Virus record (IMG/VR): IMGVR_UViG_3300044692_000050
Coordinates: 1 to 64,000 of that record
Reading direction: 5' to 3' (one strand)
Source of the DNA: a virus
Length of the DNA stretch: 64,000 bases
In this document: in pieces, positions 1 to 64,000 of the stretch
Layout: each line of letters starts with the position of its first letter
How positions within the stretch are numbered: the first letter of the stretch is position 1
Made by a program: the position numbers and the translations under genes
Notes under the pieces: model-generated
What the model was told of the DNA's origin: nothing
Databases searched by the model: none
The model's input: only the letters and a program-made list of their open reading frames with translations

Positions 1-11
1 GGGGGGGGGGC

Positions 12-35
12 GGGGCGGGGGTGGCCCCCCGCCCC
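12..35 (-). terminator. GC-rich hairpin, probable terminator of the 46..816 gene
   Basis: GGGGCGGGGG-TGGC-CCCCCGCCCC inverted repeat directly after the stop codon; at the window edge. Confidence 0.45.
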
Positions 36-45
36 CCACGTCTGG

Positions 46-816
46 CTAGCGCAGGACGCCGAAGTCAGCGCCCCATAGCTGCGTGTCATCCACCGAGGCG
101 ATCGGCGTGCCGATGCCGTGCGAGAACCCGGTCAGGTTGCTGACGAGGAGCTGCGGACGCGGCTTGTCGGTCGGGAAGCCGTTGGCCGGGTAGGTCAGCA
201 CGAACGGGTGCGAGAAATTGGTGTCGCTTCCGTTGATCAGCGGCACGTAGCCGAGGTTCAGCGTGGCCGGGGAGTCGTTCACGTCCACGATCCACACCGT
301 CTTGGCGGAGACGCCGCACGGCTGCAGGGTCACGCCCTCGCCCCGGACGGCAGTGGCCGCCACTCCCACGCACAGGCCGGAGTCCACGCCGTAAGGCGAG
401 TACTCCACTTCGATCGCCGGGTCGTCTACGCCGGGGTTGAGCGTGCTGCAGTGGATGTTCGCGCCCTGCACCGTCGGGGCGGACGTGCAGCCGTAGTGCA
501 GCGCCACCGCGGACGACACCAGGCCCGCGGCGTAGAAGTCCGACGTGCTGCCCTGGAGGGAGGGAACGAAGTCCTCGGCCGGGTCCGTGTTGCTGGTCCG
601 GTAGAGGATGATCGGCTGGCCAACGTGCGCCCCTTGCCTCAGGACGTCGAGGACGTAGTTCGGGGTGTGGTGCGTCCCGAACGCGCGGGAGAAGATGTCG
701 ATGCAGTCGTGACCGCAGCTGGGTGTGGCCGCGCTCGCGGTGAGCGCTCCCGACGCTGCGGCGGAAGCCAGGACCACAGCAGCGGCCCCGGCGATGAACT
801 TGTTACGGATGGACAT
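46..816 (-). CDS. Secreted protein with ricin-B/beta-trefoil-like motifs
   Basis: Signal peptide MSIRNKFIAGAAAVVLAS...ASA; SGLCVGV...VTLQPCG...W and terminal QLW motifs. Confidence 0.7.
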   Translation of the reverse strand: MSIRNKFIAGAAAVVLASAAASGALTASAATPSCGHDCIDIFSRAFGTHHTPNYVLDVLRQGAHVGQPIILYRTSNTDPAEDFVPSLQGSTSDFYAAGLVSSAVALHYGCTSAPTVQGANIHCSTLNPGVDDPAIEVEYSPYGVDSGLCVGVAATAVRGEGVTLQPCGVSAKTVWIVDVNDSPATLNLGYVPLINGSDTNFSHPFVLTYPANGFPTDKPRPQLLVSNLTGFSHGIGTPIASVDDTQLWGADFGVLR

Positions 817-905
817 GGATACCTCTCGGTTGGTGACGCACCCCCTGCAGGCGCGTCCTCGGAGTCCGGGATTGGGGAACCGCTCCCGGTGGCGGGGGCT
901 TGTGG

Positions 906-1739
906 TTAGGCGGTCTCGCCGAGATCAAGCAGCGACAGTGGTTCATGCGGTGCCTGACTTGCTGTCGCCGGCTCGAGCGCCCCTTGCTGCAGCTTGCGCG
1001 CCGCCTGCTCGCACCAGCGCTCATCGGAATCAATGCCGATCACGGGGAGGCCGAGGTTGCGGGCGGCGACGAGGCTCGAGCCAGCGCCCGCGCACGGATC
1101 GAGCACAGGCAGGCCGGGCGTGGCCACGACCGACAGGAGCGTCTGCAGCAGCGGTAGCGGCTTCTCAGTCGGATGCACCCGCTGGGACTCGTGGACGGCC
1201 GGGAAGCGGAGCACGTTGCCCACGTCACGCCGCTGCGGGTCGACGGGATTCCCGGCCGACATGTGCACGATGAACTCGTGCTGGTTGCGGAAGATGGCCC
1301 CCATGCCGAACGCCTGCTTGTCCCAGACGAGGATCGGGTGCTGCCGCAGGTCGGCGGATTCCAGCGCGGCGGCGAGGTTCGCGGCCATCCGCCAGTCGAT
1401 GAACGCCAGGGCGTGGCCGCCGCGGATCAGGATGCGCCGCCACTGCAAGCCGCACTGCCGCATGAACCAGACGAAGCCCTGGGTGCTCATCGCGTCTCCG
1501 TGGATCCAGCTCTCATCGGTGTAGCGGTCGCTGCGGAGCATCGACTTGCGGACGCTGCGGGCGTTCTCCCGCCGCCCGCCGCTCGAGTAGGGCGGATCGA
1601 TCAGGACCGCGCCAATCGAGCCCGGCGCCATCGCTGCCATGATCTCGAGGCAGTCGCCGTGGTACAGCGTGACGCTCTCGTCCCTGTAATACGGCTCCGG
1701 CCCCTCCCCCTCCCCAAGGGGGGAGACTGAGCCGCTCAT
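906..1739 (-). CDS. DNA N6-A/N4-C methyltransferase (beta class)
   Basis: LYHGDCLE, DPPY, HPTEKP and VLDPCAGAGS motifs; ATGA overlap with upstream gene fixes start at 1739. Confidence 0.92.
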   Translation of the reverse strand: MSGSVSPLGEGEGPEPYYRDESVTLYHGDCLEIMAAMAPGSIGAVLIDPPYSSGGRRENARSVRKSMLRSDRYTDESWIHGDAMSTQGFVWFMRQCGLQWRRILIRGGHALAFIDWRMAANLAAALESADLRQHPILVWDKQAFGMGAIFRNQHEFIVHMSAGNPVDPQRRDVGNVLRFPAVHESQRVHPTEKPLPLLQTLLSVVATPGLPVLDPCAGAGSSLVAARNLGLPVIGIDSDERWCEQAARKLQQGALEPATASQAPHEPLSLLDLGETA

Positions 1740-2035
1740 GCGGCACCAGCGTGCGGCTCGCTGCTGCGTTCCGCGAGGCGGCGCGTTACGAGCTCGGCGT
1801 CGGTCGCGAACAGGAACTCCAGCGGGATACCCAGCCCCTCGAACAGGGCGGCCTTGGTGACGATGTACGCACCCGGACCCCTGCCCTTCCGCTGGACCTT
1901 GCACGGGAAATCCCCCGCGCGCTGGAGCTCATGGGACTTGGTGCGGCCGTAGCCGAACGCCCGGCCGGCCACCTCGAGCTTGAAAGCAGGCGGCAAGGCC
2001 AGGATCTCGGCCATGGTGAGCTGATTACTGATCAT
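1736..2035 (-). CDS. Excisionase-like HTH protein
   Basis: LPPAFKLEVAGRAFGYGRTKSHEL...GDFPCKV motif typical of actinomycete Xis; divergent from XRE-int; GGGAAGG RBS. Confidence 0.75.
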   Translation of the reverse strand: MISNQLTMAEILALPPAFKLEVAGRAFGYGRTKSHELQRAGDFPCKVQRKGRGPGAYIVTKAALFEGLGIPLEFLFATDAELVTRRLAERSSEPHAGAA

Positions 2036-2059
2036 GGAGCCTTCCCGGCAGTCGCGATG

Positions 2060-2195
2060 TACGCATGGAAGCGGACCAGTCCCCGGCTTCCCGTCCGAGA
2101 CCAGACAACCAATGCGTGCCGCGATTGTCAAGCTGCATGCCGGAACACGCCGCAAACTCTGGTTCCATGCGTAGTTCCTGCGCTAGCATCGGCGC
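2060..2195. promoter_or_regulatory. Divergent xis/XRE control region with 11-bp inverted repeat and leaderless promoter
   Basis: TACGCATGGAA (2060-2070) and TTCCATGCGTA (2163-2173); TAGCAT-N6-ATG at 2184-2198. Confidence 0.6.
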
Positions 2196-2795
2196 ATGGA
2201 CTCGACAGAAAGCGTCACCGTGGGCAAACGCCGGCTGGTGACGATGAATCAGATCGTCGCCTGGAACATGGCCTGGTACCGCCGCGAAGCAGGGATGACT
2301 CAGCAGCAGGTCGGCGACCACCTCGGATGGACCGCCCGCGCCGTATCCGAGGCCGAGCGGTCATGGGACAGCGGCAGGACGCGCGAATTCGACGCCCAGC
2401 TTCTGGCCGACCTCGCCGCGATCTTCGAGGTGCCCGTGATCGCGTTCTTCCTGCCGCCCGACGAGACCGACGGAGAGCTGCGCTACCCGTCGCCCGGGTC
2501 TGCCGGCGAACTGGACATGACGGATCTCATGTGGATCGTCATGCATGACAACGACAGCGAAGGCCCGGCGATGGAGGCGTTCCGCACCCGCATCCTCACC
2601 GCCGCCCGGGCCCGGCTGACGCCGGAGTGGGCGGAAGAAGTGGCCCGCTGGCTGAAGAAAGTCACCCCGGACTCCTTCATCGAGGACCAGGCCGCCATCT
2701 GGGAGTCCGAGGAGGCGTCCCTTGAGCGATCCCGAGACCGGGCCGGCCAGATGGCGCGAGCGCTCAGGGCCGTGCTGAAGGGCGAGCTGAAGTGA
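2196..2795 (+). CDS. XRE-family HTH regulator coupled to integrase
   Basis: YRREAGMTQQQVGDHLGWTARAVSEAERS HTH; GTGA overlap with int. Confidence 0.85.
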   Translation: MDSTESVTVGKRRLVTMNQIVAWNMAWYRREAGMTQQQVGDHLGWTARAVSEAERSWDSGRTREFDAQLLADLAAIFEVPVIAFFLPPDETDGELRYPSPGSAGELDMTDLMWIVMHDNDSEGPAMEAFRTRILTAARARLTPEWAEEVARWLKKVTPDSFIEDQAAIWESEEASLERSRDRAGQMARALRAVLKGELK

Positions 2796-4192
2796 AAGGC
2801 GACTCCATATACAAGCGGTGCAAGTGCAAGGATCCGGAGACCAAGAAGGAACTCGGCTCCGACTGCCCCGATCTGAAGCGCAAGGACGGGACGTGGAGTT
2901 CCAGGCACGGAACGTGGTACTTCTCGCTCGAGCTGCCGAAGGGTCCGGGTAATAAACGGCAGCCGAGGATGCGCCGCGGCGGGTTTGACAAGCGCGAGGA
3001 CGCCGAGGAGGCCCGCGAGAAGGCGCTGGCCGTCCTGCGCGAGGGCGTCGACCCGTCGAACCGGATGACGGTCGGCGCCTACCTGACCGAGTGGCTAGCC
3101 GGCCGCGTCAACCTGAAAGCAACCACGCGGCATAACTACGAGGCCAGCGTCAATACCTACCTGATCCCCCTGCTCGGCCACATCGAGCTCCAGCGGCTGA
3201 CGCCCCTGCACATCTCGCGCGCCTTCGCCACGATCCGCGAGTGGAACGACGACCTCGCCGCAGGGCGGCCGGTGCGGAAGTTCCAGCGCCACGTCGGCCC
3301 GGCCGCGATGCAGCGGATCCGCCACGTGCTGCGGTCCGCGCTCCGCGACGCCAAGCGCGCCCGGCTCGTCACGTACAACGCCGCCGAGGACGTGGACATG
3401 GAGCCGGAGCCGTCACGCAAGCCGGAGATCTGGACCGCCGAGCGGGTGCGGCAGTTCTGGCGCGACCACGAAGCCGCGCTCAAGCAGTCCCCGCTCACCC
3501 GCGGGGACCGGGCGTTCCTGGTGTGGCGGTCGCTCAAGCTGCGCCCGTTCCTGGTGATGATGTGGACGATCGAAGACCTCGGCGCGTTCCTGGACTACGC
3601 CGAGGGCAAGACGTTCGAGACCAGGACGCTGGCCGCGCTGTTCGAGCTCGCTGTCGCGACGGGAATGCGCCGCGGGGAACTGTGCGCGCTGCCATGGGCC
3701 AATGTCGACCTTGACAGGGGCGCGCTCTACGTCACCACGGCAGCGGTGCGGGCCGGCCGGCAGGTCATCCAGGGAGGACCGAAGACGGACAAGGGCCACC
3801 GCCGCGTCCCGCTCGCCGCGCAGGACGTGGCGCGGCTGAAGGCACACCGTGCCGCGCTGGCGAGGCAGCGGCTCGAGTACGGGCCCGGCTGGACGGAGAC
3901 AGACCTGGTGTTCACCCGGCTCGACGGCAAGCCGTGGCATCCTGACGCCATCACGAGTGCTTTCGAGCGGACGGCGTTTGCCGCGCACCTGCCGCCGGTC
4001 GGGTTCCACAGCCTGCGGCACGCGCACATCACCTACCTCTACGCGGCGAAGGTGGCCGAGCACGTGATCTCGGACCGGGTGGGCCACTCGGGCAAGAGGA
4101 TGACCCAGGCGTACGCCGCGGTGGCCGAGGAGATCTCGCACGAGGCGGCCGAGGCGGTCGCGGCGATGGTCCCGAGGCGGTCCGCGCGGTGA
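2792..4192 (+). CDS. int: Tyrosine integrase
   Basis: TGMRRGELCAL (R), PKT (K), HSLRH, RVGHS...TQAYA (H, Y); N-terminal arm-binding domain. Confidence 0.97.
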   Translation: MKGDSIYKRCKCKDPETKKELGSDCPDLKRKDGTWSSRHGTWYFSLELPKGPGNKRQPRMRRGGFDKREDAEEAREKALAVLREGVDPSNRMTVGAYLTEWLAGRVNLKATTRHNYEASVNTYLIPLLGHIELQRLTPLHISRAFATIREWNDDLAAGRPVRKFQRHVGPAAMQRIRHVLRSALRDAKRARLVTYNAAEDVDMEPEPSRKPEIWTAERVRQFWRDHEAALKQSPLTRGDRAFLVWRSLKLRPFLVMMWTIEDLGAFLDYAEGKTFETRTLAALFELAVATGMRRGELCALPWANVDLDRGALYVTTAAVRAGRQVIQGGPKTDKGHRRVPLAAQDVARLKAHRAALARQRLEYGPGWTETDLVFTRLDGKPWHPDAITSAFERTAFAAHLPPVGFHSLRHAHITYLYAAKVAEHVISDRVGHSGKRMTQAYAAVAEEISHEAAEAVAAMVPRRSAR

Positions 4193-4209
4193 GGGGCGCG
4201 GGAACAGGC

Positions 4210-4227
4210 GGACTCCATCCGGACTCC
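4210..4227 (+). repeat. Integrase arm-type site pair (left)
   Basis: GGACTCC-ATCC-GGACTCC, 11-bp period. Confidence 0.65.
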
Positions 4228-4295
4228 CCGCCTTGTCGTAAGGGGCAGGAATCCGAAACGGGAGATCGGGAAGCGCTGGTGAGACCAACAAGGAC

Positions 4296-4345
4296 TGGAG
4301 CCGGTGTCCGGGATCGAACCGGAGGCCTGCCGTTTACAAGACGGC
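4296..4345 (-). other. attP: attP core: 3' half of tRNA-Thr(UGU)
   Basis: Reverse complement GCCGT-CTTGTAA-ACGGC AGGCC TCCGG-TTCGATC-CCGGA CACCGGC T CCA; no 5' acceptor strand or D-arm; just downstream of int. Confidence 0.88.
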
Positions 4346-4481
4346 GAGTGTTCATGCCGGGACTATCCGCGAATGATTCGCTCCGTGTCGGAGGTCTCGC
4401 GTTTCTGCAGGTGGCACTATCTCGGGACCGGACTCGCGGTCCTTGGCAGGTTGCGATTGATCGGAACCTGGCGGGACATGC

Positions 4482-4499
4482 GGACCCCAAATGGACTCC
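4482..4499 (+). repeat. Integrase arm-type site pair (right)
   Basis: GGACCCC-AAAT-GGACTCC, 11-bp period, same orientation as left pair. Confidence 0.65.
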
Positions 4500-4517
4500 C
4501 CGAGAAAGGGCTGCCCG

Positions 4518-5000
4518 GTGACGCTCAACACTCAAGGCCGCCGACGTCGGCGCGCCGGAGAAGTCTCCCCGGACGGGAAGCCGGCCTGCTGGCGCTGGAA
4601 GCCGCCGACCGAGGAAACGATCGCGGCGGTGCGCGAGGAACTCCGCGCGCCCCGGCTCGCCAAGTGGGGCACCGAGGAGCGCGCCGAGTACAAGTGGGGC
4701 CCGCTCGAGCCGGAGGTCCGCTGGTACGTGATGCAGGGCTTCCAGAAAGGCCGCTGCGCCATCTGCGGCCACAGCCCGAACTACGGTCCGTCGCTGGTGA
4801 CCGATCACGATCACAAGAGCGACTTCATCCGGGGACTGCTATGTGGCCGCTGCAACACGATGGAGGGATGCCACCAAGGCGACAGCGGCATATACGCCTT
4901 GTACCGGCAGCGCCATCCCGCGATGATCTGCGGTCTGAGGTCCCGTTACACCTCGGTCGTCATCCCGCGGGGCTTTGTCCTGCCGCCGTGTCCTTGGTGA
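4518..5000 (+). CDS. Endonuclease VII-domain protein
   Basis: QKGRCAICG...LVTDHDH...IRGLLCGRCN motif. Confidence 0.85.
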   Translation: MTLNTQGRRRRRAGEVSPDGKPACWRWKPPTEETIAAVREELRAPRLAKWGTEERAEYKWGPLEPEVRWYVMQGFQKGRCAICGHSPNYGPSLVTDHDHKSDFIRGLLCGRCNTMEGCHQGDSGIYALYRQRHPAMICGLRSRYTSVVIPRGFVLPPCPW

Positions 5001-5031
5001 TGCCATCGCGGCCGTGTGCGACCCTGTCCCC

Positions 5032-5370
5032 ATGCCTCCGCCCCCGGACCCCGACCGTCTCCTCGTAGCCCAGATAACAGGTGAGGCCCTCCACCACGCC
5101 CGCCACGAACCCCCTGGAGACGCCGAACGACAGGCCGCGGTGACAGCCCTGCGCGAACTCGCCGGAGACCGCACGGACCTGCTCGCCGAAGTGGCGGGGA
5201 TCTTCGAGGGCGCGGGAGCGTCGGAACCGGATGCGGCACGCAGGCTCAACGCCGCGCGGCTGTGCCGGGATGCAGGTGCGGATGAAGCGCTGATCCCCGG
5301 CTGGGTGGAGGAAGGGAAACGCCGGGCTGAGCAAGCCAGGCAGCCGCCGTTCGGGGCGCGGGTGGTATAG
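5032..5370 (+). CDS. Hypothetical protein
   Basis: Helical, protein-like sequence; possible leaderless start. Confidence 0.6.
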   Translation: MPPPPDPDRLLVAQITGEALHHARHEPPGDAERQAAVTALRELAGDRTDLLAEVAGIFEGAGASEPDAARRLNAARLCRDAGADEALIPGWVEEGKRRAEQARQPPFGARVV

Positions 5371-5561
5371 CAGCGATGAAGATGGGGCCGGCGGGTGGTT
5401 TCCGAGTACCACATGTCCTTGCCGCTCTCGCCGGCCCCGTGGGTACCCGCGGCTCCGGTGCTGACTCTACCTGTCTCTACTGGCCTCTACCTGAAATGGA
5501 TAGGGGCGGGCGCTCACATCAGCACCCGGCCCCGGCCGGCCCCGAAAGGCCCCCAGGCCGA

Positions 5562-5933
5562 TCAGCATAGCCCGTGTACGGAGCAGCCGCCGCGATGTCC
5601 GCCGCGCTCAAGCAGTTCGGGCGGCCAGATGCACTTCGGTTCCGCGTGGAGCGCGGCCAGGTCCCCGAAGTCGTCGGCGTCCAGCCCTCCTTCCTCGGCG
5701 CGCAGGCAGGCGATGGCGTGTTCGAGCGTGCCGATGGCGTCCGCGTTGTCGATCACCTGGCTTAGCGCCTGCTGGATCAGGACTTGCGCCCGGTCGCTCC
5801 AGGCGCGGCACGTCACCAGAGCAGGGTCCTCGGTGATCCTGTCGGTACGGGGAAGCTCGAACGGGGTCATGCCGCAGCAGGGGGTGAGGCCGCCTCCGTC
5901 CGGCGGGCAGCGGTGGGTGATCTCGGTGCTCAC
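5562..5933 (-). CDS. Cys-rich hypothetical protein
   Basis: GTGA-coupled; HRCPP...TPCCG...VTC. Confidence 0.6.
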   Translation of the reverse strand: MSTEITHRCPPDGGGLTPCCGMTPFELPRTDRITEDPALVTCRAWSDRAQVLIQQALSQVIDNADAIGTLEHAIACLRAEEGGLDADDFGDLAALHAEPKCIWPPELLERGGHRGGCSVHGLC

Positions 5934-6139
5934 CGGGTAGTCCTCGCTTCCGTCATGTCGGGTGCCTCCGGCAGCAGGGTGACGCGCCCGCACCCGGAGC
6001 ACTCGATCGCCCAGCCCGGTTCGCCGATCTTGCCGTCCTGGCCGCGGGGTGCGGTGTACCAGCACACCCGGAACAGGGTCTCTGAGCAGGACCGGCAGGC
6101 GTACGTCCAGGCGGTGTTGGCCGGGGCCTCAGCGCTCAC
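5930..6139 (-). CDS. Zn-ribbon small protein
   Basis: CRSC...CSGC; GTGA-coupled. Confidence 0.55.
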   Translation of the reverse strand: MSAEAPANTAWTYACRSCSETLFRVCWYTAPRGQDGKIGEPGWAIECSGCGRVTLLPEAPDMTEARTTR

Positions 6140-6387
6140 TCGGCCGGCTCCCATGGCCCGTAGGTCACCGTGCGGCGGACGAGAGAGTGAGGGACGCCTG
6201 CCCGCTCGTAATCCTCGGCCAGTTCGCGGGAGATCTGCTCGGCCTCGGGTCCGGTCCCGCGGATAGCGACGCGTCCAGTAACCGGGTCGTAGCGGTTGCC
6301 CCACTCGGTCACCACAGTCTCGGCGCGGCCCATCACGATGTCCTCGGCGGCGTCCAGCCCGGAGGTCAGGTCAGGCTCAGGGGGCAT
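6136..6387 (-). CDS. Hypothetical protein
   Basis: Coupled ORF in leftward operon. Confidence 0.6.
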   Translation of the reverse strand: MPPEPDLTSGLDAAEDIVMGRAETVVTEWGNRYDPVTGRVAIRGTGPEAEQISRELAEDYERAGVPHSLVRRTVTYGPWEPAE

Positions 6388-6694
6388 CGGGTAGTTCCTC
6401 GTCCACCCAGTACGTCCCCCGGACCAGCGGCTGCGCGGCCTCCATGTAGGTGCGGACCTTGAGGGCTAGCTCCTGGTCGCCGAACGGGCCGAGTACCTTC
6501 TCGCCGCCAGCGGACAGAGGGTCCGTGGTGATCCACCAGCGGCCGGTTGCGCCGTCCGGCAGGTTCAGCCAGGTGCGGCCCCCGGCGTAGTCATACAGCA
6601 GCGTGTTGATCACGTCGATGACCGACCGCTGCTCCTGGTTGGCGCGCTCGGCCGCTGCCTGTAGCGCGTCGTTGCTGATGTTCACGTCAACCAT
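6377..6694 (-). CDS. Hypothetical protein, possible N-terminal ribbon-helix-helix
   Basis: VDVNISNDALQAAAERANQEQRSVIDVINTLL. Confidence 0.6.
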   Translation of the reverse strand: MVDVNISNDALQAAAERANQEQRSVIDVINTLLYDYAGGRTWLNLPDGATGRWWITTDPLSAGGEKVLGPFGDQELALKVRTYMEAAQPLVRGTYWVDEELPDAP

Positions 6695-7043
6695 TGCTGT
6701 TCTCTTTTCCGGTCAGGGCGTCGGTGATGGCCTCGCAGACCTTGGCGGGGTCGAGGTTCCAGGCGGTATCCCTGAAGCTGTCGGTGTCCACCTCGTACTC
6801 CTCGCGGACGGAACGAGCGTTGTCCGCCAGTTTCAGTACCGCCTCCAGGGCAGCGAGGAGGGGCGGTACGTCGAACGACGATGCCAGTCGCGCCAGGATC
6901 GCGGGCCGTGCGGCTACCTCAGGTACATCCGTTCCGGCCGCCTCGATGGCAGCGTCGGCGAGTTGCGCCGATGTCTCGCTGGCGGCTTCGGCGCGTTCCC
7001 GGATCTTCTCCAGGAGGGAGGACGGGTCTGCGGGCTCAGGCAT
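6687..7043 (-). CDS. Hypothetical protein
   Basis: LEKIRERAEAA...DVPPLLAALEAVL, a common actinophage motif. Confidence 0.6.
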   Translation of the reverse strand: MPEPADPSSLLEKIRERAEAASETSAQLADAAIEAAGTDVPEVAARPAILARLASSFDVPPLLAALEAVLKLADNARSVREEYEVDTDSFRDTAWNLDPAKVCEAITDALTGKENSNG

Positions 7044-7245
7044 TGCGGGTCTCCACGAGGTAGGTGAACACGATCTCGTCATCGTGCGCGGAGACGGTCA
7101 CTGTGTCGTCCCAGCGGCGCCGGTCCTCGGGCAGTTCGTTCTCGATCACGTCGAGCACCCGGCGGACCTGGGACCAGTTCGTCGGGGACGGCAGCGTGTA
7201 CTGCTTGGTCGTCGTGACGACCGTGCGGAATGACCAGTCGGCCAT
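7036..7245 (-). CDS. Hypothetical protein
   Basis: AAGGAG RBS, coupled. Confidence 0.6.
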   Translation of the reverse strand: MADWSFRTVVTTTKQYTLPSPTNWSQVRRVLDVIENELPEDRRRWDDTVTVSAHDDEIVFTYLVETRNA

Positions 7246-7248
7246 TTC

Positions 7249-7581
7249 CTAGTCTCCTTCCACGCCGGGCCGGTAGCCGCCGATGAAGCCGTCGTCGCGG
7301 GGATCTCCGTCAGGGAACCAGCCGTCGTCGCAGGTGACATCGGGGCGGGGAAGCTCGGTGTAGTGCTGCACTCCCCACGGCGGCTTGCGGTCGTCTGCGG
7401 TCACTCCGCAGCACGGGGCCTTCCACATGGAGCAGTCGGTGTAGCGGGCGGTCACGGTGACCTTGCCGAGGTCGTAGATTCCGCCGCACCAGCGGCAGCG
7501 GACAGGGGACTGCATGCCCTCGGTCTGCGCGTACATGGCGTCGTCGTAGCGCTGGCGGAACCAGTAGTCGCCCTCGGTCAT
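7249..7581 (-). CDS. Zn-binding hypothetical protein
   Basis: CRWC...PCC; GAGGAGG RBS. Confidence 0.6.
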   Translation of the reverse strand: MTEGDYWFRQRYDDAMYAQTEGMQSPVRCRWCGGIYDLGKVTVTARYTDCSMWKAPCCGVTADDRKPPWGVQHYTELPRPDVTCDDGWFPDGDPRDDGFIGGYRPGVEGD

Positions 7582-7853
7582 GGCAGGTCCTCCTCGGGGA
7601 TCACGTGGTACAGGCCGCCGGACTCGGCGTACTTGAGGATCATGTTCCCGTCGCGGTCCCGGCCGGAGTAGGCCCAGCCGCGCCCCGGCCAGCCGCCCGA
7701 CATCACGGCCTCATCGACGGCTTTGGCGGCCGCTTCCCAGACCTCGCGCTCGGGCTGGCGGACATCGCTCCACGGCCGGTTGCCTTCGAGGTAGTCGCGG
7801 TGGGCCTCGAACGCGATCTGGCCCAGCGTCTTGCCGACTGCGGGGTCGGTCAT
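7578..7853 (-). CDS. Hypothetical protein
   Basis: LGQIAFEA...WEAAAKA motif; ATGA-coupled. Confidence 0.6.
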   Translation of the reverse strand: MTDPAVGKTLGQIAFEAHRDYLEGNRPWSDVRQPEREVWEAAAKAVDEAVMSGGWPGRGWAYSGRDRDGNMILKYAESGGLYHVIPEEDLP

Positions 7854-8140
7854 GGGGTCTCCTCGGTGAAGGTGCGGTGCTGCGGCAGGCCGAGATGGGC
7901 GCGCAGCCACCGGCAGCGGGCGCACTCGCGCCGGCCGGCCCAGCAGTCGAACGCCTCAGCGCCGGGGATCTCGCGCTTCGGGGCGGCGTCCGGGTCGTGC
8001 TCGCTGTAGTCGCCGTAGAACGGCTGAAGGGGGCCGCTTTCCGGGCAGTCGAGCGGTTCGCCGGAGGCGTGGGCGCGGCGGACGGCGGCTTCGGCTGCGG
8101 CCCGCTCGGGGGTGGTCCCGGTGTCGGGAGTGGTGGTCAT
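7850..8140 (-). CDS. Hypothetical protein
   Basis: ATGA-coupled. Confidence 0.55.
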   Translation of the reverse strand: MTTTPDTGTTPERAAAEAAVRRAHASGEPLDCPESGPLQPFYGDYSEHDPDAAPKREIPGAEAFDCWAGRRECARCRWLRAHLGLPQHRTFTEETP

Positions 8141-8481
8141 GGCTTCTCTCCTTCGGTAACGGAAGCCCCGAACCGGGCCGCCTCGCGCTCTATGTCCGGT
8201 ACCTCTTCCCCGGACTCCAGCACCAGCGACACGGCGCGCTGAAGGCGGTTGATGAGCAACAATGCCTCTTCCGGGGAAAGCAGGACGCTGGCGTTGTTCT
8301 CCACCCCGGCGTCGATCATCAGGCCCACCATGCCGGGGTCGTGGCCGGGGTTGCCGCAGTCGTCGCAACTGAACGAGCCGTCGGGGAGATAGACGTGCTC
8401 CACGGTGATATCGGCCTCGGTGGCTTCTGAGTAGAGGCGCCCTATAGTGCGGGTGCGGAGCTGGGCCGCGGGGTCGGTCAT
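8137..8481 (-). CDS. Hypothetical protein
   Basis: ATGA-coupled; CDDC motif. Confidence 0.6.
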   Translation of the reverse strand: MTDPAAQLRTRTIGRLYSEATEADITVEHVYLPDGSFSCDDCGNPGHDPGMVGLMIDAGVENNASVLLSPEEALLLINRLQRAVSLVLESGEEVPDIEREAARFGASVTEGEKP

Positions 8482-8696
8482 AGTTCGCGCTCCTCGCTTG
8501 CGGCGTAAGCCTTGAGGCACGTCTTGCACGTGGCCTCGGCCGGGCTTGTCGTGGTCGGCGCGCTGAAGGTGACGCCACCTCGGCCGCACCATGTCTGGTT
8601 GCCGGGGATCAGCCAGTCGAGCAGATGGACCGGGCGGGGCGGCTGGCCCCTCGTCGCTCTCGCTGCGTCTGTGGCGCGCTGGAGTCCTTGCGTCAT
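8478..8696 (-). CDS. Zn-finger small protein
   Basis: VH...WCG...ATCKTC. Confidence 0.55.
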   Translation of the reverse strand: MTQGLQRATDAARATRGQPPRPVHLLDWLIPGNQTWCGRGGVTFSAPTTTSPAEATCKTCLKAYAASEEREL

Positions 8697-8799
8697 TTCA
8701 CGCTGCCGCCTTCCTGGTGAATCGGGGCCGGTTCCAGTCGCCTGGGCGTTCGGATACAGGAACCGGCAAGCTCTACCGCCAGCCTGAGATGAGTCCCGG

Positions 8800-8994
8800 T
8801 CATCGCGCGGACTCCATGCCGGCGCACCGGGTCACGGGGTAGTGCTCGGCGTAGACCCACCAGTCGTCGTTGCCGATGTCACTGCCGGGCGGGATCGCGG
8901 TGCGGCTGTACTGCTGGCCCGGCTGGATCGTGGTGCCGCACGAGTTGCACTTGCGCGCCTTGCGGGCGGTGCGGAGAGTCGTGATGACGGCCAT
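8800..8994 (-). CDS. Zn-finger small protein
   Basis: RTARKARKCNSCG..IQPGQQY motif common in phages. Confidence 0.65.
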   Translation of the reverse strand: MAVITTLRTARKARKCNSCGTTIQPGQQYSRTAIPPGSDIGNDDWWVYAEHYPVTRCAGMESAR

Positions 8995-9152
8995 TACGCC
9001 TTCCTTTCCAGCCTCGCCAGTACCCGATCCGCCACGCTGGTCCCAGGAGGTGCGTCGGGGAGACGCTTGGCGAACGTGGGGTCGGCGCTGTAGTCGGTGA
9101 TCTGCCGTCCGGTCTTGGGAGGGAGGGCCGGGGGGTCGGGGGTGTGCATGGC

Positions 9153-9386
9153 TCAGACCTCCGGCGCGTTCAGGATCATGACGATGGCCTCGGTCTTGGC
9201 GCGGGACAGGCCGCGCATGATCACGAACTGGCCCTCGCTGCCATCGGGGCGGCGGATTAGCTGCATGACCTCGAAGTGCCCGGTGCCGGTGCAGTTGTGG
9301 CCCACGTCGTAGCGGACCTCCGCGAGAGTGGCCTCGGGCGGAACGATGTCAGCGACGGTGAGTGAAAGCTTGCCGATGCGGCTCAT
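9153..9386 (-). CDS. Hypothetical protein
   Basis: GGAG RBS. Confidence 0.55.
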   Translation of the reverse strand: MSRIGKLSLTVADIVPPEATLAEVRYDVGHNCTGTGHFEVMQLIRRPDGSEGQFVIMRGLSRAKTEAIVMILNAPEV

Positions 9387-9435
9387 GTCGGTCTCCGTTC
9401 AGGTCAGATCAGGCAGCGAGGACGAGGGGCATGGG

Positions 9436-10068
9436 CTACCATCCCCAGGTACGCCGCGAGCGGTTGCGGTCGCGGTGCGCCTCGGTGAGCTTCTTGCTCC
9501 ATGACTGCTGCCAGTCCACGCGCCGCCCGTAGGAGCGGTGGAGCCGGGTCATCAGCGGCAGGTTGTCCTCGCACAAGTCGGGCCAGATGTCGTGCCATGC
9601 CACGTCCCAGCGGACCCCGGCCGGCCAGTTCTTCGCCTGCTCGTAGGCGTCGGCGTGGTGGCAGGTCACTCGCGGGCCGGCGTAGTGCGGGCCGACCAGT
9701 TCGATCACCCGCTCGTCGACCTCCACCACGTCAACGTGCTCGACGTGCTCGAAGGAAAGAGCGGCAGCGAGGACCATGCCCAGCCCGAGGCCGTTGATGA
9801 GGACGCGCTTGGCCTGCCGGGACTGGATGGCGCGGACGGCTTCCATGTGGTCGCGCTTCTCGGCATCGGTGTCGCTCATCCAGAGCCGGCCGCCGTCGTA
9901 GAGCGCGGTGTAAGTGCCGGGACGCGTCTGCCGTCCGCCCTTCCAGGCGAGGCGCATGTTCTCGAAAGAGTCGGGCTCCACGGTGAACCGCTTGACCCGC
10001 AAGGTGCCGATTGCGCCCTCGGGAACCGTGACGGTCATCGCATCATAGGGGCTCGTCATGGTGGTCAT
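9436..10068 (-). CDS. Class I SAM-dependent methyltransferase (spermidine-synthase-like fold)
   Basis: VLINGLGLG, VDVVEVD, HADAY and WDVAWHDIW motifs. Confidence 0.85.
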   Translation of the reverse strand: MTTMTSPYDAMTVTVPEGAIGTLRVKRFTVEPDSFENMRLAWKGGRQTRPGTYTALYDGGRLWMSDTDAEKRDHMEAVRAIQSRQAKRVLINGLGLGMVLAAALSFEHVEHVDVVEVDERVIELVGPHYAGPRVTCHHADAYEQAKNWPAGVRWDVAWHDIWPDLCEDNLPLMTRLHRSYGRRVDWQQSWSKKLTEAHRDRNRSRRTWGW

Positions 10069-10103
10069 GAGGCAACTCTAACTGAGAACATTGTTCGCGT
10101 CAA
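10069..10103 (-). promoter_or_regulatory. Sigma70-type leaderless promoter with palindrome in spacer
   Basis: TTGACG-N17-TAGAGT-N6-ATG; GAACATTGTTC at 10086-10096. Confidence 0.75.
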
Positions 10104-10148
10104 TCCGTACAGCTTGGTTCGCAAACATAGTTGTGGCAAACTAGACGC

Positions 10149-10370
10149 ATGGAACCTGATGAGAGGCTGGAACGGATCAGGAAGGCGCGGGTCGTCTACG
10201 ACCGCGCCAGAGCGAATCTGTTCCGCGAAATCCGCGACGGCCTGGCCGAAGCCGCACAGCTCCCCGAGAACCAGCAGCGAAAGCTCGGCCCCTCGGCGAT
10301 TCACCGGGCCTCCGGCTTCACCCGCGAGTACATCGCCAAGATCCGCGATGGCAAGGCAGACCCCAGCTAG
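10149..10370 (+). CDS. Small HTH DNA-binding protein
   Basis: LGPSAIHRASGFTREYIAKIRDG; divergent from the methyltransferase. Confidence 0.7.
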   Translation: MEPDERLERIRKARVVYDRARANLFREIRDGLAEAAQLPENQQRKLGPSAIHRASGFTREYIAKIRDGKADPS

Positions 10371-10502
10371 ATAACGACGACGAGACCGGCCACTCCGACC
10401 AAGAAGACAGCCGGCCCCGTCGCCCACTCCCATCTCTAGGAGCGTGTCCATCATGCCATCCGACGCTGCCGCTACCCTGCGTGCCGTCAGGCGGTTACCC
10501 GG

Positions 10503-11069
10503 TTGACCCCGGAAAGCACTCTCTGTCACCTCGGGCTCGCGGCCGACAGGTGCGCTTACGAGCACGTCGCTGCCCGCGTGCCGAAGGGCACCCAGGGCGA
10601 CAAGTCCAACCGCTCGTGCCCGTGCCACGACGACCGCAAGGCGTCGCTGTCCATCAACCCTGGCGACCGGGGCATGCGCGTCGTCTGGCGCTGCAACGCG
10701 GGCTGCTGGTTTGAGGACATCCGCGTCGCGCTGCTCGGCCTCGGCATCCATGAATCCTGCCTCGGAACCTACGGCCTGCCGAAACGCACCGTCGTGCCGG
10801 GCATGCGCACCACGACCGCGGACCTGGCCGTCATCGCCGACGCCAAGCGCTACCAGGCCGTCAGGAAGCTCCCGGTCAAGCTGAGCGACTCGCTGCGGCT
10901 CATGTGCATTCAAGCCATCAGCGAGGGAGACGGGGACCTGCCGGGCGATCCTTACGAGTTGCTGCCCGTGAACCTGGACGACTTCCGGGCGCTGGCCATG
11001 CGGGCGGGGATCGAACGGGGCTACACCTACCGCGTCTTCAGGCAGTGGATGGCTTACGGTGCAGCCTAG
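10503..11069 (+). CDS. Primase-type Zn-finger plus C-terminal HTH-like protein (paralog A)
   Basis: CPCHDDRKASLSI...WRCNAGC; homologous to 37820..38614. Confidence 0.75.
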   Translation: MTPESTLCHLGLAADRCAYEHVAARVPKGTQGDKSNRSCPCHDDRKASLSINPGDRGMRVVWRCNAGCWFEDIRVALLGLGIHESCLGTYGLPKRTVVPGMRTTTADLAVIADAKRYQAVRKLPVKLSDSLRLMCIQAISEGDGDLPGDPYELLPVNLDDFRALAMRAGIERGYTYRVFRQWMAYGAA

Positions 11070-11169
11070 GTCCGTAGTGCTAACACCCAACCCAACCGTA
11101 GTACTTACAGGCTCCCGAGCGGTGAAGTCAAGCCGCGCAGGTAGACGCCTCGGGCCGAATCCGAAAACC

Positions 11170-11231
11170 TGTGCACTAAGTGCGCACCCTGTGAACAAAG
11201 TGCACGAGGCTGGCTGTGCACTAAGTGCACA
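11170..11231. repeat. Three palindromic repeats TGTGCAC-N3-GTGCACA
   Basis: Copies at 11170-11186, 11190-11206 and 11215-11231. Confidence 0.85.
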
Positions 11232-11412
11232 CGTCCCCGCGCTCCGTCCGAGCCCGGCTAGCCCCCTACTCGTCGCTGCCATCTCTAGCCCTCGCCGTCC
11301 TCTTCGCTGCCGTCATCCGGCACCAGCACCTCACAGAGCCCGTATCCGGCCGGTCGGCAGATCAGGTCCGGCCCGTGGTCGGCGTGACGGTACAGGACAG
11401 GCTCAGGCGCGC

Positions 11413-11640
11413 TCACCAGATCACCTGATACTTCGCCAGCCCGGTCCCCTGGCACGCTGTACACGGATGCCGCGTCCCGTCACAGCGGGGATCGCAGCAC
11501 TGGATAGGGTCGTCGCACTCCTGAAGGTCCGGTTCGCCGCCGCACCAGGTGCAGCGCTCGTCAGCTTCGGCCCACTCGTCGTAGTCGTCGTCCAGGGCGT
11601 CATCAGCGCCGAGGTAGTTACCGCGCCCGTCCCCGCTCAT
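11413..11640 (-). CDS. Acidic Cys-rich (DnaJ Zn-finger-like) small protein
   Basis: CTWCGG...CTACQGTG. Confidence 0.55.
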   Translation of the reverse strand: MSGDGRGNYLGADDALDDDYDEWAEADERCTWCGGEPDLQECDDPIQCCDPRCDGTRHPCTACQGTGLAKYQVIW

Positions 11641-11810
11641 CCCGGCCACCCCGTGATCGCCCTGACCGCCACCAGCACCCCTGCAGCAGCGAGCGCGATG
11701 AGCAGCGGGCAGAACACGGCACCGAGCGCGATGGCCCAGGCGCCGGCGTGCATCAGGCGCTCCCTCAGCAGCCTCCGGGCAGCGGGTGCGGGCTCAGGCT
11801 GCGGCTGCAT
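11637..11810 (-). CDS. Small membrane protein
   Basis: Hydrophobic stretch; coupled. Confidence 0.45.
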   Translation of the reverse strand: MQPQPEPAPAARRLLRERLMHAGAWAIALGAVFCPLLIALAAAGVLVAVRAITGWPG

Positions 11811-12168
11811 CGGCGCTCCCCGCTTCCGGCCCCGGGTCGCGCACGACACCCAGCGGACCCAGGGTCAGTTCAAGCTGCACCCAGTTCTCCGGGCCGGGTG
11901 TCCGCTGCGCCCGCTCCCACAACCCCACGCACACGTCCGTGACGCCCACCAGGACGGCGAGACGCCGGCGGGACAGCCCGGCATCCTCGCGGGCCTGGCG
12001 CAGGGCGGCAGCCACGGCAGGAGAGCCGGACGGGGCCTGTCCCATCGCGCGGCGCGCCAGCGTACGCGCCGAGATGTGGCGGCCAGGATGCCCGCGGCGC
12101 CGGCCGCACCGCGGCAAGCCCGGGGAGCCGTAGCAGCGCATCAGGAACCCGCAGAGAGGACCGTTCAC
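11794..12168 (-). CDS. XRE-family HTH protein
   Basis: LRQAREDAGLSRRRLAVLVGVTDVCVGLWERAQRTP. Confidence 0.75.
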   Translation of the reverse strand: MNGPLCGFLMRCYGSPGLPRCGRRRGHPGRHISARTLARRAMGQAPSGSPAVAAALRQAREDAGLSRRRLAVLVGVTDVCVGLWERAQRTPGPENWVQLELTLGPLGVVRDPGPEAGSADAAAA

Positions 12169-12632
12169 GGCACGAGCCTCAGCTGCCCGGCAGCCTCCTG
12201 CTCGGCAGGAGTCGGCGGCGGCAACACCGGGGCACCCTGCCTGCATCCGGGGCATAGCAGCAGCGCGTCATTCAGGGTCACCCAAGAGCCAGGCTCGGGC
12301 CAGAACTCCTCCTGATCGCCGCCCTGGTACACCCAGCCGCTAGCGGGCATGGCCGCGTCAAGCTCGGCGCTGGTCTCGTAGTGGTTCGCTCCGGTCTCCT
12401 CGTCGGTGAACACGTCACCGCACCCGTCGCACTCCCCGACCCAGCAGCCGGCCGGGTTGACCTCCGGCGCCACCTTGGCCAGGTCCGCGAGGTCGGACGG
12501 GTCGCGTTCCTCCCGCATCCCGGACAGGGCATCGGCCGCCTCGTCAGGGGTGGCGTAGTGCGGGTTGAATCCGTCATCCCACGGGCGCGGGGAAAGCTCG
12601 AAGCAGGGTTCGCGTAGCTGGTGGATGGTCAT
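12165..12632 (-). CDS. Hypothetical Zn-binding protein
   Basis: CDGC...CPGC. Confidence 0.6.
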   Translation of the reverse strand: MTIHQLREPCFELSPRPWDDGFNPHYATPDEAADALSGMREERDPSDLADLAKVAPEVNPAGCWVGECDGCGDVFTDEETGANHYETSAELDAAMPASGWVYQGGDQEEFWPEPGSWVTLNDALLLCPGCRQGAPVLPPPTPAEQEAAGQLRLVP

Positions 12633-12639
12633 GACGTTC

Positions 12640-12948
12640 TCACTTCGGTGGCTCGGATGGTTCTTGCTCGCTGTCGAGGTCTTCCAGGACGGCCTCGTAC
12701 CGTCCCGGCACTCCGTCGTCATCAGGAAGCGCCCCGGCAGCGATGGCGAGGGCGTCGAGGATGGCCGCACGGTTCCGCTCCCAGCGGGCCAGCTTCGCCT
12801 CTGCCGCCTCAGCCCGGTCGAACTGGGCCTGGATGGTGGCCCTGACCTGAGAACGTGACGGAGACGCCCACACTGCCTCACGGGCCTTTGCCTGGTGGTC
12901 GACGATGGCGCGCATGGCGTCGTTGATGGCGTCGTCAAGGTCAGCCAT
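12640..12948 (-). CDS. Hypothetical coiled-coil protein
   Basis: Coupled ORF. Confidence 0.55.
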   Translation of the reverse strand: MADLDDAINDAMRAIVDHQAKAREAVWASPSRSQVRATIQAQFDRAEAAEAKLARWERNRAAILDALAIAAGALPDDDGVPGRYEAVLEDLDSEQEPSEPPK

Positions 12949-13231
12949 CGTCGCCGTCCTTGGCCGGCTCAAGCTCGCAGCCGAACTCGTTGCCGCAGCA
13001 GAAGTGCGGCGTCCTGAGCGACCGGGTGACCTGGCAGAACCCCCAATGGTGCCCCTGGTGGGAATTGCCGGCGTGGTGGCCGCAGCGAGGGCATACGACG
13101 CAGCGGCACCGGGTGGACCCGTCCGGCATCGTCACCCTGGTCGCGTTCACGGCGTCGCACGTCTCACCGGGGATGGGCTCAAGGCCGATCACGTCGCCGA
13201 GCTCGAACCGCTTCAGGCCGTCGGCGCTCAC
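12941..13231 (-). CDS. Cys/His-rich hypothetical protein
   Basis: CRCVVCPRCGHH...HFCC. Confidence 0.55.
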   Translation of the reverse strand: MSADGLKRFELGDVIGLEPIPGETCDAVNATRVTMPDGSTRCRCVVCPRCGHHAGNSHQGHHWGFCQVTRSLRTPHFCCGNEFGCELEPAKDGDDG

Positions 13232-13674
13232 TTCCCGGCCTCCGCTTCCGCTGCCCGGTCGGCCGCCTGCTGCCGGTCAAGCCACTCGCCGGCGGTCTCG
13301 GTGCCGTTCCACTGGTCTTCAGGGTCGTTGTCGTCCACGTCCGGGATGGAGTTGAGGATCCACTGCATCGCGGCCTCGGGGCCGTTCTGGAGCATCTCGA
13401 TCCGGGCGGCCTCCATCGACCGGGCCATGCCGGTGATGACCTTGCCCATCGTCCGGCAGGCATTGCGGAGCTTGCGCACCTCGTCGTCGGCGCTGACCGC
13501 GGCCTTCGCGGCGGCTTCCCATGCGCGTGTCGTCTTCTGGCTGTTAGCCCAGTTCCATGCCGCGGCCGGGGCCTGGTTGACGGGTCCTGCGCCGACAGCG
13601 GCCCAGAACGCCTCACAGGCAGCGCGGCCCGGCGTCGGCTCGGTGGTCACCGCTTCCTCCTTCTCGGTGCTCAC
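13228..13674 (-). CDS. Hypothetical protein
   Basis: GRAACEAF...WEAAAKA motif; GTGA-coupled. Confidence 0.6.
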   Translation of the reverse strand: MSTEKEEAVTTEPTPGRAACEAFWAAVGAGPVNQAPAAAWNWANSQKTTRAWEAAAKAAVSADDEVRKLRNACRTMGKVITGMARSMEAARIEMLQNGPEAAMQWILNSIPDVDDNDPEDQWNGTETAGEWLDRQQAADRAAEAEAGK

Positions 13675-13901
13675 GACGCGACCGGCTTCCAGGCGAACTG
13701 CTTGATCCAGTTCAGCGCCGACAGCGACCAGCGGGCCACGATCGCCCGGTTCACTGTCGGCCAGTCCACGGCATCCTGGTCGAGCAGGGCCAGCCGGTAG
13801 GTCAGGGCAACCTGGCGGCGCGTCATCTTCGGATCGGCGATCTCTTCCAGCAGCTGCCCTTGCGGGTCAGCCAGGCGGATCACGGTCGTCTCGGCAGTCA
13901 T
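13671..13901 (-). CDS. Hypothetical phage protein
   Basis: VDWPTVNRAIVARWSLSALNWIK motif. Confidence 0.65.
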   Translation of the reverse strand: MTAETTVIRLADPQGQLLEEIADPKMTRRQVALTYRLALLDQDAVDWPTVNRAIVARWSLSALNWIKQFAWKPVAS

Positions 13902-14266
13902 CAGAACGGCCCCATCTCGTCGTGATCGTCGTCGCCTTCATCACCCCACGCCGCATCGGCGAACCGCGACGTGATCGCCGTCCGCGGCGGCGCGGGCGGG
14001 ATGATGCCGGGCGTGATGCAGTACACGGCGTCCGGGCGGTAGAACTCCACCGCGCCGCCTTCCATGTCGAGCCGCAGGAACGGCTGCCCCGCGATCACGA
14101 CCTCGGACAGGTGTCCCTGGCGGAAGCGGTGGCCCATCAGCTCCAGGCGGACGGGGCCGAAGTCGGCGACGGGCGGGGGAAGATCGGCTATCGGCAGCGG
14201 CGCGGTAGCAGCCGGCGTCTCCTCGGCCTCGGTGATCTCGGCCTCTTGCGTTGTCTCGGTGGTCAT
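13901..14266 (-). CDS. Hypothetical phage protein
   Basis: LELMGHR...G.LSEV.IAG..FLRLD...FY...AVYCITP motif. Confidence 0.7.
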   Translation of the reverse strand: MTTETTQEAEITEAEETPAATAPLPIADLPPPVADFGPVRLELMGHRFRQGHLSEVVIAGQPFLRLDMEGGAVEFYRPDAVYCITPGIIPPAPPRTAITSRFADAAWGDEGDDDHDEMGPF

Positions 14267-14517
14267 CGTTCTGCTCCTCGGTGCTGGGTCTCGTACTGGG
14301 CGCTTTCCGGCGCCTGCTGCACGCCCTCGCATCCCGGCCGCCACCCGGACGGGCGGACCGCCGGGGGGCCGGCCAGGCCTTCGTCGTCAGGGCGCAAGAC
14401 GTGGCCGTACTGGCGCAGCAGATCCCGGAACCGCTCCCGGTCCCCTTCTGACTGCTGCCAGAGCTCGGCCGGGCCGGGAAGGGCCGGCGCCTCAGGACCG
14501 TCATGTCCGGCGGTCAT
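14263..14517 (-). CDS. Hypothetical protein
   Basis: Coupled ORF. Confidence 0.45.
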   Translation of the reverse strand: MTAGHDGPEAPALPGPAELWQQSEGDRERFRDLLRQYGHVLRPDDEGLAGPPAVRPSGWRPGCEGVQQAPESAQYETQHRGAER

Positions 14518-14583
14518 CGTGGCTCTCTCCTCTCGGCTCCCGCCGCCCGGACGGCACCGGGCGGCGGGGAAACGGGACTGGCG

Positions 14584-14904
14584 CTAGGCGGCGGCCCGCT
14601 TGCGGGCCACCTCGCGGATGGCGTCCACGTACTTGTCGTCGTAGGCGGCGATCTCCTCGGGCAGTTCCTCGAACGGCACCAGGTACGGGGTTATCCGGGC
14701 GCCGTTGTCCTTGACCGGGCCGTGCGTCCAGCCGCCGCCCACCCGCCAGAAACTCCATGCGTCATGGACCTCGCGGCGGCCGGTCTGCTCGCCCGTGGCG
14801 AGGACCAGCAGGGCGTACAGGCGGATCAGGTCAGGGTCCTGGCCGGGGATCAGCCGGTCCAGGTCGGCGGCGACCTCGGCTGCGTAGGACGTGAAGACGC
14901 TCAT
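14584..14904 (-). CDS. RyR (ryanodine-receptor repeat) domain protein
   Basis: VHDAW...GWTHGPVKD...PYLVPFEELPEE...YD matches the RyR repeat consensus. Confidence 0.75.
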   Translation of the reverse strand: MSVFTSYAAEVAADLDRLIPGQDPDLIRLYALLVLATGEQTGRREVHDAWSFWRVGGGWTHGPVKDNGARITPYLVPFEELPEEIAAYDDKYVDAIREVARKRAAA

Positions 14905-14986
14905 GTCGTTCTCCTTCGGTTCGTGTCTTGGCTTCGGTCCGGGTGCCCTGCGCCCGCAGCGTGGACGGGCGGAGGGCGGTCCGGGG

Positions 14987-15496
14987 CTACGTGCGGGCCT
15001 TGATCTCGGGGTTGACGAACGTGGCATAGGTATCGGCGGCAGTCACGCGCCCGGCGAGGACCGTGCACACCAGCAGCTCCCCGCCCTGGTCTGCAAGACG
15101 GGAACGGGCCACGTCCTCGGCGGCAAGCGGGCTGGTCGCGTTGAGCACGTCGCCGTACCGCTCGCCTTCGCTGGCGATGGCGCTAGGGCGCAGCCCGGCC
15201 GGGATCGCGATCCCGAACACGGTCCACTCCTCATCGATGAACCCGGCGACGTCAGGCTCGACGTCCTCGCTGTCGTCATTGCGCGGGTCGGCCGGATCCA
15301 CGAACAGCGTGTACAGGTCAGCGGCCGAGATTTCACCCGCAACGACGCGGCATACCAGCAGCGTCCCGCCCTTCTCCAGCGCCTCCATCTGCGCCATGTC
15401 CTCGGCCGCCCGGGGCGAGGTCGCCCGGTAGAACGAGCCGAACCTCTCGCGGGTCTCGGCCCAGAACCCGAACACGGTGTACTCCTGCATGGCCAT
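14987..15496 (-). CDS. Protein made of two tandem homologous domains
   Basis: TVFG...ATSP.AAED.A...GG.LLVC.V.AG...AAD.Y..FV occurs twice. Confidence 0.75.
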   Translation of the reverse strand: MAMQEYTVFGFWAETRERFGSFYRATSPRAAEDMAQMEALEKGGTLLVCRVVAGEISAADLYTLFVDPADPRNDDSEDVEPDVAGFIDEEWTVFGIAIPAGLRPSAIASEGERYGDVLNATSPLAAEDVARSRLADQGGELLVCTVLAGRVTAADTYATFVNPEIKART

Positions 15497-16092
15497 CAGT
15501 GCCGCCCGCTGCGGGCCGAGCCGCCGCCGAAGCTCCCGCTGCGGCTGGACGACCTGGATCCGCTTGAGGTGCCGGTCCGGGATGTACGGTTGGAGGTTCC
15601 GGTGCGGGCGCTGCCGCCCCCGTACTTGCGGCCCGTCGAGCCGAACGAGGTGCCGGAGCCGAACCGGGTCTTGCCGCCGAGCTTCGTGCCGCGGACGGTG
15701 CTGCCGTTCGAACCCCGGTAGGTGGCCTTGCGGGTCAGAGTGGTGATCGCGGAGCGGTGCGAGGCGCCGAACGACCGCTGCCGGGTCACGTACACCGTGC
15801 GGACACGAGCCGGGACGTAGGTGTCGTAATAGGCGGGGCTGTCGTAGTACGGGTAGTACTCCTCAAGCCAGCTGACAGGCATCGGCGCCGGGTGCCACGA
15901 CGGCGGGCACAGGCCCGCCCGCTCGAGCGCGATGGCCTCGGCGGGTGAGTCGACGTAGTAGCACTGGCCGTTGGCGCCGTAGGCAGCGGGGGCGTAGGTG
16001 ACGGGCTGGCCTGAGCCTCCGCAGGCGGTCAGGGTTGCTGCCGTCGCCGCGATCATGACGGCCAGGGCGAGGGGTCTGGTGATGATCTTCAT
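15496..16092 (-). CDS. Lipoprotein with G/S/R-rich tail
   Basis: Lipobox LTAC after hydrophobic signal; C-terminal RSGSFGGGS repeats; AAGGAG RBS. Confidence 0.75.
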   Translation of the reverse strand: MKIITRPLALAVMIAATAATLTACGGSGQPVTYAPAAYGANGQCYYVDSPAEAIALERAGLCPPSWHPAPMPVSWLEEYYPYYDSPAYYDTYVPARVRTVYVTRQRSFGASHRSAITTLTRKATYRGSNGSTVRGTKLGGKTRFGSGTSFGSTGRKYGGGSARTGTSNRTSRTGTSSGSRSSSRSGSFGGGSARSGRH

Positions 16093-16136
16093 GGTCGGTC
16101 GGTTCTCCTTGTCGGTGATGTCTGTTGCGTTTCGGG

Positions 16137-16445
16137 TCAGGCAGCCCGGTCCTGCCCGGACAGGGACCGGGGGGAAGGGGCCGGAAGGTAGCCAGCACGC
16201 CTGCACTCGCCCGCGATGAGGTCCAGGAGCCTGCGGAACGACTCCTCAACCGGATCCGCGTCACGGGGCACCGGCCGCAGCCGCTCGAGTTCCAGCTGGT
16301 GCACCTCATGGGAGTGCTCCCCGTGGCGGCGGCGGTGCTCGGCGGCGGCGTGAGCTTTCCTGCACGGATCGCACGGCGGGGTCTTGCACCTGATGTGGGC
16401 CTGGTAGCCGGGGTCGGTGCCGTGCGGCTTGCGAAGGTCGGTCAT
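16137..16445 (-). CDS. HGT-motif Zn-binding protein
   Basis: HGTDPGYQAH...PCDPCRKA. Confidence 0.6.
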   Translation of the reverse strand: MTDLRKPHGTDPGYQAHIRCKTPPCDPCRKAHAAAEHRRRHGEHSHEVHQLELERLRPVPRDADPVEESFRRLLDLIAGECRRAGYLPAPSPRSLSGQDRAA

Positions 16446-16747
16446 CACGCCACCCCCTCCGGGTCGGCGGTGCGGTGCGGGTGCTCGCGGCTCTCCCACT
16501 CGGCGCGGATGCGGCGGTACTCCTCACCCGGCCCGCTGCCCGAACCGGGCCGGGCGGTCCTGCCGAGAGGAGTCACCTTCGCCTCGGTCGGACGCCAGCC
16601 CTGAGCGCGGAACTTGGTCAGGAACTCGCCGGCCATCACGTCAGCGTCGGGCACGTCCTCGCCTGCGCGGATCGCGGCGTCACGCTCCCGGATGCGGTAG
16701 GCCAGGGCGTCGACGGCAGCTCTGGTCTCGCGGTCGAGGTCGGTCAT
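16445..16747 (-). CDS. Hypothetical protein
   Basis: Coupled ORF. Confidence 0.55.
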   Translation of the reverse strand: MTDLDRETRAAVDALAYRIRERDAAIRAGEDVPDADVMAGEFLTKFRAQGWRPTEAKVTPLGRTARPGSGSGPGEEYRRIRAEWESREHPHRTADPEGVA

Positions 16748-17607
16748 CGGGTCACCGCCTCGCGCGGGAACTCGCGGATGCGGAGGTCTTCGGGCCACGC
16801 GTCCCAGTCGGCACCATGCGCGCCCGCCCCGTGCTCTCGGCCGAGGATCGCGCCGAGCTGCTTGCAGAAGAACGGAACATCGGCGGCGGCACACTGATCC
16901 CGCAGCGACCGGAGCCACGCGAGCTCACATGGCCGGGCGCCCGGCCCGGACTCTCCGCCCGCGATGACCCATCCGATCCCGCCACGAGGTTCAAGGGCGG
17001 CGCCGACGAGCAGTGAGGCAAGCATCCGGATCGGCCCGAGCAGCGGCTCGGCACTGATGAAGCGCACGGCGGCCGGGGTGTCGAGCAGCGCCTCAATGCG
17101 CAGGTCGAACCGCTTCTCATCCTCGGCGCTGATGCCGAGGTGAACGTTCGGCAGCGGCCACGGCGTGCCCTCAAGCGGCATGTTGTTCCGCTCGCCAGCC
17201 TCGGTGATCAGAGCATGGAAGCGGGGTGAGGTCAGCAGCGACCGGAGCCGGCCGTGGCGCTTGGTCAGCACCTGGTACGTGTGATGCGGCGTCATCGCCA
17301 TGATCAGGAAGACTCGCGCGATGAACTCGTCAGGCACGTCGGCGTGGAACAGGTCGGACATGCTGTTGACGAAGATCCGGCGCGGCTTGCGCCAGCGCAG
17401 CGGGATGCCGAGCGCGTCCGGGTGGACCGTCAGGCCGAAGCCCGGCCCGCTGGTGCGCGGGTCGCCGTCGCGCTGGTACTTCGCCTGCCCCATGCCCTTG
17501 AGTCGCTTGGCCATCGTCAGCGCGTAGCAGTGATCGCAGCCGGGGCTGATCCGGTCGCAGCCGGTGGTGGGGTTCCAGACGGCCTCAGTCCACTGTATGC
17601 CGGTCAT
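16744..17607 (-). CDS. DUF5131 (phage Gp37/Gp68) radical-SAM-like protein
   Basis: IQWT...WNPTTGC..ISPGCDHCYA, FVNSMSDLFH, LTKR, SAEPLLG and GGESG motifs. Confidence 0.93.
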   Translation of the reverse strand: MTGIQWTEAVWNPTTGCDRISPGCDHCYALTMAKRLKGMGQAKYQRDGDPRTSGPGFGLTVHPDALGIPLRWRKPRRIFVNSMSDLFHADVPDEFIARVFLIMAMTPHHTYQVLTKRHGRLRSLLTSPRFHALITEAGERNNMPLEGTPWPLPNVHLGISAEDEKRFDLRIEALLDTPAAVRFISAEPLLGPIRMLASLLVGAALEPRGGIGWVIAGGESGPGARPCELAWLRSLRDQCAAADVPFFCKQLGAILGREHGAGAHGADWDAWPEDLRIREFPREAVTR

Positions 17608-17867
17608 TCGGTCACCTCCGCAGGGTCGTCGGGGATCTCCAGCCCTCCAGGGGCCTGCCAGCCGATGCCGATCATCAGGTTCACGATCCGCAGCGACACC
17701 ACGGGCAGGGACGTGTCCACGATGGGCGCGTAGCCGTTGCGGGCGCAGAACGCGGCTGTCTTGGCGTGGGCGTCGATCAGGTCGGTGATCTCCTGGGCGG
17801 CGAAAGCGATGGGGTCGACGCCTGCGGAGGAGGCGATCTTGGCGCGCTCGTCGGCGGGGTAGGTCAT
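17604..17867 (-). CDS. Hypothetical protein
   Basis: Coupled ORF. Confidence 0.55.
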   Translation of the reverse strand: MTYPADERAKIASSAGVDPIAFAAQEITDLIDAHAKTAAFCARNGYAPIVDTSLPVVSLRIVNLMIGIGWQAPGGLEIPDDPAEVTE

Positions 17868-18247
17868 GATCCCTCCGGGTTGTCTTTGGTAAGGCCGAGG
17901 GCCTCGCGTGCTTTCGCAGCCCCGCGCTTGGCGGTCTCCGCGCTCGGCTTGTCAGTGCCGGAGGTGAACGGGCACGATCCGGGCTGGTGCCGCTGGCCGC
18001 AGGCCTGATGCAGCGGCAGCCGCTTGCCGACCTTGCCCGGCCCGCGCTGCGGCTCCCGGCCTGCGGTGATCCCGAGATAGCGCTGGACGATCACCGAGGC
18101 GTCCGAGGCGACGTAGCGGTTGCACGCGCCTCCGAGGGCAGCGAGGATGAGCAGGGCGTCGGCGTCGTCCCGCTTGCCCTTGTGGGCGTCCTCAGGCTGC
18201 CCGCAGGTCCCGCAGGCTTCGATCGCCCGTTGCTTCGCGGCGTCCAT
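17864..18247 (-). CDS. Hypothetical Zn-binding protein
   Basis: CGTCGQPEDAH; CGQRH. Confidence 0.55.
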   Translation of the reverse strand: MDAAKQRAIEACGTCGQPEDAHKGKRDDADALLILAALGGACNRYVASDASVIVQRYLGITAGREPQRGPGKVGKRLPLHQACGQRHQPGSCPFTSGTDKPSAETAKRGAAKAREALGLTKDNPEGS

Positions 18248-18377
18248 CAGCGGGGTTCTTCCTCGGGCCAGTCGTCGTCGGCGGCCCCGTCCCGGTCGGC
18301 GAGCCAGCGGCGCAAGGCGGGCGGGTCGTCGGGGAGTCGCGCCCAGCGGGACATCGCGGGGTCTTCGCCGAAGCCGT

Positions 18378-18875
18378 TCATGCTGCCGGGTCCTCATCTG
18401 CGGCTTCGCGGGCGGCGCGGGACTCGGCCGCTTGCTGAAGCGCCTTGTCCTGCGGGGTGGGCACGTGGGGAATTGGCAGCGCGGCGCGGGCTTCGGCCCA
18501 CGTAGGCGGCGGGTCGTCCTCGCGGACTGGAGTGGTGATTGCTTTCGGGATGGCCCTGCCGTCCGCGATGGCCCGAAGTTCGGCCTTGAGCGTCTCGCGG
18601 AAGCGGACCGGATTGTCGGCATCCTCAGGCGGCGGTGCCGGGACGATCTCGCGGGCGAGGCGTTCGCGGCGCATGGCCTTGACGCGGGTCCGGACGTCAG
18701 CCGGCATGATCCACTCGCGGGACTCGCGGTAGTAGTCGGCGACGGCGGCTCTAGCGTCCGCGAAAGACAGGTCGCCGATGAGGGCCTGCCAGGTCTGCCG
18801 GTCGGTCAGCCCGAGCTTGCGGCGATCGACGCTGGCGATGATCTCCAGCAGGTCCCACACTTCGTCGCTGTTCAC
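18378..18875 (-). CDS. Helicase loader/inhibitor-like protein
   Basis: LL..IASVDRR...W..LIGDLSFADA..AV..YY...WIMPADV; downstream of initiator. Confidence 0.7.
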   Translation of the reverse strand: MNSDEVWDLLEIIASVDRRKLGLTDRQTWQALIGDLSFADARAAVADYYRESREWIMPADVRTRVKAMRRERLAREIVPAPPPEDADNPVRFRETLKAELRAIADGRAIPKAITTPVREDDPPPTWAEARAALPIPHVPTPQDKALQQAAESRAAREAADEDPAA

Positions 18876-19798
18876 GTGATCACGCTTCCTTGGATGGTTC
18901 CGGGCGGGTTGCCTTCGCGCTGCCGGCGGTCAAGCTCGCGCAGCTGCGCCACATCGGCGCGGCGCTGGTCGGCGGCTGACCCAGGCCGGCCACCGACTGT
19001 CGGCGGCGATGCACGCGATGCCATGAGTCGCCTGTGGGAGTCGGCGATCCACTTCTGCCACGGCTCGACCCAGGACTTTTTCTTCTTGCCCTCGCCCTTG
19101 AAATGCCGTTTGAACTGGGTTGTCTCGAAGTCGAGATCAAGGCCGGGGTGTGTCGAGTGTGCCCATCTGCGCATGGCATCGGAGGGCTGGAAGTCGTCGG
19201 GGACTTCGGTGTAAGCCGGCTGAGGTGCATTGGGCACGGCGTGCGCTCGCGCGACCTCCCTGCCACCTGCTCCATGCAACCTGCCACCTGCAACATAAAG
19301 AAGCGCTGACTGCGCTGCGCCCGGCTCGGGTTCGTCTGTGCGTGGCGCATACTCGTCTGCGCGAGACTCGGACGAGTCGTCTCCGGGTTGGGAATCATCC
19401 GGTTTAGGCGCTGATGGCCTAGGTGGCGGCTCGGGGTCGTCGGTGCCGGGCGCAGGGGGTTCGGGAAGCCGGCTCTTGACCTTCTCGGGTTCCAGGCGCT
19501 GGTGCTTGGGAAGCTTCGGCAGGTGCAGATACGGATCGCCGTCGACCTCATACGGGACCACTGCACCGAGCGCGGGACTTGCCAGTTCATCAAGCAGCTT
19601 GGCGATGACTGCGGCGTCGATGTCGTCGTCGTAGGAGAAGATCTGGCCCTTGATCCATTGCGGATCGCCGTTCAGGCGGGCGTGTTCATCGGCGAGGTTC
19701 CATAGGCCGATGTACAGCAGGCGAGCGTCACGCGATGTGCGTTTCGCGAGCTTCCTGTCATCCCAGAACTCAGGCTTGACGCTCCTGATACGGGCCAA
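18872..19798 (-). CDS. Phage replication initiator
   Basis: MARIRSVKPEFW...ARLLYIGLWNLAD; C-terminal VPDDFQP...F..HF...W..W. Confidence 0.85.
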   Translation of the reverse strand: MARIRSVKPEFWDDRKLAKRTSRDARLLYIGLWNLADEHARLNGDPQWIKGQIFSYDDDIDAAVIAKLLDELASPALGAVVPYEVDGDPYLHLPKLPKHQRLEPEKVKSRLPEPPAPGTDDPEPPPRPSAPKPDDSQPGDDSSESRADEYAPRTDEPEPGAAQSALLYVAGGRLHGAGGREVARAHAVPNAPQPAYTEVPDDFQPSDAMRRWAHSTHPGLDLDFETTQFKRHFKGEGKKKKSWVEPWQKWIADSHRRLMASRASPPTVGGRPGSAADQRRADVAQLRELDRRQREGNPPGTIQGSVIT

Positions 19799-19923
19799 CC
19801 CCCGGCCGCCTTCCGTCCTCGGTGCTGCTTGTTCCGGCCGGACGGCAGGCGCCCGGCGTCAATCTGTGACGCTAGTCATGATCCTACATCATGTCTAGCT
19901 AACATGTGAAGCTGTCGCGATCT

Positions 19924-19941
19924 TCTAGCATGCGTGCTAGA
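19924..19941. promoter_or_regulatory. Palindromic operator candidate
   Basis: TCTAGCA-TGCG-TGCTAGA in AT-richer divergent intergenic region. Confidence 0.5.
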
Positions 19942-19995
19942 CTTAATGCCACGCATGACTTGGCATCGTGTTGCCGGGTCACCGATGATGAGAGG

Positions 19996-20253
19996 GTGAG
20001 CGACGTGGTGGACGACCTTCTTGCGGCAGTTGCGACCGCCCGTGAGAGCCGGGCTGCCCATGAGAAGGACCACCAGCGCGTCATCGACCTGCTCATCGAC
20101 GTGCGCCGTCAGCGCGGTGGCGAGCTGGGGCCGGCCGATCTCGAGGAGATGATCGGCAAGTACATGGACCGGGCCACGATCAGCCGCAAGACGGCCCCGG
20201 CCTTCGATGGCAAGCCGCCGCACAAGCGAACGCGCCGCCCGGCCCGCTCCTAG
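19996..20253 (+). CDS. Small HTH-like regulator divergent from the initiator
   Basis: LGPADLEEMIGKYMDRATISRKT, similar architecture to 10149..10370. Confidence 0.65.
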   Translation: MSDVVDDLLAAVATARESRAAHEKDHQRVIDLLIDVRRQRGGELGPADLEEMIGKYMDRATISRKTAPAFDGKPPHKRTRRPARS

Positions 20254-20342
20254 CTTCTCGCTGCCGCCATCCCTGACCCCCGAACGCACGCTGAGGCCAC
20301 AGCCCGTACTGATGGCTGTGGCCTCGCTGCACGTCCAGGTGG

Positions 20343-20576
20343 TCAAGCGGCGTCACCCGCTTCCACGTCCCGCCGCGGCGCGAACAGGTCGACCATCCAC
20401 CCGTCCCCGTCCGCCTGCACCTTTGCCCGGGTGACCTGTGCGTCCCCGTGAAGTCCCGCCTCATCCAGCAGGGCGATCGCCAGGGCCTCGTCCCCGAGGT
20501 GGGTAGCCAGTACTGCGGTGACTTCTCCGCGGTCCCGGGACAGGAGGGTTCGGGGGATGGCCGGTCGGCCGTCCAC
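20343..20576 (-). CDS. Hypothetical protein
   Basis: Coupled ORF. Confidence 0.45.
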   Translation of the reverse strand: MDGRPAIPRTLLSRDRGEVTAVLATHLGDEALAIALLDEAGLHGDAQVTRAKVQADGDGWMVDLFAPRRDVEAGDAA

Positions 20577-20803
20577 TATGCGGCCCTCCTGATCTCGGCA
20601 GCGGTGAACAGCTCCCCCTGGACCATCGGCCCGGGAACGGCAGCGAGGACAGGGGAGACGGACACGATCCGCTCGTTCCTCCAGCAGCCCCGCGTCAGGC
20701 ACGAGAGGTACCCGCCGACCGCCGGGCGTGCCTGTGCCCCGTTCTGGTGCCCGCAGGCGAGGTGTGCGACCCAGAAGGGGTTCGGGGGTCCGGGGGGCAT
20801 CAC
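20576..20803 (-). CDS. Zn-ribbon small protein
   Basis: LACGH...C...C. Confidence 0.5.
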   Translation of the reverse strand: MMPPGPPNPFWVAHLACGHQNGAQARPAVGGYLSCLTRGCWRNERIVSVSPVLAAVPGPMVQGELFTAAEIRRAA

Positions 20804-21546
20804 GATGCCTCCAGGACCATCTGGGACAGGCGCTTGGCTGCGGCCTCGGCGTGCGGCTCGTGGAGCTCGATCCCGATGGCGCGGCGGCCGGACTGCCGGG
20901 CAGCGTCCAGCGTGGAGCCGCTTCCGGCGAACGGGTCGAGGATTAGGCCACGGGGTGGGCAGGCGTAGGAGATCAGCGGCGAGAGGATGCCTAGCGGCTT
21001 CTCCGTCTTATGAATGGCCCGGCCTTGCAGGTTCCGCACCCGGACTACGGAGCGCATCATGCGTTCGGAGGTCTGCTGCACTTCGCGGGCGTGAATATCG
21101 CCGCGATGGTCGCCGCCCGCCCGGCTGCGGTACATTGTCGCCGAACGTGGAGCGCCGGCCTCCAGGGGAACCTCGCGCCATACTCTGCGCCACTCGCCCT
21201 GATACCAGTGCGTAGCCTGCTCGTGGACGCGCTTGAAGCGATCCCGGTCAAAGCCGGAGCCGTTCTCCTTCTCCCAGATCACGTCCTGTGAGAACTTCCA
21301 GCGCGAGGCCTTGAACTCGGCCCCGTGCTCGAGGTACATCCGCAGCGACCCGAAACACCACAGCGACCGGGCATGCCGGGCGGCAACATCGAGCCAGCCC
21401 TCCGGCCAGACGTCCCACGCCAGCGACGTCTCTCCGCAAGGCGGGTCGGCCACGATCAGGTCCGGCTTCACGCCTAGCGCGGGCAGCACCTCGCGCATGT
21501 CCCCGAGGTAGAGCGCGGCCAGCTCGTCCTCGTAGTAAGCCTTCAC
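20800..21546 (-). CDS. Second beta-class DNA methyltransferase with DPPC in place of DPPY
   Basis: LYLGDMRE, ADPPCG, HKTEKP and ILDPFAGSGST motifs. Confidence 0.88.
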   Translation of the reverse strand: MKAYYEDELAALYLGDMREVLPALGVKPDLIVADPPCGETSLAWDVWPEGWLDVAARHARSLWCFGSLRMYLEHGAEFKASRWKFSQDVIWEKENGSGFDRDRFKRVHEQATHWYQGEWRRVWREVPLEAGAPRSATMYRSRAGGDHRGDIHAREVQQTSERMMRSVVRVRNLQGRAIHKTEKPLGILSPLISYACPPRGLILDPFAGSGSTLDAARQSGRRAIGIELHEPHAEAAAKRLSQMVLEAS

Positions 21547-21709
21547 GCCGCCTCCCTGAACTCTGCGGGTGCCACGTGCTCGAGCAGGGCCTGGATGGCC
21601 GCGTACATGCCTCCTGCAAGCTCCCGCTCGTCGTCGGCGTCGGAGTAGTACGGGCCTGCCTGCCACTCGTCCGCGGCGGCCTTGAGCCTGGCGAGGAGGT
21701 GCTCGGGGA

Positions 21710-22183
21710 TCATGTGCCACCTCGCAAGGGCTCGATAGCGGTAGAGGTGGGATGCCGCGGCGGGTTATCGGTGTGCGCCTGCGCGGCCTTGTCAACGCCG
21801 TCAGGGTCGCCCGGTCCCGCGGTCCAGTCGCAGTCCTGGCGGCTGAGGCAGCGGGCCGTAGCGGTGAGCTCAAAGCCGCCCGGAACGCCTGCGGGGACGG
21901 CGGCGGTCCTGGCTTGCCGCGGTCTCGCCGGGGACTTGCGGGCAGCCTTGGCCGCCGCAGCGCGCCACTCAGCGCCGCTGAGGCCCCTGGAACCGGCGCC
22001 AGGCTCGCTGGCTCGCACAGACGAGCCTGGCGCACGGGTCTGGGCCCGCCCCCGGACCGCAGGTGCGGTCTCCGAGGGCGGGGTCCCGCCCGGGTCTGAC
22101 CCCCCCGGGCGGGACGACGGGACCTGGCAGGCAGTCCCGGCGTATTCAGTTGTCGCGCCTGCCAGGTCGTCTCGGTTGCTCAC
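21710..22183 (-). CDS. Hypothetical protein
   Basis: Coupled; C-terminal C..C...H..H. Confidence 0.5.
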   Translation of the reverse strand: MSNRDDLAGATTEYAGTACQVPSSRPGGSDPGGTPPSETAPAVRGRAQTRAPGSSVRASEPGAGSRGLSGAEWRAAAAKAARKSPARPRQARTAAVPAGVPGGFELTATARCLSRQDCDWTAGPGDPDGVDKAAQAHTDNPPRHPTSTAIEPLRGGT

Positions 22184-22506
22184 GACGTCCCTCCGTCACT
22201 GAGGGACCCCAGGTATTCGCGTTCGTAGCGGTACCGGGTCTTGCGCGTGATGCCGACCTCCTCGGCCGCCTCGGCTGGCTCCACGCCCTGGCGGCGGAGC
22301 TTGTCGTAAAGGGCTTGCCGTGCGATGCGGTCTTCGGACCTGCGGGCACCTCCCCGGTTGGGGATGGGCTGGTTCCACTGGCCCGCCTGCTCAGGCGTCC
22401 AGCCCGGGATGCCCTGGTACCTGTAGCCGCCGCCCAGCTCGAGGTGGCTGGCGGAGTTCTGGCCCATGGTGGATCCGATGGAGCGGATCCTGCCGGTGCG
22501 GGTCAC
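22180..22506 (-). CDS. HTH protein
   Basis: LRRQGVEPAEAAEEVGITRKTRYRYE. Confidence 0.6.
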   Translation of the reverse strand: MTRTGRIRSIGSTMGQNSASHLELGGGYRYQGIPGWTPEQAGQWNQPIPNRGGARRSEDRIARQALYDKLRRQGVEPAEAAEEVGITRKTRYRYEREYLGSLSDGGTS

Positions 22507-22781
22507 GAGGCCCTCCTGCGACGGTAGACAGGCTCGGGAATGGTGATCATGGAGTCCATCTCGATCTCGGACAGGGCGTATGCCTCGTCGTCGTCGAGCG
22601 GCTCTCCGTCCTCGGCTAGCGCGGGGACGCGCCGGGGTCTGCTGCGGGCGTTCCAGGCCCGGCCGAGGCGGCGGAGCATGGCATCCCGGAACCGCCCGAG
22701 AGGCACGTCGCCGCCCGCGAAGACAGTGGCCAGCGCGATCATGATGATGGCGGCGAGCATGAGCCATACGCCGGGGTTCAC
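22503..22781 (-). CDS. Small membrane protein
   Basis: N-terminal TM helix. Confidence 0.5.
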   Translation of the reverse strand: MNPGVWLMLAAIIMIALATVFAGGDVPLGRFRDAMLRRLGRAWNARSRPRRVPALAEDGEPLDDDEAYALSEIEMDSMITIPEPVYRRRRAS

Positions 22782-23030
22782 GAGGTCTCACCCCGTTCCA
22801 TGAGCCACGCGCGGCGTTCCCGTCGCCTGCCGAGCGCGGAAGCGCCCAGGAGGGCCAGGGAGAGCGCCAGGGTGCCCGCTGCGGCCACGAGAGACCAGAA
22901 GACGGTGTTCGGTGCCTGCTTCATGACTTGCCCCCCAGGCGGAACGCGAAGGCCAGGAGGAATATCCCGCCCGCGAAGCAGAGGGCGGCGAGGGCGATGC
23001 CGATGGCGAGGTGTGCGGCAATCCAGGCGG

Positions 23031-23339
23031 TCACGTGCGCCTCCCTGGTGCCTCGCGTACGACCTGCTCGGCGGCGAAGGCGATGATGACGCTCAGGTCA
23101 GCGGCACTGATGGCCGGGAGCCTGTCTCCGACACAGGCGAGGAACTGGCCTGCCGCCATCAGGACGCGCCCGGCGAGCGCCCGGTCCTCCGGGAACTGCT
23201 CGGCCACCGTTCCGGCGAGATGCTCGGCGACGGGGAGGAGGTAAGCGGCTTCCGGGTTGTTCCTGCGATCGCGGGCGATGGCGAGTGCCTGGTCGGTGCT
23301 CGCGTTGAGAGCGGTCCTGTATCCGGCGAAGTCGTTCAT
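23031..23339 (-). CDS. Hypothetical protein
   Basis: Coupled ORF. Confidence 0.55.
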   Translation of the reverse strand: MNDFAGYRTALNASTDQALAIARDRRNNPEAAYLLPVAEHLAGTVAEQFPEDRALAGRVLMAAGQFLACVGDRLPAISAADLSVIIAFAAEQVVREAPGRRT

Positions 23340-23863
23340 GCGACCAGCCCCTCAGGTGCCACGTCCAGCCAGCGCCCGTCGCAGGACGGCCACATCTGCA
23401 GGCCGCCCGCGTCGGCCTCCAGGTGGACCAGGACGCTGATGGTTCCCGGCAGGATCGTGGCGCGCGGGATGATCAGCCCTTCGGCCTCGGCCTCGCGCCG
23501 CTTCGTCGTGTGCACCTTGCGGTGGCAGTCGGCGCAGATCCTGACCCCGTTGCAGGCGCAGTCCGTGTGCGGCCTACCATCGCCGCCAACACCCTTGAGG
23601 CGCCGATGGTGACGCTGGAGGTCCCGCGCCCATCCGCAGTGGATGCACCAGGGGTCGCGGGCGTCGATGAGGGCGGCCACGGCCTGCGGGAAGTAGTCAC
23701 CCCGGCCCGAGGTGGCCCGCTTCGCCGGCGCGCTCCTGGCCTCTCTCGTCCTTGCTGCCGGGAGGGAGGAGGGGAAGGGTGTCCGGGTGATCTGGCCTCG
23801 CGGGAGATAGGCACTCCGGGCGGGCAATGTTGAATTCCATGCGCGGGGGCGGTCGCCGGTCAT
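23336..23863 (-). CDS. HNH endonuclease
   Basis: RDPWCIHCG...HHRR..G.GG...CN...CADCH. Confidence 0.8.
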   Translation of the reverse strand: MTGDRPRAWNSTLPARSAYLPRGQITRTPFPSSLPAARTREARSAPAKRATSGRGDYFPQAVAALIDARDPWCIHCGWARDLQRHHRRLKGVGGDGRPHTDCACNGVRICADCHRKVHTTKRREAEAEGLIIPRATILPGTISVLVHLEADAGGLQMWPSCDGRWLDVAPEGLVA

Positions 23864-24282
23864 GACCCATACCCCTCGATCGCATTGCGCTCGGCCCGCT
23901 GCGTGGCCCCGACGGAGCGGCAGGTATCCCAGTCGTCCTTGAGCAGCCGCAAGGTCTCCTTGGCCGCGTTGAGCTCAGCGGCGAGCGCTTCGGCGGCGAA
24001 TACGGACGGGGCGGCGGCGAGGCGGGACGCCTGGTCGCGCTGCTGCTGCGGGCCCTCGGCGCTCAGGAACTCCTCGGCGCGGACGATCGTGGCGACTTTC
24101 GTTGCCTCGGCCACGTCGATGGAGAGCTTCCGGATCTCCTCGATCTTCTCCCGGCGCATCCGCTGGATGGCGACCATGACGCGGGCGATCTCCTGCGGGC
24201 CCAGATCCTCGACCTGGCGCCCTTGCGGGCGGTTGCCGGGCGCGAGTATCTGGCCGATGGAGACGGCTTCCAGGATGGTCAT
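23860..24282 (-). CDS. Coiled-coil phage protein
   Basis: Helical; follows recT as is common in actinophages. Confidence 0.6.
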   Translation of the reverse strand: MTILEAVSIGQILAPGNRPQGRQVEDLGPQEIARVMVAIQRMRREKIEEIRKLSIDVAEATKVATIVRAEEFLSAEGPQQQRDQASRLAAAPSVFAAEALAAELNAAKETLRLLKDDWDTCRSVGATQRAERNAIEGYGS

Positions 24283-25178
24283 CGCAGGCCGTCCCCGCTG
24301 AACCCTGCCGTCTTGGCCTGGATGGCCCTGCGGACAGCCTCGGCCTTCTCCGGGGCCATCGCGCCGGAGGCGGCCACCTCGTCAAGCTCGGCTTCGGCCC
24401 GCTGGCCGTCGTCGGCGCTCGCGATGCCGTCGATCCGGTCGGCCCAGTCGCCGAGGTCTGCGTCCGGTCCGTCCTCGGCACCCTCGTCCTGCGCGGCCGG
24501 GTCGTCGCTGCGCCCGATGACCTCGGCAACGGTTACCCTGCCGCTGCGCCGGGCCTGCGCGGGTGCCCCGCCAAGATCCTGCGGCAGCTCCTCCTCGATG
24601 TAGACGCCGCCGAGGTCATGCGGGAAGGCGCGGCGCAGCGCGAACGCCTCGGCGCACTTCTCGATCTGGTGCGCGGGCGCGTCCCGCCACTTCCCGGTGG
24701 GCGATCCGTTCTTGCTCTGCACGTACTCGCTAAACCGCAGGGTTCCGGGGTAGCGCCGGCCGTTCTTCAGGACGGTCACGGTGCATCCGGACGGCGGCTC
24801 GTTCTGGAGCCAGATCTTGTGCTCGCCGCCGCTGGCGTCGTACCAGATGGTGTCCTCATACTCGACCTCGATGCCGAGCCGCTCGGCGGCCCGGTCGCGG
24901 ATGACCCGGAAGCCCTCGATGCCGACCTGGATCGTCTGCTTGTCGATCCACTGGTCGCCGCGCCGTTCCTGGCGGCAGATCATGTAGATCTGCTTGGAGA
25001 ACGGGTCCAGCCCGGTCTTCTGGCAGTAGTGCATGAACACGGCCAGGTCGGCGCTGGAAGCGTTCTTGATGCCGAGCGCGGTCAGCGCAGCCCGCTGCTT
25101 GGGCGTCCACATCTCCTGGCCGGGACGGATGGCCAGGGCGGCGGTCGGCTGGTAGGTGTCGATCGCGGTGACGGTCAT
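24279..25178 (-). CDS. recT: RecT/Bet-family single-strand annealing protein
   Basis: FMHYCQKTGLDPFSKQIY, IQVGIEGFR, W...P..QIEKCAEAFALRRAFP. Confidence 0.9.
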   Translation of the reverse strand: MTVTAIDTYQPTAALAIRPGQEMWTPKQRAALTALGIKNASSADLAVFMHYCQKTGLDPFSKQIYMICRQERRGDQWIDKQTIQVGIEGFRVIRDRAAERLGIEVEYEDTIWYDASGGEHKIWLQNEPPSGCTVTVLKNGRRYPGTLRFSEYVQSKNGSPTGKWRDAPAHQIEKCAEAFALRRAFPHDLGGVYIEEELPQDLGGAPAQARRSGRVTVAEVIGRSDDPAAQDEGAEDGPDADLGDWADRIDGIASADDGQRAEAELDEVAASGAMAPEKAEAVRRAIQAKTAGFSGDGLR

Positions 25179-26047
25179 TCGAAGTCCTCCCCCGTGCGCT
25201 GCGCCCACGGCGGCAGCGAGATGTACGTGATGTCGTTGTCCGAGTAGCCGGGCCAGTAGCCGGCGGCGGTGCAGTCGCGGAAGATCTCGGCGGCGGTGCG
25301 CATCCGGTCGCGCCCGGCCTCGATCGCGCCGTCCTCCAGGCCGATGACGTTGACCAGGTAGGGCGCGGCCTTCTCTTGCACGATGAACAGGAACGCCGGG
25401 TCGTCGTCGAGCCCGAGGGCGCGCACGCCGTCGATGTACTGGGCGGCCTGCATGTGGTAGCTGAACTTGGCGGCGGCCCTGCGGAAGCTCTCCGCGTCGG
25501 CCGCCACAGCGGTCTTGTAGTCGGGGATCACGAGGCGGCGGCCCGGCGAGACGTCGGGCAGGAAGTCCAGCCGCGCCCGCCGCCAGATGCCGGTCTCGTC
25601 GTCCTCCCAGAACAGGGACTGCTCGGGCTTGCCGTGCTCCCGGTCGAGCAGCACGGACGCCACGGGGTGCTTGCGGAGGGTGTCCGCCATCGCGACGATC
25701 ACCAGCCACTCGTGCGGCAGGACCGGGACGTAGCCGTTCTCGCGCGCCTCGGCCGCGGCGTCCTTTGCCTTCTTGGTGCGCCAGTCGGGCGCGTCCACGA
25801 CGGTGACGTCAGGCCCGGATCCGAGGACCATGCGGTGCGCGGCGGTGCCGAACTCGAAGCTGTCCTTCGGCGGCGGCGGGTTCTGGCGCTCGTGCCAGAA
25901 CCGGGCCGGGCATGACGGCGGCAGCAGGAGCTTCGCGCCGGACGCCGACAGCGAGCCGCCCGGAACCGGGTCGCCGTGGTACTCGTCCTCCGGCATCCCG
26001 TCGCGGACGCCAGCGGTGAAGGCGGGAGCCTCGGCTAGCGCCGTCAT
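25175..26047 (-). CDS. recE: RecE-like PD-(D/E)XK exonuclease (DUF3799-like)
   Basis: YHGDP...LSASGAK, FGTAAH, EQS..W, RARLD, DYKT and YHMQAAQY motifs. Confidence 0.9.
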   Translation of the reverse strand: MTALAEAPAFTAGVRDGMPEDEYHGDPVPGGSLSASGAKLLLPPSCPARFWHERQNPPPPKDSFEFGTAAHRMVLGSGPDVTVVDAPDWRTKKAKDAAAEARENGYVPVLPHEWLVIVAMADTLRKHPVASVLLDREHGKPEQSLFWEDDETGIWRRARLDFLPDVSPGRRLVIPDYKTAVAADAESFRRAAAKFSYHMQAAQYIDGVRALGLDDDPAFLFIVQEKAAPYLVNVIGLEDGAIEAGRDRMRTAAEIFRDCTAAGYWPGYSDNDITYISLPPWAQRTGEDFE

Positions 26048-26274
26048 GCCGCCACCCTTCCCTGCTGGCCGCTGGCCTCGATCAGTCGTGCGTGCGCCGC
26101 CCTGATCGCCTCCACGTCCGGTGCTGTCCACTGCTCGCCCCGGTACGTGTCGGTGTGGTCCCTGATGAGGTCCCACACGCCGGACCGGGCGGCGTTCAGT
26201 TCCGGCGTCCAGGACAGTCCCCCGGTCTCCCGGTAGGTCGCGTGGGCGGTGAGGACGGCCTGAGCGGCGGTCAT
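26044..26274 (-). CDS. Hypothetical protein
   Basis: Coupled ORF. Confidence 0.55.
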   Translation of the reverse strand: MTAAQAVLTAHATYRETGGLSWTPELNAARSGVWDLIRDHTDTYRGEQWTAPDVEAIRAAHARLIEASGQQGRVAA

Positions 26275-26759
26275 GACGCCGCTCCGGCAAGGCGGTATTT
26301 CCTGGCCATGTCCCGCATCGCGGCGAGGATGACCTCTTCCTCTTCCGGGCTGCTGCCGAGGATGGCGGCAACGTTGGCGAACCCGTCGCCGATCCGCGCG
26401 TACGTCTTGGCCCCGGCTATGTCGTTACGCGGGTTCGCCCACGCCCAGAACGCGTGGTGGCTGGCATCCAGCTCGGCCCACACGTCCATGTACTGCTGGT
26501 ACGGGTCGGTGTCCGGGGCGGGCTTACCCGGCTCCGGGGCGGGTTCCGCGACGGCCGGAGACGCGGCCTTGGCGACGCACACGTTGCACGTCCACTGCTC
26601 GCCCGCGTGCATCCAGCCCGCACCGAGGGCGGCGGGGCGCATCGACTCGGCCATCACCCTGGACACGGCCTCGGTCCCGGCGGCGAACAGGGCACCGCAC
26701 GGGCTGCACTGGATCTGCCGTGAGGTCACGGCCGGGAAGGCCGTGGTGTCGTCGCTCAT
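26271..26759 (-). CDS. Hypothetical Zn-binding protein
   Basis: CSPC...GW...CNVC. Confidence 0.6.
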   Translation of the reverse strand: MSDDTTAFPAVTSRQIQCSPCGALFAAGTEAVSRVMAESMRPAALGAGWMHAGEQWTCNVCVAKAASPAVAEPAPEPGKPAPDTDPYQQYMDVWAELDASHHAFWAWANPRNDIAGAKTYARIGDGFANVAAILGSSPEEEEVILAAMRDMARKYRLAGAAS

Positions 26760-26977
26760 TCGGGTTCCCCCCCGTTGAGGTAGTTGATGGAGTCCGCGAT
26801 CCCCTTGAACGCCCCGTCAATGTCGCCCCGGACGGCGCAGGCGCAGCCCTTCGGGATGTGGCGGATGGCGATCCAGGACGCCTTGAGGTTCCGGGCCACG
26901 TTCTGCCGGTCGAGGTAGAACGACAGGGCGGCGAGCGGGATGCAGATCGCCAGGACGGCGATCGTGCTGCCGCTCAT
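26756..26977 (-). CDS. Small membrane protein
   Basis: N-terminal TM; ATGA-coupled. Confidence 0.5.
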   Translation of the reverse strand: MSGSTIAVLAICIPLAALSFYLDRQNVARNLKASWIAIRHIPKGCACAVRGDIDGAFKGIADSINYLNGGEPE

Positions 26978-27162
26978 GCCGCGTGCTCGCGGTACTGCGG
27001 CAACGGGATGCCGGGAGACGACTCGTACTGGCGGAGGTTCGCCTGTGCGGCCTCGTACTCGTCGTTCGCGGCGTCCACGATCCGCTGTGCCTCGGCCATG
27101 GCGATCGGGTGGTTCTCGCTGGCCCGGTTGAACCGCTCGCAAGCGGCTTCGTACTCGTTCAC
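26974..27162 (-). CDS. Hypothetical protein
   Basis: Coupled ORF. Confidence 0.55.
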   Translation of the reverse strand: MNEYEAACERFNRASENHPIAMAEAQRIVDAANDEYEAAQANLRQYESSPGIPLPQYREHAA

Positions 27163-27503
27163 TGGCCGTCCTCCGCCCGCGCCTTGGTGGCGGCTTCCTG
27201 GATCATCCGGATGGCCGTCAGGCAGTCCTCGCGGGAGATGCCGTCGTCGCCCTTGTTGTGCGCGATGTGGTCGTAGATCTCCTCGGCACCGCAGGTGTAC
27301 GGGAGGTTGGTGTTCCAGTCCTCCTCCTGCGCGAAGCCGATGCCGATCGTGGTGAACTTCGGGAAGCCGACGATGGCCTGCGTCTCGCTGAGGCGCACCC
27401 GGTAGGCCCAGTAGTCCTCACCGAGACTCGGCGTGAGCATGAACGGGCCGATGTGAGCCGTGCGGTCCTCCTGGCCCCTGACGTCGAGCACGAGGCCGCT
27501 CAT
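27159..27503 (-). CDS. Hypothetical protein
   Basis: YWAYRV...GFPKFTTIGIGFAQEEDWNTNLPY, globular. Confidence 0.65.
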   Translation of the reverse strand: MSGLVLDVRGQEDRTAHIGPFMLTPSLGEDYWAYRVRLSETQAIVGFPKFTTIGIGFAQEEDWNTNLPYTCGAEEIYDHIAHNKGDDGISREDCLTAIRMIQEAATKARAEDGQ

Positions 27504-27874
27504 GCCGCCACCAGCCTGTCCGCGAACAGGTCCGCCCCGTCGAAGTGCTCGCCCCGCGCCACCAGGACGACCGGCAGCCCGGACGGGAGGTAGGCCTCCA
27601 GCAGCAGGTTCATCGTGGAGCCCTGCCGGGTGACCCGGGAGGCGAACGCGATGCCCAGCGAGGTCGACAGCAGGTCAACGGCCCGGCAGACCGCCCACCG
27701 GGAGTCCTCAGCGTGGACGATCTTGCGGAAGTCGAAGGTGACGCGCTCCGGGCTGATCGTGGGGCGCGGGAGCCCTTCGGAGTCGCGGGCGAGGTCGAGG
27801 ATCATGGACGCGTCGGCGAACCACCCGCTCGTGTCCGGTGAGGTGTCGAGCACTATGGGGACTAGCTGAGACAC
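27500..27874 (-). CDS. Hypothetical protein
   Basis: AAGGGAG RBS; coupled. Confidence 0.55.
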   Translation of the reverse strand: MSQLVPIVLDTSPDTSGWFADASMILDLARDSEGLPRPTISPERVTFDFRKIVHAEDSRWAVCRAVDLLSTSLGIAFASRVTRQGSTMNLLLEAYLPSGLPVVLVARGEHFDGADLFADRLVAA

Positions 27875-27958
27875 TTGGTTGCTCCCTTGTGATTTACACT
27901 TGTCGCGTTGCTTCCTTGGCGGTCCCTGGCTGGTGGCACAGCCGGGGCCGCTGTTCTT

Positions 27959-28609
27959 TTAGGCGGCCCAGGACGGCTTACGCAGCCCTCTCCTGGCGCA
28001 TTCATCGGCGATGATCTGCCGCACCTCGATCTCTTTGGCGTCGATGGCCTCCAGGAGTGCTTCGATCTCCTTGGCCGCATATCCGTTCAGCAGGTCGGCG
28101 TTGCTGCCGAGGACGCCCATGTCGAGCAGTTGACGGGCCTTGCGGATCCGCTCAGCATTCTTCGTAACCGCCATTTGGATAGCGGCGCTCCGGGCGACCC
28201 GCGCCCCGATGGCATCCACTGCCGCGTCCCATTCGGCGGCTTCCGCTGACCGCTTCGCCGATCCTGATGCCCTCGCGGCTGGCACTGGAGTGGGCAGGGG
28301 TTCCGGTTCTGTTATCGCCGTGAACGGCAGCCCTTCCGCCTTCTCGACTACGGCGGCGTAGGTGATGCCCGAGTAGTACTCCTGCCCGGCCACCACGCCG
28401 CCGAGGCTCACGGCGATCTTCTTGAGGGTGCGCTCGTTGGCAAGCCACTCGGCATGCAGCGGAGACAGCCACTCGTCAGCGATGGTGAGACCGAACTTGC
28501 GGGCCATCCCCTTGTGCGCGGTGAGCCGCTGGCCAGTGTTCTGCGTCCGCCCGACCTTCACGCATCCGTTGGAGAAGCCGAGGACGTAGACGTGGCCAGC
28601 GCGGTTCAC
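27959..28609 (-). CDS. GIY-YIG/T5orf172-like protein (possible antirepressor-associated)
   Basis: GHVYVLGFSNGCVKVGRT...RL..H...E. Confidence 0.7.
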   Translation of the reverse strand: MNRAGHVYVLGFSNGCVKVGRTQNTGQRLTAHKGMARKFGLTIADEWLSPLHAEWLANERTLKKIAVSLGGVVAGQEYYSGITYAAVVEKAEGLPFTAITEPEPLPTPVPAARASGSAKRSAEAAEWDAAVDAIGARVARSAAIQMAVTKNAERIRKARQLLDMGVLGSNADLLNGYAAKEIEALLEAIDAKEIEVRQIIADECARRGLRKPSWAA

Positions 28610-28851
28610 GCCGCTACCTCGTGCCGCTTGCGCTCCAGTACCGGACGGGGGCAGTTCAGCGCCACGGCCATCCGCTTGATCACGGGTGGCGTGGCGTTGC
28701 GGGTGCCCTTCTCGATCTCGCTCATGAGGCTCGGTGAGATGCCGACCAGCCCCGCGAGCTGCTTCTGGGTGAGCCCGGCTTGCTCGCGGGCCCAGGTGAC
28801 GGATTCCGGCTCGTGGTCGAGCGGATCCTTTGGCTTCTTGCGTTCGGGCAT
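28606..28851 (-). CDS. Cro-like XRE HTH protein (leaderless)
   Basis: AREQAGLTQKQLAGLVGISPSLMSEIEKGTRN; TATGCT-N6-ATG. Confidence 0.88.
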   Translation of the reverse strand: MPERKKPKDPLDHEPESVTWAREQAGLTQKQLAGLVGISPSLMSEIEKGTRNATPPVIKRMAVALNCPRPVLERKRHEVAA

Positions 28852-28984
28852 GTCAGCAGCATAGTGCGAAGTGATGCGTACTGCAAGACATACGTGCGTA
28901 CTTCGCATCCGGCCTTGACAGATTCCTTACCTGGTGGACACTCATGGAGGGGCGGACCTCATATGAGTGCGAAGGTGTGCGAAG
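28852..28984. promoter_or_regulatory. Divergent cro/repressor switch with TGCG(A/T)A(G/C) repeats
   Basis: TGCGAAG at 28865, 28968, 28978 and inverted at 28901; TGCGTAC at 28875 and 28895; TTGACA at 28915. Confidence 0.65.
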
Positions 28985-29610
28985 ATTTGACCGTGACCGA
29001 GCTACACGGAACGTCCCCCGAAGGGGCGCTCATCGAAGCCGCGCGCAAGCAAGCGCACGTCTCCATGCGGGAGGCCGCCCGCCGGGCCGGCTTCTCAGAG
29101 GGCTGGTGGCGGCAGATCGTCGGCGGCACCCATGCCCCGGCGGCCACGATCGCCAAGATGGCCCTGGCTGTCGGCGGCATCGAGCCGGAACGCATGACCA
29201 CCGAGGGCCGACGCCCGGACGCCGCCGAGGAGATGCAGCGCGAGCTCGCCGAGGCCGGCCTGCCGGACGACGACGAGGGCATCACGCTGACGCCTCCGGG
29301 CATGTCGCCCGCGTTCGAGGCGGAATACCTCCTCGAATACCAGGCCCTCGGAGCGCGCATCCATGCCCGTGACCGGGCCGAGGCGGACGAAGCCAGGGAA
29401 CAGCGCCGCAAGCCGCGCCGCCTGACCGGGGAGGACTACTTCCCGCTCCACCCTGCCGATCAGCGCAGCTGGAATGACCTGATCAGCCGCGGGCTGTCGC
29501 GCAAGAGCGTGATCAGCATTCTGGCCACGGTCCATGTCCGCCTGGCCGACGAGGCGCAGCAGCAGGACGGCGCGACCGGCTTACGGCTGGTTCACTCACA
29601 CAGCCCGTAG
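28963..29610 (+). CDS. Immunity repressor-like HTH protein
   Basis: LIEAARKQAHVSMREAARRAGFSEGWWRQIVGG; divergent from cro-like gene. Confidence 0.8.
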   Translation: MSAKVCEDLTVTELHGTSPEGALIEAARKQAHVSMREAARRAGFSEGWWRQIVGGTHAPAATIAKMALAVGGIEPERMTTEGRRPDAAEEMQRELAEAGLPDDDEGITLTPPGMSPAFEAEYLLEYQALGARIHARDRAEADEAREQRRKPRRLTGEDYFPLHPADQRSWNDLISRGLSRKSVISILATVHVRLADEAQQQDGATGLRLVHSHSP

Positions 29611-29718
29611 GGCTCCCGTGCTGTCATGCGGGACTGGGGAGTCACTGTGTGATGCACGATAGGTCATATGGGTGATGAGGACGGAGGTCCGTACCGGGCC
29701 TCTTGGGGAGGGAATCAC

Positions 29719-30732
29719 ATGCCGGAGGCAACCAGGCCGCTACCCGCACACAGACCGTCGCTCGGGGATTACCTGGCGGAGATGATCGCGGCAGTCCGTG
29801 ACGGCACTGCGGAGATGAAGGCGGCCCGGCTGGCGTTCGAGCGTGGCGACACGGCCGAGGCGATGGTCGGCACATCCCGTGCAGGGTCGTTCGAGATGAC
29901 GATCGTCAAGGCCCTGGCGTCGGTGCGCGCCTACGTGGGCGCTGAGCAGTACATGCAGCTGATGCGCGAGCAGGTAGCGCAGCAGCGCGAAGCCGAGCGC
30001 CCCCGTTCCCATCGCCGCCGTCCACGCCGCCAGCGTCCCGACAACCCCGGCCTGAAGGCGCTCCCCGCCGTCATCGCCCTGGCCGCGCTATGGAGCCCGT
30101 TAAAGGGTGCCATAGCCGCCAAGAAGGTGGCCATGATCAAGGCCGCCGTAGTCGTGAGCGGCGCTGCCGTAGTGCCCTACGGAGCCTATATCGCGGTGCA
30201 GCCGTACATCCGGCCAGCCCCCGCCCCCCAGGTCCACGCCCGTCACCACGCCACAGCCACGGCCTCAGTGTCCCCTGTGACAGCTTCCCGCGCCCCGTCC
30301 CCGGTCAGGCACCGGCATGCGAGGGTAGCGAGAGCGGTGGTCAACGGGAAAGCTTCGCCGGCGCCGTCCGCGCCGCCCGGCCCGTCGCTGGTGCCGAGCG
30401 TGCCTGTCGTGGCGGTGTCCCCTTCGCCCGAGCCGCTGACGGGGATCATCAACGTCCAGCAGGTGAGCATCGTCCTGCGCCCGTCACCTGAGGATCCCAC
30501 GATGCTCATGGCCGAGATCGACTTCCGGGCAGTCGGCGGTCCCGCGGCCTGGTCGGCGGGGCTGGAGTCCGTTCCCGCTGGTGCCGACCTGTCCCTGTCC
30601 GCTGAGGGCGGGACGCTGGGTCCGGATGATCAGGGGTCGGTGGTCGTGTCGATGCCGCTGGTTCAGGGGCTTCTGGCGGGGTCGGGAGTGGTGGAGGTGT
30701 GCGGGCAGCAGGTCACGGTGTCGTGGCTGTGA
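29719..30732 (+). CDS. Membrane protein with Pro-rich linker and C-terminal beta (Ig/BACON-like) domain
   Basis: TM segments, PSPSP-rich linker, F.A.GGP..WS...LS...GTL.P. Confidence 0.6.
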   Translation: MPEATRPLPAHRPSLGDYLAEMIAAVRDGTAEMKAARLAFERGDTAEAMVGTSRAGSFEMTIVKALASVRAYVGAEQYMQLMREQVAQQREAERPRSHRRRPRRQRPDNPGLKALPAVIALAALWSPLKGAIAAKKVAMIKAAVVVSGAAVVPYGAYIAVQPYIRPAPAPQVHARHHATATASVSPVTASRAPSPVRHRHARVARAVVNGKASPAPSAPPGPSLVPSVPVVAVSPSPEPLTGIINVQQVSIVLRPSPEDPTMLMAEIDFRAVGGPAAWSAGLESVPAGADLSLSAEGGTLGPDDQGSVVVSMPLVQGLLAGSGVVEVCGQQVTVSWL

Positions 30733-30855
30733 GAGTGGCCGTGAAGCACGGATGGCACAGGTCCGGCCGCACGTTGATCTCACTGGTGACCGTCGGCCGC
30801 CCGCATTCGGAGCAGTCCACCGCGAACAGGCGCGGCATCACGCCGTGGTCATGCA

Positions 30856-31089
30856 TCAGGTTCCCTCCCTGCGGGTGAGCGTCACGGGCTCGTCCTCGCT
30901 GCCGCGGTCTTCCCTGCCGTCCCGGTAGGCCCGTGCAAGGGCGTCCCGTACGTCGAGTGCGTCGTCATTGGCGACGACCAGAATGACGGAGCGGTGCCCG
31001 TCGTCGGTGATCTCTACGATCTCGCGGCGGACCTGGCCCGCCTGGGTGAGAAACGTGTCGGTAACTAGTTTGTATTCGCGGCCGGCCAT
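30856..31089 (-). CDS. Hypothetical protein
   Basis: GGGAG RBS. Confidence 0.55.
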   Translation of the reverse strand: MAGREYKLVTDTFLTQAGQVRREIVEITDDGHRSVILVVANDDALDVRDALARAYRDGREDRGSEDEPVTLTRREGT

Positions 31090-31091
31090 CG

Positions 31092-31430
31092 CTAGCTCCC
31101 TGCCTTAGCGGCCCGCTCAGCCGATGCGGAACGCTCAGGGGCGAGAGGGTCGGCGGCCTGGCTCACTGTCCCCGCGTCCAGGATGCCCGCCACCTCGTCC
31201 AGTTCCTCAAGGATGGCGAGCCGCTGGGCGAGTTCGGCCGCGTCCTTGAGGATGGTCTGCGCGTTCAGTGAGCCGAGTCTCTGCCCGTTGTTGAGACGGT
31301 CAAGGACGATGGCGGCGTACTGCCAGATCTCCGTGGCGTTCTTGATGGCGGCCCCGATGTGCCGCTGGCGGAGGTTGTTGAACTGGCGTTCCTGGAAGGT
31401 GTCCAGTCCGGGGATCTTCTGGGCGGTCAT
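31092..31430 (-). CDS. Hypothetical helical protein
   Basis: Coupled to Phd-like gene. Confidence 0.6.
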   Translation of the reverse strand: MTAQKIPGLDTFQERQFNNLRQRHIGAAIKNATEIWQYAAIVLDRLNNGQRLGSLNAQTILKDAAELAQRLAILEELDEVAGILDAGTVSQAADPLAPERSASAERAAKAGS

Positions 31431-31759
31431 GGCTTCTCCTGCGGGGTCTGGGTGATCTCAGGCGCGGCGGCCTTCTTGATCTCGGCTAGCGCCGCCTCAC
31501 CGATAGCGCTGTGCAATTCGCCGATCGGCAGTTCGCTGTCGTCGGGCAGCATGCCGCCGTCCGTGTCGTGGGTGAAGGCGTAGACGCCCTTGTAGACGGC
31601 GTTCGCGTTGCGGTACCAGTCCACGGGGACTACGACGACTGCGGGGGTGTCATAGCGCATGACGGTGACGTGGGCGCCACCGTGCTCAACCTCGTCGAGA
31701 AGGTCTCGGAACCTGCGACGTGCCTCGTCGCTGTGGATGCGCCGTTCGGGAATGCTCAT
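31427..31759 (-). CDS. Phd/YefM antitoxin-like DNA-binding protein
   Basis: EARRRFRDLLDEV...HVTVMRYDTPAVVVVPVDWY. Confidence 0.8.
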   Translation of the reverse strand: MSIPERRIHSDEARRRFRDLLDEVEHGGAHVTVMRYDTPAVVVVPVDWYRNANAVYKGVYAFTHDTDGGMLPDDSELPIGELHSAIGEAALAEIKKAAAPEITQTPQEKP

Positions 31760-32637
31760 GTCATGAGACTAGCACGAGTCGTATGACTCGCAAGGCTTGG
31801 TAACGAACCTGTGACTCGAAAGCTACATCTGCCCGGCGCTGTCCTCTTCGCCATCCCCGCCAGCACCACAGCCGGCCCCTCCGGCTCAAGTGGCTCCGGA
31901 CCCCATCCCCGCACAGGGCTGATCCCTGGTGGCATAACGTCCAGGCCGGCGAAGAAGCTGAGCACCGTCTCGCGCGCATGGTCCCGGTACCCCGTCTCAA
32001 ACGCCACCCCCGTCAGCCCGTCCGGCATCTCCCGGTGCAGCACCGAGCACAAAGCCAGCCACGACCCCGCCGGCAGCCTCGCCGCGTACCCGCCGATCAC
32101 TTCCCGTGCCCGGTCCGCGCACATGTACTGCACCAGCGGGCCGGTGAGCAGCAGGAACGGCCGGGCCACGTCGATGAGGTTCCGCACGTCCGTGTTCCCC
32201 AGCACCGCGTCCGGGTCGGCCGGGTCTGCACATGCCACGGTCACGTGCCCGGCGGTGGCGGTCATCAGCTTCGCGGCGGGCACGCTCAAGGGATCGGCCA
32301 GGACGTAGGCGACCCGGGACCTCGGTGCGGCGGCATGCACCGGCACCAGCGGAGGGCACCCCTCGGGCTCGTACCGGCACGGCAGCGAAGGGGTCAGGCA
32401 GATCACCTGCCGCACCCCCTCATGGCCCAGCCAGTTCGCGGCCCGCGTGTCGAACAGCCGGACCCTGGCCGCTCGTTCCGCCGGGGCGCACATCTGCCCG
32501 TCCGGCGGCCGGCCGTACGCCGCCTTGACCCGCTCGGCGAGGTCCCGGTCCGACGCGTAGGAGTCCGTCCCGCCGAGCAGGTAGTCGACGACTCTGGCCA
32601 GGTCCGGCTTCAGGTCCGTGAGCAGTTCGGTGGCCAT
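31756..32637 (-). CDS. Actinomycete SAM methyltransferase (Methyltransf_19-like), divergent
   Basis: ARVVDYLLGG.D.Y..DR, GVRQ, RVAYV..DP, LPAGSWLAL, FFAGL...PPG; SAM-binding loop atypical (CLTPSLP). Confidence 0.75.
   Translation of the reverse strand: MATELLTDLKPDLARVVDYLLGGTDSYASDRDLAERVKAAYGRPPDGQMCAPAERAARVRLFDTRAANWLGHEGVRQVICLTPSLPCRYEPEGCPPLVPVHAAAPRSRVAYVLADPLSVPAAKLMTATAGHVTVACADPADPDAVLGNTDVRNLIDVARPFLLLTGPLVQYMCADRAREVIGGYAARLPAGSWLALCSVLHREMPDGLTGVAFETGYRDHARETVLSFFAGLDVMPPGISPVRGWGPEPLEPEGPAVVLAGMAKRTAPGRCSFRVTGSLPSLASHTTRASLMT
31760..31793 (-). promoter_or_regulatory. Leaderless promoter with palindromic operator
   Basis: TAGTCT-N6-ATG; CGAGTC-GTAT-GACTCG at 31775-31790. Confidence 0.7.
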
Positions 32638-33029
32638 GGGCGTGCCCCTTCCTCGTCGCTGATGTCCGAGGCCCAGGCCGCCTTCACTGATGTCTGACTC
32701 CCCGTGCCCGGTCCCGGTGCGGCGCTCACAGCGGGTGCCCTCACGGCGGCCCGGGATGGAATGGGGAGCATCGCAGGCCGTGTCTCGTGAACCCGCCGTT
32801 TCTGATCACGCACCGGGACCGGTGCTCTAGCGGGCCGTACCGGATGCGGGTTTCCCTCCCGGCGCGCGGGGCGGGGGAGCGGCTGTCGCGGCAACCTGCC
32901 GCGGTTTCGCTGTCCCCGCGCGCCCTTCCGGCACGGCCCGGCTTGAAGCGCGGCAGCCCGCTCTCGAGGTGGACACCCTGACGGGGGGGAGGTCAGTAGC
33001 GCCCGCGGGCCGCCGCGCAGAACTAGACG

Positions 33030-33275
33030 CTACCCACTATCAGGGTCCGGTGACGCAAAGTACTCGTCGCCCTTGTTCAGCGCGTCGCCGAGCTCGGCCG
33101 CGTCGTACATGACGCTGCCCGATTCGTACGGGAACCATACGATCCACCGGTCCCCGTCAGGGGTGATGGACGCGCCGTGGTCGCGCTCGAAGCGTTCCTT
33201 GCGGAGCTTCAGCCCGGCAGGGATCAGCACTAACGCGGGACTGGGCACCAGGTACAGGTGCCGGGTGCCGCTCAC
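33030..33275 (-). CDS. Hypothetical protein
   Basis: GTGA-coupled. Confidence 0.55.
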   Translation of the reverse strand: MSGTRHLYLVPSPALVLIPAGLKLRKERFERDHGASITPDGDRWIVWFPYESGSVMYDAAELGDALNKGDEYFASPDPDSG

Positions 33276-33508
33276 CGCATGCCCAGCCGGGCGATGAACT
33301 GGCGGACCAGGCCGTCCGCTGTCTCATCGGTGAGTACGTCGCCGGAGACGCGGTGCATGGCGTGCCACTGGTCGTCTGTGCATCCGATGCCGGAATAGAG
33401 CTCGTCCCAGTGCTCGTGCAGTACGTCGAGCACGTCGTTCACGTCGACTGCGAAGGGATCCGCGCTCCCTCTCAACCCCCCCGCAGCCTTCCCCAAGGCT
33501 GCAGTCAT
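33272..33508 (-). CDS. Hypothetical protein
   Basis: L..HW...Y..I.....W.A..R. Confidence 0.55.
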   Translation of the reverse strand: MTAALGKAAGGLRGSADPFAVDVNDVLDVLHEHWDELYSGIGCTDDQWHAMHRVSGDVLTDETADGLVRQFIARLGMR

Positions 33509-33675
33509 TATCACTCCGTGAGATGTATCGGGTGATGATCAACCGCAGGCTACCGTGCAATTGCACGTCAGCACCACGGGCGTAGTGATCGAATTACCTG
33601 CAGTTAGCGCCGACAGGAGGGGGTGACGCGCCCGGCGTTACCCGTGTTACGGGTGTCCTGTTTGAAAGCGAGACC

Positions 33676-34878
33676 TCAGGTCAGCCCGACGGCTGATTTC
33701 AGCGCCCGCACCTCATCCGTAGGCCGGGTGGCGCCTCGTACCGCGGCACGGGCCAGGTCCCGGAACGGGCCTTGGCTTCGCGCCCACTCAGCTGACACGG
33801 AGTGCGCCTCCAGGAGCGCGAGCACGGCCGACCTCGGGCGCCCCCGGCCCCGGCCCATGTCCATGTACGCCCGCGCCACGTCGAGATGCAGCGCCCCCCA
33901 GGATATGCCGAGGAGATCGGCCCGGCTGACCCGCTGCGCGGCCTTCACGGCCTCCTGGGAGCGTCCCAGCACCGTGTCCGTGTGCGCCCGCTGCATATTC
34001 ACCTGGCTGGGTCCGTGGCTGACGTTGTAGTCGTGCCGGTCCCCCTCGGTGTACTGCAGGGCCGTGACCGACGCCTCGGCCAGGTAGTCCCGCACCGCGT
34101 CCGCGCGCCCCGCTGCGGCGGCCGGGGCGGCGGCGGACATCAGGAGCGCGCCGTGGACGGTGAGATGCTCCATGGACACCCGGCCCGGCGGGCGGATCGC
34201 GTCGGCCATCTGCGCGGCCACCCGCTCGGCCTTGTCCAGCCTGCCCTGGTGAAGCAGGATCCAGCTGAGCGTGCCGGCGAGGGTGGCGTGCTGCAGCGGG
34301 TCGTCGCACTCGTAGGCGACCGTGATGGCCCGCCGCGCCGCGGCGAACGCGAGATCGTCGTTACCGACGTGGACCAGGACGTCCGCGGCGAGCTGCAGCG
34401 CCTGGGCGAGCGGCTTGCGCGCCGCCGCGCCATCCTCCCGGACGGCTGCGCGCCCGGCGCTGATGACCGGCGGGAGCAGCGTGGCCAGCAGCCCGAACCG
34501 GCCCGACCAGTACAGCCCCCACCCGAACTCCACGTCCCGCTCAAGCTGGCTCACGGGCGCCGGGATAGCCTCGTCTTCGCCGAGGTCCATGCCGGGGATG
34601 TCGCCGACGGACAGCAGGGCATCCCGCAGAGCCAGGATGCCGTGGTCCCGGTCGCTGCGGTCGAGCCGCTCCCCCCGGTCCAGGAGCCGGCCCGGCTCGA
34701 CGGTGAGCGCGGCGGCGATCCGCATGATGAGCTGGCAGCCGGGCAGCCGCTCCCCCCGCTCGATCTGGGAGATGTACCCGGCGCTGGTGCCCGCCGCGTG
34801 GGCGAGGGCTTCCTGGCTCATGCCGCGCTCGCGGCGCAGCTCGCCTATGCGATCACCGACGGACAGCGTAGAATCCAT
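33676..34878 (-). CDS. XRE HTH regulator with long helical (TPR-like) C-terminus
   Basis: IGELRRERGMSQEALAHAAGTSAGYISQIERGER; ~400 aa actinomycete type; GAAGGAGG RBS. Confidence 0.9.
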   Translation of the reverse strand: MDSTLSVGDRIGELRRERGMSQEALAHAAGTSAGYISQIERGERLPGCQLIMRIAAALTVEPGRLLDRGERLDRSDRDHGILALRDALLSVGDIPGMDLGEDEAIPAPVSQLERDVEFGWGLYWSGRFGLLATLLPPVISAGRAAVREDGAAARKPLAQALQLAADVLVHVGNDDLAFAAARRAITVAYECDDPLQHATLAGTLSWILLHQGRLDKAERVAAQMADAIRPPGRVSMEHLTVHGALLMSAAAPAAAAGRADAVRDYLAEASVTALQYTEGDRHDYNVSHGPSQVNMQRAHTDTVLGRSQEAVKAAQRVSRADLLGISWGALHLDVARAYMDMGRGRGRPRSAVLALLEAHSVSAEWARSQGPFRDLARAAVRGATRPTDEVRALKSAVGLT

Positions 34879-35258
34879 GATCAAGGCCTCCTTCTCCTGC
34901 GGATCTCGACAATCTCAGGATAGGGAGGCCTCGGCATTTCCGCACGTCGCAGAACGAATCAAGAATGCACGTATGTACACTAAGCGATGCTTTGCGCGTT
35001 TGGCGTTATTAATTCGGCCGCCGTTTACCCGTGCGCTGCATCGTGCGCGAGAGGCATCTCCGGCGTGGCCTGCGCCTCGCCTGCGGGGTCGGGGATCTCC
35101 GGGGCCCGCGGGTTCAGGAACCTGCCATCGCCGGCGCAGGTGCACACCCTGAGCACGTCCCGCTTCGGCACGTCACCCGACCTCGCGGGACAGGTGAGGT
35201 CATGCAACGGGCGCCAGGTATCTGCCATGCCACGCACGGTAAGGCCGGGCGCCGACAT

Positions 35259-35504
35259 TCAGCCTTCCGTCAGCCCCAGCACTTCCGCCACCCCGGGGGC
35301 CATCACGACCGCATGATCCCCTCCGGGCGCCCGGTACACGCCCCAGCCGGGTTCCAGCCGCTCCGTACGGTCATAGCCGCAGACGAGGACACAGCCGTGC
35401 TCGCGGCCCGCGGCCTGGTCCCCGGCGATGGCCTCGATCTCGGCCTCGTCGTGGATGCCGGCGATTGCGTAGTCCAGGTCAAGCTCAACATGCTTGCGGG
35501 GCAT
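35259..35504 (-). CDS. Hypothetical protein
   Basis: CATGCT-N6-ATG leaderless start. Confidence 0.55.
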   Translation of the reverse strand: MPRKHVELDLDYAIAGIHDEAEIEAIAGDQAAGREHGCVLVCGYDRTERLEPGWGVYRAPGGDHAVVMAPGVAEVLGLTEG

Positions 35505-35797
35505 GTTCCAAGCATGACAGAGTCCCGCCGCGCCCGCCGCCTGACGCGCCCGGCTACTGGTCCGTGCCTCCTATCGCCAGGATGGCGGCGAAGATAAGGA
35601 TCGCCAGGATGCCAGCGAAGAGGGCTGCGGGGTTCACAGCCTCACCCCTTCCGCCCCGTGCTCTGCGTCCCACTCGGCGTCACGCCTGACCTCAGCCCTT
35701 GCCTGGTCCCTCATCCCACGGAGGACCCAGCCCCCGGCGAAGCAGACTGCGGCGATGACGGCTATGGCAGCGAGGGAGGAGATGAAGGCGGCGGCGC

Positions 35798-36229
35798 TCA
35801 TACTCCCGGCCCCCTGTGCCCGTTGAGGCAGACGAACTCCAGCATGACCGCGCCCGGCTCCAGCTCGGACCGGGCCGTGTCGCGGGGAGCGCCGCAGGTC
35901 TGGCACGTGCCGTAGATGGCGGCCTTGCGCGCCTGCTCAGGAGTCCAGTCGCCGGGGCAGGAACTGACGACGGGCGCGGTCGCGGGGTGACCGGCGGCAA
36001 GCCGTGCCCGGTTCTTGCGGCTGTCCGTGACGATCAGCTCGGTCACCTCGCGGTCACGTTGCAGGCGGGTGCAGACTTCCGCGAGGTGCGGGTCGCATGC
36101 CCAGGAGATAACCACGTCACCCCGGCGCATGATGTACCAGTGAGGGTCGGTGGCGTCGCATACCTCGCAGCAATAGGCGTAGCCGTGGCCGGTTGGTGCG
36201 GTCTCGGGTGTGGCGGTGATCTCGGTCAT
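35798..36229 (-). CDS. Zn-finger hypothetical protein
   Basis: CEVC...C..H; CQTC...C..GH; AGGAG RBS. Confidence 0.6.
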   Translation of the reverse strand: MTEITATPETAPTGHGYAYCCEVCDATDPHWYIMRRGDVVISWACDPHLAEVCTRLQRDREVTELIVTDSRKNRARLAAGHPATAPVVSSCPGDWTPEQARKAAIYGTCQTCGAPRDTARSELEPGAVMLEFVCLNGHRGPGV

Positions 36230-36442
36230 GGCGGTCTCCTAAGCCTCGTCGCCGGGATCGGGGCAGCTGGCGCACGGCTCGCAGCCGAGAAACAGCGTCT
36301 CGTAGCGGCATTCCCCGGCCCGCGAGTCCCAGAAGTAGCAGGTCTCCCGCGTGTCCTCCGGTCCTTCGTCGTCCGCCTCGTCGTCAAGGGTGCTATGGCT
36401 GTCGGTCATGGTCGGGTCTCCTGTTCCTGGTGTTTAGGCGGG

Positions 36443-36661
36443 TCAGTTGAAGCCCTCGATGTAGCGCCGGAGGCTTCCCGGCTGGCTGAAGTGACCGCCT
36501 GTGGCCAGCATGTACATCAGCTGGACGCCAGAGTGACCCGCCGTGTCCGGGTGCTTGTTCAGGTCCGAGGTCAGCGAGGCGATGGCGTTGGCCATCTCGC
36601 CCCGGTCGGCGTATTCCAGGGCGCGGTCCTTGGCCCACTTCAGGTGCTCATCTCGGTTCAT
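36443..36661 (-). CDS. Conserved small phage protein
   Basis: MNRDEHLKWAKDRALEY...A.ASL.SDL.KHPDT..H...IEGFN. Confidence 0.7.
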   Translation of the reverse strand: MNRDEHLKWAKDRALEYADRGEMANAIASLTSDLNKHPDTAGHSGVQLMYMLATGGHFSQPGSLRRYIEGFN

Positions 36662-36701
36662 GGTTCCCCCCAGGGATAGGTGATGGATTTAGGCGGCGGC
36701 A

Positions 36702-37769
36702 TCAGGGGCGGTCATGCTGGCCCCCGTACTTCCCAACGTGCCGCAGGGCCTCTGTCGCGCAGCGCCGGGCATCGCGGTGCACCTCGCTTCCGCCGAACCT
36801 GACAATGCGCCATCCGGACTCTTCGAGTAGGCGCTGGCGCTGCCGGTCCCTGGCGATATCCGTCGGGCTGGAATGCGTAGCATGCCCGTCGATCTCAAAC
36901 CCGACCTTGACGCCGGGACCGACTCTCTCCGTCAATGCGAAGTCCAGGAAGAAGTTCCTTCCCTTGACAGTGACCGGGAACTGCGGCGCGAGGATGGCGG
37001 CCAGATCGGGCGGCCACACGTCCTTGCATGCCCGCAAGAACATCTGCTCGACAGGAGAGCCGAGGGCAGGGCCGGCCGCCGTGACGGAGAACAGGGTCAG
37101 GCGGAAGGCTCCCTTGTGGCTGGCCGACAGGAGCGCGAGGCGCGTGCCGCAGGCGCAGACCATCGTGATGACGTTGTAGCCCCCGCAGGTCTCCAGGGGA
37201 TTGCTGGGTTCGTAGCGCCTTTGATCCGGATGAGCGAAGACGTTCGCGCCGACGCCGCCCGCGATTGAGCTGTCACCGCAGCGCGGGCAGAGCAGGTCCC
37301 CATCTGGAGAGAACCTGAGAGGCCGCTTCGCCCATACCCAGGAACCCGGCTCCCCTTCCGGTGGCCCCCAGGCCGCGGGCCATGCGGGGAAGTCCGGGTG
37401 TAGCCGGTACGACTTTCCGTTGCCGACCGCGGGCGTTTCCTCGGCAGGGTCCCCGTCGGCCACCTCATCGGCGTACCGTCCATCGCGAAGCCAGCTCGAC
37501 GCATGGGGGATGTACTTGGTTTCGGTGCCGTTCTCACGGCATTTGACAGCGAACCGCCTGGCCGCGTCGATGATCTCGTCGGAGTTGCCGCTCTTGCGGG
37601 TCACCCGCTGCCACAGCCTCTGCGCGCCCGCCTTGCCGATCTTGCGCGGGTAGGCAGCCCAGAACTCATCGAACTTCGGGTCGGGCGTCGTGCGGCGACG
37701 TCGCCCTGCCGACGCCTCGACGGGGATCACGCTGAGCCCGTAGTTGGGATCACTCTCGCTGGGGGTCAT
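36702..37769 (-). CDS. Fusion: replication-protein C-terminal domain + Zn ribbon + DUF559 endonuclease
   Basis: FDEFWAAYPRKIGK...IPHASSWLRDGRY; CPRC; SPVE...LDFA..GFEIDGH..H...DRQRQR.L...GWRIVRFGGSEV. Confidence 0.82.
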   Translation of the reverse strand: MTPSESDPNYGLSVIPVEASAGRRRRTTPDPKFDEFWAAYPRKIGKAGAQRLWQRVTRKSGNSDEIIDAARRFAVKCRENGTETKYIPHASSWLRDGRYADEVADGDPAEETPAVGNGKSYRLHPDFPAWPAAWGPPEGEPGSWVWAKRPLRFSPDGDLLCPRCGDSSIAGGVGANVFAHPDQRRYEPSNPLETCGGYNVITMVCACGTRLALLSASHKGAFRLTLFSVTAAGPALGSPVEQMFLRACKDVWPPDLAAILAPQFPVTVKGRNFFLDFALTERVGPGVKVGFEIDGHATHSSPTDIARDRQRQRLLEESGWRIVRFGGSEVHRDARRCATEALRHVGKYGGQHDRP

Positions 37770-37800
37770 ACTGCTGGCCTCCTGCTCCTGGCCTGGGGTT

Positions 37801-37966
37801 TTATCATTTTGATAATCGCCTACGCTGCCGGTTTCGTCATGCCTGCCGAGCGCAGGGCCTCCAGCGCCGCCGCCTCCATCGCGGCATTATCATTTTGATA
37901 ATCGTTCGGGGCCGAATCATTATCACTTCGAGAATCCGACCCCCCTGGCTCTATCAAATTGATAAT
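37801..37966. repeat. Four palindromic repeats TTATCA-N3-TGATAA
   Basis: Copies at 37801-37815, 37886-37902, 37919-37935 (degenerate) and 37951-37966. Confidence 0.85.
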
Positions 37967-38614
37967 GCCCGCATCCTCAGTGACCTGCGAAGCTTGACGC
38001 TCGTCTTCAGGCTGTGTTAGTACAACGTGGTCTGGAATTACCGCGCTCTGACCCTTGGCCTTCACTAGAGGGTCGGTCCCCCAGAGGCGGTAGGCACTGG
38101 GCTTCGGAACTCCGGCCCGCACCGCGAAGCTGACATAATCCGCCTCGCTCCCGACGGGGACCTGGACTCCCTCAAAGGCAGCCAGGATGCGGATCTTCAG
38201 CAGTCCCATCTTCAGGTCCGAGTTCATCAGCCCCGTGACGCTCGCCTTGAGTTCCAGCATCTCCCAGCGCAGCCGCTCAACTTGCCTGTCCAACTCCCTG
38301 ATCTGGGCGCGCTCTGCGGCGTTGGACCGAACCTTGCGCTTCATCTCATACTCGGGCGTGCCGTAGGGGCCGAGAAACTCCTCGGACATACCGAGGCCGA
38401 GGAGTGCGGCGCGGACTACCTCGTCGTCGCAGCCGCCATGGCAGCAGAACACGACGGGGATCGCGTCGCCGGGCGCGATGGCGAATGACCGGCGCCGGTC
38501 GGCGTGCCCCGGAACGGGGCAGCGGGCGTAGTACTGGCCAGGCTTAGAGCCGGGAATAGCGCTCGGCAGGTAGCGCAGCACTTCGCTTGCGAACCACTGC
38601 GGGACAGCAACCAC
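37820..38614 (-). CDS. Primase-type Zn-finger plus HTH-like protein (paralog B)
   Basis: CPVPGHADRRRSF...CCHGGC...ALLGLG...RAGVPKPSAYR; homologous to 10503..11069. Confidence 0.75.
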   Translation of the reverse strand: MVAVPQWFASEVLRYLPSAIPGSKPGQYYARCPVPGHADRRRSFAIAPGDAIPVVFCCHGGCDDEVVRAALLGLGMSEEFLGPYGTPEYEMKRKVRSNAAERAQIRELDRQVERLRWEMLELKASVTGLMNSDLKMGLLKIRILAAFEGVQVPVGSEADYVSFAVRAGVPKPSAYRLWGTDPLVKAKGQSAVIPDHVVLTQPEDERQASQVTEDAGIINLIEPGGSDSRSDNDSAPNDYQNDNAAMEAAALEALRSAGMTKPAA

Positions 38615-38798
38615 ACACTCTCCGTCCTATCGGGTGAGAACGGAGAAAAACGTCCCGAAATGTTCCCGCGCGCCCTTGAAGCGGGCCGGCCTTGCGCGGG
38701 TACACTATGGGTGGCTGAATGTTCTTCAACGTTCTCGCGATGGCCCGGCGCCTATGAACGCCGGGCCTCGCTGCTGTAAAGGGTAATGCGCCCCTGCC

Positions 38799-38999
38799 CT
38801 ACTCGGGCAGGTCGAACTCGCCGCGCTTGGCGCCCGCGAGGAAGCACTCCCACTCGTGCCGGGTGAACACGTGCGGGGCCTTGCTGCGGTCCTTGGTGTC
38901 GCGGACGCCTACCTCGTCGCCGCGGAACGCCACCTCGACGCAGCCGATGTCGTTGCTGCTGTCGCTCTTGAACCAGTGCGCGTCGTTCCAGTCGTTCAT
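38799..38999 (-). CDS. DUF397 protein
   Basis: WFKSDSS...CVEVA...VGVRDTKD...FTRHEW..FLAGAKRGEFD. Confidence 0.93.
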   Translation of the reverse strand: MNDWNDAHWFKSDSSNDIGCVEVAFRGDEVGVRDTKDRSKAPHVFTRHEWECFLAGAKRGEFDLPE

Positions 39000-39559
39000 G
39001 CCGCGTGCTCCCTCTCGGTGATGTTGTTTGCTGCCACGTACTCGGCCAAAGGTGCCGCGAGCCTGAGTGCGTCGTCGCGCTCCGCGCAGAACCATGCCAA
39101 CTCGCGTTCATTACGGGTCATCTCGACTCGCACCACTTCCCCGCCGTCGTAGACGAGGATGGCCGCGAGGTCGTCATCGAACAGCCAGTAGTCGTAGGAC
39201 GCGAGCCATTCCTCGTACGCCCTCTCACGACCTAGGACGCGTACGTCCTCACCCGCCTCCACCGAGGCCGGGGAAGCGTGCAGCAGGGAGAACCGGACAT
39301 AGTTCGTGACCGGCTCTGTCACGACCTTGACCCGCTGCATGGTGCGGCCGGATGCGCGGACCTCGCGGACGAGCTTCTTCCACGGCTCGCGCCATGCCGG
39401 GTCCACTGGCTGCCCGGCGAGGAACTGCGCGAAGGGCACCGTCTCGTTGTCGGCGGCGTAGTAGTCCAGCGTCTCTATGCGGAAGACGCGCCGCTTGAAC
39501 AGGCCGGTGAACTCCTGTCCTAGCTGTTCAAGCGTGGTCACGTTGTTCAGAGTGCTCAC
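38996..39559 (-). CDS. DUF6879-like protein
   Basis: FRIETLDYY...W...V...G..MQRV.VV.EP.T.Y...AGEDVR...DYWLFDD. Confidence 0.8.
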   Translation of the reverse strand: MSTLNNVTTLEQLGQEFTGLFKRRVFRIETLDYYAADNETVPFAQFLAGQPVDPAWREPWKKLVREVRASGRTMQRVKVVTEPVTNYVRFSLLHASPASVEAGEDVRVLGRERAYEEWLASYDYWLFDDDLAAILVYDGGEVVRVEMTRNERELAWFCAERDDALRLAAPLAEYVAANNITEREHAA

Positions 39560-39620
39560 ATCACTAGGCTAGCCCCTGACTTTCATTGAGGCCAGCCTTA
39601 CACTGACTTAAATGACTTAA
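39560..39620. promoter_or_regulatory. Divergent promoter region with TGACTT repeats
   Basis: Three TGACTT copies; TAGCCT-N6-GTG leaderless on minus strand. Confidence 0.6.
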
Positions 39621-39638
39621 CCCTTTGGGAGCGCGAGC

Positions 39639-40478
39639 ATGAGCCACCCGCCGTCACCGTCACAGCAGCGGCTTACCTCCATCCTCAGGGGCCTGCGCGA
39701 ACGCTCCGGGTTGAGCACCTACGCCCTCGGGAGTGCGCTCGGGTGGAGTCAATCCAGGGTGAGCCGCATTGAACGCGGTGAGGGCAAGGCGGCCAGCGTC
39801 GAGGAGGTCCAGGCGTGGGCCGATGCGACCAGCGCCGACACTGCGACCCATGCTGAGCTGGCCGCGCTCGCGGAGCAGGCATGGGACGAGACCCGGTCGT
39901 GGCGCGCTTCGCACCGCGGCGGTCTCGCTGCCCGGCAGCGCGAGATGGGCGAGTACGAGCAGCAAGCTACCGAGATCCTCCAGTTCACCCCCGCCACCAT
40001 CCCCGGCCTGCTTCAGTCCCCCGCCTATGCCCGGTCGGTCATGACCTTCGGGGATGTCACCAGTCAGGGCGGCATAGACGAGGCCGTAGCGGCGCGCATG
40101 AGGCGCCAGGGCGTGCTCCGCGACGAGGGCCGCAGGTTCGAGTACCTGCTGACCGAGGGCGCGCTCCGCTGGAATCCAGGGCCGCCCGAGGTCGCTGCCG
40201 AGCAACTCGCGCACCTTCTCGCCGCCGCGAAGCTCCCCGCCGTCTCGCTGTCGGTCATCCCGTTCAGCCGCCGCCCGGCCGGCGTGTACCTGCACCCCTT
40301 CACGATCTACCGCATCCCTGACGCCCCGGCTGTGCTGGTGGAGAACTACCACGCTGAGAGCTTCATCGCGGAACCCGGCAGTCTTGCCATCTACGAGCGG
40401 ACGTTCGCCATGCTGCTCGCTTCCGCCGTGACCGGTGATGAGGCGGCCGAGTTCATGCGGGCCGTTCTTCTCGGTTAG
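39639..40478 (+). CDS. XRE-DUF5753 regulator (Scr1/WhiJ-like)
   Basis: LRERSGLS...SQSRVSRIERG; IPGLLQSPAYA; ARMRRQ..L; L.EGALR. Confidence 0.92.
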   Translation: MSHPPSPSQQRLTSILRGLRERSGLSTYALGSALGWSQSRVSRIERGEGKAASVEEVQAWADATSADTATHAELAALAEQAWDETRSWRASHRGGLAARQREMGEYEQQATEILQFTPATIPGLLQSPAYARSVMTFGDVTSQGGIDEAVAARMRRQGVLRDEGRRFEYLLTEGALRWNPGPPEVAAEQLAHLLAAAKLPAVSLSVIPFSRRPAGVYLHPFTIYRIPDAPAVLVENYHAESFIAEPGSLAIYERTFAMLLASAVTGDEAAEFMRAVLLG

Positions 40479-40484
40479 TTCCTG

Positions 40485-40513
40485 TTGACCCTGACTCAAG
40501 TCTGACTTACGCT
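40485..40513 (+). promoter_or_regulatory. Promoter of the transfer operon with TGACT repeats in spacer
   Basis: TTGACC-CTGACTCAAGTCTGACT(17)-TACGCT. Confidence 0.7.
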
Positions 40514-40559
40514 TGCATCAGGTGGGCATCGTGCTCACCGGAGACCAAGTGGAGCCGAC

Positions 40560-40853
40560 ATGACGACCGGGCTACGCCCAGCCGCACCGAGCGCAGTCAG
40601 CCGCAAGAAGGACACGCGCCTGTTCGTCCCGGTGCGCGAAGCCGCCGACGCGCTCGGCGTATCGCGGTCGACCGTCATGCGGGCCAACGCGAAGGGCCAG
40701 TTCCCGCTCGTCAAGATCCTCGGCACATGGCGCACGCCACGCCGCTTCATCGATGACTTCCACCGCGCAGCCCTGCACAGCAAGGTCATCGTGCTGGAGG
40801 AGTACGCGGCCGAGTGGATGGAGCGCAACCCGGTCGCTGAGGCAGTGGCGTAG
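40560..40853 (+). CDS. Excisionase-like HTH (HTH_17-like)
   Basis: VPVREAADALGVSRSTVMR...GQFPLVKILGTWRTPR. Confidence 0.8.
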   Translation: MTTGLRPAAPSAVSRKKDTRLFVPVREAADALGVSRSTVMRANAKGQFPLVKILGTWRTPRRFIDDFHRAALHSKVIVLEEYAAEWMERNPVAEAVA

Positions 40854-41102
40854 ATGCCCGCGCAGACCCCCGCAAACGACTTCGGCCCCGGTGCTGTGAA
40901 CACCGGAGCCGAGATGAGCCGTACCCGCCAATCCGCATCAGCAAGGAGCGAACTCAATGGGGACGATAACACACCTCGCCGACTATCAGGCTCAGCGCCA
41001 CACCCCGATCCCTTCATGGGTAACCGGTCCCCTGACTCCCGCTCAGCTCCTGTTCATCCAGCTGGGCAACGAGCAGTACGCGATGCAGCAGGCGGCGACG
41101 TC

Positions 41103-41669
41103 ATGACCCCCGAGCCCTGGCTGGCCGCCAGCCTCGCCCGCATGGCCTCCCTGGATCTGTCCCCCCGGCACATCCTCGGCGAGATCCGCCTCCGCGAGGA
41201 GATGCAGCGCACCGCCACCGAGCCGGGTCTCGCTGAGCGCATCCTCGCCCGTTCCCCGCTCGCTCCTGGCGCGTCTCCCGCACCGAACCCCCGCCGTGAC
41301 GGCGGACGTGCCATGGAGCGAGCGCTGAAGGACGAGGGGCGCGCCAACCCTGCAGGCGCGCCCCTCCCCGAGCCTGACGTAGCCGCCCGCCTCGACGCCC
41401 AGTCCGTAGCCGAGCTTGAGGCTGTCGAGGTGGACGCGGAGAACGCCGAGTGCGAGCACCGCTCCCTCATCGCCCTGGCGAACACCCTCGCTGAACTAGC
41501 TGGGTGCGTCATCGACATCGCCACCGGGGACCTGGACACGGCCCGCGAGTTCCACCTCGAAGCCTCCATGGCGTCCGTGGACGCGGCTCCGCCCGGCACC
41601 CGTGAGGGCGAGGCGCTGGCCACCCTGCTGGACTTCGCCGGCAACGAGATCACCCGGAGGGCCGCCTGA
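41103..41669 (+). CDS. Hypothetical protein
   Basis: Helical ORF in rightward operon. Confidence 0.55.
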   Translation: MTPEPWLAASLARMASLDLSPRHILGEIRLREEMQRTATEPGLAERILARSPLAPGASPAPNPRRDGGRAMERALKDEGRANPAGAPLPEPDVAARLDAQSVAELEAVEVDAENAECEHRSLIALANTLAELAGCVIDIATGDLDTAREFHLEASMASVDAAPPGTREGEALATLLDFAGNEITRRAA

Positions 41670-42091
41670 TGGCCCGCAACGCCTTCAGCGCCTCCGACGC
41701 CAAGCAACTCACCTTCCAGCAGGTCGTGAAGCTCGGCCTCGCCCAGAAGGACGACGCCCAGCGTGACAGCGACGACGAGGAATGGGAGGACGAGTGATGG
41801 CCCGCGACCCGCTCCTCAAGGCCCTGCGCGGAATCAAGCGCGACGCGAATCGTGACATCCAGCTCGGCCGGGACAACGACGGCGACGAGGCGAACCAGCG
41901 CTGGCACCTCGCCGACGACGGCCTGCGCGCCGCGCGTCCCCGCCGCTGCCCCTCCTGGGTCTGCGGCCAGGGACGGAAGTCATGAAGCCCCGCCCCATCC
42001 AGGACCGGACCTGGGTTACCGAGGCGGACCCGGCCCTGTCCCGCGAGGACGGCCCGCTGCAGGTGCTGAGCACCAAGAAGGGCGGCACGTC

Positions 42092-42709
42092 ATGAGCCGC
42101 ATGAGCCGCGCCGACCGCGCCGCATGGAGGTCGGCGCGGACCCTGGCCGATCTCGGCCGCCTCGGCGCGCAGTGGCTGGAAGGCGACCTCGCCATGCAGC
42201 CCGCCTGGCGCGCAGGTCCCGACGAGGAGACGCAGCCGCTGATCCCGGCGCTCGCCGCGCTCAACCGGGCCGGGTTCTACACGACCGCCAGTTCACCCGG
42301 CGACGACGGCACGTGCTCCGGCAACGTGCACTGGCGGCAGCGGGCGGCTGTCGAGGGCTTCGCCGACGCTGACCTCGCGGGGCGCCTGTACCTGGCGGCC
42401 CATGAAGCGGGCCTCATCACCGTCACCCATGACCCGGCCACGCTGCCCCGCAAGCACTGGGACAAGGCCCTGGAGATTGCGGTGACCGAGCGGGACGGCA
42501 GCCCCTACACCTGGTTCGGCCAGCAGTGGTCCCGCCGCGAGATCCGTTCACGCCGGCACTGGGGCACCTGCCGCCGCGCCGCGCAGGACGCCCTGTGCTC
42601 AGCGTGGCAGGTAACCATCGTGGACCCGGAGTGGGTCCGCGAAGACCTGCTATGGGACGTCCTGGCCCAGGTCGCTGACGCACGCACCCCGGCCGAGGTG
42701 GTGCCGTGA
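42092..42709 (+). CDS. DUF6919-like protein (seen in actinomycete ICEs)
   Basis: W..ARTLADLG.L.A.WLEG...PDEET..L...L..LNRAGF.T..S.PG...QRAAVEGF...DPEW. Confidence 0.75.
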   Translation: MSRMSRADRAAWRSARTLADLGRLGAQWLEGDLAMQPAWRAGPDEETQPLIPALAALNRAGFYTTASSPGDDGTCSGNVHWRQRAAVEGFADADLAGRLYLAAHEAGLITVTHDPATLPRKHWDKALEIAVTERDGSPYTWFGQQWSRREIRSRRHWGTCRRAAQDALCSAWQVTIVDPEWVREDLLWDVLAQVADARTPAEVVP

Positions 42710-42915
42710 ATCTCCGCGTCGTCCTGTCCGCGGTCCTGTCCGGCGTGCTGATGACCGCCCTGGGCCACCCGGCCCCCAGCCCGGACCCGGCCACCGTCCT
42801 GCCCGTCCTGACCGCCGCCGCAGCCGTGGCGCTCGCCTGCGCCGTCCTGGCCTGGGCCGCGACCAGGGTCATCCACCGCTACTGCACGCGCCGGTACCTG
42901 CCGGCCATCACCTGA
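42706..42915 (+). CDS. Small 2-TM membrane protein (Spd-like candidate)
   Basis: Two hydrophobic segments; upstream of translocase. Confidence 0.55.
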   Translation: MNLRVVLSAVLSGVLMTALGHPAPSPDPATVLPVLTAAAAVALACAVLAWAATRVIHRYCTRRYLPAIT

Positions 42916-42927
42916 GAGGACACCGAC

Positions 42928-43140
42928 ATGGGCCTGTTCGGCAACAGGAACGCCAACCCCAAGTACAGCCGCATCGACTCATCGACCGGCCGCAACAAGC
43001 GGGACAAGAGCCCCCGCCGCGAGACCAGGGTGAACCCGCCGCCCCGCCAGATGGGCACTGCCAAAGTCGTGGACCGCGCCGCGTGGCGGCGCAGTCAGAG
43101 GACCGGCCGGCCGATCCAGCGCAAGACCTGGGGATGGTAG
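42928..43140 (+). CDS. Small basic protein
   Basis: GAGAGGA RBS; R/K-rich. Confidence 0.55.
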   Translation: MGLFGNRNANPKYSRIDSSTGRNKRDKSPRRETRVNPPPRQMGTAKVVDRAAWRRSQRTGRPIQRKTWGW

Positions 43141-43176
43141 TCCCCCGGCACCCGACATCCCTGACTGGAGAATGAA

Positions 43177-45594
43177 GTGAGCGAGCAGGAACGCCCGGAC
43201 GTGCCGGACTGGGCAGAAGCCGGGGAAGATGAGGCGCTTGAGGGTGTCGTCGTCCCGCTGCGCCCCGGCGCGCCCGAGCACGCTCTCGCCCCGTCGCCAC
43301 GCCACTCCGCACCCGGCCAGCCAGGCGAGCTCCGGCAGATCATCCCCGGCCAGTTCCGCTCCTGGGACGCGTTCCGCAAGCACTACGGCTGGCACCTGCA
43401 CCGCGCCGGGCATCACGCCGCCTACCACCTGTTCCCGTCACGGGCGATAACCCGGCTCGTCAACACCCTGCGGTATGCGGCAGTCGGCATCGGGAAGTTG
43501 CTGGTCGCGCTGATCGCCTGGTGGCACGTCGCCGAGCAGGCCTACCTGCGCAACGAGGCGGTCGCCGCGAACGACCCCCGGACTTACCTGCAACTGCAGA
43601 AAAACGGCAAGGAATCCCGCCTGACCCGCGGACTGGTCCTGCTCGCCTGCCTCGCCGCCGCGGTCCTCGCCGGCGCGCTGATCACCGTTCACGTCCCGCT
43701 GGCGTGGATCCCGATCGGCTGCGTCGCCGTCCCGCTGCTGGCCTGGGCCGGGCGTCCCGCCGACAAGCCCATCCTCGACTCTGCTGTCACCCCGGTCCAC
43801 CTCGAGCCGCTGTCCCGCGAGGTAATCGTCCGTGCACTGAGCACCCTGGGCATCGGCGAGCTCACCAAGGCCATCGGCAGGGATCCCGAGCGCGCCGTGG
43901 TCCTAGTCGACCCGATCGTCCGCGACGGGCCCGGCTGGCTGGCCCGCCTCGACCTGCCGCACGGCGTCACCGCGTCGGCGGTCATGGACAAGCGCGAAGA
44001 ACTCGCCTCCGGGCTGCGCCGCTCCATCGGCTGCGTGTGGCCCGAGAACGAGCGCAGGCGCCACCCCGGCGCCCTGAGCCTGTACGTGAGCCACGAGGAC
44101 ATGTCGCAGGCCTCTCAGCCGTCCTGGCCGCTGGCCAGGCGCGGCGCGGTGGACATGTTCCGGCCGGTCCAGTTCGCCACCGACCAGCGCGGCAAGCCGA
44201 TCACGATCACGCTCATGTTCGTGTCCATCATCATCGGGAGCGTCCCGAGGATGGGCAAGACGTTCCTGCTGCGCCTGCTGCTGCTGATCGCCGCCCTCGA
44301 TGTCCGCGCCGAGCTCCACGTCTACGACTTCAAGGGGACTGGTGACCTGGCAGCCCTGCGCGCGGTGGCGCACCGTTACCGGGTCGGCGACGACGAGGAC
44401 GACATCGAGTACTTCGTCGCCGACATGCGCGCCCTGCGCGAGGAGCTGCGGCGGCGGACCAAGGTGATCCGCGAGATCGCCGAGAAGCAGCCGGCGCTGT
44501 GCCCGGAGAACAAGGTGACCCCGGAACTGGCCAGCCGTAAGGATCTCGGCCTGCACCCCATCGTGATCGCCGCCGACGAGTGCCAGGTGCCGTTCACGCA
44601 CCCCGGTTACGGCAAGGAACTGGTGGAGATCGCCACCGACCTCGCCAAGCGCGGCCCGGCTCTGGGCATGATCGAGGAACTGGCGACCCAGCGCCCGGAC
44701 GCCAAGGCCATCCCGCGTGACATCAGCGCCAACGCCGTCCTGCGGATGTGCCTGAAGGTCATGGGTCACATCGAGAACGACATGATCCTCGGCCAGTCGG
44801 CACACAAGAACGGCTACAAGGCCACCATGTTCGACTTCGATGACAAGGGCATCTTCTACTTCTCCGGCGAGGGCAGCGCGCCGCGGATCTGCCGCAGCTT
44901 CGAGATCGACGGCCCGGCCGCCACGAAGATCGCCGCCCGCGCCCGCGCCATGCGGGAGCAGGCCGGCCGGCTGACCGGCTACGCGCTCGGCCAGGATCAG
45001 GCCGAAGAGGTCCGCTCGTTCCTCGCTGACGTGCTGGACGTGTTCGGCGCTGACGCCAAGCTGTGGCTGACGACGATCGCCGACCGGCTGCACGGCCACG
45101 TCTCGGGCGCCTACCCGGACATCACCCCGGAGGCGGTGGCGAGCCAGCTCCGCGCCCTGAACGTGACCGTGAAGGACGTGCGGGAGCCGGGCCAGGCGGT
45201 GCGCAAGGGCTGCGAGTGTACGGGCGTGCTCGCGGCGATGGGTGATGCGGTCCCGTCCGACCCGCCGCCTGCGCCCCGCCCGGTGCCGCAGCGAGCGCGC
45301 GCCGATGCCGTGCCGGATCCCGAAGCGCCCGCGCCGGCGGATGACTGGCCGCACGACTTCCAGGATCTGCTCCTCCATGCCGCCGAGCTCATCATCACCA
45401 CCCAGCACGGCTCAAAGCAGATGCTGCAGCGCAAGCTCCGGGTCGGGTTCGACCTCGTGGCCCGGATCATGGCCGAGCTCCAGGCCGCGAGGATCGTCGG
45501 ACCGGAGAACGGCACGCCGGCGCGGGATGTCCTGAAGCGTCCGGAGGAGCTTGAGGTGACTCTTGAGATGTTGCGGGGAGCGGTCCATGCCTAG
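43177..45594 (+). CDS. traB: FtsK/SpoIIIE-family DNA translocase, TraB-like, with extra FtsK-gamma domain
   Basis: N-terminal TMs; Walker A [9 protein letters not shown]; Walker B IAADECQ; ATQRPD; TraB-type wHTH, then [14 protein letters not shown]...IVGP gamma domain. Confidence 0.9.
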   Translation: [805 protein letters not shown]

Positions 45595-45610
45595 CCTCGT
45601 CCCCGTTTTG

Positions 45611-45733
45611 TGTCGCGGGACCGCAACAGCCCTGCTACCTGCAGAAATGCTGATCTGCGCGACGGTGCGCAACGCCCCTCCGCACAGACGGGCCGCCCTG
45701 ACCTGCGTTGTCGCGGAGCCTGGCGCCGCAACA
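45611..45733. repeat. clt-like 8-bp repeat cluster directly downstream of traB
   Basis: (C/G)CGC(A/G)AC(A/G) at 45621, 45657, 45667, 45726 and inverted TGTCGCGG at 45611 and 45709. Confidence 0.65.
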
Positions 45734-45773
45734 CGGAAGCCCCTCCCGGCCGCCTACATGGGGGTCTCGACCG

Positions 45774-46181
45774 ATGGCGCTGATGCCGCGGCTACACATC
45801 ACCTGCTCCCGGTGCGGCAAGCCCCGCGAAGGCATCGTCCACGTCTGCCGGTCGAACTCCAAGCGCAAGGCCACCGTCAAGCCGGTCATCTCGTTCGGCA
45901 AGTGCTCGTGCGGGAAGCCGATCGGGAACCCGCTGACTCACGTCTGCCGCAAGAAGTCCGACTTCAAGCGCCGCAAGTCCAAGGCCGAGAAGGCTGCCAG
46001 GGCCGCGGCACGCAAGAAGCGGCAGGCCGAGAAGCACGACTACCAGGCCTGCGCGGACAAGGACTGCAAGAAGTCGCTGTGCGTGGCCTACAAGACGGGC
46101 CGCAAAGACGGCTACGACGAGGGGTTCGAGGAAGGCTACGGGGCTGGGTTCGCCGCGGGCTCGGCGTCCGGTGCCGCGTGA
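45774..46181 (+). CDS. Basic multi-Zn-finger protein
   Basis: CSRCGK..HVC; CSCGK..HVC; H...C...C...C. Confidence 0.7.
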   Translation: MALMPRLHITCSRCGKPREGIVHVCRSNSKRKATVKPVISFGKCSCGKPIGNPLTHVCRKKSDFKRRKSKAEKAARAAARKKRQAEKHDYQACADKDCKKSLCVAYKTGRKDGYDEGFEEGYGAGFAAGSASGAA

Positions 46182-46191
46182 GGAGGCTGCC

Positions 46192-46437
46192 GTGCTGAAC
46201 CTGATCTTGTTCCTGCTCGCCGTCGTCGTCGTTTACGGCCTGTTCGTGCTGGTCAAGGCGGACAGGCAGTGCGGAACGTGCGGCGGCTGGGGCAACCGGA
46301 AGAAGCGCCGCCGCAACAAAGCCTGCTCCCGGTGCCACGGCACGGGACGCACGTTCTGGCCTGGCGCTCGGCTCGTCCACAAGGGCGCGGCGCTCGGATT
46401 GCGGCAGTTGCGCGAGCGATCGGAGCGTGAGTCATGA
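46192..46437 (+). CDS. Membrane-anchored DnaJ-type Zn-finger small protein
   Basis: TM plus CGTCGGWG...CSRCHGTG; typical neighbour of AICE traB. Confidence 0.7.
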   Translation: MLNLILFLLAVVVVYGLFVLVKADRQCGTCGGWGNRKKRRRNKACSRCHGTGRTFWPGARLVHKGAALGLRQLRERSERES

Positions 46438-46973
46438 CACGCGGAACGTGGCAGGGGTCAGGGACCTGGCAGACCAGCAGCCTGAGCCTCGGCGACCTGG
46501 TGAAACCGGCCGCCCTGCTGGCCGTCGCCCTTGCCGTCATGGCCCTGGTTGCGCAGGTCATCGTCTGGCTGGCTGTCATCCTCGGCGCCTTTCTCGCAGC
46601 AGGTACCGCCGCCGTGGTCGTCGTGTGGCGCCTGACTCGCCGCCGCGAGGCCCGTCACGCCGCCGAGCGTCCGTTCCTGGTCGCCCGCCCGGCTCCCGAC
46701 GCCCTGACCACGACGGCGATCCCGCAGGTCACGGCGCCTGCAGTGCAGGTTGTCGAGCACCATCACTACGTACACCAGGTCATCACTGCCCCGGACCCGG
46801 CATTCGCCGTCGTCCGGGCCGCGATCACCGGATCAGCAGCGGAGGGAGGTGAGCAACATGGGCAAGGACGACGCGAACAACAACGACCAGGCACTGAGCG
46901 ACAAAGAACGCGCAGGGCTGGACGTCGTGCTGACTGCCGGACGGTATTTCGGCAGCAAGGACAACCCGAATAA
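46434..46973 (+). CDS. Membrane protein
   Basis: Two TM helices; ATGA-coupled. Confidence 0.55.
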   Translation: MTRGTWQGSGTWQTSSLSLGDLVKPAALLAVALAVMALVAQVIVWLAVILGAFLAAGTAAVVVVWRLTRRREARHAAERPFLVARPAPDALTTTAIPQVTAPAVQVVEHHHYVHQVITAPDPAFAVVRAAITGSAAEGGEQHGQGRREQQRPGTERQRTRRAGRRADCRTVFRQQGQPE

Positions 46974-47134
46974 CCAGGCGAAAGGCAAGTAGCCGGGGCG
47001 GCCTGCCCGCCGTCCGGGCCAGCCTCGCCCCGGCCTGACCCCACCAGTCCCGCCGGCCGCACACGCCACCGCTGTGCGGCCGGCGGGATCACGACACCGC
47101 AAACCTGCCGACACGACGACGACCAGGGGACACG

Positions 47135-48238
47135 ATGAAGGTCATGGGAAAGCACTCGACGCCGCTCGACGGCGTGACGCTGGCGAACGGCCACGCGCTG
47201 GCACCGTTCACCATCCCGGCACCGCTTCAGGTCACCCCGCGCGGCCCGGCAGCCACCTGGCCGCAAGCTGTCGACGACGACGCGCCAGGTCACTTGCAGC
47301 GGTGGCGCGAAGCCGTGACTTCGCACCGCGGCTGGCTCGCCGCCGTCCCGATCATCCTCGTCAACTCCGTCGCGTTCTGCGGCCAGCTGGCATTCCTGCG
47401 CGGTCACCTGCCGTGGATCCTGCCCGGCCAGGTGCTCGTCGCGGCCACCCTGGAGTCAGTCGCGGTCTACCTGGCATGGCAAGCGCACCTCGCTCTCGCC
47501 GCCGATGACTCGGCGCTGCGGCTGCGACTGGCTGCTTACTCGTTCGCCGCGGTCATCGGCGTCATGAACTATTCGCATTACATGGCGCCGCACTGGCGGC
47601 CGACGTTCGCCGCGGTCACCTTCGGCCTGATGTCGCTGTCGTCGCCGTGGCTATGGTCGGTGCACTCCCGCCGCGCCAGCCGTGACGCGCTGAAGGCAGC
47701 CGGGCTGATCGAGGCGCACGCCGTCCGGCTCGGCATGAACCGCTGGATGTGGCACCCGGTCAGGTCGTGGCGGGTCATGTTCCGCGCCACCTGGGAAGGC
47801 GAGACCGATCCGGCCCGCGCCATCGCCCTGATCGCGCCGCAAGTCGGCGACCTGGACCGGTTCCAGGTCGCCCCGGAAACCACGCCCGCCGCCGACCCGG
47901 AAGTCACCGCTGAGCAGGCCGTCCAGGTCACCCCGGGGCCGCCCTCGGGTGCCGACCTGGAGCCCGCGCCGGCGGCGGTTCCAAGTCAGCCGCCCCGCCG
48001 CCCTGGAGCCGCCGCCAAAGCCGGCCGCAAGTCGGCGCCGCGATCCGGCAAGCCGGCCGCCCCGGCGCGCATTTCTGACGCCGACCTGCTCGGCCAGATC
48101 CGCGGCGTGCTCGCTGACAAGCCGGACGCCAACATCACCGACGTGGCGAAGGAGCTAGGCCGCGGCCGGGACCGGATCCGGCCGCTGCTCGAGCAGGCTC
48201 GCGCCGCCGCACCCGAGGGACAGGACCCCCGGCCGTGA
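47135..48238 (+). CDS. DUF2637/SpdA-like membrane protein with C-terminal HTH
   Basis: Four TMs (A..LESVA.YL...NYSH...SPWLW), Pro-rich linker, ITDVAKELGRGRDRIR. Confidence 0.75.
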   Translation: MKVMGKHSTPLDGVTLANGHALAPFTIPAPLQVTPRGPAATWPQAVDDDAPGHLQRWREAVTSHRGWLAAVPIILVNSVAFCGQLAFLRGHLPWILPGQVLVAATLESVAVYLAWQAHLALAADDSALRLRLAAYSFAAVIGVMNYSHYMAPHWRPTFAAVTFGLMSLSSPWLWSVHSRRASRDALKAAGLIEAHAVRLGMNRWMWHPVRSWRVMFRATWEGETDPARAIALIAPQVGDLDRFQVAPETTPAADPEVTAEQAVQVTPGPPSGADLEPAPAAVPSQPPRRPGAAAKAGRKSAPRSGKPAAPARISDADLLGQIRGVLADKPDANITDVAKELGRGRDRIRPLLEQARAAAPEGQDPRP

Positions 48239-48522
48239 CCGAACCCCACCCTCCCCACACCGCCGCCGCGATCGACGCCATCGAAGCGGCCATCGACACG
48301 GAGACAGACCTCGGCGGCTGGCTGTCCGCCGTCCTGGTCTACGCCGCTGCCCGCAAAGGCACCCTGGACGCCCTCACCGCCGGCCGTCCCGGCTCGTGGG
48401 AAGCGGCCCATGTCGACCGCCTCGCCCGCGGCCTGGCCTTCGACGACGACGGGCTGCAGTGGTACCGCGAGGACGACCGGGCGCGGCGTGAGGCCGGGAA
48501 GGCGGCACGCAATGACGGCTGA
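48235..48522 (+). CDS. Hypothetical protein
   Basis: L.AGRPGSWEA motif; GTGA-coupled. Confidence 0.6.
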   Translation: MTEPHPPHTAAAIDAIEAAIDTETDLGGWLSAVLVYAAARKGTLDALTAGRPGSWEAAHVDRLARGLAFDDDGLQWYREDDRARREAGKAARNDG

Positions 48523-48890
48523 GCATGCCCGATGTGCTCGCACGACTGGTGATCCACTAGACTGATACCCAGCGTTCCGGTCCGTGACCAGCAGAAACGC
48601 TCCGTCCTTTGCTGATCTCCGACCCTGAATGGTGCCCTCCTCGTGTCCGCCTGGCTCCCGTGGCTCGTCGCTGCCGCGATCCTCCTCGTCGTGCCCGTCG
48701 TCCTAGGCCTGTTCGTCACCGACGAGCCCGACAATGCGATACGCCACGAGTCCAGCGATGACCACCAGGAGGACGCAAGAGACCCGGCGCCCGGCCTCCG
48801 ACTCGCCGCGTGAGCGCACCATTACCCTCACCCGCCCCTGTGTGCGCATACTGTGCGTAACACCGCAGTACACGCGAGGGGGAACGCCCG

Positions 48891-49649
48891 TTGAGCAGCG
48901 ACAACGTGCCCGTGGCCACTGAGGCATCATGCCCCGGCAGTTGCAACGACCCGTACCGCAAGGCCGTAGCCGCCTACAAGCAGGCACTCGCCGACTACGA
49001 TCCCCTTGACCCCGAGCAGTCCCGGCCCGAACCCCCCGAGATCCGGCCGTGGCCCGGCAACCCGTGGTGCGGACGGTGCAGGTCCCGGATCCGCGAGCAG
49101 CTCGCCGAGCTCGACGACCTCGCTGCCCTCCTAGGGGCCGCTGCCGACGGCCACCGCGCCTCACCAGGCGGCGAGCGGGTCTCCGGGTCCGCCGAGCCGC
49201 CATCCCCGTCCCGCGCCGGCGATGACCTCGATGAGCTCACGGTCATGCTCTCCGGCTGGGAAGGCGCCTACCGGGACCTGCGGGAGTGGCCGGCGCTCAC
49301 CCGCCGCGGGAACCTAGCCTCGGTCCTCACCACGTGCGTCGCGTGGCTGACCCTCCACCTGGACGAGATCTTGCTGGCCCCATTCGCGGCCGATTTCGGC
49401 ACCGAGGTGATGCAGTGGCATCGCGAGCTCACCGCTAAGTCCAAGGCCGGGGCGCGGACGCTGCGCAAGCCGCTGCGCTGCCCTCGCTGCCGCCTGCTGC
49501 TGCTGACGTGGACCGAAGGCGACGCTGACGTCCGGTGCGGCAACCCGTCGTGCCACGCGGTGATCCCGCTCGCGGAGTACGAGAACGAGACCGAGCGGGT
49601 CGCCGCCGCCCTGGAACGCGGCGAGGCCGACGCGACCGAGGCGGCCTGA
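48891..49649 (+). CDS. Zn-finger late-gene regulator candidate
   Basis: CPGSCN...CGRC...CPRC...C...C; located at early/late boundary. Confidence 0.65.
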   Translation: MSSDNVPVATEASCPGSCNDPYRKAVAAYKQALADYDPLDPEQSRPEPPEIRPWPGNPWCGRCRSRIREQLAELDDLAALLGAAADGHRASPGGERVSGSAEPPSPSRAGDDLDELTVMLSGWEGAYRDLREWPALTRRGNLASVLTTCVAWLTLHLDEILLAPFAADFGTEVMQWHRELTAKSKAGARTLRKPLRCPRCRLLLLTWTEGDADVRCGNPSCHAVIPLAEYENETERVAAALERGEADATEAA

Positions 49650-49732
49650 CCTGCCAGGACGCCGCGCCGGGTGTTTGACAAACCGGCATGCCCACCTGTG
49701 TACTATCTCTAACGGATCACTGTGCCCTTATG

Positions 49733-49758
49733 CCCCTGGTGTCTCACCAGGGGTTTTT
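49733..49758 (+). terminator. Intrinsic terminator
   Basis: CCCCTGGTG-TCT-CACCAGGGG-TTTTT. Confidence 0.85.
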
Positions 49759-49778
49759 CGCGTATCTAGGGGGTCCGT

Positions 49779-50030
49779 GTGGCTGGCGACCTTGACGTGA
49801 ACGCCCTGCTGTCCGGTGCCGACGCGGCCCGGTATGCAGGGGTGAGCGTACGCGTGATCGTGAACTGGCGGAACCGCGGCCACCTCCCCGTCGCTACCGA
49901 CGAGCGCGGCAACGAGATCCGCGACAGCCGGGGCCGGCCGAAGTACCGGCTCCTCGACGTGGCCAAGGCCGAGAACGCGACACGGCAGCGGGCCGAGCAG
50001 ATGGCCAGCCAGTTGCGCCGCGCCGCCTGA
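49779..50030 (+). CDS. MerR-like HTH protein
   Basis: DAARYAGVSVRVIVNWRNRGHL...GRPKYRLLDV. Confidence 0.8.
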   Translation: MAGDLDVNALLSGADAARYAGVSVRVIVNWRNRGHLPVATDERGNEIRDSRGRPKYRLLDVAKAENATRQRAEQMASQLRRAA

Positions 50031-50069
50031 CGGCCCGGCAATACCGCTCTGACCTGGTATTATGGGGGC

Positions 50070-50273
50070 ATGGCCATGCAGGAGTTCCGCGACGGGCACT
50101 GGCAGGCCTCGATCCCGCTGCCGTTCTACGGGCTGTTCCACGTCCGCTGCGACTGCGGGCGCAAGTTCTGGGGCCTCAATGACCGGCGCACAGGAGCGCG
50201 TTACCGCGAGCACTACGAACGGGCACACGTCCGGCTCAAGGCGTTCCTGGGTACCGGCCGGCCATCAGCGTGA
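50070..50273 (+). CDS. Small Zn-finger protein (leaderless)
   Basis: CDCG...HY..H; TATTAT-N6-ATG. Confidence 0.6.
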   Translation: MAMQEFRDGHWQASIPLPFYGLFHVRCDCGRKFWGLNDRRTGARYREHYERAHVRLKAFLGTGRPSA

Positions 50274-50291
50274 CCAGTTCCGGGGGGAACC

Positions 50292-50489
50292 ATGACCATC
50301 ACCACCGGCCAGGCCCTCCCGGGTGACGTCATCCTTGACGGCGACGGCACCTGCTGGCAGCGGGGAGACGAGTTCTACAACTGGGCCACGTTCTCCGGCC
50401 CCGTGCTCCACTTCGGCCCGTGGGAAGCCTCGTACGGTCCTCAGGGTGAGCTGACCCTCCTGGTGAGGGAGGGGAAGCCGGTCCGCTAG
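50292..50489 (+). CDS. Hypothetical protein
   Basis: PGDVILD.DG..WQ. Confidence 0.6.
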   Translation: MTITTGQALPGDVILDGDGTCWQRGDEFYNWATFSGPVLHFGPWEASYGPQGELTLLVREGKPVR

Positions 50490-50492
50490 GCG

Positions 50493-50765
50493 TCAGTCGT
50501 CACATTCCCCGATCCACAGGTCCACGATCTCGTGCTCGTTGATGGCCGCGATCAGCTCACGTGCGCCCTCGGCTACTTCACCGCTGCTGCCGTCCGCCAG
50601 CCCTTCCAGGTACGGGATGTGCGCCTTCGTGACGAGCATCTCTCCGCGCAGCGTCCCGTCGTGATCGAAATACCTGCGCGCCAGCGGGTACTTCAGCGCC
50701 ACCGGCAGATCGCGTGCAGGCGGGACCTCTTTCGGGACCGGCCGCCAGTACAGCCCGAAGCTCAT
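50493..50765 (-). CDS. Hypothetical protein
   Basis: GGAGGGG RBS. Confidence 0.6.
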   Translation of the reverse strand: MSFGLYWRPVPKEVPPARDLPVALKYPLARRYFDHDGTLRGEMLVTKAHIPYLEGLADGSSGEVAEGARELIAAINEHEIVDLWIGECDD

Positions 50766-50835
50766 TTCGTTCCCCTCCTGCGGCGCAACGCCGCCATGAT
50801 GTCCGACGCGCTCTCAGGCTCACGCTGCGCGGATG

Positions 50836-51000
50836 TCACGCGGGCGTGCACCAGCTGTCCCAGGAACCGCCATCGGGCGGCGGGTCAGCCATGGGCGCTG
50901 GCTTGTCGACAACCTCTCCCGCTCCCTCGCATACCGGGCACGGGTTGCGGTTGACGCTGGAGTCGGTGCCGCTTCCATAGCAGCGCGGGCAGATCTTCAT
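50836..51000 (-). CDS. DnaJ-type Zn-finger small protein
   Basis: CPRCYGSG...CPVCEGAG. Confidence 0.5.
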   Translation of the reverse strand: MKICPRCYGSGTDSSVNRNPCPVCEGAGEVVDKPAPMADPPPDGGSWDSWCTPA

Positions 51001-51290
51001 TGCTGGCCTTCTTTCTGCAGCTTGCAGATCCCGCACTTGCACGTGAGAGCATGACGGGTCCTGCGGGGTTCGTCCTCAACGACGGGAAGGGCCGGGACCG
51101 GGTGCTTGGCACCGGAGCGCTTAGCGCGTAGCAGCCGCAGCCCTTCGGTGAGAAGCGCGCTCTTGACGCCGCGCCCGCCGCCGAGCCGCTCCACTTCGGC
51201 TTCCAGCCATGCCACGTCCTCGGCTGGCGCGTTCCAGCCGAGGAACGGGTTGTTATGGACCCCGTGGCGGCTGCCGGTCCTGCCAGCCAT
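50997..51290 (-). CDS. Ribbon-helix-helix-like regulator with C-terminal Zn knuckle
   Basis: H..P.LGW..PAE...WL...KSALLTEGL; H..TCKCGIC. Confidence 0.6.
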   Translation of the reverse strand: MAGRTGSRHGVHNNPFLGWNAPAEDVAWLEAEVERLGGGRGVKSALLTEGLRLLRAKRSGAKHPVPALPVVEDEPRRTRHALTCKCGICKLQKEGQQ

Positions 51291-51827
51291 CTAGTGGCCG
51301 CCCTCGATGATCCGCCTGACGGTCGCTTCACGCTGGGCCGCAGCCTTCCGGGCAGTCTCGGGATGCGCGGCGTCGAATGCCGCCAGCGCCTCGGCTGCCT
51401 CGATGATCCGCTGCTGGTCCTCGTCGGCCTCCGGCCCGCCGAATGGGTTGGCGTAGTCCTTGTCGAACCGCTCAGCGGCGTTGATGCCGGAGCCCTGCTC
51501 GGCGTAGTCCAGGGCGGTGACGAGCCGCTCGCGCTCGCCGTCAAGGTCGGGCGGGATGGCGGCTGAGACCTCGCGGTAGACCTGCTCGATCTGCGCGGCC
51601 TCATCGGCAGTGAGAAGCATCGGGCCGATGGCCGCGACATATTCGGGGCCGGCCTTGGCGAGGGCGGCCTTCGGGGCGGCGTGGTGCGCGCCGAGGTGCC
51701 GGGTGATCTCCTTGCCCTCGATGTACAGCGTGGTCGACGGCTGGTGCAGGTGATCGACCGGCTTGATGGTGACGACGGCAGTGCGCCCGTCGCGGAGTGT
51801 CTTGGTAAGGGCCGTCCGCTGGGTCAT
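51291..51827 (-). CDS. Hypothetical protein
   Basis: GAAGGGAAG RBS; first gene of antisense cassette. Confidence 0.65.
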   Translation of the reverse strand: MTQRTALTKTLRDGRTAVVTIKPVDHLHQPSTTLYIEGKEITRHLGAHHAAPKAALAKAGPEYVAAIGPMLLTADEAAQIEQVYREVSAAIPPDLDGERERLVTALDYAEQGSGINAAERFDKDYANPFGGPEADEDQQRIIEAAEALAAFDAAHPETARKAAAQREATVRRIIEGGH

Positions 51828-51844
51828 CTCGCTTCCCTTCCTTC

Positions 51845-51886
51845 GGTGCTAAGCACCACTCTACCCATGATGCAAAGCACCGTCAA
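51845..51886 (-). promoter_or_regulatory. Sigma70-type promoter with palindromic operator
   Basis: TTGACG-N17-TAGAGT; GGTGCT-A-AGCACC at 51845-51857. Confidence 0.75.
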
Positions 51887-51993
51887 GTGCCAGGTCGGCC
51901 CCGATCCCCGCGCCGGGCAGGGCCTCACCGCCGCCGCGCCCGGCGCGGGCCACCTACCCGGGACGCGCTCCGCGCAACCACGAGAGAAGGTCT

Positions 51994-52188
51994 GTGAGAC
52001 TCCGCCAGTCGCTCACCACCCGCCAGGGCCGCAAAGTCCCCCGCATGCTGTACCAGCAGCAAGGACCCGAACCGGCCGACGACGATCCGATCATCGGACT
52101 CGTGGACACACCGGAGTTGGCCGCGCTGATCGTCGCCGCCGTCAACGCCTACGAGGCCCGCGCGCAAGACGGCCCTCCAGGCACCTGA
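51994..52188 (+). CDS. Hypothetical protein
   Basis: GRKV...Y...D..IG..DT.ELA..IV.AVN. Confidence 0.55.
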   Translation: MRLRQSLTTRQGRKVPRMLYQQQGPEPADDDPIIGLVDTPELAALIVAAVNAYEARAQDGPPGT

Positions 52189-52200
52189 GCAGGTGATCCG

Positions 52201-52521
52201 GTGAGCGGATGGACAGGATCCACGAGGCGCCAGCGGCTCCCCGCCAACTGGCAGGCACTCCGCCGCCAGATCCTCGAGCGCGACGGCTGGCAGTGCACCG
52301 AGATCCTCCCGTCCGGCGCCCGCTGCCCCGCCGCCGCAACTGACGTGGACCACGACCGGGCCATGACGGATGACCACTCACCCGAGCGGCTGTCGTCCAA
52401 GTGCCGCCGTCACCACGCCATCAAGAGCGCCGCCGAGGGCGGCCGTGCGTCGGGCGCGCGAGCCAAGGCCCGCGCCGCAGCCAGGTACCGGCCCGCTGAA
52501 CGGCATCCCGGTTTGCTCTGA
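52201..52521 (+). CDS. Packaging-associated HNH endonuclease
   Basis: W.GSTRR.RLP.NW...R..ILERDG.QC...C...ATDVDH...DDHS...C..HH..KS..EG. Confidence 0.88.
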   Translation: MSGWTGSTRRQRLPANWQALRRQILERDGWQCTEILPSGARCPAAATDVDHDRAMTDDHSPERLSSKCRRHHAIKSAAEGGRASGARAKARAAARYRPAERHPGLL

Positions 52522-52531
52522 AGGAGGGCTG

Positions 52532-52816
52532 ATGGCCAGCCGCAAGAACGAGCCCGAGCAGGAAAGCCCCGAGGAAACGCCCGCTCCCGAACCGCAGCCC
52601 GAACCCGAGACCGCTGAGCCCGAGACCGGCTTCCCCTGCCCCTGCGGCTCCCGCCACGAGCTCGACCCGGACATCGCCCGCCTGGCCTCCGCTGACCCGA
52701 TCACCATCGTCCACGCCGCTGAGGGCACATGGCGCATCCCCCGCGTCTTCCTCGCCGCCCACGACGCCAGCCAGCTCGCGGAGGCCGCCGCCCAGTACGG
52801 ATTCGAGGAGGCCTAG
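52532..52816 (+). CDS. Hypothetical protein
   Basis: AAGGAGG RBS; CPCG..H. Confidence 0.6.
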   Translation: MASRKNEPEQESPEETPAPEPQPEPETAEPETGFPCPCGSRHELDPDIARLASADPITIVHAAEGTWRIPRVFLAAHDASQLAEAAAQYGFEEA

Positions 52817-53025
52817 ATGCCGACCCCGCCTTCGCTGTTCCAGCGGATCTGCTTCCTCGTCGCGTTCCTCCTGTTCGCCGTCGCCGCTATCCAGTCCGCA
52901 GCCGCGAATATCCCCGTGACGCCGTGGCTCATCCCCGGCGGTCTCGCCGCGGTAGCTCTCGGCCTGTTCCTGCCCTGGTAGCGCGCCAACCCGGCAATAG
53001 GCCGCTGACCTGGTAATATAGGGTC

Positions 53026-53187
53026 ATGGCAGACGAACCGCAGGACCCGATGACCTCGCTGGCCGAAGGCGCGGCGCAAGTGCACGAGCTGTTCACTGCC
53101 TACCAGGAATCCGGCTTCTCGCGACCCGAGGCGCTCCAGATCGTGATCGGCATCATCACCGCCTACATCGGCAAGGGCGGTCAGTGA
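53026..53187 (+). CDS. Small helical protein (leaderless)
   Basis: MADEPQDPMTSLAEGAAQVHELFTAYQESGFSRPEALQIV; TAATAT-N6-ATG. Confidence 0.6.
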   Translation: MADEPQDPMTSLAEGAAQVHELFTAYQESGFSRPEALQIVIGIITAYIGKGGQ

Positions 53188-53384
53188 GCCCGCGTGTCAC
53201 CTGGAGACTCTGGCGGCTGATCCGCTACCACTACCCGTACACGACGGCCGCCGTCCTGCTCGTGGCAGCCTCGGTGACGATGCTGTTCTTTACGCCGACC
53301 CGCAAAGCCGGCCTCATCCTGCTGACTGTCCTCGCCGTCAGCGCCCTGTCTACCGCGCAGAAGCGGTACAGCAACCGCGCTTAA
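53184..53384 (+). CDS. Small 2-TM membrane protein
   Basis: Two hydrophobic segments. Confidence 0.5.
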   Translation: MSPRVTWRLWRLIRYHYPYTTAAVLLVAASVTMLFFTPTRKAGLILLTVLAVSALSTAQKRYSNRA

Positions 53385-53431
53385 CCCCGGCCCACTCCGC
53401 GGCCCGTGCCGCACCCGACACAGGAGGCACC

Positions 53432-53776
53432 ATGGCCCGCACCCCGCTCACGTCCCACAACCTGGCCGACGGCTCCGCTCCGGGCGCCGTCCTCGCCGAC
53501 CCTGCCGGCGACCCGGCCGATGCGGTCAACGGCAACAGCTACCCCAACACCGGCCTCACCGGCCTCCGGGTGAAGAACACCGACACCAACCCCCACACGA
53601 TCACCCTGATCACGCCCGGCGCGGTCGACGGCACCCTCGCCATCGCGGACGACCCGCGCACCATCCCGGCGTCGAGCACCAAGTGGATCGGCCGCCTCCC
53701 CGTCGCCGTGTACGGAGCGACCGTCCAGTTCACCGCGGACAGCGCCCTGCTCAACGTGACCGTCCTCGAGCCCTGA
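53432..53776 (+). CDS. Conserved actinophage beta-rich protein (possible virion accessory)
   Basis: AGGAGG RBS; AD.VNGNS..N.G...L.VKN...T.T..TPG.VDG. Confidence 0.65.
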   Translation: MARTPLTSHNLADGSAPGAVLADPAGDPADAVNGNSYPNTGLTGLRVKNTDTNPHTITLITPGAVDGTLAIADDPRTIPASSTKWIGRLPVAVYGATVQFTADSALLNVTVLEP

Positions 53777-53794
53777 CCGCGTTACCGTTCAAAC

Positions 53795-54100
53795 GTGGGC
53801 GCACTCGTCATCGACATCAGCCGCACCGTCCAGCCATCCGGCGAGGTCCGCGTCATGGCCGGCGACTTCACTGTCGGCAACCTTAACGGCGACTGCGACA
53901 TCAAGCTCGACGACGAGTACGTCTCCAACCGCCACGCCCGCTTCTACCAGCAAGCCGGCGCGTGGCTGGCGGAAGACCTCGGCTCCACGAACGGGGTCTT
54001 CACGGTGCCCGGCATCCAGCGCGAATGGTCACCGATCCCGCTGCGGCAAGGCAGCAAGATACGGGTCGGCCATACGATCCTGACGGTCGTGCCAACGTGA
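53795..54100 (+). CDS. Stand-alone FHA domain protein
   Basis: CDI.LDDEYVSNRHAR...EDLGSTNG...L..G..I.VG.T. Confidence 0.88.
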   Translation: MGALVIDISRTVQPSGEVRVMAGDFTVGNLNGDCDIKLDDEYVSNRHARFYQQAGAWLAEDLGSTNGVFTVPGIQREWSPIPLRQGSKIRVGHTILTVVPT

Positions 54101-54268
54101 CCGTCTTCAAGCCCTAGAGGCCCGTGATCTCCACGCACTGAACGCCGCGGAACTCCGTCAGCCGGTCCTCGATCCCGTCGACTACGGCCCAGTCTGCTGT
54201 TGAGAACACGTCCAGGCCCTGCCACTCTTCAGGCAGCGCCGCCAGTGCGGCAGCCAGCTCGCGAACTG

Positions 54269-54601
54269 TCACGTCCCGTCCTCCATCTCAGCCCACCTGC
54301 GGCGCAGTGCCCCACCGAGATCCAGGTCATCCTCTGCCGCAGCCAGAGACGCTGCGTGACCCAGGCCCATCAGGTGAAGCTGCCCTGCATAGCCCGACGC
54401 TGCGGACAGGATGTCACCGATCCCCGTAAAGCCGCCCTCTGCCGACGCTACCTGCGGGCAGGTGTTCCGCTCCGGAATGGCGTCCACGTAGCCGTCCCCG
54501 TCATCGGCGTACCGCATCTCGTTGCAGCACGCTTCCATGCACAGGCAGTTCCCTGCGGCGTCCCTCGGGTGCGGCTGGTAGTGCTCATCGTCGCTGCTCA
54601 T
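54269..54601 (-). CDS. Hypothetical protein
   Basis: Acidic, Cys-containing. Confidence 0.4.
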   Translation of the reverse strand: MSSDDEHYQPHPRDAAGNCLCMEACCNEMRYADDGDGYVDAIPERNTCPQVASAEGGFTGIGDILSAASGYAGQLHLMGLGHAASLAAAEDDLDLGGALRRRWAEMEDGT

Positions 54602-55277
54602 GCCAACCATGATGCGTCACCCAGGTTGCAAACAGAGGGCCACCACGCAGCACCACGGCAGCGGCCGGATAGGAACCCCCCGCCAAGACGGGTCCTCCAG
54701 GCCAGCCATAGCAGCGCCACCACGACAGGGACACGGCAGCACCCGGCCAGCTGCACGCATCAGCCCCGGCAGTGCGGCACTCCAGCCCGCGACATGGATC
54801 CCTCCCGCACGCACAGACACCCCACGTCCCATGCACAAGGCACCCCCGCTTAACCAGAACCCCTAGCCCCGGTCACCATCCCGGGGACTCCGGTCACGCA
54901 CGCGAGACACGGGCGCACGCAGGGGCGAGGCAGGCAGGCCGCGGGTACGAGCGGCACGCACGCGGGACATGAGCGGTGCGGCGAGCGTGGCGATCGGCAG
55001 CAGCACTAGCGGTGTGACAAAAGTGGACAGACCCCACCCTATTGACCCCATTCGACCCTCCCGGCCTAGACCGCTTCGTGTTAGCGCCTGCCAGGCCGCC
55101 CAACTGTAGGGGTCGATCAGATGCCCCGCAAAGATGGGGTCGGCCCGAAAATTGCGAAGTGTCGCGGCGAAGCCGCAGAAATGACGTTTTCGCAGGTAGA
55201 ATAGGGGTTGTAAGGCCCCGGAGGGTGCCGGAAACACCCCCCGGTGGCGTGCCGAACCTGACTCAGACAGGCGCGAC

Positions 55278-56267
55278 ATGATCGATCGTACATGCCCGCA
55301 TTGCGGCAACCCAGTGACGCGTGGCCCGCTGGCGGTTTACTGCTCTCCGCAGTGCAAATATGCGGCAGCCCATGACCGGGCCGACCTGAACGGGAGCGCG
55401 CGAGCCCGAGAGGCGGCACGGCAGGCGCGCAAGGCTGCCGAGCGGGATGCGAATCGCAAGCCGTGCCCGTATTGCGGCACATCGATGGACGGCTGGCGCA
55501 TGCAGTGCGGTGCCGCCGAGTGTAAGCGGCGGCTCGTCAGCGAGCGCAACGCGGCCCGGCAGCGCGAGTACCGTGAGCGCACAGGGAAGTGGCCGAGCCA
55601 GCGTTACCGCACTCCCCGCGAGCACGTCTGTGAGGCGTGCGGCGAGCCGTTCACTTCGCCGGACAAGGCGACCCGGTTCTGCTCGGGCGCGTGCGCGAAC
55701 AGCGTGCGGCGGTGGACGCGGACGTGCGGCATGTGCGGCGGTCAGTGGGAGGCGAAGGCCCCGACGGACCTGTTCTGTTCAGCGACCTGCCGCGAGGTGG
55801 CCGGCCGAGCGCACCGGGCGCAGGTCATGGTCCGGCCGGGGTTCCGTGAGCGCCGCTGGATGGCGCTGGCAGTTGTCCGGTCGCTGCGGAAGCGCTGGTA
55901 TGCGGGTCAGTGCGTGCGGTGCGGCGAGTGGTTCGTTCACGATCAGCCGCACACCAGGACATGCTCACGGCGATGCGCGGGGAAGCTCTCGAAGGCGCGG
56001 CGCCGGGCTGTCGAGCTGGAGGCGTTCGTTGAGGACGTGGCCCGCTGGAAGATCTTTGAGCGGGACGGATGGCGTTGCCAGTTGTGCCGTAAGCCAGTCG
56101 CGCGCACCAAAAGCGTGCCACACCCGAAGGCACCTGTGCTCGACCACATCATCCCGCTGGCTGCTGGCGGGACGCATGAGCCGTCCAACGTCCAGTGCGC
56201 CCACTTCCTGTGCAACTGCCTGAAAGGCGACCGGGGCGGCGGCGAGCAGTTGCTGCTGATCGGCTGA
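55278..56267 (+). CDS. HNH endonuclease with multiple CxxC/CSxxC Zn fingers (homing-like)
   Basis: Repeated C..CG..F...FCS..C; IFERDGWRCQLC...LDHIIPL..GG.H..SNVQCAHFLCN. Confidence 0.88.
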   Translation: MIDRTCPHCGNPVTRGPLAVYCSPQCKYAAAHDRADLNGSARAREAARQARKAAERDANRKPCPYCGTSMDGWRMQCGAAECKRRLVSERNAARQREYRERTGKWPSQRYRTPREHVCEACGEPFTSPDKATRFCSGACANSVRRWTRTCGMCGGQWEAKAPTDLFCSATCREVAGRAHRAQVMVRPGFRERRWMALAVVRSLRKRWYAGQCVRCGEWFVHDQPHTRTCSRRCAGKLSKARRRAVELEAFVEDVARWKIFERDGWRCQLCRKPVARTKSVPHPKAPVLDHIIPLAAGGTHEPSNVQCAHFLCNCLKGDRGGGEQLLLIG

Positions 56268-56544
56268 CGATAAGGAGGACGCGATGACTGAGCCGAAGGC
56301 CAAGACGGAGAAGCCCGCTGAGCCGGCGACGGTCCGGCGGCCGGGCGACCAGCCCGATAAGGCCATCTCGGAGGGCGTCATTCTCCCCGAGGAGATGCGG
56401 GAGAAGGAAACGGACCCGAAGAAGGTCGAGATCAACAAGAACGTCACTAGTTAGCTGCTCTGGCGGCTGCCTGCGTGGCGTCCGCGCTTCCTGTCGCCGG
56501 AACGGCAACAGGAGGCTTCCCGGAACGGGAAAGGATGCGAGGGC

Positions 56545-56982
56545 ATGGGAGTTAAAGGGGCGGTCCCGAAGCGGACCGACCAGCTGCACGGCCACCGGAA
56601 GCCCCCGGCGACAGATAAGGCCCCGACTCCGCCCGGGGCGGCGTCGTACCGGCGCCCGGCGGCTGACAGCACGTGGCATCCGCTGGCGAAACGCTGGTGG
56701 AACGCCCTGAGCAAGTCGGGGCAGTCCACGTGGTACCAGCCGTCTGACTGGGAGCACGCCTACATCTGGGCGGAGATGCTGTCGCGGCAGCTGTTCTCAG
56801 CCAAGCCGTCTTCGATGATGCTGGCAGCATGGGATGCGGCATCGGTCCGGCTGCTGGTGACCGAGGGAGACCGTCGCAGGATGCGCATCGAGCTCGACAA
56901 GGGCGGCGAGGTCGATGCGGATAAGGAAGCCGCTGTAGCGAGCATGCAGGCGTGGCGTGCCAACCGCGCTAGCGGTTCCTGA
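56545..56982 (+). CDS. terS: Terminase small subunit
   Basis: GAVPKR...WHPLAKRWW..L..SGQ...YQPSDW...LLVTEGDRRRMRIEL; precedes terL. Confidence 0.85.
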   Translation: MGVKGAVPKRTDQLHGHRKPPATDKAPTPPGAASYRRPAADSTWHPLAKRWWNALSKSGQSTWYQPSDWEHAYIWAEMLSRQLFSAKPSSMMLAAWDAASVRLLVTEGDRRRMRIELDKGGEVDADKEAAVASMQAWRANRASGS

Positions 56983-58705
56983 CCGCCGCCTTCCTGCGCC
57001 GGCTGACCGGCTGATCACGCTCCCCGCGGGCGAACCTGAGCTGACGCTCGGCTGGCATGCGATCGTGTGGGCCGGGACGTACCTGAAGCACCCGAACGGG
57101 ATCCGGGCGGGGCTGCCGTGGAAGTACACCGACAGCCAGCGCGCTTTCGTTCTGTGGTGGTACGCGATCCACCCGGACGGCCGGTGGGTCTACCAGCACG
57201 GAGTGCGCCGCCGCAGCAAGGGCACTGGCAAGAGCCCGGGTGCGGCGACTCTGTCGCTGACGGAGCTGCTGGCGCCTGTCCGGTTCGCGGGGCTGGCCGA
57301 TACGGACGTGCCGTACCTGGAGGGGAACGGCAGGAACGGCCTCCCCGCCGGGTGGGTGCAGATCGGCCGGGTGATCGGCAAGCCGGTGGCGATGCCGCTA
57401 GTGCAGATCGCGGGTGTGTCCGAGGCCGCGACGGCGAACACGATGCGTCACGTCCGGGCGATGACGGCGAAGAACTCCAAGGTCGTCCAGGCGTACCACC
57501 TTGATCCGGGCAAGACGGTGATCTACACGCCGTCAGGCGGCCAGCTCGAGGTGATCACGTCGTCGGCGGCTTCGGCTGAGGGGGCCGAGGTGACCGCGGC
57601 GTTCCTCGACGAGCCGGAGCACTGGACGCCCGCGTCAGGCGGGGTTGAGCTCGCCGCGACGATCGACCGCAACCTGGCCAAGTCGGGGTCCCGGGCGATC
57701 GAGACGGCGAACGCGTGGGAGCCGGGCGCGGGGTCGGTGGCTGAGGCGACGTTCGAGGCGTGGTGCGCGCAGGAAGAAGGCCGCACGAAGTCAGGCGCGC
57801 TGATCCTGTACGACGCCGTGGTCGCGCCCCCGGACACGGACCTGGCCGACGAGGAGTCGCTGCGCAAGGGGATCGCGTTCGCCTATGACGACTCGGACTG
57901 GGTTGACCAGCAGGTCATCATGGACCGCATCCTGTCGCTGCGGACCAAGCCGGACGAGGCGCGGCGGTTCTACCTCAACCAGCCGGTGGCCAGCGCCGAT
58001 TCGTGGGTGACGCCGCAGGAATGGGCGGTCCTCGCCGATCCGACACAGGTCATCTGCGATGGCGATGAGATCGTAGCGTTCTTCGACGGCTCATCCAGCC
58101 GGGACGCGACGGCCTTGATTGCCTGCCATGTCGAGACGGGCTATGTGTTCACGGTCGACATATGGGAGCCGGAGCCGGGCCCGTCGCATTCTCCGGGAGC
58201 GGCCCGCATCCCGGTCGCCGAGGTCGACGCTGCGGTTGAGCGGATGTTCGACCGGTGGCAGGTCTGCGCGTTCTTCGCTGACGTGAAGGAATGGGAGTCC
58301 TTCGTCAAGGTGACCTGGCCGGAGCGGTACGCGGAGCAGCTAGAGCTCCACTCGGTGCCGTCGGGCAAGGACCCGCAGGCCATCGCCTGGGACATGCGGA
58401 CGCACACCTACGAATTCACGCTGGCCGCCGAGCTCACCTTGACGGAGATCACGGGCGACACCGGGCCCGCGTTCCGTCATGACGGGGATTCGCGGCTAGG
58501 TCGGCATGTGGTCAACGCCCGGCGGCATCCGAATCGGTGGGGCGTCTCGATCGCCAAGGAATCGAAGGATTCGCCAAAGAAGATCGACGCGGCTGTCTGC
58601 ATGATCGGGGCGCGGCTAGCACGCAGGCTGCTGCTGGCCGAGCGCGCTAAGCAGCAGCAGAAGGCGAAGAAGCCCAGGTCAGGTAGGGTTCACGGCTTCG
58701 CTTAG
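56957..58705 (+). CDS. terL: Terminase large subunit
   Basis: Walker A RRSKGTGKS; LDEPEHW; RRFYLNQ; FFDGS...DATAL; KKIDAAV. Confidence 0.95.
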   Translation: MPTALAVPDRRLPAPADRLITLPAGEPELTLGWHAIVWAGTYLKHPNGIRAGLPWKYTDSQRAFVLWWYAIHPDGRWVYQHGVRRRSKGTGKSPGAATLSLTELLAPVRFAGLADTDVPYLEGNGRNGLPAGWVQIGRVIGKPVAMPLVQIAGVSEAATANTMRHVRAMTAKNSKVVQAYHLDPGKTVIYTPSGGQLEVITSSAASAEGAEVTAAFLDEPEHWTPASGGVELAATIDRNLAKSGSRAIETANAWEPGAGSVAEATFEAWCAQEEGRTKSGALILYDAVVAPPDTDLADEESLRKGIAFAYDDSDWVDQQVIMDRILSLRTKPDEARRFYLNQPVASADSWVTPQEWAVLADPTQVICDGDEIVAFFDGSSSRDATALIACHVETGYVFTVDIWEPEPGPSHSPGAARIPVAEVDAAVERMFDRWQVCAFFADVKEWESFVKVTWPERYAEQLELHSVPSGKDPQAIAWDMRTHTYEFTLAAELTLTEITGDTGPAFRHDGDSRLGRHVVNARRHPNRWGVSIAKESKDSPKKIDAAVCMIGARLARRLLLAERAKQQQKAKKPRSGRVHGFA

Positions 58706-59005
58706 CTGCGGGATCTGGTAGTCCAGCGCTGCTTTCGCCGAGTCGCTCGCCAGGAAGTCCCAGAAGACGTCGTTAGCCGACGCGGGATCCAGCGTGAGGT
58801 TGACGGACGCGATGCGGATGACCCGGCCGAACAGCGCGAACCGGTGCACATAGTAGGTGCCGGTCTGCGCCTCAGGTAGCTCCTGGTCGCTGGACCACAC
58901 GGCGGTCAGGTTGATCTCGGGCATTTTCATGTACGGAGCCGTCGGACCTTTGATGTCCCATATCTCGCCGCGCCGAGGTCCATCGATAAGCAGAGTTTTT
59001 GCCAT
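58679..59005 (-). CDS. Antisense moron between terL and portal (leaderless)
   Basis: LLIDGPRRG start; TATGCT-GGTCAG-ATG. Confidence 0.65.
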   Translation of the reverse strand: MAKTLLIDGPRRGEIWDIKGPTAPYMKMPEINLTAVWSSDQELPEAQTGTYYVHRFALFGRVIRIASVNLTLDPASANDVFWDFLASDSAKAALDYQIPQLSEAVNPT

Positions 59006-59033
59006 CTGACCAGCATAAACGGACGGGGGTCTG

Positions 59034-60551
59034 ATGGCGCTCTCCCCCGACCAGGTGCCGGACGTGGCGACCCGCGTCCTCGCGATGCGGGAACGGGAGC
59101 AGTACCGCCTCCGTCGCATCAGTGACTACATGCGCGGCAAGCACGCGTCCGTTTACGTCCCCAACGGGGCCCGGTCGGAGTACAGGTGGCTCCTCGAACG
59201 GTCCGTGGTCAACTTCCTGCCCCTGGTCGTCAGCGTCATCAGCCAGAATCTCCACGTAGACGGGTATCTCCCCGTCCACGTAGACGGAGACGCCGCCGAT
59301 TCAACGACGACAGGATCCAGCTCCCCTGAGAAGGATCCCGCCAACCCGTGGTCGATCTGGCTGGCCAACCGGATGAACGCCCGCCAGCACGGGTTGCACC
59401 GCGCGGTCGTCAAATACGGCGTGGCCTACACAGTGGTGCTGCCGGGCGACCCGCAGCCGGTGATGCGGCCGGTGTCCCCGCGACGCATGACCGCGCTGTA
59501 CGCCGACGACGTAGATGATGAATGGCCCGTGTACGCCGTCGAAGAACGCGTGATCCGCAACGACAAGGGCGCGATCAGGCAGATCTGGTTCTACGACGAC
59601 AACTGCCGGTACACCCTCGTCGGCAAGGAGAATGACCCGCGCCTTTACTGGCCGGATGACAGCAGTCTCCTCGGTTCCGGATGGGAGGGCGTCCCGTCCG
59701 GGGAACCGATGATCGAGGAACACGGCCTCGGCGTGTGCCCGGTCGTGCGCTTTCTCCATGACGTGGACCTTGACGGCGAGATGGACGTCTCCGGCGAGGT
59801 CGAGCCCCTGATTCCTTTGCAGGATCAGGTAAATACAACCACTTTTAATACCCTGATGGCGCAACAATATGCGGCATTCAGGCAGCGGTGGGTCACCGGA
59901 ATGGTCCCGGATGATGAGGACGGCCGACCCCGCGAGCCGTTCCGCGCGGGGGTTGACAGGCTATTCGTCGCGGAAGACACGGACACTAAATTCGGTGAAT
60001 TCGGCGAGACCAGCCTTAACCCTTTCCTGGACGCGCGGGAAGCGTCGATAAGGCACATGTCAACCGTCGCGCAGGTGCCCCCTTATCATCTTTTGGGACA
60101 AATGATAAACTTGAGCGCCGAAGCGCTCGCTGCTAGTAAAGACGGAATGGACCGGAAATGTCAGGAGCTTGAGTCCGTCCTTTCTGAGCCCCATAAGCAG
60201 AATCTTCGCCTAGGTGGACTGGCGGCCGGCAACAAAGCGGCGTGGGAGGACACCACCTCCACCATCGCCTGGCGCGACACTTCTGCTCGCGCGTTCGCCG
60301 CGACCGCCGACGCCCTCGGCAAGGTCGCCCAGATGCTAGGCGTGCCGGCTACGGAACTCTGGTCGCGCATCCCTGGCGTCAGCGCCGAGGAGGTCGCGCG
60401 CTGGAAAGAAGTCGCCTCCAGGCAGGGCCCGCTTAACGAACTCAACCGGCTCCTTGAGGCCCAGATGACGCACGGAGTGCAGACTCAGGGGCCGCCGACA
60501 GAGGCTGAACCATTCCAGGCTCCCGCTTTGGGGAGGACCAAGGGGGTCTAA
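59034..60551 (+). CDS. Portal protein (SPP1 gp6-like)
   Basis: Position after terL; N...VV...L.VDGY, HGLGVCPVV.F, AAFRQRW, NLSAEAL, WRD. Confidence 0.93.
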   Translation: MALSPDQVPDVATRVLAMREREQYRLRRISDYMRGKHASVYVPNGARSEYRWLLERSVVNFLPLVVSVISQNLHVDGYLPVHVDGDAADSTTTGSSSPEKDPANPWSIWLANRMNARQHGLHRAVVKYGVAYTVVLPGDPQPVMRPVSPRRMTALYADDVDDEWPVYAVEERVIRNDKGAIRQIWFYDDNCRYTLVGKENDPRLYWPDDSSLLGSGWEGVPSGEPMIEEHGLGVCPVVRFLHDVDLDGEMDVSGEVEPLIPLQDQVNTTTFNTLMAQQYAAFRQRWVTGMVPDDEDGRPREPFRAGVDRLFVAEDTDTKFGEFGETSLNPFLDAREASIRHMSTVAQVPPYHLLGQMINLSAEALAASKDGMDRKCQELESVLSEPHKQNLRLGGLAAGNKAAWEDTTSTIAWRDTSARAFAATADALGKVAQMLGVPATELWSRIPGVSAEEVARWKEVASRQGPLNELNRLLEAQMTHGVQTQGPPTEAEPFQAPALGRTKGV

Positions 60552-60806
60552 ATGGCCGGTGGAGAAATTGCGCATCCAGAGGCCACCGAGAGGCTGATGC
60601 GGTATTGGTCGACGGGGCCTGGCGGGGCAAAAATTGGCTGGAATCGGCCGGGTGATTTCGAGACCTGCAAAATTGAACTCGGGAAATATGTTCCTGAGCA
60701 TATGCTAGACGGACTCTGCGCCCGGCTGCACCACAGGGCTACGGGTGCGTGGCCAGGCCACGCCGCAGGCGAGCAGGCCGCCCACGAGGCCGAGAAGAAG
60801 GGCTAG
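60552..60806 (+). CDS. Conserved small head-region protein
   Basis: L.RYW..G.GGAKI.W..PGDF..C...LGKY...GLCA.LH..ATG.WPG. Confidence 0.75.
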   Translation: MAGGEIAHPEATERLMRYWSTGPGGAKIGWNRPGDFETCKIELGKYVPEHMLDGLCARLHHRATGAWPGHAAGEQAAHEAEKKG

Positions 60807-61120
60807 AGGTCTGCCGGATAGATAGGAACCCGAACGCCGATCGTCTCGTTGATCAGACGCGGCGGCCCTTCCTTCTCCGTGACGGTGATCTTCCGGCCGA
60901 GCATCATGTCATCGGGGTCCGGGGTCCACTTCGACTCATCACGAGCCTCGTCGTCGGCGTCTGGCGGCAGGCATGCACGGCGCAGCGCCTTGTACCAGTC
61001 CGGACCCATGAGCCAGCGTGTTGAGCCGAGGCTCCGGATGAACGGGTCGGCCGCGTAATCCGCTTCGACGAACGCCCCGTAGACCTCCATGGGGCTCAGT
61101 TCGTCCACGTGTTCACTCAT
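60803..61120 (-). CDS. Antisense moron (leaderless)
   Basis: TACGCT-GGTCAG-ATG. Confidence 0.65.
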   Translation of the reverse strand: MSEHVDELSPMEVYGAFVEADYAADPFIRSLGSTRWLMGPDWYKALRRACLPPDADDEARDESKWTPDPDDMMLGRKITVTEKEGPPRLINETIGVRVPIYPADL

Positions 61121-61149
61121 CTGACCAGCGTAAACGAGCAGGGGGCGCA

Positions 61150-62007
61150 ATGGGGCAGCCCACGCCGCCACCCAGCACGCCGCAGCCGGTAGTGACGGGC
61201 GGCGCGATCGTCGCCGGCGGTTCCCTGGCTCTCACAACGTCGGCCACCCTGGCCGCTCAGGCCGCCCTGGCGGCGTCCTTCTACCAGTCCCAGGCGTTCC
61301 TCGCCGCGATGGCCACGAGGGACATCCTGACCGTCTGGCGGCAACTGAACCTGCGTGACGTCCGGTCGTCGTGGCCCGCGCTGCGCACCGCCCTGGCCGC
61401 GCTGATCCGTGACCGGTACTCGCAGGCGTCGGCGCTCGGGCAGGCGTACTACGGGCAGGCGAGGCAGGCCGCGGGGGTTCCGGGCGAGCCGCCGAGGGTG
61501 CATGTCCCGCCGCCGCCCGAGCCGCAGATCACAGCCACCCTGGACTCAACGGGCCCGTGGAACCTGCTCGGGAAAATCAAGCAGGGCCAGCAGCTAGCCA
61601 CGGCGAACGAGAACACGGCGGTACAGCTGGCCGGGTCGGCGCAGCGGCTGATCACGAACGGTGCCCGTCAGGCGGTCATGCGATCGGTGGCGGCCGATGA
61701 CAAGGCCGTGGCCTGGGCTCGTGTCACGTCGGCGAACCCGTGCGCGTTCTGTGCCCTTCTGGCAGGGCGCGGCGCTGTGTACAGGTCGGAGAAATCAGCC
61801 AGTTTCGACGCCCACAACCACGACCAGTGTGTAGCCATGCCCCTGTTCTCGCATGAAGAGGCGCAGGCCACCAAGGACAACCCGCTGTATGACCAGTGGA
61901 AGCGGGTCACCAAGGGTCATGGCGGCGCTGAGGCACTGAAGGTGTGGCGGCGTCACTGGGACGCGCAGCAGAACCGCGACGGCGTGAAGGTTCTGCCAGC
62001 CGCCTAG
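61150..62007 (+). CDS. Head maturation / MuF-like protein
   Basis: WARVT...PCAFC.LLAGRG.VY...AHNHDQC; between portal and scaffold. Confidence 0.85.
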   Translation: MGQPTPPPSTPQPVVTGGAIVAGGSLALTTSATLAAQAALAASFYQSQAFLAAMATRDILTVWRQLNLRDVRSSWPALRTALAALIRDRYSQASALGQAYYGQARQAAGVPGEPPRVHVPPPPEPQITATLDSTGPWNLLGKIKQGQQLATANENTAVQLAGSAQRLITNGARQAVMRSVAADDKAVAWARVTSANPCAFCALLAGRGAVYRSEKSASFDAHNHDQCVAMPLFSHEEAQATKDNPLYDQWKRVTKGHGGAEALKVWRRHWDAQQNRDGVKVLPAA

Positions 62008-62303
62008 ACGAGTAGCCAGATCACCGCCGCGGTCAGTGCAACGAGGCTGATCCCGAAGGCCCTGGCCAGCCAGAGCCGGAGACGCCACCGCCTCTCTTTG
62101 GCTGGTGCTTGCAGCGCTGAGAGCTCGGCGCATGTGGCGCACATGCCGCCGCCCGGCTGGACTGTCTGGTCGGGCGTGCCGCATTCCGAGCAGGTCCGTA
62201 TCCGGAGCTCGTCTTCAAGAGGAACCCATCTCGCCGGGTGGTCGGGGTCACCGCTGCAGGCGTGAGGTTCCGCTGGTTGCCCGCACACGCACATATCAGC
62301 CAC
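62004..62303 (-). CDS. Antisense Zn-finger protein with C-terminal TM
   Basis: CVCG..H, CSEC..CATC, hydrophobic tail. Confidence 0.5.
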   Translation of the reverse strand: MADMCVCGQPAEPHACSGDPDHPARWVPLEDELRIRTCSECGTPDQTVQPGGGMCATCAELSALQAPAKERRWRLRLWLARAFGISLVALTAAVIWLLV

Positions 62304-62469
62304 GGCCGACCGCGATCTTGCAGGTGCGGATGAACGGGCAGGTCTCGTCCATGACGCAGGTGTCGGCGGCGTAGCAGTCGCTGGCTTCGGCGCGGGCTAG
62401 TTCGCTGCCGAAGTAGGCATCGAGTTCGGCTTCCATGCGCGCGAACGCGTCTTCGCCCGTTTCGTCCAT
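62296..62469 (-). CDS. Small antisense Cys-containing ORF (leaderless)
   Basis: TAAGCT-N6-ATG; MDETGEDAFARMEAELDAYF...C....C....CPF..C. Confidence 0.55.
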   Translation of the reverse strand: MDETGEDAFARMEAELDAYFGSELARAEASDCYAADTCVMDETCPFIRTCKIAVGRG

Positions 62470-62497
62470 AACCCCAGCTTAAGGCGGGTGTGGCGCG

Positions 62498-62869
62498 GTG
62501 GCCGGTTACGGCTCGTCCATCCAGCGCTCACCCGGTACCGACCCGCTTGTCCCGCAGCCTATGAAGGGGGCCAGGATGGCACAGCCCGACGCGGCGACGA
62601 TGCGGAAGCTCCAGGCGCAGGGCAAGGCCATGCGGAACGCCAACGGTGACCCGAGCTACCAGATCCGCAACGCCGACGACCTGGACAACGCGATCCGCGC
62701 TGTCGGCCGGGTGAAGCCGCGTCCGGGTGAGACCAAGGAAGAGGCCATGGCTCGTGTCAGGCGCTGGATCATGTCCCGCGCCAAGGCGATTGGCCTGTCC
62801 AGCCGCATCCCTGACACCTGGGATTCGTCGGGGAACCTCAAGGACGACAACGACGGCGACGAGAACTAA
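62498..62869 (+). CDS. Head-associated small protein (DUF6582-like) with capsid-like N-terminal peptide; alternative start 62577
   Basis: GKAM...SYQIRN..DL.NAI.AVGR...VRRWI..RAKAIG....IP.TW. Confidence 0.7.
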   Translation: MAGYGSSIQRSPGTDPLVPQPMKGARMAQPDAATMRKLQAQGKAMRNANGDPSYQIRNADDLDNAIRAVGRVKPRPGETKEEAMARVRRWIMSRAKAIGLSSRIPDTWDSSGNLKDDNDGDEN

Positions 62870-62947
62870 CCGCAGTACAGCACCACCCCACTAAGGCGCC
62901 AGCCGGAACGGCAGGCGCCTTTTCCATGTCCCGGAACGGGAGAACCC

Positions 62948-63649
62948 ATGTCAGAAGACGCCGCGGGAGCACAGGACGCCGGAACGGCCCCTGAGACCGC
63001 ACAGCAGACCCAGCAGGACGGCAACCCGCTGTTCCGCACCACGGAGACCGTTAAGGGCCGCACGGGGGCGCAGAACGGCGCTCAGGGCGACGACAAGGAC
63101 GCGGCGGCCGTGCTCGCCGACGCCACGGCCGACGGCCAGGACGAGGATCCGCTCGCCAAGGCCCAGGCCGAGATCGCCCGGTGGAAGCAGCAGGCCCGCG
63201 AGAACGAGCGCCGCGCCAAGGCCAACGCCGACAAGGCCAAGCAGTTCGACGCGTACGAAGAGAGCCAGAAGACCGAGCAGCAGAAGCTCGCCGACCAGCT
63301 CGCCGCCGCCCAGGAAGAGGCGCGCAAGGAGCGGGGCTCGAGGCTCAGGCTGCTCGCCGCCGCCCAGTACGACCTCGACCCGAGTCTTATCGACTACCTC
63401 GGCGACGGCGACGAAGACGCCATCAACGAGCGTGCCGAGGCATTCGCGCGGGCCATCAACGAGAAGGCCGCCGTCCTCGCCGCCGCTCAGGTCCAGGCCG
63501 CCCAGCAGGCCGCCGCGGCACAACAGCAGCCCCGCGCCAACGGCTTCGGCCGGCCCGTAGAGGCCCTCCGCCCCGGCGCCCTGCCCGCCACGGACAACCG
63601 CACCAACGACCCCAACGCCTGGATCCGCCAGGCCCTCGGCCGCAAGTAA
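62948..63649 (+). CDS. Scaffolding protein
   Basis: Acidic N-terminus, WK..AR.NE.RAK.N, KTEQQK coiled coil; precedes capsid. Confidence 0.88.
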   Translation: MSEDAAGAQDAGTAPETAQQTQQDGNPLFRTTETVKGRTGAQNGAQGDDKDAAAVLADATADGQDEDPLAKAQAEIARWKQQARENERRAKANADKAKQFDAYEESQKTEQQKLADQLAAAQEEARKERGSRLRLLAAAQYDLDPSLIDYLGDGDEDAINERAEAFARAINEKAAVLAAAQVQAAQQAAAAQQQPRANGFGRPVEALRPGALPATDNRTNDPNAWIRQALGRK

Positions 63650-63706
63650 CACCCCAACCAGCAGCGGACCTGTAGTCCGGCTGCCCCCGTTTGAAAGGAC
63701 GGATAC

Positions 63707-64000
63707 ATGCCCGACTACACCGACATGATCGCCCGCAACAGCGGCGGGACTGACGCCCTCGTCCCCGAACCGCTCGCGCTGGAGATCATCCAGGAGCTGC
63801 CCAAGAAGTCCGCTGCGCTGTCCCTCATGAAGCGCGTCAACATGTCCACCAAGACCGAGCGCATGCCGGTCCTGGACGTGCTGCCGCTGGCCTACTTCGT
63901 CAACGGCGACACCGGCCTCAAGCAGACGACCACGCAGGCGTGGAAGAACGTCACGCTCGTCGTGGAAGAAATTGCAACAATTGTTCCAGTGCCCGAAAGT
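63707..64000 (+). CDS. Major capsid protein (5' part, truncated by window)
   Basis: GAAAGGA RBS; MPDYTDMIARNSGGTDALVPEPLALEII...RMPVLDVLPLAYFVNGDTGLKQTT...EEIATIVPVPE. Confidence 0.9.
   Translation, partial: MPDYTDMIARNSGGTDALVPEPLALEIIQELPKKSAALSLMKRVNMSTKTERMPVLDVLPLAYFVNGDTGLKQTTTQAWKNVTLVVEEIATIVPVPES

Follow-up and report, generated by a model that had tools for sequence, protein, structure and literature searches.

The locus at positions 10,503 to 11,231 of the IMG/VR record IMGVR_UViG_3300044692_000050 raises the question of why a phage should carry, in duplicate, a small protein with a primase-type zinc finger that is followed each time by a set of private palindromes. The window analysed here comprises the first 64,000 nucleotides of this record, and both modules, A and B, reside in a temperate soil-actinomycete phage with a 102-kb, 98%-complete genome, which encodes an integrase and also carries plasmid-like transfer genes. 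We find that this phage contains two diverged copies of an undescribed cassette of about 0.85 kb, composed of a small primase-zinc-finger/HTH protein, a conserved DNA core with promoter-like features and palindromes of its own. As judged from sequence, the cassette is most likely a replication-origin or switch module.

Gene A (10503..11069, plus strand, 188 aa, TTG start, GC3 0.89) has 106 homolog clusters and encodes a primase-type CHC2 zinc ribbon (approximately residues 12-86), a linker, and a five-helix C-terminal domain with a helix-turn-helix (HTH) whose helices correspond to residues 158-167 and 172-187 of an AlphaFold2 model (pLDDT 90.3). The first-pass annotation had proposed a primase-type zinc finger joined to an HTH, and the ribbon is upheld by several matches. 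The sole family match of both A and B is to the N-terminal zinc-finger part of PHROG 6088 'DNA primase' (1.4e-7 for A, 5e-5 for B), A shows a weak PDB-sequence profile match to the primase zinc-binding domain 1d0q (E 0.0037) and a weak match to the zinc-binding domain of T4 gp61 (Z 3.8), and the four zinc ligands (C39, H42, C64 and C68) are near-invariant. The Pfam family PF01807 is reached by neither A nor B, and by more distant B-like proteins at E 2e-4. The accompanying claim that both proteins are devoid of TOPRIM, primase and helicase domains likewise holds: no Toprim family match was recovered in A, in B or elsewhere in the phage, no AAA_25, DnaB_C or D5_N-type helicase or helicase-binding domain was found in A (188 aa) or B (264 aa), and the model shows only the five-helix domain after the ribbon. 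In fold searches, neither the whole model nor the C-terminal domain alone drew more than weak HTH-type matches (MarR/SlyA, KorA, sigma region 4; E above 1, Z <=4.5). Pfam, NCBIfam and PADLOC searches of A and B gave no match, and it is because these collections hold no model for the family, which forms about 60 clusters at 50% identity, that its members are annotated as hypothetical everywhere.

The ribbon of A and B is homologous to the CHC2 zinc ribbon of DnaG-type primases and phage primase-helicases, and the distant relatives of the two proteins are either primase-helicase N-termini or short zinc-ribbon proteins encoded just upstream of P-loop (Walker A) genes, the helicase identity of the latter being read by eye from the translated start. 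Searches of IMG/VR and the GTDB species genomes yielded distant zinc-ribbon-only matches, mostly primases, none with the core, and phage and plasmid record collections yielded primase N-termini only. The N-terminal zinc ribbons of the Streptomyces phage primases of JustBecause and Kela show up to ~56% identity over 43 aa, and gp39 of the Arthrobacter phage JuneStar shows 29% identity over A residues 39-181. JuneStar gp39, however, continues into Toprim, D5_N and DUF5906 helicase domains, whereas A and B continue into the HTH domain.

Gene B (37820..38614, minus strand, 264 aa) is a paralog of A with the zinc ribbon and HTH in residues 1-180. The earlier proposal that the two ORFs align along their length proved right as to their kinship (BLASTP: 31% identity, E 2e-16, over A39-179 / B34-178); they do not align end to end, since B carries an extra tail of about 85 residues. 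This 85-aa tail is translated across the module's own core and three of its four palindromes, and GC3 within it drops to 0.4-0.55. It is still retained as protein in 17 clusters, all 17 B-family proteins being 255-271 aa long with an open and conserved tail. The gene following the array of B (36702..37769, minus strand) combines a replication-initiation-protein domain (phrog_270, 9474, 9327) with a DUF559/MTES_1575 nuclease-like domain, the match to the phrog_270 'replication initiation protein' profile lacking the first ~140-170 of its 383 positions. It is the sole replication-annotated gene found in the 102-kb genome, and its product is likely to be a partner of B.

The second component of the cassette is the conserved core, 45-60 bp in length. 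Fourteen of the 14 distinct metagenomic relatives of A with enough 3' flank display the layout CGTAGTACTTACA, 17 nt, GTCAA. The spacer is thus fixed at 17 nt in these 14 loci, is 16 nt in L116 and B, and is free in sequence. In module A the core (11086-11142), read on the plus strand, comprises CCCAACCCAACCGTAGTACTTACA at 11086-11109, the spacer at 11110-11126, GTCAA at 11127-11131 and GCAGGT at 11137-11142. In module B it spans 37983-38027 (core profile 30 bits, E 2.8e-7), reading CGTTGTACTAACA-N16-GTCAAGC..GCAGGT on the minus strand. The pattern GTACTWACA-N16/17-GTCAAGC has exactly two matches, at 11101-11133 (plus) and 37992-38023 (minus), with 0 expected in 100 shuffles, and a core sequence profile recovered those two sites only, 723 kb of other loci being searched. 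This pattern search bears out the first-pass view that the same core follows both genes, outside the ORF in A, where it starts 28 nt past the stop codon, and inside the ORF in B. A degenerate copy of box 1, GTAGTGCTAACA, lies at 11074-11085 (plus strand), 24 nt before box 1, and relatives carry CCGTGGTGC at the corresponding position. The possibility that the core is conserved for its coding content was considered and rejected: VVLT is encoded over box 1 in both modules, but with spacers of 17 nt in A and 16 nt in B the frame is no longer shared at the second box. The shared constraint therefore acts on the DNA, as had been proposed.

The strand opposite the gene gives this core a different aspect, which had gone unremarked in the earlier annotation: it has promoter anatomy aimed back into the gene. 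There the A-family core reads TTGAC-N17-TGTAAGTAC, with a perfect -35 box and a spacer, both sigma-70-like, and an atypical -10. In A the minus strand carries TTGAC-N17-TGTAAGTACTACGGTTGGGTTG directed into gene A, and in B the plus strand carries TTGACG-N16-TGTTAGTAC, equally promoter-like and directed into gene B. The core may be a promoter that would fire back into the gene, even though the -10 region (TAAGTA / TAGTAC) lacks the usual final T and the site was not picked up by a consensus promoter scan. Past the -10, conservation over the first ~25 nt equals that of the promoter boxes, and the first ~20 nt of the putative transcript are conserved and G-rich in the A family.

Other candidate identities for the core were discarded. 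Pairing in the core spacer (GCGG/CCGC in A, GAAG/CTTC in B) was, by eye, absent in the other 14 loci, which speaks against an RNA hairpin. Rfam gave no family at the gathering threshold in the window, and chance-level miRNA matches only (E above 0.2) in 10300-11350. The 34 matches to the core pattern in IMG/VR are all attributable to chance, as the contigs concerned have a GC content of 32-44% and lack an A-like gene. Inspection by eye of the cassette for attP, dif, parS, LexA and DnaA boxes found none that fits, the sole DnaA-box-like half-site (TTGTCCAC) being that of L116.

The third component is the palindrome array. Array A (11170-11231) contains three 17-bp palindromes of type I, TGTGCAC-N3-GTGCACA, at offsets from the core that are conserved across loci: O1 at 11170-11186 (1 mismatch), O2 at 11190-11206 (2 mismatches) and O3 at 11215-11231 (perfect). 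The nearest of them starts 39 bp beyond the TTGAC box. Array B (37800-37966) contains four AT-rich palindromes, ATTATCA-N3-TGATAAT (0.08 expected), at 37950-37966 and 37919-37935 (2 mismatches each), 37886-37902 (perfect) and 37800-37816 (1 mismatch); the first three lie at +57, +88 and +121 from the core, parallel to the A family, and the fourth ends the array about 30 nt ahead of the start of the phrog_270-domain gene. No further copies of either pattern occur at <=2 mismatches in the 102-kb genome, so that the private nature of these repeats, three in A and four in B, of like geometry and unrelated sequence, is established genome-wide. The coordinates given in the first-pass annotation proved accurate. 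Array B lies in a region of ~50% GC, among the lowest 120-bp windows of a genome with ~65-72% GC per kb. In module A, AT-richness is confined to a local stretch of the core (GTAGTACTTACA), and the array region falls outside the 15 windows of lowest GC.

The idea that each protein has co-diverged with its own repeats within an uncharacterised family gains support from the downstream flanks. All 14 of the 14 distinct relatives with enough 3' flank carry three palindromes of the same geometry at fixed offsets beside the core, with four sequence types among them, and the palindrome type tracks the C-terminal recognition helix rather than the remainder of the protein. Type I and type II loci are perfectly separated by six alignment columns, five of which lie in the last 22 residues, with C-terminal signatures of ERGYAYRVYKQW..AY and ERRYRYELYKRW..RS, respectively. 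Pairs of different type reach up to 79% identity over residues 8-166 and only 35-67% in the C-terminal 22, whereas pairs of the same type with 58-64% identity over residues 8-166 show 55-85% in the C-terminal 22. In a tree of the N-terminal part the palindrome types are not clustered. The association could partly reflect physical linkage, since helix and palindromes, only ~100-150 bp apart, could recombine as one block. That A and B are the protein halves of self-contained protein-DNA cassettes, in which a sequence-specific binder is predicted to act on its cognate array, is well supported. Whatever its function, the family constitutes a natural series for an HTH recognition code, with helix variants paired to operator variants.

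An independent line of evidence comes from homing nucleases. The DNA-binding C-terminal domain of A is also fused to GIY-YIG nucleases in other contigs (P0153, P0174, P0187, P0178, P0162), the version in P0153 sharing 71% identity with A residues 112-179 and having the same recognition helix. In L121 a gene for such a nuclease has displaced part of an A-type cassette, namely the 3' half of its gene together with the core and two palindromes. These fusions and this replacement independently support the proposal that the C-domain targets the arrays. The family also illustrates clearly how a homing nuclease takes its DNA-binding domain from the very locus that it invades. In comparison to modular GIY-YIG homing endonucleases of the I-TevI type, A and B are devoid of the nuclease domain, and no GIY-YIG domain was detected anywhere in the phage.

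Cassette A is a sharply bounded unit of 854 bp. In more than 25 similar metagenome loci, those reaching upstream of the gene show nucleotide similarity beginning at 10377-10386, directly past the stop of a variable upstream gene. The right edge is formed by O3, as similarity to loci of the same type stops at 11231. Upstream alignments place at the left edge a GC-rich stem with a CCAAGAA-type loop, both conserved (10378-10419, plus strand), in the leader of gene A. Further along the same strand lie a ribosome-binding site, AGGAG (10438-10442), and a leader ORF of 17 codons (10453-10506). The TGA stop of this ORF overlaps the TTG start of gene A, and the two are probably translationally coupled. 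The leader peptide MPxxxAGTPRAxRRL is retained in L094, L096, L107, L109 and other loci. The small gene upstream of A, outside the conserved cassette (10131-10370, plus strand, 79 aa), is replaced by a different small gene in other loci, sometimes an HNH endonuclease (P0129, L112). The cassette is oriented opposite to the long early operon that contains it. The neighbourhoods of the A family contain HIT-like, methyltransferase and small unknown genes, with no replication signal and no gene with the phrog_270 domain. The 854-bp boundaries, the conserved 5' leader and the DNA-binding domain common to GIY-YIG nucleases are features that the first-pass annotation had missed.

As to function, our preferred guess, to which we would assign a probability of roughly 0.4, is that modules A and B are initiator-plus-origin cassettes. 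It is suggested by the primase-type ribbon, by the position of B before the only replication-type gene, and by the apparent lack of further replication genes, since AAA_25, DnaB_C, DNA_pol_A, Toprim_3 and Prim-Pol were all absent from six-frame searches of this 98%-complete genome. Under such a scheme the HTH domain would bind the palindromes as a dimer, these serving like dyad iterons of the lambda type, and the conserved zinc ribbon and/or host RNA polymerase would act on the core, which would be the site of opening and/or transcriptional priming. The unit would thereby recruit the host replisome to a phage without a helicase, primase or polymerase of its own. In module B the downstream replication-initiation-domain protein would be the replisome organiser, and module A would provide a second origin, orphan or alternative, with a different specificity. 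Counted against this interpretation are the zinc ribbon without a catalytic partner, the absence of a replication hint among A-family neighbours, the missing final T of the -10 and the restriction of an AT-rich array to module B. GC skew gave no clear origin signal. If the cassettes are origins, they would offer a compact portable initiator-origin unit (~0.85 kb) for high-GC actinomycetes with at least five orthogonal specificities already, useful for compatible vectors, and would help to explain how DNA synthesis starts in large temperate actinophages without replication enzymes.

Precedents for an origin beside an initiator gene of matching specificity are established in lambda O, SPP1 G38P, SaPI Rep, ColE2 Rep and P4 alpha. 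The lambda O and SPP1 G38P systems resemble A and B in that a binder gene adjoins three to four dyad repeats ~2-3 helical turns apart, in that repeat specificity varies between related phages (in our families, too, gene-adjacent repeats vary with the DNA-binding part, as a sequence correlation), and, for B, in the ensuing protein with the C-terminal domain of phage 'replication initiation proteins' (phrog_270). They differ in showing no sequence or fold match to A and B, whose binder carries a primase zinc ribbon, and whose repeats follow the gene instead of lying within it and are adjoined by a promoter-like core pointing into the gene. In the Rep-ori systems of SaPI and ColE2 and in alpha-ori/crr of P4, the initiator gene has its origin directly 3' of it or beside it, and a C-terminal DNA-binding domain determines specificity; these initiators, however, possess helicase and/or primase catalytic domains, which A and B lack. 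Among actinophages, cluster A mycobacteriophages, which are extrachromosomal with parABS, have prophage origins that are RepA-dependent or RNA-based, the latter requiring a transcript antisense to a dispensable ORF (Wetzel et al. 2020, PMC7157519). Like modules A and B, these are small replicon cassettes, and the direction of repA transcription is opposite to that of the neighbouring genes. They differ in that their RepA proteins (320-350 aa, pMSC262 type) are unrelated to A and B and no palindrome arrays are reported for their origins in PMC7157519, and the present phage, for its part, has an integrase.

The strongest rival, which we regard as somewhat doubtful, is a regulatory switch that takes no direct part in replication, in which the protein would bind operators centred near -83, -103 and -128 and control a core promoter running antisense through its own gene, so that convergent transcription would give rise to feedback or bistability. 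Expression of the downstream replication-type operon would likewise be under its control in module B, a proposal with which the fourth palindrome ahead of that gene agrees. Three 17-bp dyad sites 20-34 bp apart form a classic repressor-operator layout, TTGAC followed by a spacer of fixed length and free sequence is a hallmark of promoters, the orientation of cassette A against the surrounding early operon is often seen with immunity-type genes, and the elaborate conserved 5' leader with its upstream ORF points the same way. P1 repL and phage 186 are known cases in which phage replicons and switches are under antisense control. A switch nevertheless accounts neither for a primase zinc ribbon as the conserved partner domain nor for the conservation of the ~25 nt past the -10, which is itself atypical, and a putative transcript from the B core would run ~1.6 kb antisense before reaching any co-oriented gene. 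The OR and OL regions of lambdoid CI/Cro are comparable in their three 17-bp near-palindromes with short spacers and in the joint swapping of helix and operator specificity. The operators of A and B, by contrast, lie off the promoter-like boxes at the 3' end of the gene; there is no divergent promoter pair, the core being convergent with the gene, and searches of A and B for XRE/CI-family membership gave no match.

A more elaborate version of the origin idea, which we consider rather unlikely, envisages a new kind of minimal replicon, in which a dimeric HTH would anchor the ribbon at a built-in promoter for host RNA polymerase, whose transcript would be a primer or R-loop that the zinc ribbon would capture and pass to the host replisome. 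GIY-YIG homing nucleases would have captured the DNA-binding domain of the initiator to home into origins, thereby driving the diversification of palindromes and recognition helices.

Less probable still is a conflict or selfish cassette, in which the free zinc ribbon would act as a decoy or inhibitor against a primase-helicase, be it the host's or that of a rival phage (as in superinfection exclusion), with the HTH and array serving only autoregulation or tethering. Palindromes and helices would then have diversified in an arms race against homing nucleases bearing the same DNA-binding domain. The sharp cassette boundaries across varied phage contexts, the GIY-YIG fusions with matching recognition helices, the partial replacement of the cassette in L121 and the variable, sometimes HNH-encoding, upstream gene would suit it, but PADLOC and NCBIfam defence models give no match, the conserved core and the fixed register between core and palindromes are left without an account, and B shares an operon with a replication-type gene. 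Partition systems of the parS/ParB type and packaging systems of the pac/TerS type typically have arrays of repeats next to the gene of the protein that binds them, and the phage has plasmid-like transfer genes. Yet a centromere-like or packaging-recognition site with its binding protein is highly improbable, as the cassettes do not adjoin a gene for a ParA/ParM-type NTPase, such systems contain nothing that corresponds to the promoter-like core, and both cassettes lie ~19-46 kb from the terminase gene at 56957-58705.

The virus record is 102,340 bp long (98% complete according to CheckV), and the window covers its first 64 kb. The phage is temperate, tailed and high in GC, with an integrase (2792-4192), a RecE-like exonuclease (25175-26371) and a large terminase (56957-58705). 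A single long minus-strand block, composed mostly of small early genes, extends from ~5 kb to 39.6 kb. Two genes, namely A (10503-11069, +; 188 aa, GC3 0.89) and B (37820-38614, -; 264 aa), had been aligned as a two-copy set in the first-pass annotation, and this holds: residues 39-179 of A align with residues 34-178 of B at 31% identity (E 2e-16). Neither protein matches Pfam, NCBIfam or PADLOC, and the sole match of both, PHROG 6088 "DNA primase", is confined to the first ~60-100 profile positions. The 106 homolog clusters of A show, with few exceptions, 48-78% identity over the full length; almost all are of ~186-190 aa and from soil metagenomes, one being named Streptosporangiaceae. Searching 1.84 billion representatives with a profile recovered ~60 clusters of the full architecture, besides thousands that have just the zinc ribbon. 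No curated family covers proteins of this type, and no publication describing them was found. Systems that pair a DNA-binding protein with adjacent repeats of its own are well known; the novelty lies in the domain combination, the promoter-like core shared at a fixed register, and the nuclease relatives.

The AlphaFold2 model of A (104 sequences; pLDDT 90.3) comprises a small zinc-ribbon domain (residues 12-86), whose residues C39, H42, C64 and C68 are near-invariant among relatives, and a C-domain of five helices (residues 106-188), in which a helical hairpin precedes a helix-turn-helix (HTH). The zinc ribbon weakly resembles primase zinc-binding domains (1d0q, E 0.0037; T4 gp61, Z 3.8). Neither the whole model nor the C-domain alone retrieved a fold match above Z 4.5, and the weak matches were to HTH regulators, sigma region 4 and dimerising helical hairpins; the C-domain is therefore called HTH-type by anatomy rather than by family membership.

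Both genes are accompanied by the same DNA core, of two boxes and a spacer, as had been proposed earlier: GTACTWACA-N16/17-GTCAAGC occurs at exactly two sites, 11101-11133 (+) and 37992-38023 (-), against 0 expected. A metagenome scan located 26 loci with full-length A relatives, 14 of them distinct and with sufficient 3' flank. In all 14, CaAcCcaAcCGTagTACTTACA is present 23-55 nt past the stop codon, followed by a spacer of 17 nt without conserved sequence and then by GTCAA. A sequence profile of the core gives scores of 59 bits for A and 30 bits for B, with no further site in 723 kb of loci encoding more distant zinc-ribbon proteins. In the B family, all 17 proteins of which are 255-271 aa long, the tail is kept as protein: box 1 is covered by, for example, DHVVL, box 2 by SQAxQV and one palindrome by NDYQNDN; the more distant B-like clusters P0163 and P0165 have HVVL/YVVL and a Q-x-x-x-V motif at unchanged spacing. 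In A the corresponding DNA is non-coding, and the frame of the second box differs between the two; the shared constraint is therefore on DNA, overlaid in B with coding. At the protein level, the change of NDYQNDN to forms such as DSRNEN in B relatives is compatible with paired changes in both palindrome arms.

Read antisense to the gene, the boxes run TTGAC, 17 nt, then TGTAAGTACTACGGTTGGGTTG. This is the anatomy of a sigma-70-type promoter, with TTGAC and a fixed-length, free-sequence spacer; however, the canonical TAnnnT -10 is absent in every register (TAAGTA in A; TAGTAC in B and the metagenome locus L116). A consensus promoter scan did not call the site; it called an ordinary promoter, TTGACG-17-TAGAGT, at 10103-10075 (-), just upstream of a methyltransferase gene (9436-10068). 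The genome's lowest-GC 120-bp stretch (10041-10160) coincides with the divergent promoter region around 10075-10103. The conserved stretch reaches ~20 nt beyond the -10 and includes a degenerate second box copy 24 nt on (11074-11085). We prefer to read the core as a putative promoter, a bipartite protein-binding site being the less favored alternative. As a promoter, it would start near 11095 and send an antisense transcript across gene A, the copy in B would likewise be transcribed antisense across gene B, and the palindromes would be centered near -83, -103 and -128.

Beyond the core lie the palindromes, at 11170-11186, 11190-11206 and 11215-11231 (O1-O3) in A, and at 37950-37966, 37919-37935, 37886-37902 and 37800-37816 in B. 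The details of the first-pass annotation on ORFs, core and palindromes proved correct wherever checked; at <=2 mismatches, neither pattern has a further match in the whole 102 kb. A-family loci carry three 17-bp palindromes at nearly fixed offsets from the core (~+66, +87 and +112 to +121), and the first three of B lie at +57, +88 and +121, so that the register is common to both paralog families. The palindromes themselves differ: TGTGCAC-N3-GTGCACA (type I) in A of the window, L094, L096, L102 and L112; TGTCAGA-N3-TCTGACA (type II) in eight loci; AGTGGAA-AAA-TTCCACT (type III) in L104; TGTCCAC-N3-GTGGACA (type IV) in L116; and ATTATCA-N3-TGATAAT (type V) in module B. Half-sites as in B, at a different spacing, recur in TTATCA-N14-TGATAA (60083-60108), which lies in a low-GC region separating the terminase gene from the protease gene.

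The earlier proposal that homologs carry the core plus variable palindromes co-varying with the HTH is supported on both counts, the former in 14 of 14 distinct A-family loci. Of six alignment columns that discriminate perfectly between type I and type II proteins, five fall within the last 22 residues, where the forms are GIERGYAYRVYKQW..AY in type I versus GIERRYRYELYKRW..RS in type II. Across types, two proteins may be up to 79% identical over residues 8-166 yet share only 35-67% in the C-terminal 22, whereas same-type pairs with as little as 58-64% over residues 8-166 retain 55-85%. In a maximum-likelihood tree of the N-terminal part, types cluster no more than with shuffled labels, type I needing 3 changes (as low in 71 of 500 shuffles) and type II 4 (110 of 500). 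Since the C-terminal 22 residues track type while the N-terminal tree does not, helix and array travel as a pair, independent of the remaining protein. Block recombination alone could account for part of this association, because the two flank the conserved core at a distance of only ~100-150 bp from each other. The reading of A and B as sequence-specific DNA binders, each with a private array cognate to it, is well supported, with a probability that we put at roughly 0.85.

The same profile search also yielded the A C-domain fused to a GIY-YIG nuclease domain, with the DNA-binding domain first in clusters P0153, P0174, P0187 and P0178 and the nuclease first in P0162. P0153 is 71% identical to residues 112-179 of A and has the same recognition helix. 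In the metagenome contig L121 (VFSW01338895.1, 1-1433), an A-type zinc-ribbon ORF is truncated after ~88 codons and is followed by a gene for such a fusion (403-1086) and a single type II palindrome, the core being absent. This looks like a homing-endonuclease gene that invaded an A cassette and took the place of its 3' half, and it lends independent support to the C-domain being aimed at these arrays. A homing nuclease with the same domain offers a possible selective reason for array diversification. Between two C-domain helices of A-family proteins lies a near-invariant acidic loop, EGDGDLPGDP (residues 141-150 of A), which is absent from B, retained in most GIY-YIG fusions, and may bind metal. 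In some relatives, the gene immediately before the A-type one encodes an HNH endonuclease (L112:2-289), and in P0129 the two are called as one ORF.

Nucleotide similarity to metagenome loci starts at 10377-10386, directly past the stop of a variable upstream gene, and extends in same-type loci to 11231, where O3 ends, but in other-type loci to ~11109-11142 (the core end); the conserved unit is thus 10378-11231, or 854 bp. Its leader (10378-10506), conserved in relatives, contains a GC stem whose loop is of the CCAAGAA type, plus an AGGAG site and a 17-codon ORF, the stop of which overlaps the TTG start of A (peptide MPxxxAGTPRAxRRL in relatives). A CUCC...GGAG pairing could mask the ribosome-binding site. 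In four long loci (L095, L102, L109 and L113), the cassette is oriented opposite to the flanking early genes.

The distant relatives are of two kinds. One comprises the N-termini of primase-helicases, for example gp39 of Arthrobacter phage JuneStar (zinc ribbon, Toprim, D5_N and DUF5906); the other consists of short zinc-ribbon proteins directly upstream of genes with a P-loop (Walker A) motif at the translated start, which by eye appear helicase-like. Six-frame searches of the whole phage did not find AAA_25, DnaB_C, DNA_pol_A, Toprim_3 or Prim-Pol. The single match to phrog_270 "replication initiation protein" (37431-37769) lies ~30 nt past the last palindrome of B and spans only positions 139-254 of the 383-position profile, the usual N-terminal part therefore missing. 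It is a reasonable inference that module B is a split organiser, with B providing origin recognition. The A-family neighbors, namely a HIT-like gene, a methyltransferase and small unknown genes, lend no support to replication.

We tentatively favor an initiator-plus-origin cassette, at somewhat less than even odds, as the sole reading that uses the primase zinc ribbon, the partner gene of B and a phage without replication enzymes; protein-dependent and RNA-dependent origins are both documented in actinophage prophages (PMC7157519). A regulatory switch built on the antisense promoter accounts equally well for the promoter anatomy, orientation and leader, but leaves the zinc ribbon unaccounted for, and we judge it, as the main competitor, somewhat less probable. 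A conflict or decoy cassette is improbable, and a partition or packaging site very improbable indeed.

A likely promoter of B, TTGAAG-16-TAGTGT (38702-38729, -), read by eye, follows the hairpin at the end of the DUF397 gene; B would then head the long leftward operon. The frame of the replication-domain/DUF559 gene (36702-37886, -) is open for 394 codons, 39 of them beyond the ATG at 37769, and therefore runs open across the last palindrome of B.

Follow-up and report, generated by a model that had tools for sequence, protein, structure and literature searches.

We report that a tailed-phage genome, the IMG/VR virus record IMGVR_UViG_3300044692_000050 (102,340 bp in total, of which the 64,000-nucleotide window analysed here is the first 64 kb), appears to carry the transfer half of an actinomycete plasmid or AICE, i.e. 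a TraB-type ATPase, a clt-like site and small membrane partners, with which the phage might spread also without virions; we put the probability of this reading as a whole at roughly 0.6. It builds on the gene content, the intactness of the block and its contiguity with the phage genome, the repeat cluster, and the conservation and recurrence of similar genes in a sister phage and in other phages. Expression of the block, binding of DNA by its products and transfer of the phage circle are the predicted parts; the stretch was found in no RNA run.

Phage framework and layout of the block

Terminase, portal, capsid, tape-measure and lysis genes and an integrase are all present on one contiguous genome, which places the record among the temperate Caudoviricetes, and phage genes extend to both ends of the 102-kb record, the ends of which are not closed. 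As part of the reading above we take the record to represent one temperate siphovirus of approximately 102 kb with a mycelial soil actinomycete, probably of the order Streptosporangiales, as host. The integrase, a 466-aa tyrosine recombinase (2792-4192, plus strand; PF00589, E 3.6e-24), is the single match across the whole record, in which no serine recombinase was found. A long leftward early operon includes a RecT-like annealing protein and an exonuclease VIII-like protein (24279-26371, minus strand; phrog_2780, E 3e-56, and phrog_412, E 9.5e-93). Moreover, a replication-initiator-like winged-helix protein fused to a DUF559/MTES_1575 nuclease domain (36702-37769, minus strand; phrog_270 'replication initiation protein', E 9e-21 over residues 23-113; PF18741, E 1.9e-11) is probably the replication initiator of the phage, and it is not of the AICE Rep type. 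The late operon starts with HNH, terS, terL, portal, MuF-like (VG15) and scaffold genes and the beginning of the capsid region (55278-64000, plus strand); the capsid, tape-measure and lysis genes are located past the end of the window.

Between the early and the late phage genes lies a rightward block, approximately 40485-50489, in which every ORF is open. The first-pass annotation had given the module as 38799-48238; the parts that it named are real and the position between early and late genes stands, while its start takes in three genes that do not belong to the transfer machinery and the true end is near 50489. The three genes, encoding DUF397 (38799-39095, minus strand; Pfam E 9.6e-16), DUF6879 (38996-39559, minus strand; Pfam E 3.1e-44) and an XRE-DUF5753 regulator (39639-40478, plus strand; Pfam E 1.3e-45), are regulatory or accessory neighbours. 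A terminator-like hairpin (40460-40476) is positioned just ahead of the candidate promoter TTGACC-17-TACGCT with two CTGACTYA motifs (40485-40520, plus strand), which had been proposed earlier and is visible by eye but falls below the promoter-scan threshold.

The first gene of the block encodes a 97-aa HTH_17/excisionase-family DNA-binding protein (40560-40853, plus strand), so that the Xis-like HTH reported before is present, albeit with matches below threshold (PF12728, E 2.9e-5, 24.7 bits against a cut-off of 27; phrog_66, E 4.8e-5). It is followed on the plus strand by a 271-aa protein without any Pfam, PHROG or NCBIfam match (40854-41669), a DUF6919 protein (41852-42709; PF21897, E 1.7e-45) and, as judged by hydropathy and sequence, a 69-aa protein with two membrane helices (42706-42915) and a basic 70-aa protein (together 42706-43140). 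DUF6919 homologues adjoin TraB in the relatives G001 and L033, and DUF6919 was also found on one flank ORF in a tally of 17 TraB loci.

The ATPase, the repeat array and the membrane proteins

The ORF at 43177-45594 (plus strand) encodes a predicted TraB-type membrane-anchored dsDNA translocase of 805 aa. Besides the motor domain and the N-terminal membrane helices, the protein has a winged-helix region and a Pro-rich linker, to which an FtsK gamma domain is added (residues 730-786, E 6.8e-14). The intact Walker A (GSVPRMGKT, residues 354-362) and Walker B (IVIAADE, residues 462-468) motifs described in the first-pass annotation are both there, together with ATQRPD, and all invariant TraB residues are retained. 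A TraB-family profile matches the FtsK motor structure 2IUT (E 2.6e-12), and among annotated proteins the ATPase is nearest to Tra of a pSAM2-like Streptomyces element of 18 kb (47% identity over 75% of the length). The comparison with TraB and FtsK that had been proposed as a check hence supports placing the protein in the TraB family, as known from plasmids and AICEs of actinomycetes, and not among the chromosomal FtsK proteins. The gamma domain is absent from most phage-borne TraB homologues.

At the traB stop codon and in the following intergenic region (45569-45733) there is a clt-like cluster of five TGTYGCGG copies in both orientations. These are five of the 16 copies in the window and they fall within 165 bp, a length for which approximately 0.03 would be expected; the 8-bp repeat cluster noted earlier after the ATPase gene is thus confirmed. 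Arrays of other 8-mers, each with its own sequence, are present 0-120 bp past traB in G002, G003, G005, L014, L017 and L036. We infer that the TGTYGCGG array is a candidate clt/TRS site beside traB to which TraB would bind.

Downstream, all on the plus strand, the block encodes a Cys-rich basic zinc-ribbon protein with repeated CxxCGKP / HVCR (45708-46181, read from the sequence), for which homologues are located directly 3' of TraB in nearly all relatives (tblastn, 15 or more loci), a protein of 88 aa that combines a single membrane helix with a CxxC..CxxC zinc ribbon (46171-46437), and a 179-aa membrane protein (46434-46973). The latter two are Spd-like by build only, and homologues of the 88-aa protein are found downstream of TraB in L011, L013, L016, L032 and L033. 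The DUF6919-like, small membrane and zinc-ribbon proteins listed in the first-pass annotation are accordingly present at or near the places where it had put them. The next protein (47135-48238) is a multi-pass membrane protein and a putative distant relative of DUF2637 (weak Pfam match, E 0.001, below cut-off); 16 of the 26 members of its family match PF10935, but hhalign against the DUF2637 proteins of AICEs was negative, as was an independent profile test, and of the earlier DUF2637/SpdA-like call the membrane protein stands with a relationship that is only distant. We regard both the Spd and the DUF2637 assignments in the block as weak. The tail of the block (48235-50489) encodes a 95-aa protein, a 56-aa membrane protein (48643-48813) and a zinc-ribbon DNA-binding protein of 252 aa that matches phrog_1568; another HTH_17 protein (49779-50030) and a pair of small ORFs complete it.

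Phage relatives and known transfer systems

The closest phage relative, IMGVR_UViG_3300048798_000032 (G006; 103,428 bp), has a terL that is 74% and a capsid that is 76% identical to those of the record, with 50-76% identity for the head and tail genes, and Ro60, TnpB and the membrane protein of 47135-48238 are common to both phages. At the syntenic place upstream of terS, G006 encodes a 696-aa ATPase, and its gene is followed by an 8-mer array of its own, AATGGCCG x5, and by the membrane protein, which shares 59% identity over 229 aa with the 47135-48238 protein. Homology between the G006 ATPase and TraB is detected at the profile level only (hhalign probability 96.3%, E 2e-9, Walker motifs aligned). 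In G006, by contrast, there are two integrases, a GntR regulator lies nearby, and nearly all of the early genes are unlike those of the record. That the ATPase, the repeats and the membrane protein are kept syntenically despite divergence beyond BLAST argues for long-term selection, and points to a cassette under selection in phages, not one present by accident.

TraB homologues were also identified in five other IMG/VR tailed-phage records, in four of which portal, capsid, protease or terL were confirmed and in two, including the fifth record, tape-measure. Hence, the survey called for by the first-pass annotation reveals TraB together with tailed-phage genes in these records as well as in G006. 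G002, G003 and G005 have one integrase each, G003 is circular, and a search of the records G000-G004 gave no Prim-Pol. Moreover, the circular 41.9-kb 'plasmid' pPaSha2 (CP052773.1) of the cultured Pseudonocardia alni Shahu carries terminase, portal, protease, capsid, holin, Bet, DUF2637 and a TraB homologue; our literature search found no paper describing it as a phage. Its TraB homologue is 42% identical to that of the record and its RecT/exonuclease pair 46% and 42%, whereas it is less than half the size of the record and extrachromosomal, has HK97-type head genes, and its TraB is without the gamma domain.

In unselected genome and metagenome loci, the flanks of close TraB relatives (86 flank ORFs) include integrase (5), Prim-Pol (4), NUDIX (2), GntR (2) and tape-measure (1), and most of these relatives are situated in ordinary AICE contexts; an HK97 capsid on the TraB contig was found in none of 21 genomes. 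The phage-borne TraBs occupy dispersed positions in the tree (7 changes for 7 rows), which fits repeated, possibly short-lived captures.

The block resembles the TraB/clt/Spd systems for dsDNA conjugation of Streptomyces plasmids and AICEs (pSVH1, pSAM2 and pIJ101), as outlined in PMC2440964, PMC3218068 and PMC4447253, in its membrane-anchored FtsK-like ATPase, the 8-bp array beside traB and the small membrane proteins downstream. It differs from them in that it has no Rep of RepSA or Prim-Pol type, integrase of its own, KorSA/GntR or Pif/NUDIX, in that its carrier is a 102-kb tailed phage, and in the FtsK gamma domain added to its TraB.

The idea is less new than the first-pass annotation implied, given the plasmid-phages pZL12/phiZL12 (Zhong et al. 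2010, J Bacteriol 192:3747) and pFP4 (Chen et al. 2012, Plasmid 68:170), which are precedents as cited in PMC3583192, PMC4487206 and PMC6950372. For pZL12, PMC3583192 cites that conjugal transfer depends on a tra gene together with two genes next to it. In these citing accounts they have, like the record, a tailed-phage genome of ~90-100 kb, a mycelial actinomycete host and a Tra-type locus, which would give such a genome both a virion and a mating route. They are maintained as ParAB plasmids while the record has an integrase instead; ParB_N is absent from the record and present in the pZL12-like control plasmid NZ_CP108705.1, and the terL of the record is only 38% identical to that of the pZL12 type. 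The TraB profiles A1 and A4 gave no homologue in the pZL12-like plasmid, so its transfer genes would be of another lineage or too divergent. Finally, the conjugative prophage Phi1207.3 and the phage-ICE tandems of Streptococcus (PMC4260502, PMC13651849) offer a parallel in that Phi1207.3 is a prophage moved by a conjugation-like route; as summarised in these sources they belong to another phylum, and involve ssDNA, type IV secretion or an unknown mechanism and no TraB.

Proposed mechanism, alternatives and implications

We envisage that excision by the phage's own integrase, or episomal replication, would yield the phage circle, and that membrane-anchored TraB hexamers would bind the 8-bp repeats beside traB via their C-terminal winged-helix and gamma domains and pump the double-stranded circle across the contact between hyphae into an adjoining mycelium. 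Passage of septal cross-walls may be aided by the small membrane proteins together with the DUF2637-like protein, and the circle would then re-integrate in the recipient, the single phage integrase supplying both excision and integration. This would give the phage a second route of spread, without virions or receptors.

Alternatively, the TraB block may act within one mycelium only, pumping phage DNA across septal cross-walls in lytic growth or lysogenisation with no inter-mycelial mating. We consider this unlikely, although the same machinery drives intramycelial spreading in Streptomyces (according to the account in PMC4447253) and the block lies among early/middle genes, apart from the late operon, and is conserved in the sister-phage lineage; TraB does both in plasmids, hence the sequence cannot separate the two, and intramycelial use by a phage is without a described example. 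It is quite unlikely that the block is a passenger, a stranded AICE transfer half that entered the phage by recombination and is now inactive or in decay. A mostly AICE-borne TraB family, polyphyletic phage-borne copies and missing AICE regulators would fit this, but all ORFs of the block are open, the invariant TraB residues and the clt-like array are kept, and G006 keeps its syntenic ATPase, repeats and membrane protein even though the ATPase has diverged. As to the regulators, NUDIX (Pif) and KorSA/GntR were looked for in the record and not found, and the full AICE-type module of the first-pass annotation does not hold in this respect. A GntR repressor of kil/kor type normally restrains TraB; no real one is present in the record, while GntR is present in G002, in G003, where it adjoins TraB, and in G006, 4 kb from the Tra ATPase.

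We judge it improbable that the ATPase serves another phage role, such as genome segregation or dimer resolution with the tyrosine recombinase via the gamma domain, or superinfection exclusion. FtsK gamma activates XerD (as reported in PMC3130261), the extra gamma domain is present, and Gordonia and Mycobacterium phages have genes named 'FtsK-like DNA translocase' that lack an assigned role; against this, the latter align to our ATPase over the gamma domain only, most phage-borne homologues lack this domain, the motor groups with plasmid and AICE Tra proteins, and the adjacent 8-mer array and the conserved small partners fit a transfer system. Highly improbable, finally, is that the moving unit is not the phage, with the block either an assembly chimera or an AICE in its own right, nested or in tandem. 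The att direct repeats of AICEs usually lie at the 3' end of a tRNA gene and flank an element of 9-24 kb. AICEs combine Int, Rep and Tra in one att-flanked element (PMC3218068), and of these parts the block has only the FtsK/SpoIIIE-domain Tra protein. Other islands can receive AICE insertions, Streptococcus has phage-ICE tandems (PMC13651849), and the replication-initiator-like gene is 2.8 kb to the left of the block; but the sole integrase in 102 kb is 36 kb away from it, and RepSA and Prim-Pol (PF20199, PF09250), tRNA genes, and direct repeats of at least 25 bp or att-like flanking repeats were not found in the record. The RepSA search, as positive control, gave matches in 5 of 5 Streptomyces genomes. 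Without an AICE integrase, Rep, NUDIX, tRNA or att repeats the block cannot move on its own and it is not a nested AICE, in agreement with the first-pass annotation, which had seen no second integrase, RepSA or att repeat and had asked for a search of the borders. Two stretches are covered by independent Logan contigs: one starts 15 kb left of 37500 and ends at 45451, the other starts at 45422 and ends 36 kb right of 57400. The contigs show no differences from the record and bridge both borders at even depth (54-58x in 29 of 30 bins), which rules out an assembly artefact at the block joints and thereby the chimera about which the earlier note had cautioned; phage genes are present at both ends of the record.

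Returning to the preferred reading, of a phage with plasmid-type transfer genes, we also offer a wider and tentative proposal, possible but rather doubtful: integrating tailed phages of mycelial actinomycetes might form a recurrent class with a selected TraB/clt/membrane-protein cassette, in which very divergent TraB lineages are swapped at one position and phage genomes are routinely transferred between hyphae as naked dsDNA, and here the gamma domain would link entry of the DNA with its integration by the tyrosine recombinase. Pseudonocardia alni Shahu is genetically tractable (PMC8928166), and its pPaSha2 makes it directly testable whether such a module works. With a working module, a temperate phage could reach new hosts without receptor, burst or particle. 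Resistance at the level of adsorption would then be bypassed, virome catalogues and AICE surveys (which need Int, Rep and Tra) would both misclassify such elements, and the line between prophage and conjugative element would be blurred in the bacteria that make most antibiotics.

Organisation of the phage record and integrity of the transfer block

The IMG/VR virus record (102,340 bp, classed as linear, CheckV completeness 98%, GC content ≈0.69; here G000), of which the window covers bases 1-64000, was annotated by calling genes via the third-position GC bias and scanning them against family libraries. Its gene order is that of a lambda-like temperate phage. At the left end the sole integrase (tyrosine type, 2792-4192) is accompanied by genes for a DNA methylase and an HTH protein, and a long leftward operon holds small genes, two methyltransferases, a RecT-like and an exonuclease VIII-like protein. 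Next comes a mixed regulatory region (28.8-40.5 kb) in which XRE regulators occur together with a winged-helix protein that resembles replication initiators and is fused to a DUF559 nuclease. This region is followed by the rightward block with the transfer genes (≈40485-50489) and then by the late region, i.e. HNH, terS, terL, portal, MuF-like, scaffold, capsid, a 1409-aa tape-measure protein and tail genes. The tail genes are followed by a lysis pair (amidase and lysozyme-like) and by genes for TnpB and Ro60. The terL protein shares 53% identity with that of Corynebacterium phages and has matches in 1,991 actinophage records; a terL scan of species genomes gave zero matches. No host housekeeping genes are visible at either end, the record has no tRNA gene and no ORF convincingly crosses its end-to-start junction. 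It opens with a G/C run (window 1-40; GGGGGGGGGGCGGGGCGGGGG...) resembling an end artefact of sequencing or assembly; the left end would therefore not be a biological terminus.

All the parts that the first-pass annotation had listed for a conjugation module in the block are present. According to published criteria an AICE (actinomycete integrative and conjugative element) has Int, Rep and Tra in a single att-flanked unit (PMC3218068). The only integrase in the 102 kb lies 36 kb from the block, and we found no serine recombinase, Prim-Pol, NUDIX or RepSA gene in the record (the RepSA search was positive in five of five Streptomyces genomes used as control), no real GntR gene in a Pfam search and no direct repeats of at least 25 bp anywhere, which bears out the earlier claim that a second integrase, RepSA and flanking att repeats are lacking. 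To examine the borders we used contigs from two soil-metagenome runs, probably the source sample, assembled by another program, no RNA run being listed as containing the stretch; low-depth "joints" with sides of 21-22 nt were counted as foreign or repeat matches. One contig spans 37500-45451 and 15 kb further to the left, the other 45422-57400 and 36 kb further to the right; both are without differences to the record and, except for a single bin, have 54-58x coverage. The block is thus bridged on both sides and as abundant as the phage, and a chimera, for which the border check gave no indication, or an independent nested element is therefore unlikely.

The block is preceded by a terminator-like hairpin and a weak candidate promoter carrying two CTGACTYA motifs. 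Five copies of this motif are present in the window; those at 39603, 40491 and 40502 are in the two intergenic regions flanking an XRE-DUF5753 gene, and the copy at 55258 precedes by 13 nt the start of HNH, with which the late region opens. CTGACTYA may be an operator common to the rightward transcription units and, given the third copy upstream of it, the XRE-DUF5753 gene may encode the regulator of the block. This gene belongs to a DUF397/DUF6879/XRE-DUF5753 trio (38799-40478) directly ahead of the transfer block. In actinomycetes XRE/DUF397 pairs are a frequent cassette whose role is uncertain, and the trio as such may regulate the block.

The TraB ATPase and the repeat arrays downstream of traB

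The 805-aa ATPase (TraB; 43177-45594, plus strand) has predicted membrane helices at residues ≈101-190, and its Walker A (GSVPRMGKT), Walker B (IVIAADE) and ATQRPD motifs are each invariant across 33 aligned homologues. The family profile matches FtsK motor structures (E = 2.6e-12) and the FtsK gamma domain (E = 1.7e-6). In tblastn, Tra proteins of small actinomycete plasmids rank first among the annotated relatives, and the top match (47% identity over 75% of the protein) is encoded by an 18-kb circular Streptomyces element. Since this element carries an integrase, Prim-Pol, DUF2637, NUDIX, GntR and an HTH gene whose annotation reads just "helix-turn-helix domain-containing", it is a textbook pSAM2-like AICE in its excised form. 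Among 50,697 deposited phage genomes, matches to TraB were confined to the 60-residue gamma domain.

The gamma domain (PF09397, E = 6.8e-14; window 45280-45594, residues ≈700-805) follows a Pro-rich linker 3' of the usual winged-helix region, and linker and domain together are predicted to constitute a second DNA-reading module. The domain is shared by ≈25 of the nearest homologues and is missing from the ≈690-aa TraB forms, including the other phage-borne ones. FtsK gamma is described as activating the tyrosine recombinase XerD (PMC3130261). The Logan assembly breaks within the gamma-coding region (30-bp overlap, 45422-45451), and the summed depth over 44804-45467 reaches 67x, with short low-depth contigs, an indication that the same soil sample contains related TraB or FtsK sequences with words in common with this stretch.

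Of the 16 TGTYGCGG copies in the window five are clustered within 45569-45733, in both orientations, at the traB stop codon and between traB and the following gene. Homologous traB genes were inspected over the 250 bp downstream of the stop, and many had clustered 8-mers of their own within the first 120 bp: among IMG/VR phage records CGGAACAC (five copies) in G002, CGCGACAC (four) in G003 and CTAGCGGC (four) in G005, and CCGCAACA (four) at locus L036. A fixed position combined with a changing word is what a recognition site co-evolving with the translocase's DNA-reading domain should show, and we infer that TraB binds these arrays.

A sister phage with a corresponding cassette

The closest phage by terL (74%) is G006 (IMG/VR, 103,428 bp). 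Its record is probably circularly permuted, because the portal and MuF genes are at the two ends and ORFs cross the end-start junction. The two phages have in common head and tail genes (50-76% identity), Ro60 and TnpB, and in the early/middle region essentially one gene, the DUF2637-like membrane protein at 47135-48238 (59% identity, 229 aa). TraB was not found in G006 by BLAST or direct search; directly upstream of the shared membrane-protein gene is a gene for a 696-aa P-loop ATPase. The family profile of this ATPase aligns with the TraB profile over 475 columns (probability 96.3%, E = 2e-9), and this alignment brings the Walker A, Walker B and Q-R motifs of the two into register; hhalign with the single G006 sequence against A1, one of the two TraB-type profiles, was negative and the match appeared only with the family profile. 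Its language-model neighbours, a lead only, are FtsK/SpoIIIE clusters of Actinomycetota. Five copies of AATGGCCG are present between the ATPase and membrane-protein genes. Hence, in both sister phages a Tra ATPase, an 8-mer array and a membrane protein are retained together in the corresponding position ahead of the late genes, although the ATPases have diverged, or been exchanged, past BLAST recognition. No other observation argues as strongly for the cassette being a selected part of this phage lineage, and the retention of the trio would speak against an inert passenger.

The sisters also differ in other genes. The G006 terL (L055:5100-7844, minus strand) codes for a 914-aa protein with a LAGLIDADG-type insert (PF14528) that is probably an intein or a homing-endonuclease insertion; the 582-aa G000 terL has no such insert. 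TnpB/IS605 OrfB genes are located at 93156-94367 in G000 (L142:9156-10367) and at 14487-15902 and 28274-29959 in G006; one G000 copy shares 64% identity with a G006 protein, and at least two more copies are present in G006. An NlpC/P60 cell-wall hydrolase gene (G006 24407-24940; L056:4407-4940, minus strand) lies 2 kb upstream of the Tra-type ATPase, and no counterpart was found in the G000 block.

Phage carriage in the TraB family and the role of the cassette

The TraB family comprises 3,049 proteins at E ≤ 1e-20 (8,000 candidates scored), in a form of ≈690 aa and one of ≈800 aa with the extra gamma domain. The closest relatives (P0002-P0004, 70% identity) are on short metagenome contigs (L061, L062) showing little gene context. 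In IMG/VR, a scan with the single TraB protein gave zero matches and an alignment-based scan was needed, which detected homologues in five records; four of these have confirmed portal, HK97 capsid, prohead protease or terL genes, and two a tape-measure gene. The SPP1-type portal is missing from the five other TraB phages, which have HK97-type heads in its place. G002, G003 and G005 have one integrase apiece, and a Prim-Pol search of G000-G004 was negative. G003 (IMGVR_UViG_3300036782_000035; 52,761 bp, CheckV 100%) is circular as judged by a 376-aa ORF with 86% GC3 across its end-start junction. Its sole integrase (573 aa) is 1.7 kb past traB, with two GntR-domain matches on the opposite strand between them (L041-L043, 22059-27578), and this corner looks like a compact lysogeny-plus-transfer unit resembling a kil/kor arrangement. 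In PLSDB, pPaSha2 of Pseudonocardia alni Shahu (41.9 kb, circular) has annotated terminase, portal, protease, capsid, holin, Bet and DUF2637 genes together with a TraB homologue. An unselected sample of 17 long genome and metagenome loci (TraBs 55-67% identical) had among its 86 large flank ORFs five integrases, four Prim-Pol, four DUF2637, two NUDIX, two GntR and only one tape-measure protein, and none of 21 species genomes had an HK97 capsid gene on the TraB contig. The co-occurrence of TraB and tailed-phage genes, proposed earlier as a survey, was found in five further IMG/VR records and pPaSha2; only a minority of the family is borne by phages. The proposed phylogeny of the ATPase places it among plasmid and AICE Tra proteins: in a maximum-likelihood tree built from 93 TraBs, seven changes are required for the seven phage-borne rows, a number not below that for shuffled labels, and these rows interleave with AICE-like ones, which argues that the cassette moves repeatedly between AICEs and phages.

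The combination of a phage with a tra locus is already known from the Streptomyces plasmid-phages pZL12 and pFP4, for which the passages citing them report a tailed-phage genome and a tra locus needed for conjugal transfer (PMC3583192, PMC4487206, PMC6950372). Unlike the pZL12 type, G000 has an integrase and no ParB was found in it, while ParB was detected in a pZL12-like control plasmid (NZ_CP108705.1). Moreover, the G000 TraB is of the AICE lineage, the TraB profiles find no homologue in the pZL12-like plasmid, and the added gamma domain sets G000 apart from pZL12 and pFP4. PF01580 is a poor detector of the family and missed G000 TraB itself, so its absence from the pZL12-like plasmid is uninformative. 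In the literature searched, of incomplete coverage, we found no description of TraB cassettes in integrating tailed phages.

The same machinery might serve spread within one mycelium only, which we consider improbable, and an inert passenger, an independent nested element or a different role for the ATPase are, even taken jointly, unlikely. Rather, we favour, with a probability of roughly 0.6, that the block is a working transfer cassette, which would move the excised or replicating phage circle between hyphae.

Follow-up and report, generated by a model that had tools for sequence, protein, structure and literature searches.

The translocase gene and its surroundings

The locus lies in the window, the whole stretch of 64,000 nucleotides that was analysed, and centres on a gene for a protein of 805 residues, P0001, whose features are collected in Table 1. 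From its sequence, P0001 is a TraB-type double-stranded DNA translocase with an FtsK/SpoIIIE-like ATPase motor carrying Walker A and Walker B motifs. BLASTP aligns residues 231–627 with TraB of pSVH1 at 29% identity (E 6e-34), and the hhalign probability for the pair is 100%; the score of the Pfam FtsK_SpoIIIE model on the motor, 18.8 bits, falls under the cut-off of 24. Two hydrophobic segments upstream of the motor are likely to anchor the protein in the membrane. Neither FtsK_4TM (PF13491) nor FtsK_alpha (PF17854) was found by Pfam in P0001, whereas all chromosomal FtsK matches have both. Homologs of P0001 are numerous, 3049 having been found, and the family comprises some 5,500 members.

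Table 1. Features of the translocase gene and of the region downstream, in window coordinates (aa, residues of P0001)
Feature	Position	Strand	Basis
Gene for TraB-type dsDNA translocase P0001, 805 aa, stop codon included	43177–45594	+	Stop-free frame, GC3 0.91
Two hydrophobic segments, aa 153–171 and 175–192, likely membrane anchor	43633–43752	+	Read directly off the sequence
Walker A, GSVPRMGKT, aa 354–362	44236–44262	+	Sequence and alignment with GEPGAGKS of pSVH1 TraB
Walker B region, IVIAADECQ, aa 462–470	44560–44586	+	Aligned with LLLWVDEL of TraB
Predicted family winged helix, aa ~612–690, at the position of the TRS/clt-reading domain of TraB	45010–45246	+	AF2 models, structural neighbours, TraB alignment
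Pro/Ala-rich linker, aa ~691–724, about 35 residues	45247–45348	+	pLDDT below 60 over aa ~690–726, predicted disordered
FtsK gamma winged-helix domain, aa ~725–788	45349–45540	+	Pfam PF09397, structure superposition, identity to FtsK
Extra C-terminal helix after gamma, aa 789–805	45541–45591	+	pLDDT about 95 (H200–215 of the model); conserved L792, L799, R800
clt-like cluster: 8-mer CCGCAACA with its near-inverse TGTCGCGG	45569–45733		Copies at 45569–76 (-), 45611–18, 45621–28, 45709–16 and 45726–33
Downstream Cys-rich ORF, 157 aa	45708–46181	+	tblastn: matched at 12 of the 14 long-form loci and at 55 others; syntenic with the translocase
Further exact copy of CCGCAACA	46311–46318	+	Motif count

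In its general plan the protein resembles TraB of pSVH1, which, together with Tra/TraB of pIJ101, pSG5 and the pSAM2-type AICEs, is an FtsK-like, membrane-associated hexameric pump of dsDNA (PMC10191066, PMC12857230). Common to the two are a winged helix at the same position after the motor, 8-bp repeats (clt) at or after the 3' end of the gene and a Spd-like neighbour gene; a NUDIX neighbour occurs in relatives of P0001. P0001 differs in that identity is limited to 29%, in its repeat, which is CCGCAACA-like, in the presence of a second, true FtsK gamma domain behind a linker, and in its setting, which is a tailed-phage record and not a plasmid or AICE. The gene belongs to an AICE-like transfer module, at about 40485–48522, comprising DUF6919, TraB, the Cys-rich ORF and a DUF2637/Spd-like gene. 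This module is placed between the early and the late genes in the record of a temperate, tailed actinobacterial phage, which also encodes a tyrosine integrase (2792–4192).

The winged helix that follows the motor

The segment directly after the motor is confidently predicted to be a winged helix and to be the positional equivalent of the tail of TraB, as the sequence-only reading had proposed. The stretch singled out in that reading, 45016–45560, codes for residues 614–794 of P0001. Two independent AF2 models give the order H-β-H-H-β-β plus a helix, with pLDDT above 90. All of the structural neighbours are winged-helix proteins, with scores that are middling (best Z 6.2, Foldseek E of 0.02 or more). 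FtsK gamma is absent from the top 50 neighbours, a result that leaves room for a distant kinship. Both the BLASTP and the hhalign alignments with pSVH1 TraB run through the motor and reach helix 1 of this domain; in the remainder of the TraB tail the pattern of helices and wing matches, as judged by eye.

Four of the six exact copies of CCGCAACA in the window fall between positions 45569 and 46318, a 750-bp stretch that includes the stop codon, 2.29 copies being expected per 64 kb. Two pairs of the copies in the cluster form imperfect palindromes. The TRS of pSVH1 is GACCCGGA, and relatives of P0001 carry the variant 8-mers GCGGAACA, CGCGACAC and CCGCTACA at the equivalent place. Clusters with the same classes of motif, of the general form sCGnnACA, accompany both the long-form elements, which bear gamma, and the short-form elements, which do not. 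Because they are also present in the gamma-less relatives, repeats of the CCGCAACA type fit the winged helix that all members share, and by analogy with TraB we take that domain to be their probable reader.

Helix 3 of the domain, with the motif DIT..AVASQLR, is near-invariant in gamma-bearing and gamma-less forms alike, while the repeats differ between elements. A test for covariation of helix 3 with the repeat variants is uninformative for this reason.

A genuine FtsK gamma domain at the C-terminus

Beyond the winged helix the chain continues into the Pro/Ala-rich linker, whose length and sequence differ between homologs, and then into a segment that the sequence-only reading had assigned to FtsK gamma. 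Both the linker and the assignment are borne out, and we regard the segment as confirmed to be a genuine FtsK gamma domain. Pfam PF09397 matches residues 730–786 with E 6.8e-14, scoring 51.8 bits where the cut-off is 30.6, and a six-frame Pfam search returns FtsK_gamma at 56.9 bits. The PDB entries matched by the sequence of the C-terminal segment are those of FtsK gamma (2J5O, 2VE8 and 2J5P). The AF2 model of the domain (pLDDT about 95) superposes on 2VE8_A with Z 10.5 over 66 residues and on 5DCF with Z 8.9, and Foldseek comparison with 2J5P, 2VE8 and 2VE9 gives rmsd values of 0.8–1.5 Å and TMt of 0.72–0.89. The fold is thus that of the chromosomal domains from Escherichia coli (2J5P), Pseudomonas aeruginosa (2VE8, 2VE9) and actinobacteria (rmsd about 1–2.4 Å overall), but here it is mounted on a TraB-type motor, behind another winged helix and a linker.

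The gamma domain of P0001 derives from that of actinobacterial chromosomal FtsK, to which it is 52–59% identical. Its nearest relatives are the chromosomal FtsKs of Trebonia, Streptosporangiaceae and Actinomyces, the match continuing through the C-terminal helix. This extra helix is common to actinobacterial FtsK tails, and chromosomal FtsK matches span 97% of residues 715–805.

Distribution of gamma among relatives

TraB proteins had been expected to end after one winged helix, and normally they do: TraB of pSVH1 has no Pfam match to FtsK_gamma, no plasmid match to P0001 reaches beyond residue 678, and a survey of 101 related loci, drawn from reference genomes and viral contigs, shows no gamma domain, either in the translocase or as a separate gene within 10 kb. 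Of the 120 nearest homologs of P0001, 29 have the added domain, as do 8 of 150 family representatives taken at the 50% identity level. It occurs in addition at 14 metagenome loci, on contigs of at most 14 kb. As it recurs in this way among the 120 homologs and at the 14 metagenome loci, the double architecture cannot be put down to faulty assembly. We found no description of a TraB-type pump with an FtsK gamma domain in the searchable literature.

Gamma is an optional accessory module that has been repeatedly gained, lost or swapped. At least six changes in its presence or absence are forced by starred branches of the tree, one clade of 16 members retains it, and in the more distant relatives P0326, P0388 and P0345 Pfam places it at the N-terminus. 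Gamma domains are also common on unrelated actinophage proteins. The 29 TraB-borne copies have a mean identity of 67%, with 24 invariant columns and an intact hydrophobic core; the C-terminal copies match the chromosomal consensus at 56–80% identity, and the P0001 domain, at 62%, ranks with the more divergent of them. Non-conservation among homologs had been named beforehand as counting against the sequence-only reading; the domain proves to be conserved in a subset of them.

Substitutions on the recognition surface

Mutation of R1300, E1303 and E1306 renders E. coli FtsK blind to KOPS, E1303 and E1306 being required for reading the motif (PMC2680272). The equivalent positions are invariant as R, D and E in 119 actinobacterial chromosomal FtsKs, the consensus of which agrees with the one that the sequence-only reading had quoted. 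In P0001 they are R763, A766 and Q769, so that one of the three E. coli positions is kept. The altered recognition helix described in that reading is likewise upheld: A759, K760, D766, E769 and the wing sequence SEGSK, all invariant in the 119 chromosomal proteins, are replaced by D, L, A, Q and ENGTP. These helix-3 and wing positions vary among the TraB-borne gammas as a group. At the three recognition positions the 29 copies have R in 15, D in six, E in four, Q in three and G in one; D in 24, A in four and E in one; and E in 11, A in ten and Q in three, respectively. The lysine at the E. coli R1297 position, which is Leu in P0001, is lost from 28 of the 29, and in one relative, P0087, helix 3 still opens with the AK of the chromosomal proteins. 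The net charge of the P0001 domain is +5, compared with +5.9 for chromosomal gammas, a mean of +2.3 for the TraB-borne ones and -0.2 for those at the N-terminus.

A search of the 102-kb record for polar 8-mers gave CCGTGGTC as the best candidate (14:0, p 1.2e-4, 2825 words tested), which is not significant after correction, and there is therefore no KOPS-like motif to report. Comparison of k-mers downstream of gamma-bearing and gamma-less genes revealed no second motif specific to the gamma-bearing elements. The k-mer GCAGACG, present at eight of 12 long-form and seven of 63 short-form loci, was rejected as a gamma-linked motif because it coincides with codons for Cys in the ORF downstream and is confounded.

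Possible roles of the gamma domain

The account that we favour, tentatively, is that the shared winged helix reads the repeats and that gamma is an optional captured module which contacts DNA at a second point, with a specificity that has diverged or become relaxed. The winged helix native to the family would read the 8-bp repeats at or after the 3' end of the gene, as it does in TraB of pSVH1, and gamma, tethered flexibly on a disordered linker of some 35 residues, would touch DNA beside the contact between winged helix and clt, where it would aid capture of DNA by the hexamer or loading of the hexamer onto it. We infer DNA binding by gamma, at such a second target, because the domain is still strongly basic (+5), with R752, K753, R755, R763 and R783 kept; a new specificity conferred by the changed helix 3 is compatible with the sequence.

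The sequence-only reading had gone further, proposing that gamma reads host polarity motifs so that the pump could also mobilise the chromosome. This part is poorly supported, although the two winged-helix domains, one of TraB type and one a true gamma, are upheld. Loading of the pump on a KOPS-like host motif and mobilisation of the chromosome would accord with the descent of the domain from chromosomal FtsK gamma, with the arginine at the R1300 position and the charge of +5, and with the AK retained in P0087, and TraB-dependent chromosome mobilisation via clt-like sites is known (PMC12857230, PMC3429521). We nevertheless consider it quite improbable because helix 3 and the wing have left the invariant chromosomal pattern, in P0001 and variably in its relatives, two residues that E. 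coli requires for KOPS reading being among the positions changed. Most likely, on the sequence, gamma is not a reader of a host polarity motif. SpoIIIE of Bacillus subtilis is another membrane pump that bears gamma; it carries DNA from one compartment to another and recognises polar repeats of 8 bp (SRS). It has one reader, whereas P0001 has two winged-helix domains, and a polar motif was not detected in the 102-kb record.

A role in contacting protein is harder to separate from one in contacting DNA; sequence cannot do so by itself, because in E. coli the same gamma surface activates XerD (PMC5052618), and for the same reason such a role is compatible with what is seen in P0001. Many TraB-borne gammas combine Asp or Glu at the R1300 position with a low charge, so the function they share may not be DNA binding. 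Gamma might activate or recruit a tyrosine recombinase, either host XerC/D or the element's integrase, thereby coupling pumping to resolution, excision or integration; we think this unlikely, though worth weighing. The XerD-activating peptide of E. coli gamma consists of the nine residues RQFRIGYNR, 1289–1297 (PMC5052618), which correspond to RKLRVGFDL in P0001. Its first seven positions form the best-conserved block of the TraB-borne gammas, but that block is also the part of the fold that contacts the DNA backbone, and the last two residues are unlike the host-type AK. The variable DNA-facing positions and the positive charge eroded in many copies point towards protein contact, as do fusions at both the N- and the C-terminus, which suit a tethered interaction module. 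The record supplies a candidate partner in its tyrosine integrase, yet a search of it for a dif-like core with one consensus (ATAAT-N6-ATTAT, at most one mismatch), weak as a test, gave no match. Xer activators encoded by mobile elements have a precedent in TLC-phi, a satellite phage of Vibrio, whose XafT protein stands in for FtsK gamma in activating Xer (PMC6744903); unlike the domain considered here, XafT lacks homology to FtsK_gamma and is not part of a translocase. A broader form of the idea, in which conjugative TraB-type pumps of actinomycete mobile elements and phages have repeatedly captured gamma at the C- or N-terminus to engage Xer-type recombinases or FtsK itself and not DNA, seems to us doubtful and somewhat less likely again; if it were true, DNA transfer would be tied, in the recipient, to site-specific recombination or septal positioning.

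Least probable, in our estimation, is that gamma is a near-neutral passenger, a shuffled domain of the mobilome fused by recombination and heading for loss. Its patchy distribution with at least six changes, its absence from the 101 loci, the frequency of gamma on unrelated actinophage proteins and the divergence of the P0001 copy would all be expected of a passenger. Against this are set the invariant columns and intact core of the 29 copies, retention throughout the clade of 16, recurrent fusion at both termini, the confident prediction of the fold and the presence of neither frameshifts nor stops.

Significance

TraB is the sole protein needed for transfer of dsDNA between Streptomyces-type hyphae, and what is understood of how it selects and orients DNA comes from a single winged helix and the 8-bp repeats that go with it. 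The recurrent TraB subfamily described here adds the reading head of the chromosomal pump, and has done so on several occasions, with the head attached now at the N-terminus, now at the C-terminus. Since each gamma-bearing element pairs with close gamma-less relatives, nature has in effect run an experiment on the addressing of these pumps. Should gamma prove to confer another DNA specificity, it would bear on whether DNA of the element, the phage or the chromosome is mobilised among soil actinomycetes; if its partners are recombinases, transfer would be linked to integration. The phage setting poses the further question of whether a prophage may spread by a conjugation-like route.

The translocase and its genomic setting

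The 805-residue dsDNA translocase P0001 is encoded on the + strand at 43177–45594 (GC3 0.91) of an IMG/VR virus record of 102,340 bases, estimated to be 98% complete; the window covers its first 64 kb, and 45016–45560, at the 3′ end of the ORF, encodes residues 614–794. On its sequence, P0001 is a TraB-type protein. BLASTP aligns residues 231–627 with TraB (L001:1568-3886) of pSVH1, the plasmid on which TraB was characterised, at 29% identity (E 6e-34), and hhalign matches the family profile to the pSVH1 protein with a probability of 100%. The Walker A (354–362) and Walker B (462–470) motifs are intact, and two hydrophobic stretches (153–192) lie N-terminal to the motor. Intein/HINT-like insertions were observed within the motor of the TraB-like relatives P0032, P0351 and P0306 (also L108:4551-8870), the signs being lengths of 1015–1439 residues, PT-HINT/Intein_splicing Pfam matches and two matched stretches.

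Features of the window (transfer type, gene type typical of actinomycete transfer modules)
Position	Feature	Remark
2792-4192	Tyrosine integrase	
25175-26371	RecE-like exonuclease	PHROGs
33676-34884	Repressor-like regulator	PHROGs
36702-37769 (-)	355-aa protein, C-terminal MTES_1575/DUF559 endonuclease-like domain	Just left of transfer module
39639-40478	HTH_31/DUF5753 regulator	Transfer type
41852-42709	DUF6919	Transfer type
45611-45628	Imperfect palindrome, TGTCGCGG-N2-CCGCAACA	Intergenic, 3′ of translocase gene
45708-46181	Cys-rich 157-aa ORF, no family assignment	Directly downstream of translocase gene
45709-45733	Imperfect palindrome, TGTCGCGG-N9-CCGCAACA	Intergenic, 3′ of translocase gene
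47135-48238	DUF2637/Spd-like, weak match	Transfer type
55278-56267	HNH endonuclease	PHROGs
56957-58705	Large terminase	PHROGs
61150-62007	Head protease	PHROGs
62948-63649	Scaffold	PHROGs

Two winged-helix domains of different origin

The sequence-only reading had proposed that the motor is followed by two DNA-reading domains, one of them normal for TraB. The presence of two winged-helix domains is confirmed. The middle domain is predicted to be a winged helix in two AF2 models: that of residues 590–805 (58 sequences) has the topology H-β-H-H-β-β plus a helix with pLDDT >90, and that of residues 605–700, built from 94 more diverse sequences, has the same topology (mean pLDDT 83.9). The BLASTP and hhalign alignments to TraB continue beyond the motor and reach helix 1 of this domain (FLADVLDVF versus LLAAVLEVF). 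On visual inspection, the C-terminal 75 residues of TraB follow the same order as P0001: a short strand, then helix 2, helix 3 (S/T-V/I-T-x-E) and a basic wing. Its PDB neighbours are all winged-helix proteins (PadR, MarR, Rex, forkhead, LOTUS, TubR and cullin WHB), yet their similarity is moderate (Z at most 6.2; Foldseek E ≥0.02), so that the models support the fold class and no specific structural relative.

Pfam places the FtsK_gamma domain (PF09397; hereafter gamma) at residues 730–786 with 51.8 bits, against a cut-off of 30.6, and the PDB sequence matches of this segment are FtsK gamma entries. The model superimposes on 2J5P/2VE9 with an rmsd of about 1 Å, and scores Z 10.5 on 2VE8 and Z 8.9 on the gamma part of the XerD–gamma fusion 5DCF. 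Residues 715–805 alone retrieve chromosomal FtsKs bearing FtsK_4TM, FtsK_alpha and FtsK_SpoIIIE (Trebonia, Streptosporangiaceae, Actinomyces; 52–59% identity). Since these matches cover 97% of the query, the extra terminal helix (789–805, pLDDT about 95) is of the chromosomal FtsK type too. A Pro/Ala-rich stretch with pLDDT <60 joins gamma to the middle domain. Separately, the gamma part searched on its own has matches in GenBank phages and in PHROGs 6152, 13700, 6576 and 36563. These are small or unrelated proteins of Gordonia and Mycobacterium phages, with annotations that range over FtsK-like, EccC-like, RusA and sliding clamp. Among actinophages, gamma seems to be shuffled widely as a module.

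Distribution and evolution of gamma

A single winged helix is the norm for TraB-type proteins. The tblastn matches to P0001 in 92 plasmid records, mostly from Streptomyces and including pSVH1, all stop at or before residue 678, and 91 of the best 120 of 3049 homologs end at about 685 residues, just past the first winged helix; the other 29 (about 800 residues) carry PF09397 and the gamma tail. A metagenome scan gave 14 loci spanning both domains. Of the 14 gamma-bearing loci, 12 keep the Cys-rich ORF beside the translocase, as do 55 other loci. No gamma was found within 10 kb of related translocases in 21 IMG/VR and 80 species-representative genome loci, and a literature search did not find the double architecture described.

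Among 150 representatives at 50% identity (from 5547 matches), eight have gamma, at the C-terminus in four and within the first 100 residues, before the membrane segments, in four. The latter (with Pfam support for P0326, 51 bits; P0388, 37 bits; P0345, 31.5 bits; and, more weakly, P0306, at a sub-cut-off 25 bits) carry it besides their own C-terminal winged helix. Maximum-likelihood and FastTree trees were made, the former from the N-terminal-plus-motor core of 27 gamma-bearing and 28 gamma-less proteins. Gamma occurs in one 16-member clade, one 6-member clade and singletons within gamma-less clades, a pattern that takes at least six changes of presence or absence, each imposed by branches with good support. 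As an add-on, gamma is genuine, evolutionarily labile and, in places, conserved.

On the short contigs of other gamma-bearing elements the module recurs, with DUF6919, HTH_31/DUF5753, the Cys-rich ORF, DUF2637 and a NUDIX gene, which pSAM2-type AICEs also have. One such gene (L113:5269-6018), upstream of a gamma-bearing translocase, recalls the Pif transfer-immunity protein of those AICEs. Of the five nearest IMG/VR records that have a gamma-less relative, four (L003, L004, L005 and L007) also encode a large terminase, so TraB-like pumps seem to be recurrent in tailed-phage genomes.

DNA repeats and recognition residues

Helix 3 of the C-terminal wHTH of TraB reads its 8-bp repeats (PMC10191066, PMC12857230). 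The word CCGCAACA occurs six times in the window (2.29 expected), with four copies inside 45569–46318, against a calculated expectation of about 0.03 for such a span; TGTCGCGG is its inverse with one mismatch. For both palindromes, a role as operators is conceivable besides one as clt repeats. Similar words (GCGGAACA, CGCGACAC, CCGCTACA, CGGAACG, CCGCAAC) recur three to eight times in the same place in relatives, both gamma-less (L003–L006, L026, L029, L031, L032, L087) and gamma-bearing (L104, L105, L107, L108, L112, L113). Gamma-bearing and gamma-less elements do not differ in their motif classes, which makes the shared winged helix the best candidate reader of the repeats and leaves gamma without a target among them. 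A k-mer comparison, which is confounded, found no second, gamma-specific motif near gamma-bearing genes. No polar octamer is significant in the 102-kb record; all 14 occurrences of CCGTGGTC there are on the + strand, and they fall on both sides of the gene-orientation switch, a bias that is not significant once corrected for 2825 words.

Mutation of R1300, E1303 and E1306 renders Escherichia coli FtsK blind to KOPS (PMC2680272).

Gamma residues at recognition positions
E. coli	P0001	119 chromosomal actinobacterial FtsKs	29 TraB-borne gammas
R1297	L760	K invariant	Leu/Glu 26, Lys 1
R1300	R763	R invariant	R15 D6 E4 Q3 G1
E1303	A766	D invariant	D24 A4 E1
E1306	Q769	E invariant	E11 A10 Q3, others 5

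The 119 chromosomal gammas retrieved share 97% mutual identity in the core, whereas the 29 TraB-borne gammas have mean identities of 67% among themselves and 69% with the chromosomal gammas, the differences clustering on the outward-facing side of helix 3 and at the wing tip. The net charge of the helix 2-to-wing core is +5.9 in chromosomal FtsK, +2.3 on average in C-terminal and −0.2 in N-terminal TraB gammas, and +5 in P0001. The residues Ala766, Gln769 and Leu760, in place of invariant Asp, Glu and Lys, disfavour the proposal in the sequence-only reading that gamma reads host polarity motifs; its fallback, a new specificity, is compatible with the data.

The main rival, that gamma engages a recombinase or another protein, we consider rather unlikely. 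The best conserved block of the TraB-borne gammas, RKLRVGF, equates to most of the E. coli XerD-activating nonapeptide, a nine-residue gamma peptide that suffices for activation and lies on the KOPS-binding surface (PMC5052618). Because peptide and KOPS binding share this one surface, DNA and protein roles cannot be separated from sequence alone. We favour, with slightly less than even confidence, a DNA role, in which gamma would be an accessory module on a flexible tether, supplying this pump with a second point of DNA contact whose specificity has diverged.
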